From Octopus sinensis (Eukaryota), in NCBI RefSeq assembly GCF_006345805.1, contig NC_042997.1, positions 57,784,001-57,848,000 of the forward strand: DNA of 64,000 nt, written 5' to 3'. Below, one piece after another: positions 1 through 64,000 of the stretch. Both the position numbers and the translations under genes were made by a program. Under the pieces are notes generated by a model. That model searched no databases and had not been told where the DNA came from. It was given only the letters and a program-made list of their open reading frames with translations. Numbering within the stretch: position 1 is the first letter of the stretch; each line of letters starts with the position of its first letter.

Positions 1-26
1 AAGCTTGTGTTTATCTTCATCTCTCG

Positions 27-60
<34 letters not shown>

Positions 61-3000
61 TTACGAGTTCAGGGGAAAAAATCAAGGAAATTTCAATCGA
101 CTAGAATATCTTGTTTGGGGAGATTTCGTAAAAATGGGAGTGGAACGGAGTAATTATTATTATTATTATTTTTATTAATAAAGAAAATAAGTAAGTTACT
201 GAATATCATAGGTAAACATGTTGTGTATGTGTAAGACGTATAGTTAGTATTTTAATGAAGAGAGCAATTTGCTTACTGTGCAGTCAATGAGTTCCACTAG
301 ATTGTAGTCACATTACTTTAGGATTTAGAATTTTCGCCAAGTTATTCCACTTACGACCACACATTATAGTTTTAAAAAAAACATCATTGAGTGACAGTGC
401 ATCCATTTCAACAGTGTACATAAATGAATGTGCATTTCCCTGTAAATAGCAATATAAAACTCTGAAACTTGAGAATAATATAAAATTTAATGGCTAGAAT
501 ATATATGAGGGTACATACAATTTTGTATAGTTTTTCACTAAGACAGAATTACAGCTAAGTTCACACTTTTATGTTAGCGTAGAAATAAAGTTCACAAGTC
601 TTCATTTGAGCATAATTATGAATAAATATTAACAGTTTGATCATCAAGGAATAAAACAGTAAAAAAGGAATGACGAGATGTCGAACTAAAAAAGTGTAAA
701 ATGCCTCTCAGCTTTTACCGGAGAGAACTTACCTTAACTCGCAAAATTTATATTAGATCATAATGAGGAGTAAATCAGCCTTATAATCCATTGGAATAAT
801 ATGATCCTTAGCTATCGGAAAGGGTATTGGCTTTCCGAAAAAGAATACATTTTGGAAAGAAAAATAACCTTATTTCTTAAACCCTAAATTAAGGGAAATT
901 TTCACTAACCTACCACTTAATGCAAGATGTGAGTTGATTGGTTGAAATAGTTATGTTCGTCTTTTGTTATGGAACGGTGATCAGCCCAAATTTGTTAACG
1001 CTTATAAATCTTCTGGAATTAGTTATTTTACGCATTTATATATATAATTTCATAGTTATGGATACTGATATGAAATGATAACATATTTTTAATTAGGAAT
1101 AAAACAGTATGTCCATTGAACTGAAATGTACTTCGTTATAAAACAATATTTGACCTCTGCAGTAGCGAAATATTAGGACCAGGTTTTAGAGAGAACTGAA
1201 ACTAGGAAACAAGACACGCCTAGATTTGCCAAAAAATTCAATTACCATTTATGGAATCTGCCTAATATATCTGACCAGTATTCTCAAAAATTTCTCCTCT
1301 TTTTCTTAAAAAGAAATAATGTATTTCCTTTTAACTCTTCGTATATTTACATTATTTCAAAAGTTATTTCAACTTAATATTCATTAATTTAATATAGTTA
1401 TTTATCAAGTATTAACATAGTTCCATCTTTCGACATTTTTCAAGAAAGGAAGGGGAGAAAGTCTGGAAAAAACTAAATAGTTATAAGAAAACAAAATCCA
1501 AAAGAAAATTTATAAGATCTTATAACCCAATTATCCATTGTATTTACATTAAAAACTAGCATGGTAAAATATTGTTTTGTTTATTTTCTGTCATCACACT
1601 AGTTTCTTTAAAAGGTTTTACTGCATACAGATATTAAAAATATAAGAATATATTTGTAATTGAATAGATATGCATTTATATATAATAATAATAATAATCT
1701 TTTCTACTATAGTCACAAGGCCTGTAATTTGGTAGGAGGGGCTAGTTGATTACATCAACTCCAGTATTCAAAAAGATAGAAAGTAAAGTCAACCTTTTGA
1801 ACTCAGGGATTTGAACTCAGAGCATAAAATACTTAATTTATTGACCTCTAGAGATGGTGTCTTATCAGGAACAGTTAAAATATTACAAAAGGCAGTCGAT
1901 TATTAGAATAATAAAAGGCAAAGAGGAGACTGCTTGATACTAAGGTTGTTAGTTGGAGCTTAATATCAAAACAGAAAAGTGGCCAGGTTATAAGAACTAT
2001 CCTGGTACCAGCAATTTTGAGGTAAGAGGATAAGTTATTGAATCTAGTACTTGACTGGTTCTTTATTTTATCAAGTCTGTGTGGGATGAAAGGCAAAGTT
2101 GACCTTAGTAAGGTTTGAACTCAGAATGTAAAAAGCCAGGACAAACAGCGCAGAGCATTTTTCTGACATTCTGACAAGTCTGTCAGCTCATTACCAATTG
2201 ATTGTTATTGTTGTGTATCTTCAGGTTTCAGTCCTGATCAAGCAGGATATAGCATGCAAGGAGCCTTTCAAATGACATGATGCAATCCACAAATCCATTT
2301 TTTCAGTTATATCATGTCTCTACTTAGTCCAGCATGTAATGATGATTATATGGGATGCACCATGATAGTCTGGGCATTTTACATTCTCTCTACTGCCCAG
2401 TCTATTTTTACACGTCCATAGTTTATGGTGCTTGATACACAATGTGTGGGTAAACTGAACTCTGTCAGAGTTCAATAAGTATTTCTCTATACTTATTGTT
2501 GATGGTGTACATCTCAGCATGTGGGGGTGGGGGTGAAGTGGTGGTGGTAGTAGTAATGGTGGAGGCACTGAGGATAATGGTGACACTTGTGCTAGTGTTG
2601 GTGGTGATTATGATGATAGAGGTATCAATGGTGGTAATTATAGTGTTATAGCAGTGGTGGCTGTATTGCTAGTAGCAGTAATGACAGTGGCAATTTTGGC
2701 ATTGTCATCAGTGAAATGTGTCAGTGATTTATGACTTTAATTAAACCCTACCTGAAACATTATACCTCAAGTCTTGTCTCCAGAAGATTCATCACACTAC
2801 GATATCCTACCTCAAGAATTATAATCCTGCCAAAGTCTAGTAATATGAACATAATTTTGGTCAATCAGCAACAACAGTAAAAAGTTAAAAGTGAGCTTCT
2901 AAATGGTTGCTCAACCTGATAAAAATAGCAGTGAGGCTTCTTAATTTCCTGAAACTCACCGTTTCCCAGAAATTGAGAAATATAAAACAAAACTGAAAAA

Positions 3001-5572
3001 AATGGAGGGTCTGTTCCTCTAAATTTTCCAGTAATAAATCCTAATATTATCTTTAAGCTCTGAAACAAACTTTATTTTGTTTATTAAAGAGTATACTTAA
3101 AAAACATTTTAACAAGTTATTAAAAAAAAATTAAAATTTCCTGAATTCTCAAAAGTGTTTCAATTAGATTGAAATTATTGCCTTTAGAGGCATATATTGT
3201 TGAGATGTTGTACTATTTTGTGGCAGAGATCTACCACAGAAAAAAACACTCTGATTTGATGGAAATTAGGGGAATGGTAATGAAAGTTATGGAACAGTCT
3301 TTACAAGTCTAATAACTTCAAGCATTTTCATCTCTTGGACAATGTTATTTTGATTATAAGATGGTTGAATGTTCTCTTGATTGTTTTAACATTTTTGTTA
3401 ATTTTTTTTTATGAAGTTGGCATTTCAGTTACCTTGCATTTGGATTCAGAATGGAACATTGGGATTCTTCTGACAAAATGATAAACATTCTTCCATGCAG
3501 TTTCTTTGTGATATTTTGCAGTTAATTTTCTGAGTCAAGAGTATCCAAAATTGAAAGATTAGAAGAGAATATAGATTTGCCATCAATAAAATTAGATTTT
3601 TAAAATTCCTTTGTTGCTTCATTCTTTTCTTCACACATTGTCTTGGCTAAAGGGACACTGTAGTACTTTGTTGATTCAATCCTTGCAGAATATAACAAAT
3701 ATGCCTTCTGTAGAAATCAAGATTGAATCCTTTTGATCTAGTTTTTCAAATTCCAGTATTGAGTCCAATTCTGATATAACAGCAAGAACAGCATTAAATT
3801 CTTTGCCTGAAAAGTCAAGTGGTTGCTTGCTATCAATTCTAACTTTTGCAATAACAGCCTTTAAGGAATGAGAATCATTTTAACATTGTAAATAAACTAT
3901 TTACTATAAACTATTTGTCTCTGTCCACTTGATTCAAAACTGTAAAGGCAATCATATATAAAATATATACAGTGGATCCTTTGCTAACGAACACTTTTCT
4001 GTTAATTTGGCAACAAATATAATCATGTCAATGAACGATTTCCATAAAAATTTCCCAAATTAAAATCTAAGGCAATAAAAAAAATCATTAGGGTCCGCCC
4101 ACACAAATTACATATGCTTGTGTTCAGCTGTAGACATGAAAAGCTTAATGTTGAATCATTTCCCTTTGTTCACACTGTTGTTCATTATGTGTCAAAATGA
4201 AAGTAAACAAAACTCATAAAGATTGAAATGACATAAGGAGAATTTGATTCTCTAAAGCAAAGGTTCTAAATGGAGGCCATATGGAGCTTGAAGGGGCTGT
4301 TTTGGAGAAAAGGAGCGTTAAGAGACTTGGGAAGGGGCACTGGAAGACCCTTGTCTTTGGTAAGTTTAATTTCAAATTAACAAGTAGTAGCCATATTTTC
4401 ACATCTCTGAGACAGTCGGTTTTAAAAAACCATGCCTTTTTGTTTCAAATTTTCAAAAACTTAATAAACACTTTTTCCACTTTGATGACAAGTAAATTCC
4501 TGGTACCATGTGTAACTGTTGTTGCTAAAGTGAAACCCCCAAAACAAAAACAAAAACTAAAAACAGATTAATAGTGACAGATAATTAAGAGAAAAAATAA
4601 TGAATAAAAGCAAAAAGCTAAATGTGTGTGTGTGTGTGTTTGAATGCAAATATATAAAGAATGGTGGTTAGAATTTTGGATCAAAATGGCTTTTGGGAGT
4701 GGATGATAGATATGTATTTGTGTATGTGTGTGTATGTATGGGTACGTTTGTATGTATATGATTGCATGTGTTGCCATTTTGAATTCCTTTTTGCGATTGA
4801 ACTTAAATAGACCTATGGCTATTAAAGACCCCACATACACATACACACACAGCCGCACACATTTGTTTTAGGCTTTGGCTCATTTGAACTGTTGCTATAC
4901 ACCAGAAAACATGGTACTGAAATATAAATTTTGAATTTGTTTTAATTATAAAATTACACCCCAGCTAAAAACATCTTTTGGCTTTGGAAAACAGAACCTT
5001 TTCTTTGTGTTTCTATATTTTTTGTCAAGTTAGAATTTCTCTGTTTTGGTCAGGATTTTCCAATTTCCTGTATCAAGCAATGGACAGAGGCATTAAAAAA
5101 AATTAAATTCATAGAGCCAAACAAAGTCAAAAATATTTATTTTAATCATAATGATGGAGAGGAATAAACAATTTCCCTTCCCTTAATACTAACAAGAGCA
5201 TAGTATGAGGGAGATTTGGCTGTTATTTCTAGCAAATTAAACAACCATACAGAGAATACCTCATTGGCTCATTTGTAAACAAAAACTAAAGGAAAAACAG
5301 ACACACACACACATGAATGGGTGGAGTTATGATGTAAGCATGTGCTAAAACCCCTCATAACTTTTGTACTTTTACGAACTTTTACAAATTTTTTCGATTC
5401 TGTCTTCTGCATAATGAAACTGATATGATTATGCAACAATAACAACAAAAAAAATCTTCCCCATATGTTTTTTAATTCATGGATTTAAAATATGGACAGT
5501 CTGAATCTACCATTCGTTTCTCTTTATAATTTCCAAATAATTTTTTCAACACTTTTATGGAAGAAATTAACA

Positions 5573-5948
5573 GGCACAAGAGTGGCTGTGTGGTAAGTAG
5601 TACCAACCGCATGGCTCTGGGTTCAGTGCCACTGCGTGGCACCTTGGGCAAGTGTCTTCTATTATAGCCTCAAGCCGACCAAAGCCTTGTGAGCGGATTT
5701 GCTAGACGGAAACTGAAAGAAGCCCGTCATGTATATATGTGTGTGTGTGTGTCTGTGTTTGTCCCCCCACCATCGCTTGACAACCAATGTTATTGTGTTC
5801 ATGTCCCTGTAACTTAGCAGTTCAGCAAAAGACACCGATAGAATAAGTACTAGGCTTACAAATAATAAATCCTGGGGTTGATTTGTTCGACTAAAGGTGG
5901 TGCTCCAGCATGGCTGCAGTCAAATGACTGAAACAAATAAAAGAAATG
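5573..5948 (+). mobile_element. Full-length tRNA-derived SINE (abundant octopus family)
   Basis: A-box gtggctgtgtggtaag, B-box gggttcagtgcc, central (TG)n, 3' gcagtcaaatgactgaaac tail. Confidence 0.85.
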
Positions 5949-6229
5949 GAAAAGTAAAAGAAAAATCTTCACACTTTTTCACATAATCCTTTATATGTGA
6001 AATACCAGTGATATGCTGAATGTCCATCAGCAATATTAGAAGACAGACAGCCATGCAGTGGTATGACATATGGTAGATGAAAGCCTTCTTTTTAAGAGGA
6101 AAAACGAAGTTGGAAGAGTGATGAAGAAGTTTTGAATACTTGTGGTTGTCGTAACCGATACTGTGACAGTTTTGTATGTGTATGTGCATAAAGATATAAT
6201 TAAAACAATACATATACACCCACGTATAT

Positions 6230-6237
6230 GTACATAC

Positions 6238-6296
<59 letters not shown>

Positions 6297-6300
6297 CAAA
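6230..6300. repeat. (TA)n/(CATA)n microsatellite (others at 28-59, 21245-21305, 40630-40680, 52485-52508, 54115-54155)
   Basis: Direct inspection. Confidence 0.95.
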
Positions 6301-6338
6301 TGTATTAGTATAGCGCTCAGGAATAGAAATAGAACAAG

Positions 6339-6376
6339 TCTTTTACGTTTCGAGCCTACGCTCTTCGACAGAAAGA
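6339..6376 (-). ncRNA. Minimal type I hammerhead-like motif (variant core CUGUCGA) in a Penelope-type repeat remnant
   Basis: Minus strand reads tcttt CTGTCGA a gagc-gtag-gctc GAAA cg TA aaaga: perfect stem I (5 bp), perfect stem II (4 bp), palindromic AC/GU stem III. Confidence 0.55.
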
Positions 6377-7639
6377 TACACAGAAAAAAAACAAGGAAAG
6401 AAAAAAATGCGTGTAGGAGCTAACGATCTATCATATATATATAAAGCAAAGTCTCATGGTGTGAATTTTCTAAAACTACTTTGGGGACAAACTGTTTTCA
6501 CAATGAATTCCAATTTATTTGGAATCTACTTGATCTGAAGCGTATTTGTAGAAAAGAAATATTTGATTTTCTCAAGGTTATGAAGAAGCAAATCATTGGG
6601 GCACAATTGTGTAATATGCCGAAATATTTATATATATAAACAATGATGTATATAAAACTAACTCTGTAAAAATGTATGTGTGTGTGTATATATTTGTACA
6701 TTTCTGTATTCATTTATACATGTATATATATAAGTTTCAGAAGATATTAGAATAGTGGAATAAAAGTCAGTCATAACACAACATCTTCCAAAAATCTATT
6801 TCCTTAATTTTTAACTACTGTTTCTGGCACACATATTTATGCAATTTTGAAGTATTTAAAAAATTATTTGGAAATTAGAAAGAGAAACGAATGGTAGATT
6901 CGGACTTTCTGTATTTTAAAACCATGAATTAAAAAAAAATTTTGTGTGTGTCAAATTTTTTCTCCAGAAGTTCATGGCTTCATAGGAATAAGCATGGAAA
7001 ACTGCATCAAGATAAGCAATTTTCAGATTTTTTACTTCCTTTTAAAAAATGCAGATTTTGTGAACGAAACAAACTAGATCCTGAATAAGAAATGAATGTT
7101 TAATATGACAAATTTTCAGATTTTTTTTACATCATTTTAGAAGGGGGCTGATTTTGTGACTCAAACTAACTAGATCCAAATACAGTTCTATTAAATACAC
7201 TCTATTTCTTGAGCATAAAAAATCCTCTTCTCAGGTGACAATAACTTATATGTTAGATTGTTGCACAAGCAGTTTTGATAAGGGAAATTGGAAAGGTTTA
7301 AATTAATTTCATCAGTATTTACCAAAGAGCATTCTTTCGATAGACAGCATGTTGATCTCATAAGTGTCACTTGGTGGAAATAAATGCCATTACCAAACTT
7401 TCAATTTGTTATTTTTTTTTTTTGGGGGGGGGGGGGTTGCATTTCAATTTGTACACCTGTACTCCTGACTGCTTACAAGTGCATATGTAAAACGACATCC
7501 TTTATTTTTTAATCATTGAGGTCTGTTATTTCTTCTAAGGCAGAATTATTTTCAAGGCAAAGAAGAGCTTAGATTTTTTTTTCATTAAAAATATGAAAAA
7601 AAACAAATTTCTTAAAAAAAAAAATGAAAATCAATGTTG

Positions 7640-9100
7640 TGATTTGTTCTTTTATAAATATATTCTCCACACAGAAGAAAAAAACCTTGCAAATTTAGAG
7701 CAGAAATAAAGACAGGAATTATTTCTAAGAGAGGAGATGGTGTCAATTTAAATTATCTTAGTCCAGAATATAGCCTGGCCAAACCTGCAATCAGTACTGT
7801 TTTGAGAGAAAAAATATTCAAGATTATTAGTAATCAGTTGCAACCTTAATAATACATATGCCTTGCATACTGATGAGGTGGGCAATCACTTACTAACGTT
7901 GAGATGAAAGACAAACAATTAGATGGTGTTTCAATGTGTTAAATATGCATTTGTGAAAAAGTTAAGCCTCATTACAAGCAGTTTGAGAGAGATACTCTGA
8001 AAACCAATTCTACTGGTTTTGCCTAATAATGAGACAAAACCAGTAGAATTGGAAGCCAGCAAGAGTTGGTTCAAATCTTGTTGAAAGAGTTCTGGTACTC
8101 ACAGTGCTGTGAAGTATGGTAAATCTGTTAATTGCATCAAGAGAACTTATATCACACTGGAAAAGACTAGGTTGTCTGCATACATACTAACCTTACTTTT
8201 CAGCACCAATACCTCAAGGGACTTGGAGGTGAAACCATGCCTAGTGTATAATTCAGAGACTCTCAGTGTCTTTAAGAACATCAACACAAACAAGCTTTGT
8301 GCACAAATGTCTGGATTCCCAGGAACTTATTTATTGCATGGTTCACTAATATGTTTGCTCCCACAGTACATGACTATCTCGAGGAGTAGGGTCTTCAAAT
8401 TAAGGTTCTTCTTGATATGGACAATACTCCAGCACACCCTGCTAGTTTCACAGACTAAATGTCACAGGGATTTGATTTTATCAAAGTCCATTTCCTGTTT
8501 TCCAGAATTACTCTTTCCCTACAGCCCATGGATCAGCAAATGGTAACAAATTTTCAAAAGAGTACATACAAATCATCTATTCAGGGCTTGTTTTAAAGTG
8601 ACATCATCTAGTGTTTTGGCATTAAAAATGTTCCAGAGTAATCACTTCACCAATGCAAATAGTATATGTGTAGTTGTGAAATATTGTGTAGAGCTTTCTT
8701 TGATGTTTGAACTTTTCCCAGAGAGCATTGTGGTCTAATGTCTCTTCAAAATTGTATGTTAGACAATTCTATGAGCTTGGAGGTGAACAAAAAGAACATA
8801 AATGACTTGGGTCAGAAGCAGAGATGAAAACTGTCCATCAACTTCAAGGAACATAATCAAAAAGAGGTTGCATCAATGAAAACTGACTAAACTCTGAGGA
8901 AAACAAAAATGAAAAAAATGTATATCACCATAAGAGCTGAAAGATATGTTTGTCCCTAGTGTGAGTTCATAGAGTAACCTATTTTAGAGGATGTTGAGTC
9001 AGGTGTAAACTATTTTTCTGATAGTGTTGCACTACTTTTAGATTGTCCAAGAAGAGGCTGTGGCAATCTCTTCCAGATAATTTCTTGACAAAAAAAAAAA
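7640..9100 (+). mobile_element. Tigger (pogo superfamily) transposase pseudogene
   Basis: Frame fragments: YSLAKPAISTV (psq-HTH), ASKSWFKS..KSSGTHSAVKYG, MDNTPAHP, LQPMDQQ..TNF, and C-terminal DNFL; many stops and frameshifts. Confidence 0.8.
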
Positions 9101-10428
9101 ATGATTCAGGAATCTTATGCATCAGTTGTTTTCCTTCAGTAACTAACAATCCAAATAATTCACCGGTAGATGATGTTCTAAAAATTTCAAGGAGATGACT
9201 TCTCTTCATTGTCTGTATTATTTCCTTTTCCTCCATTATCCTGCTGCCCTGCAGTTTGGTTAAACAGTCTGCCAAATCCTTTTTGTTCAGACGAATACAT
9301 CAAGCCAGATAGACAGACTCTTGATAATTTATTATTCAGATAGATTGACTTCTAATCACTAGCCATTCAGGCAAACAGGTGAAGTCATATAAATTTTATA
9401 TTCACCATAAAATGCAATAGACAAATTTGTGAATCATGAATCTCCTGATGAAGAATGTACCACTCAAAAGAGATTAGTGATTAGTGACAATGAAATAAGA
9501 GTTAGGTGGATTCAGAGGCACAGGACAATTTGAAGAAGAAAATATGAAAGCTGAAAGATCTTTTAGCCAGACTTCAAAGAAGTGCTCAATGATTTGTACA
9601 ATGAGAGGTAGGTAGAAAATGAACAAAGTACACAGAAGATAGCTGATAGCTTCAACAGGACAACCTACTGCAAACAATAGATCAGTGGGCATGTATTTGA
9701 ACAACAGAGATGAGTAAGGGTATATTTAATATCCTATAAAATAGATTCTCTTGAATTCTGGAAAGTATCTCTGCTTCCAGGGATGGTAGAGCAATTGCTT
9801 TATGACAATTGGAATCAACTCCAAATAAGAAGGGAAGATAATCTCAAGATTTTCCAAAACTGACATGTTCCTCAGGAAAAAAGTCTGATTATTTGGAGGT
9901 AACAGTCATGTTTCTGCTTTGATAGGCATCATCAGTACTACAATTGTACTACCTTATTTCCAACAAAGGGTACATTTAGACATATACAAAATAGAGTAAG
10001 AACATATTTATGGCTTACGTAATTCACATAAAATAAACTGAGCTGAAAGAAGTAAGTTAGAGTGGCTAGTGGCATGTATTTTAAATACATACAAGATAGA
10101 TTCTTGGTTTATGGAAATTATTTCCTTTATAAGAGATCAATCATATTGTAGAAGTTGGGACTAACTTCTAATGAGAAGGATAGATAAGCTCCCAAATCAA
10201 GGATTTATGAGCTTATTTGTCCTTCAAGGTATGTCAAGTTTGGAAAATTGTTCACTCTTGCAGTTCTCCCACTAGAAAGGAGTCAGCAAAAAAAGGAGGT
10301 ACAAAACCAAACTGCATCTTATTTAAGCTAATTTTTTTCTAATAACATTTTCTGTGATTATCTATCTGTTTGTCTGTCTATATATATAAAATAAAGAAGG
10401 CAGCTATACACAATATTAAATCAAAAAG

Positions 10429-10477
10429 TCACTACTGATGAACCTTAATTTTAAGTGAAACTAGACTAATATAGTGA
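10429..10477 (+). ncRNA. Type I hammerhead ribozyme motif, copy 1 (intact core)
   Basis: Stem I tcacta/tagtga; core CTGATGA (10435-10441); stem II a(c)cttaa-tt-ttaagt; GAAA (10457-10460); weak stem III; AUA triplet with predicted cleavage after 10471. Confidence 0.7.
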
Positions 10478-10752
10478 TCTTGCTTGCTGTGGAGTGGCTA
10501 TATCCCCTGTCAGTGTATGGAACTATGCTTCCTTGCAGCTAAGGGCTTTTAACTTTTATTCCTGGCAATGTAGGAACCACCATGCACCATTTAAATTAAC
10601 TGAATTTTCCCTTTTTGGTTTTATATTGCGTCCAGTTGCCCTTGTTATTTTATAATTTTCACATTACCATTTCACTGAATCAGCCATTGGTTCATATGGT
10701 AAATGCTATATACTGATCGTCAGGATTTAGCCAAACCACCCAGCAATGGAAA

Positions 10753-10804
10753 ATCACTACTAATGAGTTTCAATTTTAAGCAAAACTAGACCAGTATAGT
10801 GATC
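10753..10804 (+). ncRNA. Type I hammerhead ribozyme motif, copy 2 (core mutated)
   Basis: Stem I atcacta/tagtgat (7 bp); core CTAATGA and AAAA (G5A, G12A); stem III A-C-T/A-G-T; GUA triplet with cleavage position after 10797. Confidence 0.6.
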
Positions 10805-11311
10805 TTGCTTCGTGTGGGGCAGTTATCTTCCCTGTCAGTGTATGGAACTGTGCTTCCTTGCGATTAAGAGTTTTTAAAACTCTTATTTCTAGCAATGTAA
10901 GTGCTGCCCACAATTAGTGACAATTGAATTACATGCACACACATAAAATATAAGGATAAAATCTGAGATTTTATCGAGTAGCCAGCGTGTAAACCAACTA
11001 AGGAAAAAAAATGAATACAAGGTATCAAACTTTTTCTCTTATATATAAAATACATTATAATATCAAGGGCTATTATCGAGCGTAAAAGCCACCGCTTTAA
11101 TGGGACTCTAAAGCCAAACTAATTCAAGTAGTTTGATTTTAGAATCCCATCAAAGCGTGTGACTTTTACGCACAGTTATAGCCCTTGATATAATACACAC
11201 ACGCACATATATATATATATAGTTCAAATTTACAGAAAATAAAAGACGAAGACAGTTGAGGGAACAATAGGTACGTATATTAGATTAATGTTTGGGAAGA
11301 AAACTGGGATC

Positions 11312-11628
11312 TTTTCGGTTTGAACGGCAGTTTTTAACATAATTTCTAGGTAACTAAAAAATTTTAAACTTCATATACTGGTAGAATGTGTTTATAAAAC
11401 ATCTTTTTCTCTTGGCTTTATTGAGAAAATTCTATAGTTTGTAAGATATTTGTTGTTTTTTTCTTCAATTTCAACCAATCAGTGACGTCTATTGAGTTAA
11501 AAAGCATTCTGTGCCGTATGAATATGTCCCTCGTTTAAGAAACAGATTGGGCTTATTTACATTTGTGAAAAAAAAAAAAGATACCCTTCCCCCACCCCGA
11601 ACGCTAACTAACCCGTTCAAACCGAAAA
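11312..11628. mobile_element. MITE with perfect 16-bp terminal inverted repeats
   Basis: ttttcggtttgaacgg (11312-11327) / ccgttcaaaccgaaaa (11613-11628). Confidence 0.75.
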
Positions 11629-12389
11629 CTGTAGAGAGAACCAAAGAAAAAAAAAAAAGAGAAAAAAATGTGTAGGGATAAAAACTAAAACATATGGCAT
11701 CATTTAATTAGAAAAGAGAATATAAGCATATAAAGTCTCTTGTAGCTGTTTCTAGAACAGCCAAATTGTGGATCATGATATGGAGTGTATATATATGTAT
11801 TATATAAAGTAAGTAGAGTTAGCGGTTGAAATAACCGTCTAAGGGACAATAATATCTGTTCTTACAACGGGTAACAATTATCTATGTTAACCCTGGGCAT
11901 GGGTATGCAAGCACATTATGCTCATAGGGTACAGGTAATAACAGAATAAACAAGAGTTTATCAGGAATCAAATTTAAAATAGGCAGAAAGTGGAGAAAAC
12001 TTTTGATCAACAAATTGACAACATCAGTTAGCAATGTTAAGGTTTGTATTGAAAAATAATTAACCGATGTTGGTCAATTTGTTTGTTGATCAAATGTTTT
12101 CTCCATTTTCTACTTATTATATATATAAAGTCTGCTAGAACTTTGTCAAACCTACTCTACATCATATCTACCTGAAAGAAATGATCAACATACTGGGTTA
12201 TATAGCCCACTATACATTATGCCTTAAAAACTGGATAGGCACTGTTGGAACGCTTATGGTCATAGGTCCGCTCTAGTAGAGCTGACTCTAAGTTAAGCTG
12301 AGTTAAACGATTGAAAGGTCTTTTACACCACATAAATGGAGGAAAACAGATACAAGAGATCATCGAACAAAATATAGCTACAACGTTCT

Positions 12390-13441
12390 TTATTTTAAGT
12401 TCAAATCCCGCGCGATCTACATTGTCTTTTTATACTTCCGGAAGTCAATTAGATAGGTACTAGTCTCGTATTGACTATAACTGTTTCTTCTGCAACATGT
12501 AAATAAAAAAAAACCCCAAAATCCCCGCGCGCACACGCGTACATATATGTATCACATATGATTGGGGAAAGGAAAATTTTGGGGGCTGCCTGCTATTTAA
12601 AAATTTTAAGTAGGTTCTGGCATATTTAGTGTAGAAAGTCAAGGCATTTTTAATTAAAAATATGCGTTTGCATTTAGATAGAGAAAATGGTACTTGCAGG
12701 ATTTTATACGAATGTATGCGTGCGCGAGGATATGTATGTATATGTATAATGAGGACATCAGAGTTGAACATGTTACTAAATTTGCAAAGAAACGATTTAG
12801 CTTTTTTTAATTATTTGATCTAAAACTTAACTATATAAATATTCATTTATTCGAATTCTACTTTATAGTATATTTATAGGGTTTAAAGAATTATTGCATC
12901 TCTCTTCTTTAACACTGTATTTCTTGTTTTTTATGTAACACATGGTTCATATCACTAATGCTAACATTTTATTTGTCTAATCTCAGATATGGATTCCTTG
13001 TACACGAATATGAGTGTTTAAAGAGAGAGTAAGAGGAAGACTCATGACCAAACGAAATTTAAAAAATTAAGTGAAAACAGACATAGGAGGGTAATAAACC
13101 AGTGAGAGTAAGATAAAATACTTAGTCAGAAAGAGATATCGGATGGAGAGAGTAAAAAAAGAAAATCAAGAGGGGGAAGTGTGTGAGAGAAAAAAAAGTA
13201 AATAAGTCAATCTGTATGAATAATAAGAAAAGGAAAGAAAAATACAATCTATGTATGAGGAGAGTGCTGACACCAACCAATCAGATCCAAGGACACAGAC
13301 AGATATTATGTTAATTAGATCGCCATTTTTAATACCGGTTTGATACTATTGCAGTGCGTCGTATTTTGGCTCTAGCTTTTTATCGTCGTTCATTATTATA
13401 GTTATTTGCTTGCTGTTGATACCATACAAGACTTTAATCAG
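12390..13441 (+). promoter_or_regulatory. Candidate housekeeping-type, possibly bidirectional promoter and first non-coding exon of the NKRF-like gene
   Basis: Local CpG enrichment (cccgcgcg, cgcgcgcacacgcgt, gcgtgcgcg). Palindromic double ETS site ACTTCCGGAAGT at 12434-12445. NF-Y box AACCAATCAG (CCAAT 13277-13281). YY1-type CGCCATTTT at 13321-13329. Donor CAG|gtatat at 13441/13442. Confidence 0.55.
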
Positions 13442-16400
13442 GTATATGAAACGAATGACTTCTGTTGTTAAACTTTGTCTTTTTTTTAAAATTATTATTT
13501 GTTAAATATCTTTGGCAAAAAAAATCTCATCGCGCCTGTGTGACACCGACATTTTCCTCCTTCAGTGATGTCGATAACCCAGTCGCCGTCTTTGTCTCTT
13601 TCCTCCAATTTTTTCCCCCCTTTATTTTATATAATTTTTTTTATTATTTCGCTAGTATGATTTTTTTTACTATGTCGATTTTCATGTATTTGTACCCCCT
13701 CTTGTTTTTTATTATTTTATCGCCTCAGTTTTCTTGACCTAATTCGTTGTTGCTTCACGTGTTTCTCTCTGACGTTCGTCATCAAGAAACATTGGATACA
13801 CGTTATTTAATCTAATTGTAATTATTTTCTCTTCCCTCACCGAGTCGTTATTTTTCCTATTTGTAGCTTTTTCACACCCTCTATGTCGCTAACGAGTGGC
13901 ACATTTTTATCCTTTCATACACGAGGCTTTGCATCATTTTTTATTAGCTTTTACTTATTTCATTTTAAAATTGTTAGTATTTTAAATTTTGCTGGACTCC
14001 ACTCGAATCTAGATCGTGATTTGCATTTCACAATTAGCTGAAGCAGAGCCATCAGTCTTGTACAGCGGTTATCCCAACTTAGTTTCGAGATTTTTCTTTG
14101 CTAACATTCGCATCGGTTTACACTCCTTTATTCAAGAAATAGATTAACGTCGTAGTTTCTTATTTAACCCAGTCCTTATATATCATTACCTCTTTAATAA
14201 ATCTTCATTCTTTTCTGTAAGTTTTCTCTTTTCGCCTAAAGTCGCATTGAAGCATCAATTAAAAATTGAATATCATAGACATAGCTACATCCTCTGCTTT
14301 TTCGTTTTTTACTTTCAACTTCTGGAAATGTTAATGTTTTACATGTACTTTTGATCAGTACCTATGTTGAAAAAGAAAACCTAATTCGTTTACAGTTCAT
14401 AAAGTAGCCTGTAGACTCGCTTTGTATGAGTAAGCTGGGCACGGAGTAGCCATCTTGAAGAAGCCTATAATAGATTTTTCAGTTTAAATCACTGCTCTTC
14501 ATTGCACATGTCTGTGTGCATGCGTATGTAGTGTATCTATGCATGCTTTCTAAATTCATATCTTTCCTGAAAGCGTATCTGGAAGATTGCATATCCACTT
14601 CGTGTATGTAAGTACATAGCTATCTACTTTATAGAATGTGATGTGACAACTGAAAATATCACTTCGGCATTATTTTTCGACGTAATTGTGGTTTTTGTCA
14701 TTATGCAGATGTTTTAAACGTTTGTTAGCGAAAGTAATACGTACACCCGGTGTTTAGGGTTTAATGTTAGCATTACAGTTACAGTTTTTGTTACGCCGAA
14801 AATTGGTCGTGTACGTATTTCTTTCCGCCCCTTTGTCATTTCATCTCTCATGGCCAAGCTTATATCTAAAGTCATTCAGTTGCCTCTTTCTTGGGGGGGT
14901 GTGCGTATGTGTTACACACAGTTATGTCTACTTATGGACTTAATTTCCTTCGCAACAATCGACTTCTTTCTGGTGGTGCTTGACGTTAAAAAGTACTTTG
15001 AATATTTTTTATTCATCCTGTTTTAAAATATCTCTAGTTCGATTTTAATTACCATGTCTAATTTCGTGACAAGCATACTTACTTACGTTGCTGTCAGACA
15101 GGAAATTCTGAATATTAAGCTTTTATGTATATAAACGTGGTTCTAATTTTTCTGTGAAACTGAAGATAAAATTATATAGAATGCATTACTCTAATCCTTT
15201 TATGTCCTTCCAATCTAAAATTACCCAAATATTGCGGTATCCTCTGATACACGTAAACGTGATAATGTTTGCCTTAAGAGAGAAAAAACCTCAGGCGAAT
15301 TGGACCCACGGAGCAGGTTTTCATTGTTTAATTGCCAATCGACTACTGTTTTGTATTTGCGTACATGAAAAATTACTAGTATTAGACCATTAACTTTAAT
15401 TCACCGAGTTTTAATTTTCTTTTCGTTTTTGAAATTTTTTAAGGTGGAGTTTTGAGATTCGTTCGTATTTGAAATCCTTTCTTTACCTAAAGCATCATTT
15501 CGTGAATTCAAATAAACATTGTAAAGAAATTACTTTTTTTTTCTCTCCAGGTCATGTATGGGCTTTCACGTTAAACCAATGCCACTTTACAAAACTGGTG
15601 TCAATAAGTGTTTTTATTTTTGCTTCACAGTCTTAGTTGACAATGTTATAGGTAATTTTTTAAAATAGCCTTCGAATAACAATATTAGATGAATTCTGTA
15701 AAATTATCGAAGGTACGGGTTCAGTTGCACCTCAATAAATGTAATTTGCTTCAGGAAAAAATTGAATTGTTAATCGGCCTTGTCCTCATGAAAAGAAAAA
15801 GTGAACTTGTAGATGTGGGTCTCGGGTATACCAAACATAGGCAAACTGTTATATTACTAAACACAGGAAGTGATTAATGGAAGTTTAATAAGAGATTTTA
15901 TATTGAAAATACTTCAAGAATTATTTCCCCTAGCTTCAATGTAAATTTTATCTCGCTACGAAAGTAACATGAATTTCAAATCCGAGGTCTAAGGACTAAA
16001 TGAGTTCAATGGACCTAGGGATATTGTCAAGGTATCAAGTCTATAGAATATCCTTGGTATTATGTAAGACTTGGTTTATAATTTAAAAAAAAAACACCCC
16101 CATGCTATTTTGGAAGGACATATAGGAAGGGACTATATGTATCAGTTATTGCATTTCTTATATATATTTAATGTAATTCTTATACTGTTAATTTTTTTCT
16201 TTTATTGCAGTAGTTCTTGTATAAGTATGGCAAGTTAAACCAAGAGATATTCATACGATGGATCTCTCGTGAAACTAAACGGGTCACTGCATGTTCTGAC
16301 TGAAATTAAAATGATGTTAAATAAATTTTTGTATTTTGATTTTTGCCAATAAAATATTACTTTCCTTCTGCAAGATTAGTAAATTTCAGTTATTTACAGG

Positions 16401-16516
16401 TTCTGCCACTAAATAATGGTGTTTTAATTTTCTTAGTTATCTTTTGATTTTATTCACACCGGAAGCGTGAAGAACGAATATTTGGCTTAAATGCAAGTTT
16501 TTTTTTTCCTCTGCAG

Positions 16517-16546
16517 GTCTCGGGTCTCTCACATGTGGATGTGGTG
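16517..16546 (+). other. Candidate short non-coding leader exon
   Basis: Strong acceptor tttttttcctctgcag| and donor GTG|gtatgt; no coding potential. Confidence 0.4.
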
Positions 16547-16638
16547 GTATGTGTAAGCATACACTGCATGTGTGTGTGTGTATGTATATATATATAAGCA
16601 TATAGTTTATATGTATATATTGCTTATATGTATGTATA

Positions 16639-16987
16639 TATATCGCATAGACATGGTTTGTGTATGAATATATCGCATAGACATGGCTTGTGTGCATATG
16701 TCGCATAGACATGGCTTGTGTGCATATATCGCATAGACATGGCTTGTGTGCATATATCGCATAGACATGGCTTGTGTGCATATATCGCATAGACATGACG
16801 TGTGTGCATATACACGGTTTATATATGGGCATATGTTGCATATACATGGTTTATATGTGGGCATATGTTGCATATACATGGTTTATATGTGGGCATATGT
16901 TGCATGGACATGGTCGGTATGTGGGTATATGTCACACGGACACAGTCGATATGTGGGTATATGTTGCACAGACACAGTTTGTGTAAA
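16639..16987. repeat. Minisatellite of 28-bp then 32-bp units (about 12 units), grading into cryptic TA/TG repeat to ~17540
   Basis: tatatcgcatagacatggcttgtgtgca repeated, then tatgttgcatatacatggtttatatgtgggca repeated. Confidence 0.95.
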
Positions 16988-18044
16988 TGTATTTCATATA
17001 GCTTATGTGTATATGTATATTGCATATATATAGTTTATATATGTGTATGTATATTGCATGTATGTTTTACATGTATATATAGCTTGTATATGTATACATT
17101 GCAGGTATATGGTTGTGTGTATATATATATTGCATATACATAATTGGTATGTATATATATATATATGCTGTATATTGATGTTTACTGCTTATACAGTTTG
17201 TTTGTGTGTATATATATATAGTGCATATATGCAGCAATTATACACTGTAGTATACATATCTGAACATCGTATGTATGTATGGTGTACATATTTACTGCAT
17301 ATATTCATATACAGCTTATATATTGTATATGCATGTACTGTGTATCATATATATCCATGTATATATTGCAAAAATATATATGCATACATACAAATATATA
17401 TTATTGAATGTTACGGATATGTATATCTGTAAGTGTATATATATGTATATGATTGCAATTTTAAACTAATACATGTAAACATAGTTTAGAATTGTAATAT
17501 TGATGTGTGCATATATATATACACACATGCACATGTGAATATAAAAAGTATATATATTTAGGGATGCACATATTCCGTAAGTGAAGTTTTAATTCATATT
17601 ATGAAAAGAAAATGTCAAAATGATTTTTCAGTCATTTTAACATTGCTCATAATGTAATTTACTTTTGTTTACATGTTTATATTGATCTTGGGGTGAATCT
17701 GTAGGGAAAAGATGCTGATGAAGCATTCACATGTTACTGACATTGAAGCAAATGGATCTGAAATTTAAAAAAAAATTTTTGTTTTCAAAGTATTACGAAC
17801 GGCTTGTTTTGAAACTATTGAGAAAGGAGTTGAGCTCTGCTTACTTCAACAAGCTTTCTAAAGAAGGAAAAATTACTTTTTCTAAAAGTAACTGTTTTCA
17901 GCCACTTACATAAGTTGGGTGTAAGTTGGTTGGTTTGCTAGTCAGTGTCTAAGTACCGGCTTTACCCCAAGTTCTATACACTTGCTGACAGTCTAATATT
18001 TTCTTTATTTTTCCCTCTTCTGCCACCAACACATTTTTAAATAG

Positions 18045-18145
18045 GTTCACGAGAAAAGAAGCTGAGAAGGTTGGGAAATATTTCTTGTAAAGCAGCAAGA
18101 CACCTGGCAGTGCTAACAAAGAGTAAAAGCCATTGTAAAGATTTG
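18045..18145 (+). other. Candidate non-coding leader exon
   Basis: Pyrimidine tract then aaatag|, purine-rich body, donor TTG|gtatgt. Confidence 0.4.
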
Positions 18146-21100
18146 GTATGTGACAGTTAGTGGTTGTGATGTGGTAGGAGACTTTGTTTTAAAGAAATTA
18201 CAGATTTATCTAATGCTGCATTTGCTATTGTACATACAATGCAACATTAGGTATCTGTTATTTCAGTCACTAGGTCTTCTGCCTCATCACAGACCTAAAA
18301 ACATTCATATTCATTTTGCTACAAGTAAATCCAAATTATACAAAATTATTTTGCTATTTACACTTTTATATTCTTTGTGTAGATTAAAGGGTTAGACATT
18401 AACAGATTATACCAGTTTACTTATAAAATTTTTGCTCTTTGTGGTGTTAAAATATTTTTTATACTAATTTTAGCTAATAGTTTATTATAAAGGTTTTTGT
18501 TTTTTTATGTATTTTATTTAGTTGTTTTCTGGTGTGTTGTATTTGATTTACATTAATTTCATATTTATACAGGCACTACACTTTGAGGATGGGTATTTCT
18601 ATAAGTTAGATGGTAGATAATTTTAATTTCTTTTTTTTTTTTTTTCTTTATCATAGCCACTGATTGAGTTAATTTGGATTTACTTGTTGCTGCTCTTTTG
18701 TTTAAAAGGGATTCCAATAGTCTTGTGGGCTTTTGGTTTACCTTTTATATTGTATTTTTGTTTATTGTCACTGTTTGTTTCTGATGAACTACAACACTGC
18801 TGTGCATTGATTTCATCTCAGAAACAAACTAATATACTGCTATGTACATATTGTCACTCTCCAGTATCAGAAAGCTGCTGTATAAGAAAACACTTGCACA
18901 AAAAAAAAAAATAGTATTCAGAAATTAAACACTAAATACACTTTTATGCATTAGTTAGCCCTAATTCTAAATGAATCAGTCCTCCATTAAATATGTCTTT
19001 AAGATAAATTTATACACTTCTGAAATTAAAAACATTGAATATAGTCAAGATGAATATACTTGGCATGCTCCAAAATGGTTATATGACACTATCCCAATGC
19101 TGAAATGGGTGTGGAATACAAAAAGAACTGCAGTGACTAATTGGGCTAAAGTTTCTTCTGTAATTTATACCAGCTTCAACTGTTAAGAGAAATTACAAGT
19201 TTAAGGTGTGATTAGTAATTAAAGCATGTGTGGGGTAATGTTTCAGATGTAGCTGTATCACTGGTTTCTGAAGACTAACATTTACCTTTAGGATTTTAAC
19301 ATCTTTAACAAAACTCAATACTTGACAGGTTATCTAAATTTTGAATGTAACCCATTACAATATTTCAGTTGAAATACACTACCTTTGTTTTAGTTAATTT
19401 TGAAATTAATAAACTTAGTAAAATAACTTTTTAAGCTGGTATTTGGAACATAAATTAACACAGTTAAATAGGTTTTAAGATTACTTAAAACAAGAAGATT
19501 GTAACATAGCATCAAGAGATGTCTTGGGGTATCATAATGATTAAATAGCAAAGAGCAAAAAACAAATTAAGACATATCAGGGTTTCATATAATTTATATT
19601 TGTCTTGGTTACTGGCCCTAATTTTGGTTTAAAGAAACTGCTGAACTAAGAATATAAAGCTTGATGGATTTTTTTTTATTACGATAATGATAATAACTTG
19701 CATGTTAAGGATGTGAATGATATGCATAATTCATGTTGGTGTCTGAATTCTTAGAAGCATTGTCAATGTGACAGATTTTTGCATTTTTCCATGAGTTTTT
19801 AAGATGAATTTATTTGACCAGGATACAAGATTTAGCTTAAGAGTTATCCAATTGTTTCAGTATTTAGGTAACTTAAAGGCAAAAGATACTGTACTTTAGA
19901 AGAAATTTAGTGTTTTCAAACCAAGTAATTGTGGGTGTTGGAAAATCTTTAGCACAACTAAAACTTAAATTTACCAATTTGAATAATTTTACTGTATATG
20001 ACTACATCTACATATATCAATTTTGTGAAGAGCCTTGCTAAAAAAAAAGTTCCTTAATAATTTATATTAAAATTATATTTTACAATAAATCTTACACAAA
20101 CATTAAGGTACTAAAAAATTTGGAGTTTGTTTCATTAATGCATATATATGTGTGTGTGTATATGAATATACACACACATGCATATACATGTTAAAATAGT
20201 ATTACACTATATATTTTCTTTTATTCACCACTTAGAAATGAGCAAGATCCCATTTCCCATATTGGTAAGACTCTTAATTGTTGGGCATGCTCCTGGCAAG
20301 GAATGTTAAGATTTTAGGATTCTCTTGTTCCAATCTGGTTTTTAATTTGCAGAATTTAGTTTTTGGTTGGGTGAAATACCACTTTCCTAAAGTTTCTGCT
20401 TTGCTGTCCACCACAGGTTCTCCCTGGGGCTCTAGTCTGCACTGGTGGATGGTCATTCTTCCAAGCATGGTGAGGAATTTCTTATTGCATAAATTATGCA
20501 CTGCAGTGGCTGCTCTATTGTGTTAATTTTTTTCCTTAAAGTTGTATAACATCTTAGTCCAAATTTTTCCTAAAAGCAAGTAAAAACCCTTTATGAATAG
20601 ATAGCTGTTAATTTAGAACTCCCATTTCACATTGAATCATTGCTTTGCTCCTTTTCAAGCTCTACTTCCTCTCCTAATATTTCCACTGGTTTGTGGTGTG
20701 CCAATGCATATTGCTCTTGGAATATTAATGTACAGTTACCAGTCTCACTATTTTTATTCCTTCTGTCTTGGCACATCTAATAGAATTGGTACAATACCAA
20801 CTTTGTTTGCATTAGGTTGTCCTATTGCTATATTATCTTTCTAATTTGTCTAATAGCTCTATTCAATTCTATTTCCTGCTTTGCACATTTGGTAAGGCTC
20901 ACCTTAAAAGTAATTGAAAAAAAGTCTTGCTGTCTAAAAGTAATTTATTGAACTGGAGCTGACAAGTAGCATAGAACTGGTTTGCAGATTGTTTCCTTTT
21001 GTTATTAATATAAATATATTTTATTTTGCTATTGCTATTAGTCTGTTTATCTGATTTATTATCCAAGTTTTATTGTAACACCGCTTTTAGATTTTAGTTG

Positions 21101-21248
21101 TTACTTAGATGAATATTTTTGGCTGGGTTGCTTAATTTTTTGCATCCAGAGTTGCACTTGGTTAATTTTTTTCCCCATAGATTTTAAGCCTGATAAAATT
21201 AAATAGGAAACATTAATTTTAATATTAAATTTAAACTGAAATGTATAC

Positions 21249-21291
<43 letters not shown>

Positions 21292-22334
21292 TATATATAT
21301 ATATATTGCATTCTTTATGAAATTAATCAGATGTTTCAGTTATATTTGGAAATTTGGTTAAAAGACTTATGGCTAATAAAATATATTTTATTGAAGACAG
21401 CATGCATTTTTCTTTGGCTTGAACTTGAAACGGTCTGCATGCTTGTTTATAGAAAGATATTCCCTTTCTTACTAAGCCATCATATCTAACATTTCAATTT
21501 TCTGTACATCAAAACATATTTAAGTAATAAGCTTATAACCAATGTTTGATTTTATTTTCCTTATAAGCATTTAATATAGGCTTATTCTGACTTCTGCTTT
21601 CTTTCTGACTTACTAACCTCCCTCCAGTTCATGTTTTGCTTAATTCTCATTTCAAAATTAGATTACAAGTGTTGATTTTGTTAAATGATTTTAAGTTGAC
21701 ATTCTAATTGGTATATTTGTTTTGAATATGCGTTTCAATATTTGTTGCACATTTTTTATGTTACATAAACCCCACTCCTAATATTTAACACTCAGAGGTA
21801 AGCTGAGCTACAGTTGCTTATACTTAATTTCTTAGGAATTTAACTAGTTTTCTGTTATTTGTTTTATTAGCTATCACATTAATTAGAATACTAAAGATTC
21901 AAGTATTGAGTACTGCTTTAATGCTAAAGCTTACATGTTTAGTTGTTTTTTGAGCAACTTATAACTTAACTAAAAGCTTTGTATCTGCTTTCTTAAAAAC
22001 GTTGGGAATTTTACAGAAATATAATTTGGTATTAGACACCCTTGCATTTTTTTTTACCCCTACAAAGATCAGTTTATTTCTAAGTGGTTTATAAAGTTAA
22101 TATGAAAATATAGTTTACTCTTTAAATAAATTTAGATGAAAAACAGTTTAAATGCTTTAGATTTAGGTAAAGAGTTGGAGCTCATTGCTATGAAATATTT
22201 GAGGATGTTAGGAGAATGAACCTTATTCTAAGTTATGGGCACTCTGTGAAATTTTATTGCACATTTTGTAAATCAACTTGTATTTGAAAGTTTGAGGAAT
22301 GTAACATTTTAATTTCATTCAATCATTGAACTGT

Positions 22335-22548
22335 GAGACCATGCTGGGAAAATGTCTTCTAAGTTATAACTCACTCAATCTAAGATTTCTTCCAGCTTCA
22401 TGTTCTGAGTTTAAATTCCACTGAGGTTGACCTTATCTTTCATCCTTTTGGGGTTTGATAAAATAAGTATCAGTTGAGCACTGGGGTTGATGTAATCGAC
22501 TTAACCTTGCCTCCAAAATTTCAGGCCTTGTTCCTTTAGTAGAAAGAT
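22335..22548 (+). mobile_element. Second tRNA-derived SINE family copy (others at ~1700-2195 minus, ~30060-30170 minus, ~60440-60600 plus)
   Basis: gttctgagtttaaattccactgaggttgacc...gataaaataagtatcagttgagcactggggttgatgtaatcgac shared among copies. Confidence 0.7.
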
Positions 22549-23722
22549 TGATAAATCTTGGAAAGGGGAAGTTGAGACTTAGCATAAGCATGTAACCAAG
22601 CAACATAAAATATTTTGTCAGTACTTCTGACATAAGAAATTTTAAAAACTTGTTTATTTATGGAATTCAGGAATACTATTCCAAAGATCAGTTTTCTCTG
22701 AGCTACAGTAAGATGAAATTAATTTTCCTAATGATTTGAACCTGACTACAAGTTAATATTAATTGTAGTATTGTTTGAAATTCCAGCTAGTAGCTTTCCT
22801 AATTTCCACTGATTGTAAACTGAAAGTAGTTATTATTTAACCTGATGGGTAGGATAAAACAAGTAAAATTATATTCACCTGGATGTCTCTTGCAAAGCTT
22901 GAAACAATGACCAATACTGGAAAACCAAGAGACGTCTTGGGGGTATCATAAGGATTAAATAGCAAACAAAAAACAAATTAAAACATATCAGGGTTTCATA
23001 CAATTTATTTGTCTTGGTTACTGGCCCTAACTTTGGTTTAATGAAACTGCTGAACTAAGGATATAAAGCTTGATGGATTTTTTTTTATTACGATAATGAT
23101 AATGACATTATCAGAAAATACAAAGTAATAACGACTAAGTGAATTAAGAGTTTAAAGTTCCTTTCCCAGAAAAAAAAAATTTCTGCTTCATATGTTTTCT
23201 CTTAGATATAATAGGACATGTAAAAATATGGTATATTACATGTAACTGACTAATGTGGAAGAATGGAAGAGTAGAATAAACCATTTAACTTAACCCTTTT
23301 GTTAGTATATTTTTGTTGAAATACACTGTCTTTGTTTCAGTTAGTTTTTAAAATAATGAATTTAACAATTTCAATATCAAGCTGGTGTTTGAATCATAAA
23401 TTTATATGATTGGAGGCTTTGTTAGATCACTTTAAAACAGGAAGCAGTCATAAAATCAGGGGCAGTCTGAGGTGGGTTGGTACCAAAAGGCTTTTTCTGC
23501 TACACTACACTAGTTGAAAACCAACCTTTTTATAGTATAACAATAATAGTGTATAGTTATATGTATATCATACGGCTGGTATGTAATTTACATTAAAAAG
23601 GATCTAAATTAGATTTTGTTTGTACACGACTTGAACAGTTTCTATTATTGTTTTACCTGAAATCATCCTTATTTTAGATTTTTAATTAAAGCTTTCTTGC
23701 TGCCTTGTATGGTATTGACTGT

Positions 23723-24030
23723 ACTTCTTTTTAGAATGTAATTTGGGTGAGATTTGGTAGTTATTTTCTAACATATATGAATGCCTTTGCTGGACTGTAG
23801 TGATTACTACTGGCTATTAGTTATAGGCTCAAAGGGCCAATATGTTTAGACAAGTTTAGTTGAACAAATTCACCCCACTTCTTTTTAGAATGTAATTTGG
23901 GTGAGATTTGGTAGTTATTTCTAACATATATGAATGCCTTTGCTGGACTGTAGTGATTACTACTGGCTATTAGTTATAGGCTCAAAGGGCCAATATGTTT
24001 AGACAAGTTTAGTTGAACAAATTCACCCCA
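23723..24030. repeat. Near-perfect tandem duplication of a 154-bp self-complementary unit
   Basis: Units start at 23723 and 23877 and differ by one T in a homopolymer. Confidence 0.95.
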
Positions 24031-26436
24031 GAATTTTTTTTGAAATCTGGCACTGATTCTATTGGTCTGTTTTGCTGAAACACTGAATAACTGGGATGTA
24101 AACAAGTGAACGCTGATTGTCAAATGGTGCTATGGAGACACACACACACACACAAAATGGGTTTCTATACAGTTCCTGGCAACCACATTCACTCAAAGCA
24201 TTGGTTGTCCTGGGGCCATAATAGAAGGTAATTGTCCAAGGTGCTGTGCAATGAACTTGAAACCTCATGGTTGTAGAGTGATGTTTTCTAAAGTTTAAAT
24301 CTTTTGTTCTATTCAGTCTGCTTGTTTCTCTCTTAATCAATATTTATTGATTGGGATATTATCTCGAAACATTCAGCCCAATTATATTGAAGTATAAAAT
24401 TTATGGAAGGAAAAGTGGAAACATTCATTCATGCATTAGAAAATGGATTTAAAGCATTAAAAAAAAACCCAAAATTGAAGCACTTTCTCTTAAGTTGTTG
24501 GGATTTGGGAATCTTTGTTTCACAAATTTGTCTGAAAATGCTGTACTGTCCATCTTACAACTGATTCAGTCAAATCCAACAATTTGAGCCAACTTAAGAT
24601 TTACATTTAAGACAAAAACTTTGTATTCATAGGGTTTTAAGATTGTTTTTTTTTCTATTCTCTCTCTTAGTCTTGCTATGACATTTGATTTCTTAGCTAG
24701 GATCCTTCAAATATGGATTACCATATCCTTATTACATACTATTGATGTCTTGTTGAAAGACTTAGAATAGAATTAAATAGTAAAAGAATGGTTTAGATTA
24801 TTTGGTTCTTAGGCTGAGTTGGAATTGTAAAAATTCTTCAACACAACTAGTATAAGCTAGTTAAAAATCTGTTCAGGACAGCTATAAAACAACTGCAGTT
24901 TGGTATATTTTATTATATCTCTGGTCTGCTTTGGCTGTTACAGACAGGAAGACTGTGTCAAATATGTACTGCCATTCAACTCTGATGGGTTGTAATCATG
25001 TCCTATAATGTACAGAGGATGATAATGTCATTGTCTTGCAAATTGCAGTTGCTTTACATATATACTGATAATCGTTTTTCTGTATGAAAAACTTGGTATG
25101 TTTTATTTATACCTGCAGTGCCTGTGGCAAAAGTACTACACTTTTCTATGTTCATCTGAATGTTGCAAATTGGGAGTCACCTTGTCATTACTATACAATC
25201 TTTGAGAAAATCTTGAATTTGTTCTGTTAAGTTCTTGGTGAGACAGACACACTGTTGGGGGTCAGTCGAAACTGTTATGACTGTTTCCAGTAAAGTGCTC
25301 AGACAGATGAAATTCTAAAATTTATGAAAATTTGAGACATGATATTTTAAATTCAAAATGTATTTTGAATGTATCTATATTAAAAAGTAACTGAGGTAGG
25401 AAACTTAAAAGTGCAAAATTATTTTGCTCTTTTCTCAATGACATTAGTAACTAAGTAGATGGTGATTGAGGAATATTGGTCATAAATATTCATGAAACCA
25501 AAAAACTTAGGGTTTTGGAAAGTGATTGTGTACGATATGAGAATATTGCAGGCATTCTTAAAATAAAAATAGTAATAATGAGAAGCAAAAATATTTAGCA
25601 GTTTAGAAGTTGACTTATGGAACAAAGAAATAGAATGGAATAAGCATTTAAACCAGCTACATTCGGCTCAAATATTCTGTTTTATGTTAGATCTGGCCTC
25701 TTACACCTACCCTACAATATCATTCTAAAACTACACAACCACATCATCAAAATCTCAGCTAACTTGAATGCTAACGGGTGAACTTTAGTTGCATCAGTGT
25801 TAAGAATAGTCAATTATTTGCTAAAAAGTATTTTCATCATTAGTGCTTAAACATGATAAACTGTTAATTGTAGATGGTGGATTGGTCATTTCAGTAAGTA
25901 TTTTCAATGACTTTCGTGAAGGCTTTCTTTTGAACTTTAAAAATATTGGTTAGCCATATACACCTTATTTACTCATTGGTACTCGCATAATTACTAAGCA
26001 CGAATTGGGTGTGTATTCTTAGCAGTAGGTAGTGTATCCACTGAAGATTTAAAACAGCAACTTGTGCCAAACATTTGGTATTATATTCTGTTATTGGTTT
26101 TAGTTTGGGTGCCTTCAAGGGTCATCGTATTAACACTTGGTTTATGATCTGGTAATAATGGAACAACATAAATACACAAACAATTTCTGCATAGTTTTTG
26201 CCTGTCAAATTCTACTCTTGATATATTGATCAACAATCCAAGCAAACTTGCTCACAGTGCAGGGAAAACAAAAAGGTGATTGAAACTGGAACCATGTGTT
26301 GCAAAGTGAACTTAAAACTGTACAATCATACATACACTCAGAAGAATGTGTACTCTTTGGAGGGATTTTAAATATCTCTTTTATCAACTTGTTTTATATT
26401 CCAGATATCTGTTATTGAAGGCTAAAGGGTTATTTT

Positions 26437-26752
26437 ATCATCATCATTTAACGTTCGCTTTCCATGTTAACATGGGTTGGACGATTTGACTGGGGTCTGG
26501 CGAACCAGACTCCAATCTGATCTGGCAGAGTTTCTACAGCTGGATGCCCTTCCAAACGCCAACCACTCTAAGAGTGTAGTGGGTGCTTTTACGTGCCACT
26601 GGCACGAGGGCCAGTTTGGTGGTACTGGCAACGGCCATGCCCAAATGGTGCTTTTTACGTGCCACCTGTACAGGAGCCAGTCCAGTGGCACTGGCAATGA
26701 CCTCGCTCGAATATTTCACATGCCACCAGCACAAGTGCTAGTAAGGCAAAAA
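26437..26752 (-). mobile_element. RTE-related 3' UTR/SINE copy
   Basis: Begins atcatcatcatttaacgttcgctttccatg; same subfamily deletion pattern as the 63655 copy. Confidence 0.85.
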
Positions 26753-29700
26753 AAAAAGCAACTGGCAATTAAAAGTATTTTATCTGAAAATAAGCTTTAA
26801 AAAAGGTATTTGGATTCATAGCTGTGGCATAATTATATCAAACTGAAGCCAATATCATCTTGGAAGGAAACTTACCAATTATCAGCTAATTAGTTTATTA
26901 GCTGGTGAATAAACTTTGTTTACAAATTTTAGCCCATTTATTGCTTTTGATTTATTTTTGTGAAAGTGAATAATATTTGTTAGATTATGGGAATTTCTTA
27001 AGAGGACAGTAAATATAGTTTTCCACACTAATGAATTTCTTAATGTACTTGATCACTTTTGATAATGGTACGACTTAGAGGTATAAATTCCTTATTCTTG
27101 CTAGCCCTTGTTACCACATTGAGATTATTTTTGACAACCATATACAGATAGGAAAGAGATTTTATATCCACTTGTTTTACAATTTTGCCATTCAATTTTT
27201 GTTTCATCTTTCCAACTGGGATCAAATTCTGTAATCTTGTAAAATGGGTTGGTTGGCTTGCTAAATGATAAGAACTGTATGACTTCATGGGTGACCAAAT
27301 CATTATAGCACCTGGCAAGTAGTCAAGCTCACATTCTTGCATTGTGTTAGTCAAACCTACCTCACACAATGTAGGCATCCGCATACCTTAATGTGTTGGT
27401 GATGGCAACAACCACCACTAGAATTGACAAGTTCTATTCAATAAGGATTGTATGATTAATGCTAGAGCAAGTTATGAGCATTGACCCTGTGGATTCAGGT
27501 TGTAGGTGACATTTTTAATAAGTAATTCCTGTGAAGAGTCTCAGCTTTTGATATTGCATGGGTAAAATTTTTAATATGTGCCAAAGTAGATATAGAAATA
27601 GAAATAATAGATTTAAAATTTTTGCATTTCATCTTATATGCAGTCTATGCTTCAGATATGTGAGGAGATGAACCATAGTTGAGCAAACCATTGATCCAGT
27701 TGTTCCAGTTATGATCACTCTATACACCTAGGAGTGTATTGCCCTATTGTTCTCTCTTAAATTGTTAGATTATATGTTCCAGCAACTACAAAGCTTTTCC
27801 CACTGCTTGTCTATGCACATATCATGGTGTGATATGGTGTCTCAACATGTTGCTTCCTCTAACTTGTATTTTGCTTTAATTTAATGTGTATCCAAGCAAT
27901 CAGAAACTATTGTCCAAGAATTGGTTTATATTTACCATTTAATAACTGTTTTGATGATTAAAATATTGAACAGTGTCCTAAACATGTAGATTTGTCATCT
28001 TTTTATTGTTTACATATTTTTAGTTGAGCAAAAATTACTTTAAAGGGGCTTCTGTTTGGTTGCCTGACCTGTTACAGACAGCAGCCAAATTTTCCTCAAA
28101 TCATACATATAACAGCATGTTGAACTGCTAAACAATTGGTTCAGTAACTTGTTTACTGTTCAATTAATACTAATTAGGAAAATATTTATTTCTGAATTTT
28201 AGGTTTGAATTAAATTATATTTTGCGAGGGAGACTGTAAAAAGTAACACGATGTAGGGTATTTATTTTGTTAATCTCACAAAGGTTTAAAGCTAACTGAT
28301 ATGAGCTTCAAAACAAAGGATTTGGCTCATCGTTGTTTCTATGTGTTAGAACTTTGCACTATTAGGTTTTAAAATTTGCTTCTTTCTCCCTGGCAATAAC
28401 ATCTTGATTCTTGTGAAGCTCCTATTTTATTTAATGGAAGTGCCAACATAGCTAAAATATAAAGGCATTTCAAGTGGGATATGTTATTGTGTTAACTAAC
28501 CATTGTTTATTACACTGGTTATTTAATTAATTACCAAAATAGTTATTTTTTTTTATCTTTCATTTCTGTTAAACAGCAGTTTTGTGAGAACCACTATAAA
28601 ATGCAATTTACTTATGCCTTTAATATATAAATAAGCAGCTTAATTAATTATTCAGTAGCTCAGTTAGCCTTGTTGATTTGTGCTTGATTATTTGTTTCTT
28701 AAACATTTGGCATTCAGATTACTCAGTCAAATGTTATGATGTTTATTTATTCACACTGTTTTGAATTAATCTTGCATTATCTCATAACTTGATATTTTCG
28801 TAATGTTATGGTTATTTTTAGAATGACATTGTAGAATAGATGTGAGAGGCTGGATCTGGTTTGTTTGAACATAAAACAGTAGGATATTTGGGTTAGATAT
28901 GGCTCAAAATGTTACGCCCAGATCAACCTTAATTGAGCAGACCCATGATAAAAAAAAACACTGTAATCACACATTTTTGTATATATGACAGTAGAGTATG
29001 ATTTGAGGGACATTGCTTGCTATTTACATGAGCTTCACTGGTGACTTAACCTTTTCCATTATGCAGTAGTTTGGTTATGTAGGATTCATTGTAACAAGTT
29101 GGGATGTTAAAGAATATCAGTAGGTTTGGTAATGAGTATAACTGGCAGTTCCTTAGCATTTGTTATGTGGTTAAAATACCTTTATAGATTTTGAGCTGGG
29201 TATGAAATTTGATGACTTATTTTGTGCCTGTCTAGAACAAGTGGAGGTAGTGGATTTCTGTATTTGTAATATGTTTAGGAGATTATGAGCAGTTGAACAT
29301 GTTTTACTGATAATCTAGTCATTAAAATAGATTGTTTGTGTCTTTATACAGCTACATTATGGCAATAACATGTTTAATTTTTTTATTAATATTTTCTATC
29401 TTGGGTCACTTGATACAATGTTGAAGCTAAGTTCCAAAGAACCAATAGATCATTGGTTTCCTTTTTCCTAAATTTAAATATTTTGAATTTTCAAAAGTAG
29501 AAGAAAGTGAACCATTAAAAAAAAAAAAATCTTTGGAAGTATCAAATATTACAATACATTCTTTGATATATAACCAAGGCACTCACAAAGTATTGATGTG
29601 CTTTATTCAGAAATGTAGTTCTATAGCATATAGGATGATTCAATGCTTTAAAAAATTCATGGATCAACTTTGGAATGGAACATCCTGTAAATTCACTTGT

Positions 29701-31365
29701 GCAAGTTGACATTTTTTAAGAGAGTATAAGGATTTTGTAGAGTAATATGAGAAGGGATGAAGTTGCAGTGCACCTGAAGTTTAAATACTGGTCTGCTGAT
29801 GCATATTTGATAGTTCCAATCAATGTCTTGAGCCAACCCAATTTTGTTATGCTTTATTAATTGATATACGAGTGTCATTTTTATTGTCAGACCATAAGAT
29901 GCTATATCCTCCATTTGCCATGATGAGCAGTCAGTTGTTCAATCTACAGTTGAATCTCTACTTGTGAATAGCAGAGTATTCTACAGACACAGTCTTAATC
30001 CAGTGTGACAGAACTGAACCGTTTGAATTGCAGTTATAGTCCAAGGAGAAAGAAAAAGAACAATTATTCTGTTCACTAAATTAGTATTTTATTTTATTTT
30101 GAAAAGATGGAAAGCAAAGTTGATTGTGGCAGTATTTGAACTTAGTGCAGAGAGTTGGAAAAAACACTGCATTACATAACAGACATAATTCTTCCACTTA
30201 TTGCCTAAACTTAAGCATACAAGTTTGTTCAGTAAAACCCCTTAAGATATATAAGTATAAAGGATAAGATAATAATTGTAGGTTTTTACGGATTGCATTG
30301 CTAAAATGATGTAAGATTAAAAAACTTTTTAACTGCTTTGTTATTTCCCCTCCCTTAATGTACCAAAAAAGAAAGATAATTTTTGCTACTAATCTTCAAT
30401 TTAAACAAGTATATTTCTTTGGTAATGTTTTAAATTTTTAGTTAGTATTGTGTCTTAGATTCCTTTTATTTCATGTCCCACTTTTTTGACATTCTTAAAT
30501 GACTGCTAATTACTCACCAGTTAAATATATCTGATATAGACCATATTTTTGTCGTAGATTTGCTGACTTGTTCTGTTCATGCCAACAAAGAGGAAATGGA
30601 GAGAGCAAAGTCTTGTGTGAGATATAGAATATTTAAAATAGTGTGTGATATGTTTGGTATTAGGAACAACCAACCAGCCAACCATTGCTTTGATAATCCA
30701 TGCAATATCTGAATTTGTTGGGCTAATCTGTGATTGCATAAAGAAAATATGGCATCAGTATAAACAATGTTGGAGTTAATTTTCTGATGTGTCTTAAACA
30801 GTTTGAATTGACACTCAGGTTGTATTTCCTATTGGAATCATAAACATTGCCAGAAACTCCCCAATTCTGCGTTTATATAACGTTATCTGTTGAAGTTTTT
30901 ATTAAAATAGTTAAATTGTGATTGAATATCATCTTGGTTTTGTATCAGCACTGAAGTGAATGAATTCTTGGTTGTTGATTGTTCTGGATATTTTCTTTGG
31001 AGTTAGATAGGAATGAAATTTTCATGGTTTTGCTTCTAAGTTTTTAGCTTTTTCTTTGATTTTTAATCTAAGTGGGTATTCTAAGGAATGAATCATTCCT
31101 CTATATATATATATATATGTAGTACATTTGACAATAATTTAATTGCACATTATTGGCAACAGTTATTTAAATCAAAATGTTTGATTTATAAATTATTTTT
31201 ATTTTCTGACATAATTTTCTACAAAGCACATGCAATCATTAAAGTTTACTAGTTTACTCAATACATATATAAAAGTTGATGAAATAAAAAATTCTCCTTG
31301 GGTTATATTTAGATTTTATGTTTGCTTGTTTTTCTATTTGCAGGTGACTGCACCAGATTTTAAAT

Positions 31366-32335
31366 ATGAATCGAGGTGGAGTCAGTCAATGGTCAGGTGG
31401 CAAAGAAATGTCAGGCTTTGATTACAATTCAAATTATGGCAATCATTGGAATTCTGGAGCAACAGCCTGGGATGGTATGGGAAGCAGCAATCTTATCAAC
31501 AGCAGCAGTAACAGCAACAACTTTTCTACTAGCTATGGAGCTGGATTATCTAGCAATGTTAGTGGTTACAAACGTCAGTGGCAGTCAGCTAGCCCAGGAG
31601 AAGAGAAAAAAAGTAACAAAATGATTAAATTAAACCAGTCATATGGTAGTCAAGGAGATCAATACGGTAGTGTCGATGCAATGTATTCCAATCAATCTGG
31701 TCAATACAATACAAACTGGAATGACTCAAAGAGGAAAAGTGCTACTTCAAATTGGGGATCAGTGGCACAATATAATAATAGTAACAGTAACAGCCATTGG
31801 CAGGGGAAATCTCCACAAAAGGGTATGAAAAACTTTGGATATCAAGCAGGATATCAGGGTAACGATTATTGCTGGGATTACTCTGCTGAACAATATGTTG
31901 ATGAATCAGACTTTGGTGAATTTGGCGCTGGTTATTTTGATAACCAAGGAGCATTTGATGATTATTATGTTGGTGATCAAGCTTATCAGTATGATCAAAA
32001 ACAGCGTGGCGGTAAATTTGGTGGCCGAGGACAACGTGGTTCTGCCTCCAACCGTGGTGGACGTATTGGAAACCAACCAATTTGGGGCCAATGGCTTACT
32101 GATGAGAACTCTTTGACATTTGGCAGTGCTGGGTCTAGCCCTTATGGAAGAGGCCGACGTGGTGCAGGAAGAGGTGGTGGTGGTGTTGGATCTGAAATTA
32201 ACCGCATCAGAGATGCTATCCGAACTGTTCAAGGTTACAGCGACATTGATCTAAGTTTCTTACTTGATGCATCTGATACCTTCAGACAAGGGAATCAATA
32301 TAAAGGGAAGTCTGGCAGAGGAGCTGGTGTTGATG
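31366..32335 (+). CDS. NKRF: NKRF-like protein, coding exon 1 (low-complexity G/N/S/Y/Q/W and RGG-rich N-terminus)
   Basis: Acceptor ctatttgcag| ending at 31343. An in-frame TGA at 31345-31347 upstream of ATG 31366 fixes the start. The ORF is open to donor GATG|gtaagt (phase 1), which joins the next exon in frame (G+CA = Ala). Confidence 0.88.
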
Positions 32336-32499
32336 GTAAGTTACTACTATATTTAAATATATACATCATCATCATCATGTAACTTTATCCAGTTGCCATT
32401 TTTGTAAAATGTTCAAATTTAATTTACATAATAAATTTCTGTGTTTGTGTGTGAAAAATTAATTTTATTTATGATTTAAGTATTTTAAATTTCTTTTAG

Positions 32500-34105
32500 C
32501 AAAGAGAGGTGCTGCTTCACGAGGAAAACTACAGCGTGGAGGTTTGGCAAATTTTGGTGATCGAGGTTCATTGAAAGCTGGTCTACGAAATCTCCAGGCT
32601 GCTGCAAAAGGATTATCTCAAGGAGTCAAAGGAAAAAATGCAAAAGCTTCCCCTTTGCAAGGAGTTAATTTACCTGCCGATACGTCAAAAATGACAATAT
32701 CTGAAAAAATAAAATACTTTACCCTCTGGCTCAAGCGTGATTACCCCAAATGCAATGCTATTCAGACAATTGAAAATGCTTTGACTAGCTGCAAACTTAA
32801 ATTAGATCATTCTTATGATGTTGAAGAGTTGGTGCGCATTGGTGGCCGATCTATGTACACTGCCAAACTAACAGTTGAAGGTAAATTCATGGCTAGAGCT
32901 GTAGCTGCTAGTAAAAAAGAGTTAAAACATGAAGTTTATAAAAAGGCTGTTGAAGTTCTGACAAAGCAGTCTGTTGCGTCCATTGTAAAACAGAAAGATC
33001 CAGGTCCAGAAAAAATGAGAGCAGAATTGACTAATTCTCTTACTAAGAATAAAACTGAACCTTCCTGGGAGAAAGTGGTAGATATTTGTAAGGAAAAAGG
33101 TCTGAGTTGTGCTCCAGAAAAAACGTTTCATGGCAATGAGAAACAAGTGGGTTTCCAACAGTTAATTGCACAGCTCAAAGCTACCAATCCTCAACCTGAC
33201 AATGAAATTTCTGCCTTCATCCAAGCCTTCTCTGCTTCACATTGCACTTTAGAACATACTTATACTCCATCAGATTCCAGATTAGCTAATGGCAAAGCTG
33301 TATTTTATGGCACAGTAACCATTGGAAATGTGGTGGTTGGACGAGGTATGGGTTGTAAGAAGAAGGATGCTAAACATGAAGCCTATAAACAAGCTATTGA
33401 ATTCATCAAAAATAATGCTCTTGAAATTGTAATGAAGGGTAATAAAAAACAGCCTGTGGAACATTCTGGTTTCAACATATCTAGTACTGAGGTGAAATCT
33501 CCAAAAACAACTGGAGAAACAGCCACTTTCACTGATTTATCATCTAAACTGGAAGCATTAATTAAATTAATCAAAGAGTCAGCACATCGAGCAAATACAG
33601 TTAATGCTGTTGATACAATGGCTGTCCAGTGTTGTTTGTCACCAACTTGCCTTTATCGTAAAGTTGAAGGTGACATGCAGAAACGGACGCTAGCTTGTGA
33701 ACTCTATTTGGACAATCTTCTAATAGCAAAGGGTGAAGGTGACACCAGAAAGGATGCCCAAATTGGTGCCTATACAAATGCATGGGAGGTTCTTAGTACC
33801 AGTACACCCAACTATCTGATCAGTGAGCATCATACTCTCACCATGAAAGATAAACTTGATCCAATGGTAATTGATATAGTTGTGAAGGGATTTGGAAAAT
33901 ATGGTGAATCTAATTTGCCAAGACTTCGCAGGCTCAGAATTCAAAGTCCAGAAAATTCCAAATCTATTGAGGATTTAGTAATTATGGAACATGAAGACTG
34001 GAAATATGATCGGCAGCGGCATGCTTTCTGTATTCTCAACAATAGTTCTACAATGTGTGGCATGTTAATGGAATGGGAAATAGAACCACAAGGAGATGTT
34101 TTCAA
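32500..34105 (+). CDS. NKRF: NKRF-like protein, coding exon 2 (three complete dsRBD-like domains at ~32754-32963, 33201-33410, 33594-33797 and the start of a fourth)
   Basis: Acceptor ttcttttag|C, 1606-nt open frame, donor AA|gtaagt (phase 2). dsRBD helix-2 motifs: SKKELKHEVYKKAVEVL, CKKKDAKHEAYKQAIEFI, TRKDAQIGAYTNAWEVL. SIEDLVIMEH...FCILNNSSTMCGM resembles human NKRF DIKDLVVYEN...CTLNDTAQFNRM and ILNNSASFNKM (recalled, not searched). Confidence 0.9.
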
Positions 34106-34888
34106 GTAAGTAGTTTTCTATTTTTTTTATCTGTTGCTAACAAATATTTCTCGAAGTTAAAAATACTCAATTAAAGGTTTTTTTTGAGTTTTTAAAAATA
34201 AAGATGTTAGCTAAACTAAGCAAATTGTATTACTTTACAATTAATTTCCTTAACAAATTTAAAACACACGTCAAGGATTTGGTTGCATGGTTAGAATATG
34301 GTGATTTTTTTTTTTTTTTGTTTGTTTCAGGATTGGGTGATAATCATTAATGCACAATCCCTGAAGTTTGTAAAAGCTTCTAACAAATCTTATCTTGCAA
34401 AATATGTTGGTGTAGTGTTATTTTAATATAGCTGACTAACTGTATCTATTTCAGTTTTTGAACTGGTGTTTTACTTTGAGAAAAGCTTAAACATTACATT
34501 TTTTTTTATGTATCAGGCAGAATAAAGAAAAAGTATCATTTTAACAGCTTAAAATGTGAATAAAATTCTGTTGAGAATATACTATAATAGAATTTCTAAA
34601 GCAATAGTGAATGCAAGTTTTCTAGTTTATTTTACATGATCTTGAGTAAGAGAAGGCTTCAATGAGAATGTTGTTTATTTACAATTTATTCCAATTATGA
34701 TATTAAAGTAATAATGAATATATCTTGAATATTTGTTAGTCAAATACTGGTTTTATACTACCTATTTTACTACTTGCAAAATCAGTATAATTTCCAGTTT
34801 TGGTGATTGGGGTGCACTAATTATAAAGGCTATAGTTCTGTCACTGCTCAGAACTTTTGATAGTCATTTTAAATAACATTAACCAGTT

Positions 34889-35540
34889 TTCATCATCATC
34901 GTCGTTTAACGTCCGTTCTCCATGCTAGCATGGGTTGGACGGTTCGACCGGGGATCTGGGAAGCCAGAAGGCTGCACCAGGCTCCGGTCTTATCTGGCAA
35001 TGTTTCTACAGCTGGATGCCCTTCCTAACGCCAACCACTCCGTGAGTGTAGTGGGTGCTTTTTACGTGCCACCTGCACTGGTGCCAGGCGAGGCTGTCAT
35101 CGGCCACGGTCGGATTGGTGCATTTTACGTGCCACCTGCACGGAAGCCAGTTGAGGCGGCACTGGCATCGGCCACGATTCGGATAGTGCTTTTTATGTAT
35201 CTCCAGTCCAGGGGTCCATGCATCTGCCGGGTGCCAGTCATAGGATTGGTTCAATTTCGATTCCAATTTCACTTGCCCCAATGGGTCTTCGCAAGCAAAG
35301 GTGCCTGTCGTCGGATGAGGTTCGATATCGACTTCGCTTGCCTCAACAGGTCTTTGTGTGTCCAAGGGAGGAAAGGCATGCATAAGTGGGCTGGACTCAC
35401 TTGTCCTGCCTGGTCTTTTCATGCACAGCATATTTCCAAAGGTCTCGGTCGCTGGTCATTTCCTCAGTGAGACCTAAAGTTCGAAGGTCGTGCTTCACCA
35501 CCTCGTCCCAAGTTTTCCTGGGTCTACCTCTTCCACGGGT
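34889..35540 (-). mobile_element. 5'-truncated RTE-clade LINE 3' end in NKRF intron 2
   Basis: Minus strand 35540-35397 encodes TRGRGRPRKTWDEVVKHDLRTLGLTEEMTSDRDLWKYAVHEKTRQDK* (RTE ORF C-terminus). This is followed by a 3' UTR with internal ttttacgtgccac subrepeats and a (GAT)n tail. Confidence 0.88.
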
Positions 35541-35784
35541 TCTTATAATATCAGATTCTTGTATCCATTTTCCTGTAAGGGTTGGAATTTGAAATGGTAG
35601 AACAACCTGCTAGTTACAATGCTAACAGATATAGCAGAATTTGAATATACAATCTTCTGCTATAGTTTCCTAATCAGAGAACAACTGTTTCTTTTAATGT
35701 AACAGATATCTTGAATAAATATGTAATTGAATGTATGTGTCATCTTCTCATGTTCAGATGTCATTTGATGTATTTTTCAAACAG

Positions 35785-35908
35785 ATGTAAGATGCTTATC
35801 CAGAAGAAACTAATAGCTGAGGCCTCAGCATCTTCGAAGAACAATGCTCGTAACACTGCTGCTGCAATTGCTTTGATGAAACTCTATCAAACTCAAGATG
35901 TTATCAGA
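35785..35908 (+). CDS. NKRF: NKRF-like protein, coding exon 3 (C-terminal half of the fourth dsRBD)
   Basis: Acceptor tttttcaaacag|A completes AAA (Lys). Encodes CKMLIQKKLIAEASASSKNNARNTAAAIALMKLYQTQDVIR, matching NKRF CKVILESEVIAEA..KK..KYEAAGEAVKTLKKTQP. Donor AGA|gtaaga, phase 0. Confidence 0.88.
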
Positions 35909-38879
35909 GTAAGAATATCTTAGTTATCCTTTCTTTTCACCATACATTTAATAATTTTCATTATAAGCATTGTTGCTTAACTTAAGACTAGTTCTTTAGA
36001 TATGCTTCTACAAGTTCCTAGCAAGATTTTTCCCCCTCCCCCAAGCCTTTTTTACTGTAGGTTGGTCTCATGGCACAAGTTGAAAATTTTTTTTTTCATG
36101 TTACAAGAAGGCATTGTGAATGACATAACTTAACCTACACAACTGTATTGATATGATACAAATGAAAAATATATTCTTAATGACCACACTGTTATATTTG
36201 AATGTTAAAAATGAGGAGGTTGCAATCTAGTATTGAAAAAATTGAGGTTAACTATAGTCATGAATGTTCATTAATAATGAACATTGAATAAATTACTTTA
36301 TACAATTTTATATTTATTTATAAATTATTTTCCCCTGTAACCTAATATTCTCTTCATAGATAAGCATTTTTTAGTACTTCAATTTTATTAAACTTTCTAC
36401 ATCATCTTTAGTAATAAATAGAATGAGTGCTAATTAAGCTGTAAAATAAAATTGTTAGCTTCAGAAAACTATTTTTTCATTTAAATTCTTTTAGGAATAT
36501 ATATTACAAACAGCAAATAAAAGAAATAAAAAATAAATATACATAAAAAACAGCAAGCAATCAAAATCATAATGCTAAAGAAATTTACGTGAAAAGCTTT
36601 ATTTAATGATCTTTGTAATCAGTGCTGTCTTTCCTGCATTCATTACAATTAATGCCTTAATGATGTGCATACTCTTTTACTAGTTTCATCTCAAGGGCTG
36701 TGGCCGAAGTTGGACAAATTTTATTTGTAACTGTATCTGATAGTAAAATTTTAGTGTTTTATTGGTGCTAAATACTCATAATAATAGGACATAACTTTCA
36801 GAATATCTGCATTGATTATTCCAAAATTTTGAAGGCTGATAACCACAATAGAGCTCAGGTGCTTTTTTTTTTTTTGTGCTTATTTACAAAGTGAACCAAT
36901 GTTGTAGTGCCAAATCTAGTTTTGACTCATCGTAAGATCATGAATGCTTAGCAAGAGTTGTCTGTTCACTTTACAATTAACCTGATGTGAATTATTGCAC
37001 AATTAATATTGAAAATTACTCCCTCTTTAGACTCTTAACATTGTGGACCAACTTGGTAGAATACTATAATTTTGACCTGCAGATTTTATTGAAAAGGTCA
37101 AGTTTAGTGTGTTTAAAGCATTTCTTCTTGTATGTAGGACAAAACATAGAAAAGTGCAATGGTCCACAACTGGTGCAGTTTTAATATGCTTAGAGATTTA
37201 AATAGAAACTTGTGTCTGATACTTTTGTATTAGAACTTCATTGTATTACTCTGACTATGCTATTGCAACAAATCTAACCTGGTTTGAAGTGGACAAAATT
37301 CTTAGAACAATTGTGAATTGTCATTTTTTTGTCTGGGCATGATTGATTTCATTTATAAAATATATTTATTAATGGAATCGATCATTCTCTAACAAAAAAA
37401 TAATAGTCACCACTGTCTTAGAATTTTTCTACCTTAGTTATATTTGTTGTGATGTAGTCAATCAAGGTGATCAGATTTAGACACTTCTAGTAAGGTTTCT
37501 TTTCAAGTAAGTTTCTAAGCAAAGCCTTACTTCAAATTTTATAAGCTTTGCTTTTGGATCATCTTTATAGAGGATTTAGAAGAAGCATGTGTATTGAATC
37601 ATAGCAGAAAACTGTTAACTGATTCTCTTTGTTTTTAATTTGGATCAAAAATTTTGACCTCCTTGAGATAAATCTTTCTTTAGGTTTAGTTAATTTTTTC
37701 AGTGTAGCACTTTAAATGTTCCACTGAATAATCTTGAATTGTAGAATAATTTGGTGATTGCATTGGTGCCACATAATGCAAAGAATTTTGACATAAGCAC
37801 ATTTGAGGTAAACTGTATTTACATCATCATTATCATTAAACTCGATTTTTGTGTTAGCTGATTATTAGAGCTGTCAGTTTTTGTTGGTTCAAAGCTTCTT
37901 CCTTTTATAACTGATATAACTGACAATTGTGGTTTCTTTACATTATCCTTGAGGCACATTGAATTGGTAGTCAACCTATTTGGTACCAACCTGCTTGAGA
38001 TTGTCCTTGGTTTTATGATACAAACTTCCTTTTTAAAGTGATGTAAATAAAAATCTTACATCAACATTTCAAATTAATTTATGTTCCAAACAATAGCTGA
38101 ATAAGGACATAGTTATTTTATTAAATTTTTCATTGTTTACAAAATTGAAACAAAGACAGCATATTTCAACAGGAATATGGTAGCAAAGAGGTTAAACATG
38201 TACAAGTATACATATCATGCAATATCACTCAACATTAGCATATTGACTGAATAGTTTTATGTATTAAATAACACTATAATGAGGTAATGTTATGTTGGGT
38301 ATCTCTAATTTAAGATATTCTGATAATTTACAGGTACTTGGATGAAAAAGTAAAGTCCTTATCTATTGTATTTCATTTTGTCTTTTGAGTTTAAAGTTTA
38401 TCAGACTTAACTTGCCTCCTTTTCCTTGGGGTCAATCAAAATAACTATCAGTATTATACATTAGCTTATGCATTTGAATTATACTCTTTCCTTTTTTGAC
38501 AACTGATCATGTAAAAGTTAAGATTTTATTATAGAAATATTATACTGCTTTTAAATTTGGCTGAAGCAAATTATACTTACATCTCATTAAAACGTCATTT
38601 TATTGCATGGTGGAGAAGTTTGCTTTCCAATTGTGTGGTTTTTGGATCAGTCCCACTGCAGGGTATCTTGGCCAAATGTAATAATTAGTGAATTTGGTAA
38701 ACAGAAACTAAAAAGAAGTTTGTCATGTGTATCTATACATGCGTGCATGTGTTTGTTGCCTTGTCTTCGCATCACACAATAGTTATACATGAACATAACT
38801 ATCCCTTGTTTTCAGTCCTGCCAAGGTGAAATATCTTGCTTGGAAACAGGTGAATGTTGGTGATAGGGAGGGAATGTGG

Positions 38880-39362
38880 CTTTAAAAAATCTGCCCTCAA
38901 CAAATTTTCTCTGATTCATGTGAATATGGTAAAGTGGATGTTAAACAAATGATGTTTACATCTTTTAAAAATGAACAGATCAGTTCACTCAAATATGCAT
39001 TCATCATTGTTTTTACGCCTTTACAATGAACCACTACTCTGTTGGACATAAATTTCAACACTGCTAAAAGTACCAACTGAATGTGGCCGATGCCAGTACT
39101 CACAGACTGGCTCTTATGCCAGTGGCATGTAAAAAGCACTATCCGAACATGATCAATGCCAGCCCTCCTGACTGGCTCCTGTGCCAGTGGCATGTAAAAA
39201 GCATCCACTACACTCTCGGAGTGCTTGGCGTTAGGAAGGGCATCCAGCTGTAGAAACATTGCCAGGTCAGATTGGAGTCTGGTGCAGCCGCTGGCTCTCC
39301 AGACCTTAGTCAAACCGTCCAACCCATGCCAGCATGGAAAACAGACGTTAAACGATGATGAT
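38880..39362 (+). mobile_element. RTE-related 3' UTR/SINE copy in NKRF intron 3, inverted relative to the intron 2 copy
   Basis: Ends gcatggaaaacagacgttaaacgatgatgatgat; reverse complement of the 34889-35200 segment. Confidence 0.85.
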
Positions 39363-39589
39363 GATTGTGTAACATATGTAGGCATTATTGATGTGTGTTT
39401 ATTACTACTCATGAATTTTCTTGGTTTGTTTATTATTTGTTACCCTCTCATCAAAAAGATTCTAATATCAGTATGGAAATAGATTTATCAGTGTCAGTCC
39501 TTCATTTAATTTCAGCATTTACGACTAAGACCATGCTAAAGCACTGTCTTGAAAATGGAAAATTTTGAATATTTTTATATTATTTTCAG

Positions 39590-40159
39590 ATTGTGAGGAG
39601 AGATGACTCAACTCGCTGGATTCCCTATGAACAGATTGTTGAACAAGGAAAAGTGTTGGAAAACGAATGTTCTGGAAATATTGACCTTCTTGGAGGGTTG
39701 CCTATTTTTGAAAATCTGCCTGAAAACAAAGATGGGAAAAATGAGAAAAATGCTGATAGTGATGGTTTGAACAAATTTGCTGTCAAATACATGGAACAGT
39801 TAATGAATGAGTATGTGGAAAAGGAGACTCTGGATGATCTCATTTTTGGTCCTGGCATCACTTCTCTTGAAAGGAAAGTAGTCACAAATATTGCTTTCAA
39901 CTTACATCTGAAAATGGATGTCAGGCAACATGAAGGCAAGAATTACCTGTGCATCTCCAAAAAACTTTCTCCAGAAGAAATAAGTTATTTCCTCAAAGTG
40001 CACAACACTGGGCATGGCAAATATGTTTTGGTGCCCAAAGTGGAATTACCTGGTTCAATGGAGACATCTTTCAGCGACAATTCCTCCACAACCAAAACCT
40101 CAGAAATATCTAATTTGCAAGGAAAGAAAGATTTTACTATGGATGTCAGTGTGAATTAG
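39590..40159 (+). CDS. NKRF: NKRF-like protein, last coding exon (degenerate R3H domain and NKRF-type C-terminal tail)
   Basis: Acceptor tattttcag|ATT, phase 0, stop TAG at 40157-40159. DDLIFGPGITSLERKVVTNIAFNLHLK...YLCISKK..PEEI..FLK....GHGKYVLVP aligns with the NKRF C-terminus DLTFSRELTNDERKQIHQIAQKYGLK...YLVVGRK..KEDLLDQLK....VGHYELVMP. Confidence 0.88.
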   Translation: MVRRDDSTRWIPYEQIVEQGKVLENECSGNIDLLGGLPIFENLPENKDGKNEKNADSDGLNKFAVKYMEQLMNEYVEKETLDDLIFGPGITSLERKVVTNIAFNLHLKMDVRQHEGKNYLCISKKLSPEEISYFLKVHNTGHGKYVLVPKVELPGSMETSFSDNSSTTKTSEISNLQGKKDFTMDVSVN

Positions 40160-40621
40160 TGTGTTTTAGTTTTCTGACTCTTTCCACCAATCTCCTACTC
40201 TAATCTAAGTATATAACTATCTGCCATTAAGTCATCATTTTTAATCCACCACTTTGCTAATCATATTTCCACTTCAAAAACTAAAAAAAATGGTTTTAAC
40301 AAATTTTATATAAAAATGTATATCATATACTTATCTAACTTTCTTTGTATAGTATCAATAAGGCTTTGCAATTAGTTTTAAACTCAAATCACTAACTATT
40401 CCATTATTCCCCCCACTCCCTCTTCCTACTTTTTGAAGAACAATCTAAAATTGTTTTCTATTTAATGAGAAAAAGATGTGATGCTCATTTTTTATTTTTT
40501 GCAACCCTATTGTCTGAAAGTTTATTTGAATATTTTGCAACCTTGTGGCTGTCATAGAACTGCTCTGGGATATTGGGATATTTTAAAATGTTTTTCAACC
40601 ATAGTATTTGTGCAAGCAACC

Positions 40622-40685
<64 letters not shown>

Positions 40686-41907
40686 TATGAATGACTTCAC
40701 TATACAGATGATGGATTTAGTATCATCTGCTAATTTGATGGACTTCTTAATGACATGCAGACTAAGTGAGGTTTGCTAATGTTGCTTTTCTGATTGGTCA
40801 CATTTTTGCCTCACAGATCACAAATATTTGGTTGATAAGGGTTGCCAATTTCATGCTTCTTTTTATATTAGACAAATTATTACATGCTATTTTTTATCTG
40901 ATAGCTCATTTTAATTTTCTGCTTTCCTCTCTCTCTGTTTTACCAAAATTTATTTTCTAAAATATGAAAGACAATGTATTGATTGTATTTCCATTCCAAA
41001 CTCTAAAATATTTTATCCATCAATTTAACATTATCTCGGTTTTGAGCTGGCAATATATTTTCTAAGTTTCTTTGTTGCTTTTACCTGTTTTGATAAGTGG
41101 TTTGGGTTTACTGCTTCTTCATTTAACTTCAGGTATGCATTTTTGGCACATTTGAAATATGTACCCTTATCCTCATTTATTTTGATATAATGATCATATC
41201 TCTGTTCTGTAAGATAAAACAGTGTATCAGTGATATAATTGAATTCACTCAATAATTCCAACTAAAATAAGTCGTATAACTGGTCTAGTATACTATCATT
41301 GATGAAGGACTTTACCCTATGATACTGCCTAGTATTGCCATTGACAGTTAATAGTATCCTTAAGAAACAAAGCAGACATCAGAAAAAGAAGCTGGGCAAT
41401 TTTTGTTATTAATTCCACTTTGAGAAATTATTAACAGAATCTAGTTTTATTTTATAATTATAGAATTATAAAGCCTGTTTGATAAAATTGATTGGGATAA
41501 ATTGCTTAAATGTTTGTTCTGAAAATGTACATTTAAAGCAGTTTCTTCTAAATTTTTTTTTACTGAAGGCTAAATATTTCGGAAAGCTGACATCTGGATA
41601 CAATTTCTGTTACAAAACTACTTTTCTAGGATGTACAATTAGAGGAATTTTTGCTTATAAAATGTCTCTTGACACTGACATTGAATGTGAGCTACTTGTT
41701 GTAGAGTTGGCTTCAATTGTTGGTATTTAGAGATTTCTATTATACTGTTGACTAGTTAGTTTGTTCCTAATGTATCTAGTAGTCTTTTTATCTTTAGAAT
41801 TTTGGAGATGATTTACTATAGCAAGTTGATCACAGATGTCAGATGACACCCTTTGTGCTACCATCTTAAATCTTTTCGGAGTGTTTTCTACCCATAAAAA
41901 AATATAA

Positions 41908-43110
41908 AATAAAGAAAACACAGTAGTGCAAGGGGCATGCATTTATTCAGATATTATCTATTTTGTTTTTCTATCTGTAAACTGATTAAAATATCTTTGT
42001 TGAATTTTGAGTGAACTTCTTTTTCCTTTAAGGTACAGTGTTAAAAATTGTTCCCTTTTTATAATAGGCATTGATTTTGGCTGTATGATTAAAAAAATTT
42101 TTTTATTGTTGGGAAGTAAGTTTGGACTTACGAAGCATAAATTGGCTACTCCACTAAATAATGGAAATCGTAGTTTTTAATATACTTCTCCCATTCCTTA
42201 TCATTTGCTCTAATTGAATTTTTTTACACTCACATCAAAAATAATCTCAAAACATTTGTAATCTATTCTATTTCTAGTCCAGTTGTTCAACATTTTGTTA
42301 ATTTTGTTTTCTCTTTAATATCTCCCTCTTCCTACACCCACTTTTTAAATAATTCCTATAATGATTGGGTGTGGTTGAGGGCTTCCTCTAGTGTAACCAG
42401 GTTATGGTTGCTATTAGTAATATTTTGTATAAAGTTTTAAGACAACAGAAAATTTGTGCTGCTTAAAACATTGAAAGCTTCTTATTGTCTTGACTTTTTT
42501 CATACCATTGTCATTATTAATTGGAAGGAAACTTATCCTTGTGAAATGATTAAATAATTTTTATTTGTTTGTAGAATATGCCAAATTAATGTAGTATTCT
42601 ACTTGATGACATTGTGATTATATGATAATTTTTTCTTTGGTAATGCTTACTACTTTGCTTGCAGATGTTTACTACTGATTTCAAATTTGTATGTTGATTA
42701 TGAATCACTGTAATATCTATAGCAGAGATTTGGCCTGAAGAAACCAGCTTAGTTTTTGTTTAATTGAGGCAATGAAATGTTCCTTTTAGTTCTCGTTAAT
42801 GATTTTAGTTATGCATTATGGTTAATTGTATAGTCACTGGTGTCTTATATATATATTAGAAAACTGAAATTAGAAACATTTGTGTTTTGGTTAAAAAAGA
42901 AAAGAAAAAAAAACAAAAAAAATGCAAAACAAAATTCTCCAGGTAAACATTTGAAAATGTTAGAAGCATTTTGCCAATATTTTGCAAACTGGCAAATTCA
43001 ATTCTTTGATGGGTTCTTTTTTTTAATAAAGATATTTGAAAGTATCAGTAGTGCCTTGATTTCATGATTTCTAATATCAAGTCAAAAATATTTATTCAAT
43101 ATGGAATAAA
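41908..43110 (+). terminator. Candidate polyadenylation signals for a long T-rich 3' UTR (AATAAA at 41908, 43025, 43105)
   Basis: AATAAA hexamers downstream of the stop codon in a U-rich, repeat-poor stretch. Which one is used cannot be determined from sequence. Confidence 0.3.
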
Positions 43111-44889
43111 TAATCAAGTTTTCTGTTTATGTAAATTCTTTGTGATATTCTTGACGTGTTTTTTTTTTTTTTTTATTCAGAAGGAAGAGTAGTACCAATG
43201 TTTTTTGTTTCTATCTTTTCCTGGTCTTTGAGACTGGTGATGTGGAATGAAAAAAACATGCAGGTTATTCTTAGCTTGAATGTTTGCACTAGAGTGGACT
43301 CTGATAAAGGCCAATTGGCATGTTTTTAACCCACTCATGCAATATCACTCCAAGCTTACTTTGCCATGTAGTGGGATTGAACATGGTACTGTCTGATTAT
43401 AGCCCATACTTCTTAACCACATGTAGGAAATAGTCAAACTGTGAAATGTGTATACTTTGTGAGAAAGTCTGTCTATTGTAGTGTTTTGTCATGTGTGTGA
43501 GGAAAGTGATTACAACTGCTTAGGCATTGAAGGTTGGTGATTTCAGTTTGGAATTTAGGGTGTGCCAAATTTATAGGGGATTTGATGTTTATTGAACTGT
43601 TTGTTACAGGGAAAATGTAAGGGGTTTGGGAAACTTCCAGCTCAAGGAATGAGTTATTTAGAGAGAGTATGTAGTGGTAAGCTTTAGTCTGCTTGGAGAA
43701 GTAGTGGGATAGTGTTGTACAGCGACCCACAACAAATAGTGGGTTGTATGCTATTTAATATCAAAAAATGCTGGAAGTAAACAAAAATCAGAACTGATAA
43801 TTTTAAGTATACAATGCTGGATCTAAGTTGTTGCCTTTATCAGGGGAAATAATTCCTGTAAAACATGATAGTACTCGTAGATTTTCTCAATGTCTATTTG
43901 TTTCTGCATGTTGGGTGAACATCTTAGTTTTCTAAAGTTGATGTTTTACATTCTAATCTTTAAAAATTAGGCTTGAAATCCATATAGTGTCCTCTGTAGG
44001 CTTCCAATAATTTGAAGGAACAAAAGCCAAGTAGTTTAGCGATTGTTCTTTAGGTTCAAGTCATTAATGAAGGCTTTCTTAGTATAACCATTCCTTGTTT
44101 CACTGGACTATATCAAATGTGACTTTTTTTCTAGTAGGTACAGCAGGTTCCTCCTCCAAGTACAATGTTTTGATATTTATAAAACCTAAATGAATGAGCT
44201 AATAAGAAAACTGCTATCCAGTTGCTTGACCTGCTAGAAATAACAATGGAATCACTCTCAAATCATACCTTACTCAAAAGACATATTGGATAATAATGTT
44301 CTAGATACACTGAATTTGAATGAAATATAGGAAAGTTATAGCTGATTGTATATTTGTAACTTAAATAGGCAATTGTGAAGCATCAATGTAGATTTAGAGA
44401 GGTATGTTGGCATGTTTTGAAATAATTTCCATATATAAATCCATATTTCTTAGACTGTATTCAATATAAAGTTTTAAAAGATATATTCTCCATGTCTTAA
44501 TTCTATATTTGGAATAAGACCTCTCCAGATGAAGCTTGAACTAAGAAATTTAATTTCTGGAGCTTGGTGTTTCAAACATCTTACTCTCATTTTCCTCATT
44601 CAGATTCTTTTAAATGTAATGCTTATTTATTTACATTATTTTGAATTAATCCTGCATTATCTCATAGGTTCAAGACTTGATGTGTTTGTTAATTTTATTT
44701 TAGAAAACCATTGTAGGGTATGTGTGAGAGGCTGGATCTGGCCAGTTTGAACATAAAAACAGGTGGAATATTTGGGGTGGCTATGACTGGTCTACTAAAG
44801 GGTTAATCTTTATTAAATTTAGGGGTACAGTTTTGGGATAAGCATCTCCCTTGCAACTCTCTTAACTTTTTTCCACATTTCTGCTTTAA

Positions 44890-45100
44890 CCCTTTAGTGT
44901 TCGCATTATTCTGCCAAAGTTAATCCTTTTTTATCCACATTGTCTTGAACTAATCATGCATTATCTTGTAGCTCTGAGATTTCGATGAGGTAGCTGTTAA
45001 TTTTTAAAACGATATTGTAGGGTTGGTGTGAGAGACCAGATCTGGCCAATTTGAACAAAAAACAGGCAGAATACTTTTGGCCGGTTTGAATGCTAAAGGG
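44890..45100. mobile_element. piggyBac-type MITE with TTAA target duplication (decayed relatives at ~25655-25790, ~28700-28915, ~44570-44802)
   Basis: TTAA|CCCTTTAG ... CTAAAGGG|TTAA at 44886-44889 and 45101-45104; internal sequence shared with the other copies. Confidence 0.8.
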
Positions 45101-45521
45101 TTAAATATCAATTTAGAATTGTGGAGAAGGAAACTTCAATATTTCAGATTTTCTTAACTTTTTCCTCATACTACGAGTATTTTCATTTTTGTATGTATAT
45201 TTTAATCTCTGACATTTATTTTTATCATCCCCACTTTTATAATTTTGCTATTTTTAAAAACTAGAACTTGAATAGTTTTACGCTTTTGAACCTCAGAGAT
45301 TCAGAACCTGAATAAATGGGTAAATGAAAATTTTCTTTTAATCAAAAGCCGACTAAAATTTCAATGTTCACAGCTTCAGTTCTTTGTTTGCTTTTTATGA
45401 GTATATTTTTTGTGAATATGTAATTATACTTACTTTAAAAAATAAAAAGAAACCAAAACATTTTAATTTTTCAGGAATAGGAACAGCTAAATACTTTTAA
45501 ATGCAAACATAATATATTTAT

Positions 45522-46149
45522 AGTAAAGATTGTTTGCTAACATAACATGGCAGTCTTGGTTTAGGATGAATGTTGCTGTAATTTAGTCCCAGAAGACATC
45601 TCCAGCTAGCTTTACAGTATGATTTGTGTCCTTATATTTTTGAACAAGGGAATCTAGCACCCCCAACTCAGCTCAAAACAATATCTGTGTATTGCAATTT
45701 CCGGGTTATTTCCCTTCAGCAGCACAGAATAATTGTTTGGCTAGAGGTTGTGTTGCCAAATTCCTGTTCGAAATAGTTTTCAAAATGACAACTAGTCACT
45801 GATCTATAAATTAGAAAATTGCTATTTTTAAATCTCACAACGTGAGATATTCAGCAACAGTACTTGGGAGTAAAGATTGTTTGCCAACATAACATGGCAG
45901 TCTTGGTTTAGGATGAATGTTGCTGTAATTTAGCCCCAGGCGACATCATCTCCAGCTGGCTATGCAACATGATCTGTGTCCTCATATTTTCGCCACTTCT
46001 AGCTGAACAATTATCTTTCTAATATACTCTGGAATTTTACATGAAATCCTTTAAAGCGAAGTAAAGATTGTTTGCCAACATAACACAGCAGTCCTAGTTT
46101 AGGACTAATGTTGCTGTAATTTTGCCCCAGGAGACATCGTCTCCAGCTG
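45522..46149 (+). repeat. Three closely spaced copies of the same ~90-120 bp repeat end
   Basis: agtaaagattgtttgc(c/t)aacataac...gttgctgtaatt...ctccagct at 45522, 45869 and 46060. Confidence 0.85.
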
Positions 46150-46285
46150 AGATTTATCAATCAAAAGGAGTACAACTATAATTGCTTATTCTAAGTGATT
46201 CAAAATGTTTCCTAATATTTGATGAGGTTAGCCAAGTTTAGATTTTAACAGGATGCTCATGAGGATTTAAAATCCCTATTCCTTT

Positions 46286-46645
46286 TAGAGTGTGTGTGTA
46301 TATATATATCATCGTTTAACATCTACTTTCCATGCTGGCATGGGTTGGATGGTTTGACTGAGGACTGGTAAGCCAGGAGGCTGCACCAGGCTCCAGTCTG
46401 ATCTAACAAGGTTTCTACAGCTTGATGCCCTTTGAGAGTGTAATGGGTACTTTTTACATGCATCCGGCATGGGGGCCAGTCAGGTGGCACTGGCATTGGC
46501 CATGTTTGTATGGTGCTTTTTATGTGCCACTGGCACGGGAGGCGGTACTGGCATCGACCATGCTTGAATTGTGCTTTTTATGTGCCACTGGTATGGGAGG
46601 CAGCACTGGCATCAACAACATTCATATGGTGCTTTTTATGTGCCA
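46286..46645 (-). mobile_element. RTE-related 3' UTR/SINE copy abutting a Penelope pseudo-LTR fragment
   Basis: atcatcgtttaacatctactttccatgctggcatggg... with four ttttatgtgccac-type subrepeats. Confidence 0.8.
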
Positions 46646-46678
46646 CCAGCACGGAACCCAGGTTCAAGATTTCCTCAA

Positions 46679-46722
46679 GACACCTGATGAAGGCTGGAGG
46701 GTATATAAGCCGAAACATGTTA
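46679..46722 (+). ncRNA. Degenerate minimal hammerhead motif of the same Penelope pseudo-LTR family
   Basis: gacac CTGATGA a ggct...agcc GAAA c, but the cleavage-triplet region is shortened (gaaacatgtt versus gaaatgttgtgat at 57872). Confidence 0.5.
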
Positions 46723-47849
46723 ACAAGATCAGTGCAAATATCTGTCAAATGTAAATAATTTTAAAAAATTATAACTAATTTCTGATATATACTGAGGTAA
46801 CGGAATTGTTAGCATGCTGGATAAAATGACACTAAGCATTTTATCCATCTTCACATTGAGTTTGATATCATCAACAAGCATCTTTTCCCAAAATTTCAAT
46901 CCTTGCCTCTGTAGTAAAAAGGATTATTTTATACATTTGTAGATTCTGAGTTGCTCTTCAAAACAAATCCAACAACCATTACATGATAAAAATTAGTGGG
47001 GGCTAACAAAATCCAAGCTAAAATGAATGTCTTGCTCTCTACATGTTAGAGCAATGATTCTCAACTGGGATTCCATGCAAGCAAAATAGTAAATTGGAGA
47101 TCCAAAGTAGTATTTTAAGAGTACATGAAAAAATTTTACTTTAGTTTCATTTATTGCAAGAAACAACTTAGTTTCTTTAATGTTTTACATAGTTCAAACT
47201 ACACAAGTGAATGTTTGAAAAGCAAAATAGAAATTTTGAAAGAAGTTTTGATTAAACCAGTTTTTAAACATTGAATGGCTATGTAAGTCTACCAGAGCAA
47301 AATAGTAATCAAAGTGGGTTCGTAGGTAAAAGATGGTTGAAAACCACTGTTGGAGTATATGACAAGCATTATAACTTTATTTTTGGCTTTCTTTCAAATT
47401 AATTTTTCTGAATTATATTCTATGAGTATGCTTTTTTTTTTTAATATCAGATTCAGAATCTGTTAGTTTCTCCAGAATTTTTTTTTTCCAAAATGTTTTT
47501 CAAACAAAATAGCTCAATCAAATAGGTAGGAAATGTTATCATTAAATGCTAACTTTTCCATGCTTGCATGGGTGAGGCAGATTTTCTATGGCTGGATGCC
47601 CTTCTTGTCACCAACCTTCATCCATTTTTAAACAAAGTAATATTTGCCCATGGCCAGACATTTTACACAGAAGACTGGAAAAAATATTACTTTTATGAGG
47701 GTAGGCAGAAAAATGTATAGGTTGACTATGAAGGAGTGATGCTAGAGCTGTGAAATCTTGCATGCATTAATTTCAGCTTTTCTTATTAATAACTGTATTG
47801 TTTCTTTCCCGGTAAACATCTGAGAGTTCAAAGAATTCAAAGGTAATTA

Positions 47850-48910
47850 GTAGCAACATCTCTTGAAAATCCACAAAATTTGGCATCATGTTGTTAACAA
47901 GCACCTACAGAAAAAGGGTTTACCTACCAAGGACATTCATGCTGACATGGTTGCTATATTAGGGGATGATGCTCAGCATTATCAACAGGGTGAGTCTTGA
48001 AGATGACACAAGGTCTAGATATCCTACAACTGCACTACTGAGGAAATCATTGATCGTATTTACCAAATAGTGATGGATGACAGACGATTGGCTATAAATC
48101 AAATAGCCAATGCAATTAGCATATTTCTTGAGAGAGTTGAGAATATTCTGCACAATAAACTTGGCAAGACGAAGGTTCTGTTCACTGAGTGCCATGTCTT
48201 CTGACACCTGGTCAAAAGTGCAGCAGCCTGATTACATTATGAGAAAATCTAACATTGTTTTAGGCAGATCCAGCTGGTTTCCTTGAATGTTTCCTAACCC
48301 AGGATCAGTGTTGCATCACTTTGAGCTAGAGACAATACATGCCGTGGAAATACCCCTCCTCACCTGCTGCAAAGAAGGTCAAAGTTGTTTCATCTGCTAG
48401 GAAAGCGATGGCCTCAGTTTTTGGGATGCAAAAGGCATTGTGTTTATGTACTATTTTCAAAAGGGCCATACTATCAATGAAGAGTACAATGCCAACTTGC
48501 TGAGGTAGTTACAAAACGCTATCAAGACCAAACACTGAAGAAAACTGACAAAAGAGGTTTTGTTTCATCAAGACAATGCTCCAGCACAGCTGTAGCGTGT
48601 GACTGGCATTGAACTGGTTGATCACCATCCCTATTCTCCTGATTGGCCCCTTTTGACTATCATGTTTCCCAAAATGAAAATGCACTTGGCTGGGAATCAG
48701 TATCGTGATGATGATGACGTCATATCTGTCTTTGATGACATCTTTGACCAACAGGATGAAAGCTTCTTCACGTACGAGATCCAAGCATTGCAACACCGAT
48801 GGAAGAAGTGTGTGGATCGCTAGGGGGTTATGTTGGAAAATAAATCTCATTTGGTTACATTTCATGAGAGTATCTTGGTCAGCCTATGAACTTTTCAGCC
48901 GACCCTTGTG
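47850..48910 (+). mobile_element. Mariner (DD34D) transposase pseudogene with right TIR
   Basis: KGLPTKDIHADMVAILGDDA, VFWDAKGIV, FHQDNAPA, LVDHHPYSPD, WKKCVD; right TIR-like gaacttttcagccgaccct at ~48888-48907. Confidence 0.9.
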
Positions 48911-49049
48911 TGAAACTAGTGCTCATTTACATCCATCGCACAATGTCAAGACAAGGGCACACATACACAACTTTTTCATTAACTGACGTAGGTTGTTTGA
49001 GTTAGAATAACTCTTCCGTTATAACAACATTTCTTCCTGTCCTTTATTG

Positions 49050-50095
49050 CAGACAAATAATGTTTCAATCAAAAACAATGTATCGTTATTGAATACTTGA
49101 CGAAGGTGGGGTGCAGGCTATCCAACATCCACAGAAGGTTACAAGTTGTTTATGAAGATGACATCAAAAGAGCTATGTGCACATATGGGTGAAGTTTAAA
49201 AAAGTGGAAACTGCCATTGAAGACAAACTACGCAACAGGAGACCATCAACTTCGGCTACTGATTGACATGAATCGCTTGTGAGTGAACGAAATGATTCAC
49301 GCAGACAGAGGAGTCACAATTCGTGAGTTTGATGCACGACTGCACTATGGTCATAACGCGTTACAGAAAATAGTATCGAAGACTCTGGGTTGGAACCTGT
49401 GCAAAGTATACGATAGTAGTTGACATCTCCTTTGAAGGAGAGAAGGGTAGATGTTTGTACCGGTCTGTTGAACATACCAATGAAAACGAAGTGGCATACT
49501 TTGTAACTCAGATGATCCAGAAATGATGGCATAGTCGCATGAGCCAGCGATCAACACAGAAGGTCATTGAAATTATTTTGGGGTATAATAAGGACATTAT
49601 TCTCTTCGATGTTCTGGAATGTGGTTATTGTGAACTGAAAGTGGTACAGTGAGACTAAAAATTCTTAGAGAAGTCTTTAGGAAGAAAGGACTGAACAAAT
49701 ATTTGAAAGCAATCCATATTTATTATAATAATGCGCAACCACACACATCATTGATATCAAATCAGGCATTCGGTAAATTTGGTTGGTTAGTGGTCTTCCT
49801 CCGTCATACAGCCAGAATATGGCACTTTACAATTTCTGCTTGTTCAATTCAACGAAGCGTAGTTTTCTGAGATAATGATTTGATGGTACAGGTAGGTATA
49901 CATGGTTGTGAAGGAGTACAATAGTGCACATTTGCGTTTTTTCTAAGAGATTGTGCAAAATTATCACTTATGATGGAGACCATGTTGAGCAGTACTTTTG
50001 TTACTCTACCATGATGTACAATTTGAATGATTTATTATCAATTCATGAAAAATGTATGCTCACTTTTCAATTACTTTCAATATGCCTATGGTATA
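49050..50095 (+). mobile_element. Second, older mariner transposase pseudogene directly downstream
   Basis: IVIEYLTKVG...IHRRLQVVY, IEDKLRNRRPSTS, YNNAQPHTS...FGW, PSYSQNMALYNFCLF (PYSPDLAP-D-LF equivalent); heavily decayed. Confidence 0.75.
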
Positions 50096-51725
50096 TCTAT
50101 GTATGCCAAAATTTACGGCCGGCTGGGCTTCATTTTCCGAAAGGGAGAAGAAAGGCAAAAAAATGGAGGGAAGAAAAATTGAAATTTTGAGGTTTTTTTT
50201 TCCACATTCACGATCTCTGAGATTTAAAACACAGAAGTCCAAAGAAATTGTCAAAAAATACCAGTAAAACAATCCTGAATGGGATGGTATGCATATATGC
50301 CCAAAACATCGCCTATTTCCCTTAATGAGGTCTTCTAAAAATACGAGCAGGGAATGGGGATGACAGCTGAATTTTCACGCTGTCACTCGACTTGCTTATA
50401 ATAACGGTAAATTTTCTCTCAAGTCACACTCTAACATAAGATAACCGTCCTTGATATCTGCACGAAAAGGTAAGATGGAACGACTGTCTTGAAGGTTTTT
50501 TAAAAATAAAAAATTTTTTTTATCACAGGTCTGTTCGTTCAGAGATGAGCTGGAGTCTGGACAACAATCTGGGATGCTACGAATGCATTTAACGCGTCCA
50601 AATATTACTAGATCAAATGAGCCAAAAAGGAACCTCTACCTGTTAGCTGTTTAATATTTCCTATTAGCTTACATTCCTAAAGAAAAAAGAAAAGGAGTCT
50701 AAAATATACTAACAGAAATGTGATAGTTAGGACGCTTCATAACTGACCTGGAGCTTAACAACTAGATCGATTTTACTTTGACGAAAGATGTGCTTCGATG
50801 TTATATTTTCTGCAAGGTCCTAAAACAGCTACTCACGAGCAGTTTTGTATCTAATATGTTGATGCAGGTCTAAATTATGTTTTCAAAAATTTTTTCCTTG
50901 GTCGGCAGACTTCTTGATTAATCGAAGCTAATACTGATGCAAAAGGTTTTTGTCTGGTATTGATTGATGATTTAGGTGGACTCTAGTTAGGTTTCGATGC
51001 TTGTCTCTATCAAAGTGTATGGATCATTTAAGCTAAAAAAAAATCTTTTTGAGACAGCCAAAGAATGAGGTTAGTTCACAGATCTAAGACAAATCAGCTG
51101 AACTACCCAACTTCGACATCTGTTTCAAACTGGATTTATTTCATCTTTTTTTCATGGAGATATGTGCAAACTTCGAGATTTAAGGCTATAAAACAAGAAA
51201 AAGAACCTTTAAGTAATTTCATTTAATTTTGCTGAAAAGACTGTTCAAAAGTTAGATTATTTAAAGCTGTTCGTTGTTGCTGATAACTTTTTTTAATCTT
51301 GTTCTTTGCTCTGATTACAATTATCATGGCCTTTCATCTGTACTGTGTACCGAGTTAAAGTCTTATCAGGCATTTGTCAACGGACCACAGGTTAAAAAAA
51401 GCGAAATATAGAACTGGAAACGAGCTAATGAATGCATATCAATACCCTTACCCCCAAAGAACAGTAACAAGGAAATGGAGATAGAAAATTAATCAGAGCC
51501 ACTGCTTCACAAAAGTTCAGTTGCCAGCAGTTTAATCAACACTTTAACTTCATTAGAAGACTTAGTTTCCCGCCTACCGTCAATATATTTATCCCGCTGG
51601 GATTAAAAATCCTTTTTTTTTCTCACGAGAGCTCTCTTATTGTTCTTTCTCTGGATTATTACTCCCACCTTTTTTTGTTTATCTTCATTAGCCATTTGAA
51701 AACGATTTAAGTTTAGTTTTCAATT

Positions 51726-51800
51726 ATGAGAGGAGGTGCTGAGTATGCTGGCTACTTGGACATCAAGTTACCTGCAAAGAGCCGAACAAAGCGTACTAAG
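51726..51800 (+). CDS. Possible first coding exon of a second gene (resembles the first strand of a PH domain)
   Basis: ATG...MRGGAEYAGYLDIKLPAKSRTKRTK followed by a strong donor AAG|gtatgt (phase 0) in a CpG-richer region; no downstream exon identified. Confidence 0.3.
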
Positions 51801-53165
51801 GTATGTTTGATTAATTTAATATTTCAGTATTATTTTATTGTAATAATAATCATTAATCCTTACAGAATGCATTCACGAGCTATAATTGTTTTCACTGAAT
51901 TTCAAGGTATTGCTATGGTCAAACTATACTAGATGCATTACTCAGTATCAGATTGTTTGACAACTGATGGAAGACTTTTTCTAGGTAATTTATTTTGCGT
52001 AGGAAAGGGTCCGATTTCTCTGTGGAGCCGAAGGATTATCATGTTTTAAATTAAGGTATTTTTGTTTACTTCTTAAACATGTCCAAAATTGGCGAAAAAA
52101 GAATTATATGGATTAAAATCTATTTTGTCTTCTCGTTAAAGGAGGAGTGTAAAAAAACAAAACATTATTATTGTGTGTGTGTGTGTGTAGTATTTGCTAG
52201 TTTGAGAACCACAGGCTTAAAGATTTTTTTGTTGGTGCGACCCAACTTCTTAACATTATTTTATTCTTTTACTTGTTTCAATTATTGGATTGCGGTTGTG
52301 CTGGAGAACCGCCTCGAATATTTAAGGCTTAGGGTTACTTATTTTAAGTCCAATATTTTATCAGTGTCTCTTTGCCGAACCGCAAAGAGAACTTTAGGAA
52401 GACGTTAACAAATCAACGCTAGTTAAGCAGTGAGACACATACACATCTATCTCTCTCTCTCTATATGGGAAAGTGGGCGTTAAAACTATATATATATATA
52501 TATATATGTAATTAAGATTCAGTTGAATTAGGTAATTAAATAGAGGCACCAAGCCAGTTCAGCATAGTCCGTGTAGCTCTAAGTTAGGTGAACAAAATGC
52601 AAGGATATCCTTGTTACTTATTTATTTGTTTGTTTGTTTGTATGTATGTATTGTTTGGATGAAGTCCTGCTCTCGGTTGCTGAACTGGCTGTCCTCCTCA
52701 ACTGAGCCTAGAGCGACGGCGTTTAACATTATTGTAAAGAATCCACTTTTCATCACCTGTAACAAGCCAGTGTAAAAATGTTGCTTGAAAGTGTCGCGAA
52801 AGCAATGATTGACAACAAACAGCTCGCCGTTGTCGATTCTCGGGAAACAGCTCGTGAGGAATCCATTTTCCAGCCACTGAAACTTTTCCAATATGTTTTA
52901 GTTGGTGTACCATTGTTGTATGGGCCATGTTTAACTGTTCTGCAAGTTCCCTAGCAGTACAAGAGCTTCCACTATTACGGAATCAAGTTTTTTTGGACGA
53001 CCCTCTTTTGGCTCTTCTTTCAAAGTGAAATCATCACTTCGGAAACGGGAAAACCATCTCCTGCAACTTCTTATGTGATCTTTAGATAGGACAAACATGG
53101 TCGTAAAATTTTCTGAGAATTATGTCTAGAAGTTAGATAATCTGAAAGAAAATAGTACAAATTAG

Positions 53166-53893
53166 GGCGATCTTTCGACGAAAGATTGCCTAGGGCGATC
53201 TTTCGTTTGTAGTAGCACGTTTCCGTCGATGATTTCCGTAAAAAACTTTTATTTTTTTACATATAGGCTTGCGGGAACATTTGAAGTAATGAGAGCGAAA
53301 GAGACTAAGAGAAAGCGATTTTATGACGAGCGAATTTCTTTTTGAAGTTACCGAAGCACATATACACATACACCGAGTAAAAAATTACACTGAATCGGCC
53401 ATACATACACACACACACATACATAGATACATACACACACACACACATACATGCAGACATACATATACACATACACCGAGTAAAAAATTACACTGAATCG
53501 GCCATACATACATACATACACACACACACATACATAGATACATACACACACACACATACATGCATACATACATATACACATACACCGAGTAAAAAATTTC
53601 AGTTATCTCTCTCTTTCACACATTACTCTCTCTGTCTCTTCACACACACTAACAGAAGCACTTCACTTACACAACATACTGTCTGTCTCCCACACCCCAT
53701 CAAACACACACACGCACACACATGTACATCAATGCTTTGATAACTTCAAAAGAAATTCCCTCGTCATAAAATCGCTTCCTCTTAGTCTCTTTCGCTCTCA
53801 TTACTTCAAATGTTCCCGCAAGGCCATATGTAAAAAAATAAAAGTTTTTTACGGAAATCGACGGAAACGTGCTACTACAAACGAAAGATTGCC
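53166..53893. mobile_element. Fold-back/MITE-like element with ~155-bp inverted arms (53194-53350, 53741-53893) and an adjacent 25-bp fused-end palindrome
   Basis: The arms are near-perfect reverse complements (ggcgatctttcgtttgtagtagcacg... / ...cgtgctactacaaacgaaagattgcc). Flanked by an 18-bp direct repeat gaaaatagtacaaattag (53148-53165, 53894-53911). Confidence 0.85.
53359..53600. repeat. ~103-109 bp tandem repeat (2.3 copies) built on CATA/CA microsatellite
   Basis: caccgagtaaaaaatt recurs at 53371, 53474 and 53583. Confidence 0.9.
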
Positions 53894-54116
53894 GAAAATA
53901 GTACAAATTAGACACCTCTTTAAGAAGAGGTTAAAAAATTGATCAATTTGCTATGAAATATTTTTTCTAGAAATCGGACATTACTTTTGCACCAACCTGA
54001 TATATATAGCAGACATGAAACATTTGTAGTGGCGGTTTATTTAATTTATATTAAAATTTTATGTATTGATTAAGTCTTTCCTTGTTTGGTTTTAAAATAG
54101 TGGTTTTGTCTCGAAT

Positions 54117-54156
<40 letters not shown>

Positions 54157-55649
54157 CAAGCTGTCACGCAGTTTGTGTCAACGAAGTTCAATTACAAGGC
54201 ATTGGTCAGCCCTGAACTAAGGTACTTGTCTAAGGTGAGCTCAGTGGGACTGAACTCAAAATGACGTAGTTGTGAGACGAACTTCTTAACCACACAATTA
54301 TGCCTACACTTGTGCTTAGAATTTTTTTTGGTTACGTACTGTTTTAGTTGAGTTTCGGATCATTATTGCCAATGATACGTTGTGTGCGTACATTGTGTTG
54401 AAGTCATAACAATCTCAAGTGTGTCGTAATATTACCTGGAGATACTCAATGTAAAACGACAGTTTCTAAAATGTGTATTTCCTATGTCCCTTAAATGCCA
54501 GAATACACTTGTAAATTCCCTGAACCCAATTTAGAATGCTGCGTTTGTAAACATTACGATGACAGTGTGTATACATCCTTCTACGCCGGCGTCAAGTAGA
54601 CAACTGATGCTTAGTTAAATAGCAAATAATGAAGGAGAGCTTCTAACAGTATGAAAAAAAGGGTAAATTAAAGTAACCTTTATTTATTTCAGGCACAGAG
54701 GCCCATTATACGAAACGAACAGTTCAGAAATATGAGTTTATGTAGATCCTGTCATTTTGTTAGCCGAACGGGCAGTGATCCAGCTTTGTCTAGTGCAACA
54801 AAGCAGAGTCGTTGTCCGTTCTACAATCAAAATGACAGAATCTACATAAACTCTTATTTCTATTATTTGTTGTTTTACTTCTGCATCACAATGCTTTAAG
54901 CAAACTACAAAGCTCCTCTGGATGCATAGCTGTATGCGGGGCCATGTTTGTCAAGCTTCCTATTTGTCGTTGTTTAGAACTGATGTTTGTCTTACTCCTT
55001 CGAAAACCATTATTTTCTAGAAATGCTTAGCTCATTAAATGCTATGAATTAGAATAGGTATTTCCATAAACACCATTCTCTGGAAAGCAGCCGCAAACCC
55101 CTTAACGAAAACCACTTTCTATCATTAAAATAACCCCTACATTTTTCTATTAAATAATTTGCCTTATTTTGCCCCAGGAAAAAAAAATCCCTACACCTTT
55201 CAATGTAACCGATTTCGATTGCTGAGACTCCCCCCTAAGTAAAACGAGGTGACTGTGGTGTAAAGTGACAGAGAGAAAGAGAGAGAGAGAGCAAGCAAAA
55301 ATTACCACTAAACAAGCTACCGTGTTTTGTTAGTGGACAATGCAAGACAATATATATATATATATACTAAAAACAAAACAATCAAAATTAGCGGTTTTTA
55401 TTTCCCCTCTCTATGTAACCTTCAGTTATAAAACCCAGTCAGCGTAGCGAATACATCAAGTGACAATTGTTAATTCAGTTACCAAGCTGAGAATTGGCTA
55501 GATAGGTACGTAAGACAAAAAGGGGGGGGGGTGAATGTTTTTTGTTACAGCACTGAATATAAAGTTTTTAGTAAAGAAAACGTCAATATGAAATCGGTCA
55601 ATCTTTAAAATGAACTGTACTAGAGATTTTCCAGATGTGTTTAACTTGA

Positions 55650-56380
55650 TTTCACTGAAGCTTCCCTCCAATTTTAATAATAGGTTTATATCATCATATT
55701 ATGCAGTTGAAACAACAGTATGATTTTTGAACTGCATGAAATTGGAAACATAGATGAGATAACTGTCTTTTAACATGTCAGAGAACAGAACACTACATAA
55801 AAAGGATGTAAATCTATGTTAGAACACCAAGACACAGGAGATGAAACTGTCCACAAAATATTTTATTGCAGTTTTGTGTTGCTTAGCTGATGGAACAAAC
55901 TACACCCCATGGTTATTGTTAAAAGAAAGGTAATTAAAGAGTGAAAATTTTCTTTCTGGAATTATTGTTCAATGCCACTCTAAAAGCTGTATTGATGTTG
56001 AAGGCATAAATAGATCTATAGCTGAGAAAAGCATGGAATAATCAACATGAAGCATTTTAAAAGAAACCTGCAGTGACAATATGGGATTATTTAAAACTCA
56101 TCTTATTGAGTCAGTGAAACACATTAAATATTTGAAAACTCATGAAGCTAGTTAAAGATGAATTTATGATACACTGGTTATCATGGGTGTTATCTGATGA
56201 AGTAGAAAAGCAGGAGGTAACCAAAAAAATTTGGTGAAAATAGCTTAGAATGCTTTACCTGAGCATATGGTTTCCAAGAGGTTTTTAATGACCGGCACTG
56301 GTTATAAGTTGAATGGATAATCAATTTAATAATGGATAAATTGAATGGATAATCTGTTGTAGAATAATTAGAATGTAATT
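55650..56380 (+). mobile_element. pogo-family DDE transposase remnant
   Basis: IGNIDE, NMSENRTLHKK, AVLCCLADGT.LHPMVIVKR, FLSGIIVQCHSK, IWD motifs in shifting frames. Confidence 0.6.
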
Positions 56381-57205
56381 AATGACACCACTATGTGGAG
56401 GCATGTGATTTAGTGGTTAGGGTATTGTACTTTTGATTGTAAGATTGTGGTTTCAATTCCTGGACAGGGTGATACATTGTGTTTGCAAGCAAAACATTTC
56501 ATTTCATGTTGCTCTAGTCCACTCAGTTGGCAAAAATGAGTGATCCTGTGATGGACTGGCATCCCATCCAGGGTAAAATGTATATGTCACAGAATCTGTG
56601 AAACTGGACTTATGAGCCTATGGCTTGGAAAGAACCAATGATCCTCTTTTGAAAGATGCCACTGCAAGTTTAGATAAAGTTGGATGATGAAATGATAGAC
56701 AGGGGCAGATCCAAGGAGGTGGGGGCTAAGGAGCACGTGCCCTCCCACATCAAGAAAAGTGCACCTTTCTAAATAATGTTATTATACCTTTTTCTCCTGG
56801 AATTGTATTCCCTTCTGACCTTGTGCCCATCCTTCTAAAAATTCCTGGGACCGTGCCTGATAGGATGGGACATAGATGAAATGTTAAATCAAGAAGAATG
56901 GTTGGAGATATTTAGAAAATTAGATAATGAATCAGACTTTGATAATAAGCTCATTTTATGAGCAATGACCATTATAAATTCATGCTATAGCCTTCATTCA
57001 AAAGTTATTGAATAAAGTCAGGAACCAAGCCAGTTTTAGTATTTATATTTAATTTTGTTTTTTAAAATTTGCAGTGATATTAAATTAGCTTCTTAAAAAT
57101 TTATTCTGGAGTTACATTACATAAGAGGATAAAATATATGACATTTATAGTTACAAAAAGTAGGCTATTCTATATTTTTGGGATGAGGAATTATGTATGG
57201 ATAGG

Positions 57206-57910
57206 TATCCTCACTTTGTTGTTATCACATTTCGGCTGATGTACTCTCCAGCCTTTATGCAATGTTCTGGTGGAATTTTGAACCCAATCTTTTATTTGAC
57301 TGTTCTCATTCCTAAGGTATGTTGCTGATGTTATTTTTCTTTTGATATTATTTGCCTGGGATTGAACTTAGAATCTGAGGGTTAGTAGCCTGTGCTCCTA
57401 TCCACTACACTATATGCCTGTGTTCAATTATAAAGTGAATTTTAGGGCTTATAAACCTAGTATTTTATCTTTTCTTAATACTGGTTCCCATATTACATTC
57501 ATATCTGTACTAGGTCTGCTTAGGAGGTTATTGTGTCTTAGTATATGTGCAGCCTCTTTTAATTTTCGTATTTTCCAGTGGTGTTCTCTGTTGATTATTT
57601 TAACTTCATCCCACAGCAGGAGATGGTCCCCATTTTTCCATCCATGATTGGCTATACCCTATTTTTCAACATTCCCCTCATGTCACAGCTTTACAATGTT
57701 CCTCTATTCTTACTTTAAGGGGACAGCATGTTTTGCCTTTGTATAACCTACCACAACTGCATGGGATAGAGTACACACAATTTTTGGTCATATTCTCTTC
57801 TATGGGTCAAATAAAGGATTGGGTTTGAAATTCCACCAGAACACCTGATGAAGGCTGGTGAGTACATAGCTGAAATGTTGTGATAACAACAAACAAGGTG
57901 AGGACACCTG
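57206..57910 (-). mobile_element. 5'-truncated Penelope-like retroelement: GIY-YIG C-terminus (57808-57448), downstream pseudo-LTR (57410-57206), inverted pseudo-LTR (57810-57910, +)
   Basis: Minus strand translates to VYSIPCSCGRLYKGKTCCPLKVRIEEH...WDEVKIINREHHWKIRKLKEAAHIL...IWEPVL, the PLE GIY-YIG pattern, with disabling stops. The flanking repeats are inverted copies carrying hammerhead motifs. Confidence 0.8.
57840..57884 (+). ncRNA. Minimal type I hammerhead motif in a Penelope pseudo-LTR
   Basis: aacac CTGATGA a ggctg-gtgagtaca-tagct GAAA tg TT gtgat; stems retained with G-U pairs. Confidence 0.6.
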
Positions 57911-58351
57911 TCTGCCCACTGTAAAAGTAGGCTCACTTTATATTTGTGATCTTATTGCAGTCAAGAAAATAAGGCAATACCCATTCATGGGTATTTCATT
58001 ATCTCACTGTTTAGAGTTCATATCCATTCAGAAATCAATAACAATTATCAATCCACTGTAACCTTCACCTTAAATAGTGTTATAGGCATGTATCTGGTCT
58101 TACTTTTATTTATAATATTCAAACACTTACATATCTTACCTTTGAAAAGGAGTTTCTTCTTTTCTAATCTCTATATAACAATATATAATAATAGCTGATA
58201 ATAAATAGCAATAATATAATATATATAAATTATAATAATAAATGTTAGTTGGTTGGTTGATTGATTTCTCCATACAATCTTTAATGTGTGTGTGTGAGAG
58301 AGAGAGAGTAAACAACTTGATTAAACAATCCCCATTTTTTTTCAATCCTTT

Positions 58352-58510
58352 TTCATCATTGTTTAATATTTGCCTTCCATGCTGGCATGGGCAGGACGGT
58401 TTTACAGGAGCTGGCCAGGTAGAAGCCTGCACCAGACTTCTGTGACTGTTTTGGCAGGACTTTTACAGCTAGATGCCCTTCCTAACACCAACCACTCAAC
58501 CACTCAAGAA
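58352..58510 (-). mobile_element. RTE-related short copy
   Basis: catcattgtttaatatttgccttccatgctggcatggg...agctagatgcccttcctaac. Confidence 0.75.
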
Positions 58511-59789
58511 ATGCTTATTGTTATGTATTAGAAGTAGCAGTTATATTTTTCTAAAACTATACTCTGTTATCTTAAAAACAATGAAGGACATAATGGATAG
58601 TGTAGGAAAAATAGCTTTGTTTGGCAAGAACAATTTAAAGAAGGAAAGCAAAAACGAGATATATGACAATCAACAGAAAATGATGGTCATTAGTCACATT
58701 CTAAAAAAACAGCAACAAAAACCCCAGATGTACAACACTTATTTTAATCACAATGAATTGTTATCTTATTCTGCTCACCTGCTTTACATGAAGAATCGTT
58801 ACCCTAGTGAATATAATTTGTATAATCAGATAACACACATACATGCCTGCATGCATATTTAATGTGCATATTTCATCCTGTATAGCTCAGAGGGCTTGAC
58901 ACGATTTGATGAATCTAAGACCACATCATGTTTCAATGTCTGCTTTGGGATGGTTTCTACAGTTCGATACCCTTCCTAATGCCAACCACTTTACTTTTCA
59001 TGGCACTAGTGAGGTTGCCATGGAAACTGGGAGACTAAGATCCCCTTCAAATAAGTGGAGGCTATTATATAAAGAGAGGTAGTTTTATGCTATTAGAAAA
59101 GGAGCTTAAGTGTGAAAGAAGGGGCTAGAAAAGAACAGGTTTCTTGTTGTAGAGGATCTTCATAGTCACTCACATTTTGGATATGCGCCTTTATACTTGC
59201 TCCATATACGACATACAAGGCGATATAATTAAATTTTGCATTTAGATGGTTAATGGTAAGTGTAATCAACCAGGATTACCAAGTTAAAACCTAACTTCCA
59301 AGCCAAACGATATATAAAAAACAAAAATAAAAAGCCAAACATTTAATATGGTGCAATATTACATCAGTTTCATTATCGTCATCATTTGACATCTGTTTGA
59401 CATGGAGGTGAGATGTTCTATAAGTGTGTGATGGGAGATGGTTTGAGATAGGGAAATGTAACTGTAGCAAGTGATAAGAATAGCTCAGGGGGTGGGGGAG
59501 TAGGTACGGTGGTAGATATGTGAAGGCATTGAGGGTGACATAAACATGGGTGGAGGAAGAATGTGTTGGGAAGATGGGTTGGCAGATGCATCCATTCATA
59601 CATACATATATGTATTTCATACATACATAATATATACTTGCGGATATACAAACATATTACATACATACATTCATGTATATATATATGTATGTACATGCAT
59701 AAGATAGCCTAGACTTGCATGTATCTTAAAATATGCTTGAAATACCTTTTATGAGCACTGATGTCTCAGCTCAATAAAGATTAACCAGA

Positions 59790-60050
59790 GACCTAGCAAC
59801 AACAATACTATTACCACCACTATCAACAATAACACAACCACTACTATCACTGCCAACATCACTAACATCATCAATGCCAAACACTATCACCACAATCCCT
59901 GCTACTACCACTATCACTAACATTAACACAACCTATGTTGCCAACATTGAATACACAGTTGATACCACTATCATCAACTCCACCACCAAGATAACTATAG
60001 TTAACACCATCACTGTCACCAACACCACTGGCATCAATGCAACTACTCCT
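59790..60050. repeat. Cryptic (ACC/ACT/ATC)n trinucleotide repeat (similar tracts at ~2520-2700, ~60760-60890, ~61280-61380)
   Basis: Degenerate triplet periodicity; produces the Thr/Ile-rich spurious ORF at 59874-60071. Confidence 0.85.
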
Positions 60051-61499
60051 GTCAATTTTCCAACTTTTTGATTAGAAACAACAGCAAGAGTTGCAAATAG
60101 CATGAACCAAGTGTCAGTGTATCTATGGTAGTTGTCTTTCAAATGTATAGTGTATTTCATAATATAATTGGATCAGGGCTCTGATGTTTGTAGTGGAGTT
60201 TTTGTTTTATGGTTTAGGCAGGGTTGCCGGAATAAAACCTAATTGTGAATCCAAACAATTCATGAAAAACAGCACTACCCATCAAAGCCAATCATATCAG
60301 AATATGTTTCTGATATTTATGCCATATGAAAAGTTCTCTATTATCTGCAAGACGTATCAGTCATCCTCCTTGGAATAAGTAATCTCCTGCGTAGATATTA
60401 TGAGATATGAAATCTTTTAATATTTTTGAGATGGAGAAAAAGGCAGTGAGGAATTGTTAGCACACCAGGCAAAATGTTTAGTAGTATTTGGGCTTTCATT
60501 CTTTCAGGGTTGATAAAATAAGTACCAGTTGAGGGCTGGGGGAAAATGTAGTTGACTTATCCTCTCCTCTGAATTTGCTGGCCTTGTACCAAAGTTTGAA
60601 ATTTATATTTTTTTTAGATGGAGCAAAGTCCTTACAACATCTTAAATAAAAGGACATATGAGATAATTGTAGCCCTAGACCTAAAAGATGGTTGAAAAGC
60701 CATAGACCATAGGATCTTCAGGTCAATACGACCATCTGCACCATAAACAATAAATAGCATGACCACTATCACCACTACCACCACCACCACCACCACTGAT
60801 ACAACACAACCACTATAATATTCACTAACAGTAATACCACCTCCACCATTATTACCAACACAACCATAAATGCTATCATTATAGTAATAACAAATAATAG
60901 ATCTTCATGTATTTTGTTGATGAATATTCGGTTGTTCGATCAACTAAACTACCTGTTTGTGAATTAGCATGTAAGTGGTTGAGTATTCTATAAACATCTA
61001 CCCATAATGTAATTAATACTCAGATGGAATCAGTGAGGCATCAGATGCAATAAAGGTGGACCTATAAAACACATGTACAAACCATCCAAGAAATTTCCAT
61101 AGTTTCTTTCAATCCAATTTCACTCACAAAGCTTGGGTTGACTCAAGGCTATGATAAAAGATACTTGCTCATGACACATCTCAGTGAAATTGAACCCAGG
61201 ACCTTATAATTGTAAAGTTAATTTCATAAGCATTTAGCTTTGCTGTATTCTTAATGCTGCAGTTACTTCTAACATTTTCATCATCAACACAATTTAGAGT
61301 ACCAACACACCAACACTAAAACTAATACAACCAACATCAGCACTACTAACTCTTTAATGACCAACCAGCAGCAACAATAGTACCAAGATAGCAAAGTCAA
61401 ATGTCAATATGTCAATATCTTTGTCTACATATGGATGGTATATGTCAAAATTTATAACTACTTATGGGGTAATGTTACAATGTAATGAAGTGGGTGCTT

Positions 61500-61780
61500 T
61501 GATGTGTGTGTGTATCTGATGGGAGGCAAGAAAAAATAAGTGCTAGAAATAGAGGAATCAATATCTTTGTCTGTATCTTTGTGTTTTTACTTGGTCCCCA
61601 CCATTGCCTGACAACAGGCGTTGGTGTGTTTACATCCCTGTAACTTAGTGGTTCCACAAAAGAGACCAATAGAATAAGTACCAGGCTTAAAAAAAAGTAC
61701 TGGGGTTAATTTATTCAACTAAAAATTCTTGAAAGCAGTGCCCCCAGCATGGCCACAGTCTAATGACTGAAACAGTAAAA
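61500..61780 (+). mobile_element. 3' half of the same SINE family
   Basis: gtccccaccattgcctgacaac...gagaccaatagaataagtaccaggc...gtctaatgactgaaac. Confidence 0.75.
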
Positions 61781-62949
61781 GTTACATAAAGAATTTCATT
61801 TTCTTAATCGTAATTTACACATTTGAGATGTATTAAGATAGTTAAAAAGAAACAATGCTAGATTGGACACAGAACTGGTTATGTCACTAACAAGCAATTA
61901 GAATTTGCTCACTCTCATATTGCTCTGTATTTTGATTTGGCGATTGGCAATATCCCATCATTTTTTAAATGGAAAGCTTCATTTTACCAATAAATCAGAA
62001 GATTGATCTTGTTTTATAGATAGTTTATTTCTCCATATTATATAATGAAATACCGTGCTGACATAGGAAATATGTACATTTTCTCCCTTTTATTGTGTTA
62101 CAGAAATAAAAATTCTTTGTACCAGCCACAAATTGATGCATTAAAAATAATACTGTATGTTGAGTGTATTTCCAGGTGAAAACTGGGCCTTGCTTATACA
62201 GGAACTGAACATTTTTTAAACTCATTATAAATGTATTGAAATGCATTTTCATCTTACAGTATTTCCCTTATTACCTTTTAATTTATAAATAAAGATTTTT
62301 AGTTCAAATCCAGTCAGGGACTAAGCACACATTTAAGAATAACTCAACAGATGACAGGAAGGAATACACATTGAAATTAGGGTATGCTTCTTCTCCAAAT
62401 TGAGATTGATAATTTGTAAAATTACAATCTTTTAGAAACAATATGTTAGTGTGATATTTCATTTATGGAGCTGACATCTCACTGTGATATTTTGGTGATG
62501 CCAGTGTGTAGATGGGTTAAAATCTTGACAAATATGTACATAGGAAGATGTTCTTGGTCACTTTTTCCACATATACATATTTATAAATATGTATGCACAC
62601 ACACACACACATACACACACACACACACACCTGAGTTTATATGATTGTGTACAGAAGAATATATTAATGATTTTCATGTTTTATTATTTACAGTTTTTAC
62701 AATTTTACGATCTTGGAATAAACTAGTACTTTCATGCATTATGCAACCACCAGGTTTATGGCAGTGGCAGTAATGTTCCACAATTAAGACAGTTGTCAAT
62801 TATGGAACTAGACTGTTACTGTATAAACCTGATGGTTGCATATTGCATGAAAGTAGTAGTTTATTTCAATATTGTAAAATTGTAAATAATAAAACATGAA
62901 AATCAGACTAACTTGGAATTTCATTGATTAGTGTGTGTGTGTGTGTGTT

Positions 62950-63357
62950 TACTCTTTTACTTGTTTCAGTCATGTGACTGTGGCCATGCTGGAGCACCAC
63001 CTGTAGTCGAGCAAATCGACCCCAGGACTTATTCTTTGTAAGCCTAGTACTTATTCTATCAGTCTCTTTGCCGAACTGCTAAGTTACGGGGATTTAAACA
63101 CACCAGCATCGGATGTCAAGCGATGTGGGGGGGGGGGCACAGACACACAAACATGTATACACACACATATATATATATATATACATATATATACGACGGG
63201 CTTCTTTCAGTTTCCGTCTACCAAATCCACTCACAAGGCTTTGGTCGGCCCGAGGCAATAGTAGAAGACACTTACCCAAGGTGCCACGTAGTGGGACTGA
63301 ACCCAGAACCATGTGTTTCATAAGCAAGCTACTTACCACACAGCCACTCCCACACCT
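62950..63357 (-). mobile_element. Full-length tRNA-derived SINE, same family as 5573
   Basis: Reverse complement collinear with 5573-5948. Confidence 0.85.
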
Positions 63358-63654
63358 ATGGGTGTATTATCTACACATAATACATTTGCATCTATGCATA
63401 CTCAAATAAACAATAGTTTCTAGTTGCTAGTCTTTCACACCAAACACCAAACATAGTATATGTCACGTTGCTAACATCATGGGATATATCTTGTTGCATT
63501 TGTTCATCATATTGAGCAAGTTTCTTGCTATTCAACCTCAGACCAACCCTGATCAAACAACCCTATGACAATCTCATCATATTATTTTCAGCTTTAGTAC
63601 ATGGTGGACCAAAAGTCACACACCAAAACATTTGACATTTTGTTTATATTACAG

Positions 63655-63950
63655 TCATCATCATTTAACGTCCGCTTTCCATGCTACCATGGGTTGGATG
63701 ATTTGACTGAGGTCTGGTGAACCAGACTCCAATCTGATCTGGCAGAGTTTCTACAGCTGGATGCCCTTCCTAATGCCAACCACTCCGAGAGTGTAGTGGG
63801 TACTTTTACGAGCCACCGGCACGAGGGCCAGTTTGGTGGTACTGGCAACGGCCATGCCCAAATGGTGCTTTTTATGTGCCAACTGCACAGGAGCCAGTCC
63901 AGCATATTTCACATGCCACCAGCACAAGTGCTAGTAAGGCGATGTGGTAA
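63655..63950 (-). mobile_element. RTE-related 3' UTR/SINE copy
   Basis: catcatcatttaacgtccgctttccatgc...; near-collinear with 26437-26752. Confidence 0.85.
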
Positions 63951-64000
63951 TGATCAAAAACAGTAGGCTTTCCCATCCACGTGGGACTCGAGCCTTCACC

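Follow-up and report, generated by a model that had tools for sequence, protein, structure and literature searches.

Which parts of NKRF persist under selection when the modules that recruit its enzymes are absent? Work on NKRF has treated it as an adaptor through which XRN2 and DHX15 reach pre-rRNA: the human protein binds and activates DHX15 and recruits XRN2 to pre-rRNA (PMC5435916, PMC7132122), with the G-patch binding across DHX15 and stimulating it and the XRN2-binding domain (XTBD) binding XRN2 (PMC5435916, PMC7132122, PMC10511037). A natural relative holding the RNA-binding core only would speak to this question, and the window, i.e., the whole stretch of 64,000 nt of Octopus sinensis DNA analysed here, contains a candidate. 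In the initial annotation, its terminal exon was described as belonging to an NKRF homologue that has lost its G-patch and the R3H histidine and is presumably uncoupled from the DHX15 pathway.

The NKRF-like gene is the sole evident gene in the 64 kb and has relatives in other molluscs. It consists of four exons on the + strand with compatible splice phases and encodes ~1089 aa:

31366..32335, + strand: exon 1, ATG followed by ~323 codons of G/S/N/Y/Q-rich low complexity with RGG/RG boxes, GT donor at 32336
32500..34105, + strand: exon 2, AG acceptor at 32498-32499 (phase 1), GT donor at 34106 (phase 2)
32697..32966, + strand: dsRBD-type module 1, residues 66-155 of the AF2 model of exon 2, helix-helix-strand-strand-strand-helix, with a DSRM_2 match
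33135..33413, + strand: dsRBD-type module 2, AF2 residues 212-304, the best Pfam dsrm stretch, KKxxAK-like basic motif retained
33537..33800, + strand: dsRBD-type module 3, AF2 residues 346-433, unaligned in the hhalign comparison of alignments A3 and A2 (see below)
33993..34105, + strand: first part of dsRBD-type module 4, AF2 helix 498-518, continuing into exon 3
35785..35908, + strand: exon 3, completing dsRBD-type module 4, flanked by an AG acceptor and a GT donor, ending in phase 0
39590..40159, + strand: exon 4 (terminal), helix, variable linker, R3H-fold domain and tail, stop codon TAG at 40157-40159

An in-frame stop lies seven codons before the ATG of exon 1, which has a Gly content of 17% and 15 RG/GR dipeptides. 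AF2 modelled exon 2 with three full dsRBD-type modules and the beginning of a fourth, and Pfam matched it to dsrm (E 1.2e-15, three stretches) and DSRM_2 (E 6e-9); for exon 3, Pfam gave E 0.001 with DSRM_2 and E 0.008 with dsrm. Preceded by an AG acceptor at 39588-39589, exon 4 is a single unbroken frame from 39590 to 40156. The window exons were searched one by one, and P0001, a transcript-derived orthologue of 1100 aa and the closest match of exon 4 (phmmer E 1.9e-83), served as proxy for the full-length protein. P0001 is encoded without introns on RNA-seq contigs of 4.6-4.8 kb, with an in-frame stop upstream of the ATG. Its residues 1-1098 are collinear with the four window exons in tblastn (1-325 with exon 1, 328-860 with exon 2 at 80% identity, 845-905 with exon 3 and 903-1098 with exon 4).

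To place this protein relative to NKRF, we used three alignments: A1 for the exon 4 domain, A2 as a profile of canonical NKRF-type proteins, and A3 for 11 full-length relatives of the window protein. A2 was reached from the Branchiostoma protein P0027 via single-unit proteins named NF-kappa-B-repressing factor in their sources. Its best match in the PDB was the human NKRF chain 6SH6_B (E 4.7e-23), followed by the PAXT-1 XTBD and, lower, the SMUBP-2 R3H domain; because human NKRF ranked first, A2 is a valid stand-in for NKRF. Aligned by hhalign, A3 and A2 matched with 99.7% probability and E 1.8e-26 over 430 collinear columns; the aligned span opens in a dsRBD module, takes in the last dsRBD and the post-dsRBD segment, passes the position of the G-patch and reaches the C-terminus. 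Module 2 aligns here with a dsRBD of NKRF-type proteins and module 4 with their last one. Module 3 is without counterpart in the aligned canonical profile and is therefore extra.

A different origin would be that of an unrelated protein with multiple dsRBDs which gained an R3H-like fold independently. Exon 4 is indeed left unscored by the Pfam R3H model, and sequence searches of the PDB reached only SMUBP-2, at E 1.7. Such an origin would have to account, however, for a collinear match of 430 columns that takes in two dsRBD modules, the post-dsRBD segment, the R3H domain and an NKRF-specific tail, for a pairwise BLASTP match between P0001 and the Branchiostoma NKRF-like protein over 375 residues (E 3e-13, database size 11 sequences), and for faint Pfam matches to DSRM_CARF. 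We regard it as very unlikely. In the large phmmer search with exon 4, in which just 37 of 1.84 billion representative proteins passed E<=0.001, P0027 was the sole canonical-type match (E 1.6e-5, on the R3H domain). On these sequence comparisons the exon 4 protein is a relative of NKRF, and the homology proposed initially holds against canonical NKRF-type proteins, which formed the comparison set in place of the human sequence as query.

Exon 4 can be divided as follows (codon 1 = 39590):

39590..39658, + strand: conserved post-dsRBD segment, RRDD..W motif and start of a helix, common to the family (alignment A1)
39659..39766, + strand: linker, acidic and Asn-rich, occupying the G-patch position of canonical NKRF (hhalign)
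39767..40039, + strand: R3H-fold domain and NKRF-type tail, exon 4 residues 60-150, signature residues altered
39872..39886, + strand: RxxxH position, five codons, R95 retained and T99 in place of His
40040..40156, + strand: C-terminal tail, Ser/Thr-rich, conserved with P0001 (pN 0.065)

The post-dsRBD segment sits opposite the equivalent segment of NKRF (hhalign, A3 vs A2) and is modelled by AF2 as a helix at residues 13-27 with pLDDT up to 96. The linker behind it differs between family members in both length and sequence, is not conserved in A1, and is the fastest-evolving part of exon 4 (pN 0.27). Residues 31-60 have a pLDDT of 52-59 in the AF2 model of exon 4, by which the linker is likely disordered. 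Searching Pfam with exon 4 at E<=10 returned no family whatever, neither G-patch nor R3H. The G-patch columns of canonical NKRF-type proteins were turned into an HMM, which recovers its own source proteins at E 1e-25 to 1e-59. Against exon 4 this HMM gave no alignment even at Z=1; its best E against the six-frame translation of the whole 64 kb was 4.6, and it had no match in any family member. Thus, the G-patch is absent according to Pfam, to the NKRF-specific HMM and to the profile-profile alignment alike, and the profile searches that might have revealed one here detected none. The G-patch-less segment had been placed at ~39653-39766; its bounds are slightly generous, as the part from ENECS to NEK comprises residues 24-53 (39659-39748), while the sequence strings and positions reported for exon 4 are present on the + strand ORF, with R95 at 39872 and T99 at 39884. 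In the profile alignment, hhalign set a Gly-containing stretch of the P0001 linker against the G-patch core; that this stretch is a G-patch vestige is improbable and was rejected, for it has no score or statistical support and is absent in other members.

If the gene model were at fault, a G-patch exon could have been missed in intron 3 or elsewhere. Intron 3 is long (3.7 kb) and contains repeats, but P0001 reads through the exon 3/4 junction without additional residues, none of the six reading frames of the 64 kb is matched by the G-patch HMM, and the scallop gene is collinear with the window gene. The chance of such an artefact is, in our estimate, negligible, and the earlier assertion that no missed exon can supply the G-patch is confirmed by the continuity of P0001 over this junction as well as by the uninterrupted frame of exon 4.

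A third absence goes beyond the initial annotation, namely that of the XTBD; the RGG-type N-terminus is a further feature that it had not included. Pfam returned no match whatever for exon 1, and none to the XTBD (PF11952) for exons 1 and 2 or for the full-length relatives, whose transcripts are complete at the 5′ end. An XTBD HMM derived from A2 likewise reached no better than E 5.7 in the six-frame translation of the window and found none in family members.

The terminal domain retains its resemblance to the R3H domain and tail of NKRF. Exon 4 residues 60-150 were matched by hhalign of A1 vs A2 (97.5% probability, E 5e-12), and an HMM of the NKRF R3H domain and tail scored exon 4 at E 9e-13 (45.5 bits). 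In the AF2 model, pLDDT exceeds 90 for residues 61-130 and is then 84-81; the elements of the R3H fold, a three-stranded sheet against two helices, occupy residues 84-138, mostly with pLDDT >90. Foldseek returned the R3H domains of SMUBP-2, SPAG7, PARN and KhpB as best matches of the model, with a target TM of 0.82 and an rmsd of 1.6 over 60 columns for SMUBP-2 (1MSZ). As modelled, the terminal domain is an R3H fold. At the sequence level, exon 4 did not reach the Pfam R3H model (PF01424) at E<=10, searches with exon 4 alone against Pfam and PDB sequences gave no useful match, and the profile of the C-terminal domain found SMUBP-2 in the PDB at a non-significant E of 1.7, in the right register. 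The only family member with any Pfam R3H match was P0009 (E 0.0027, 18 bits, cut-off 26.8). Beyond the domain, pLDDT drops from 72 to 43-53 in the tail (residues 151-189).

The Thr in place of the R3H His, also noted initially, can be read directly from the sequence, with R95 and T99 at the RxxxH position, and the register of this position was confirmed against SMUBP-2 1MSZ. According to the alignment column counts, in which the window protein is included, the His column holds H in 12 of 12 canonical proteins and in none of 37 family members, where R (17), K (6) and T (5, among them the window protein) are found instead. The Arg of RxxxH is itself not conserved in the family: R occurs in 12/12 canonical proteins and in 6/37 members, and the window gene is one that keeps it. 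The family also varies freely at two more polar columns that NKRF conserves, and it retains the columns of the hydrophobic core.

These absences are shared throughout the family. All 36 relatives found among the 1.84 billion representatives are without a G-patch, and every relative checked lacks G-patch, XTBD and the R3H His (0/37). The named members are the bivalves Mizuhopecten yessoensis and Tegillarca granosa and the gastropods Gigantopelta aegis, Haliotis asinina, H. rufescens, H. cracherodii, H. rubra and Lottia gigantea; their proteins bear only the names "uncharacterized", "hypothetical" or "DRBM domain-containing". The family corresponds to RefSeq "uncharacterized protein" entries such as Mizuhopecten LOC110451341 and is represented in alignments A1, A3 and A4. 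Exon 4 matches the scallop protein at E 2e-19 (phmmer), and the window gene is collinear with the scallop gene in tblastn and tblastx; long phmmer matches comprised dsRBDs only. A word search with exon 2 returned nothing, but it covered lengths of 287-912 aa and so could not have reached relatives of ~1100 aa. With the family the window gene shares an RGG-type N-terminus, four dsRBD-type modules, the RRDD..W segment, a variable acidic linker, an FGPG-type R3H fold and a GKY..LVP tail. The family is present in bivalves and gastropods and is therefore older than their split. Hence the loss of G-patch and His is not peculiar to the window gene, as the wording "has lost" suggested, and this wording should be replaced by that of an old, stable family architecture. 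Whether G-patch loss is general in molluscs had been raised as a possible objection; it applies in part only, inasmuch as the G-patch-less state is common to scallop, ark clam, abalones, Gigantopelta and Lottia.

The scallop orthologue (Mizuhopecten yessoensis NEDP02002985.1, 380295-411057) has more introns than the window gene: the equivalent of window exon 2 is distributed over several exons, and the R3H-like domain is cut by an intron of ~1.8 kb. Neither of its neighbours, an FtsJ-domain gene and a C2/PLA2_B cPLA2-like gene, was seen in the window flanks. In P0009 (Tegillarca granosa KAJ8307167.1), P0014 and P0032, the R3H-like domain stands at the extreme N-terminus of a long unrelated low-complexity protein, which looks like a fusion of the terminal exon of the NKRF-like gene with an adjacent gene model.

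The loss of three functional features might also mark a decaying NKRF copy without function. For the dN/dS check proposed initially, only pN and pS could be compared, because synonymous sites relative to P0001 are saturated (pS ~0.75); even so, pN was far below pS, at 0.04-0.18 per exon vs a saturated pS of ~0.75. Exon 3 had a pN of 0.042 vs a pS of 0.69, and the R3H-fold region (39767..40039) a pN of 0.083. This substitution pattern shows the gene to be under purifying selection. Moreover, the frame is intact through four exons, relatives have full-length transcripts, and bivalve and gastropod members are conserved with respect to each other, with core residues invariant between them. A decaying copy is thus extremely unlikely.

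Both origins named in the initial annotation, a neofunctionalised paralogue or a rewired orthologue, have to be weighed against each other. P0053 (922 aa), encoded on contig SRR23477408_22162, is of the canonical NKRF type: it has an XTBD (local HMM), dsRBDs, a G-patch (765-806) and an R3H domain (816-876) with both R and H. P0065, a G-patch-less family member of 1008 aa belonging to the P0034 90% cluster, is encoded on contig SRR23477408_8457. Because both transcripts occur in SRR23477408, a paralogue is favoured over a rewired orthologue. Within the series SRR23477403-414, the canonical gene was found in runs 404, 408, 409, 410 and 411 and the family gene in runs 403, 408, 413 and 414, each with small allelic differences between runs. 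P0034 shares 32% identity with the scallop protein and 20-25% with gastropod proteins, and the sampled organism is therefore, to judge from this sequence similarity, probably a bivalve. Counting against paralogy, the sample of SRR23477408 may contain a second organism; the two transcripts differ in GC3 (0.34 against 0.48) and correlate in codon usage at only r=0.47, which is compatible with one or two organisms.

Had the family instead been the only NKRF descendant of molluscs, XTBD, G-patch and R3H signature would have been lost once in the mollusc stem. That all named members are molluscs, all without the three features, and that no named canonical mollusc NKRF was among the search matches would fit this history. 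The co-occurrence of a canonical transcript, in one RNA-seq run, with a family member that has a scallop as its nearest named relative speaks against it, and the searches that lacked a mollusc NKRF were insensitive: starting from Branchiostoma NKRF-like proteins, they returned almost only Branchiostoma and four canonical proteins, no named mollusc, and missed vertebrate NKRF too. Literature searches for NKRF in molluscs yielded a single table entry. We consider a rewired orthologue unlikely. The window gene is probably a member of an old mollusc family of NKRF paralogues existing alongside canonical NKRF, without XTBD, G-patch and R3H signature. One more protein of the canonical NKRF type, P0054 (884 aa), comes from one unbroken ORF at 2001-4655 of a 214-kb contig from a metagenome assembly (ENA ERZ26273219, contig ctg27309).

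The mollusc family follows canonical NKRF in its layout, with dsRBD-type modules leading to the post-dsRBD segment, then the R3H fold and finally the C-terminal tail, and it has kept the hydrophobic core of the R3H domain. It differs by the absence of XTBD, G-patch and the signature residues R/H (and S/R), by an additional dsRBD-type module and an RGG-type N-terminus of low complexity, and by its length (~1000-1200 aa vs ~580-920 aa for canonical NKRF). P0027 (Branchiostoma lanceolatum XP_066287825.1), a protein of 1384 aa made of two tandem NKRF-type units, resembles the family in one respect: the NKRF-type R3H domain of its second unit (residues ~1286-1380) has Arg at the His position, like most mollusc members, whereas XTBD, G-patch and the signature Arg are retained. 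The R3H domains of SMUBP-2, SPAG7, PARN and KhpB/Jag share the fold, but in the mollusc family the name-giving R and H are not conserved and the Pfam R3H model does not score. CDKN2AIP/CARF, of the XTBD family, also combines a dsRBD of the DSRM_CARF type, the model faintly matched here, with the lack of a G-patch. CARF has an XTBD and no R3H domain (Pfam architectures, PMC10511037), in contrast to the window protein with its R3H fold and without XTBD.

Taken together, these results indicate that the mollusc family shares an ancestor with NKRF, keeps the RNA-binding core in NKRF order and is without both enzyme-engaging modules, the N-terminal XTBD for XRN2 and the G-patch for DHX15. Its members are predicted to act as scaffolds binding structured RNA through the dsRBD-type modules and the RGG region. 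They would neither activate DHX15 via a G-patch nor tether XRN2 via an XTBD, and the R3H fold might serve as a structural or interaction module, or else bind nucleic acid non-canonically via the basic residue that most members have at the His column. Judging by domain content, the protein is probably an RNA-binding scaffold uncoupled from DHX15 and XRN2. For DHX15, the uncoupling proposed in the initial annotation may fairly be inferred, because no G-patch exists at the place of NKRF's and the R3H His is replaced by Thr; it does not set the window gene apart from its family.

A bolder scenario, for which our expectation is low, is that of a second NKRF-derived lineage that arose before bivalves and gastropods diverged, dropped the enzyme modules and gained the RGG region and an extra dsRBD, to become a natural competitor of NKRF or a factor in another pathway. 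If true, the protein could sit on NKRF's RNA targets without XRN2 or DHX15, which would make it the competitor; alternatively, it could be a dsRNA-binding factor elsewhere, e.g., in the antiviral or stress RNA handling of molluscs. The family assignment gives a name and a domain map to mollusc genes now annotated as "uncharacterized". Known NKRF biology is not overturned and domain loss after duplication is common, so that the case is of moderate interest.

Outside this gene, the window is AT-rich (GC ~0.29-0.40). Inspection by eye of stop-free stretches of >=75 aa in 1-31000 and 40300-64000 yielded no further convincing coding exon, and the NKRF-like gene thus appears to be the only gene in the 64 kb. 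One interspersed repeat, with copies of a few hundred bases that are 70-90% alike, occurs in both orientations; ARAGORN found no tRNA-like gene in the whole window and thus gave no indication of a tRNA origin for the repeats:

26437-26800 (+ strand): interspersed repeat copy
34922-35470 (+ strand): interspersed repeat copy
39066-39412 (- strand): interspersed repeat copy
46308-46754 (+ strand): interspersed repeat copy
63721-63963 (+ strand): interspersed repeat copy

The introns of the NKRF-like gene contain two of these copies, one of which ends ~230 bases 5′ of exon 4. A second short interspersed repeat was recognised by eye from similar translations at 5665-5919 (-), 61478-61705 (-) and 63007-63258 (+). 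Open stretches at 48596-48820 (+) and 52701-52982 (-) resemble parts of mariner/Tc1-type transposases and are fragments as judged by eye. Finally, long microsatellite-like tracts were seen, again by eye, at 5923-6420, 16437-17432, 40590-40690, 53348-53585 and 59294-59708, and such tracts give rise to spurious ORFs rich in Y/I/C/V/M/H.
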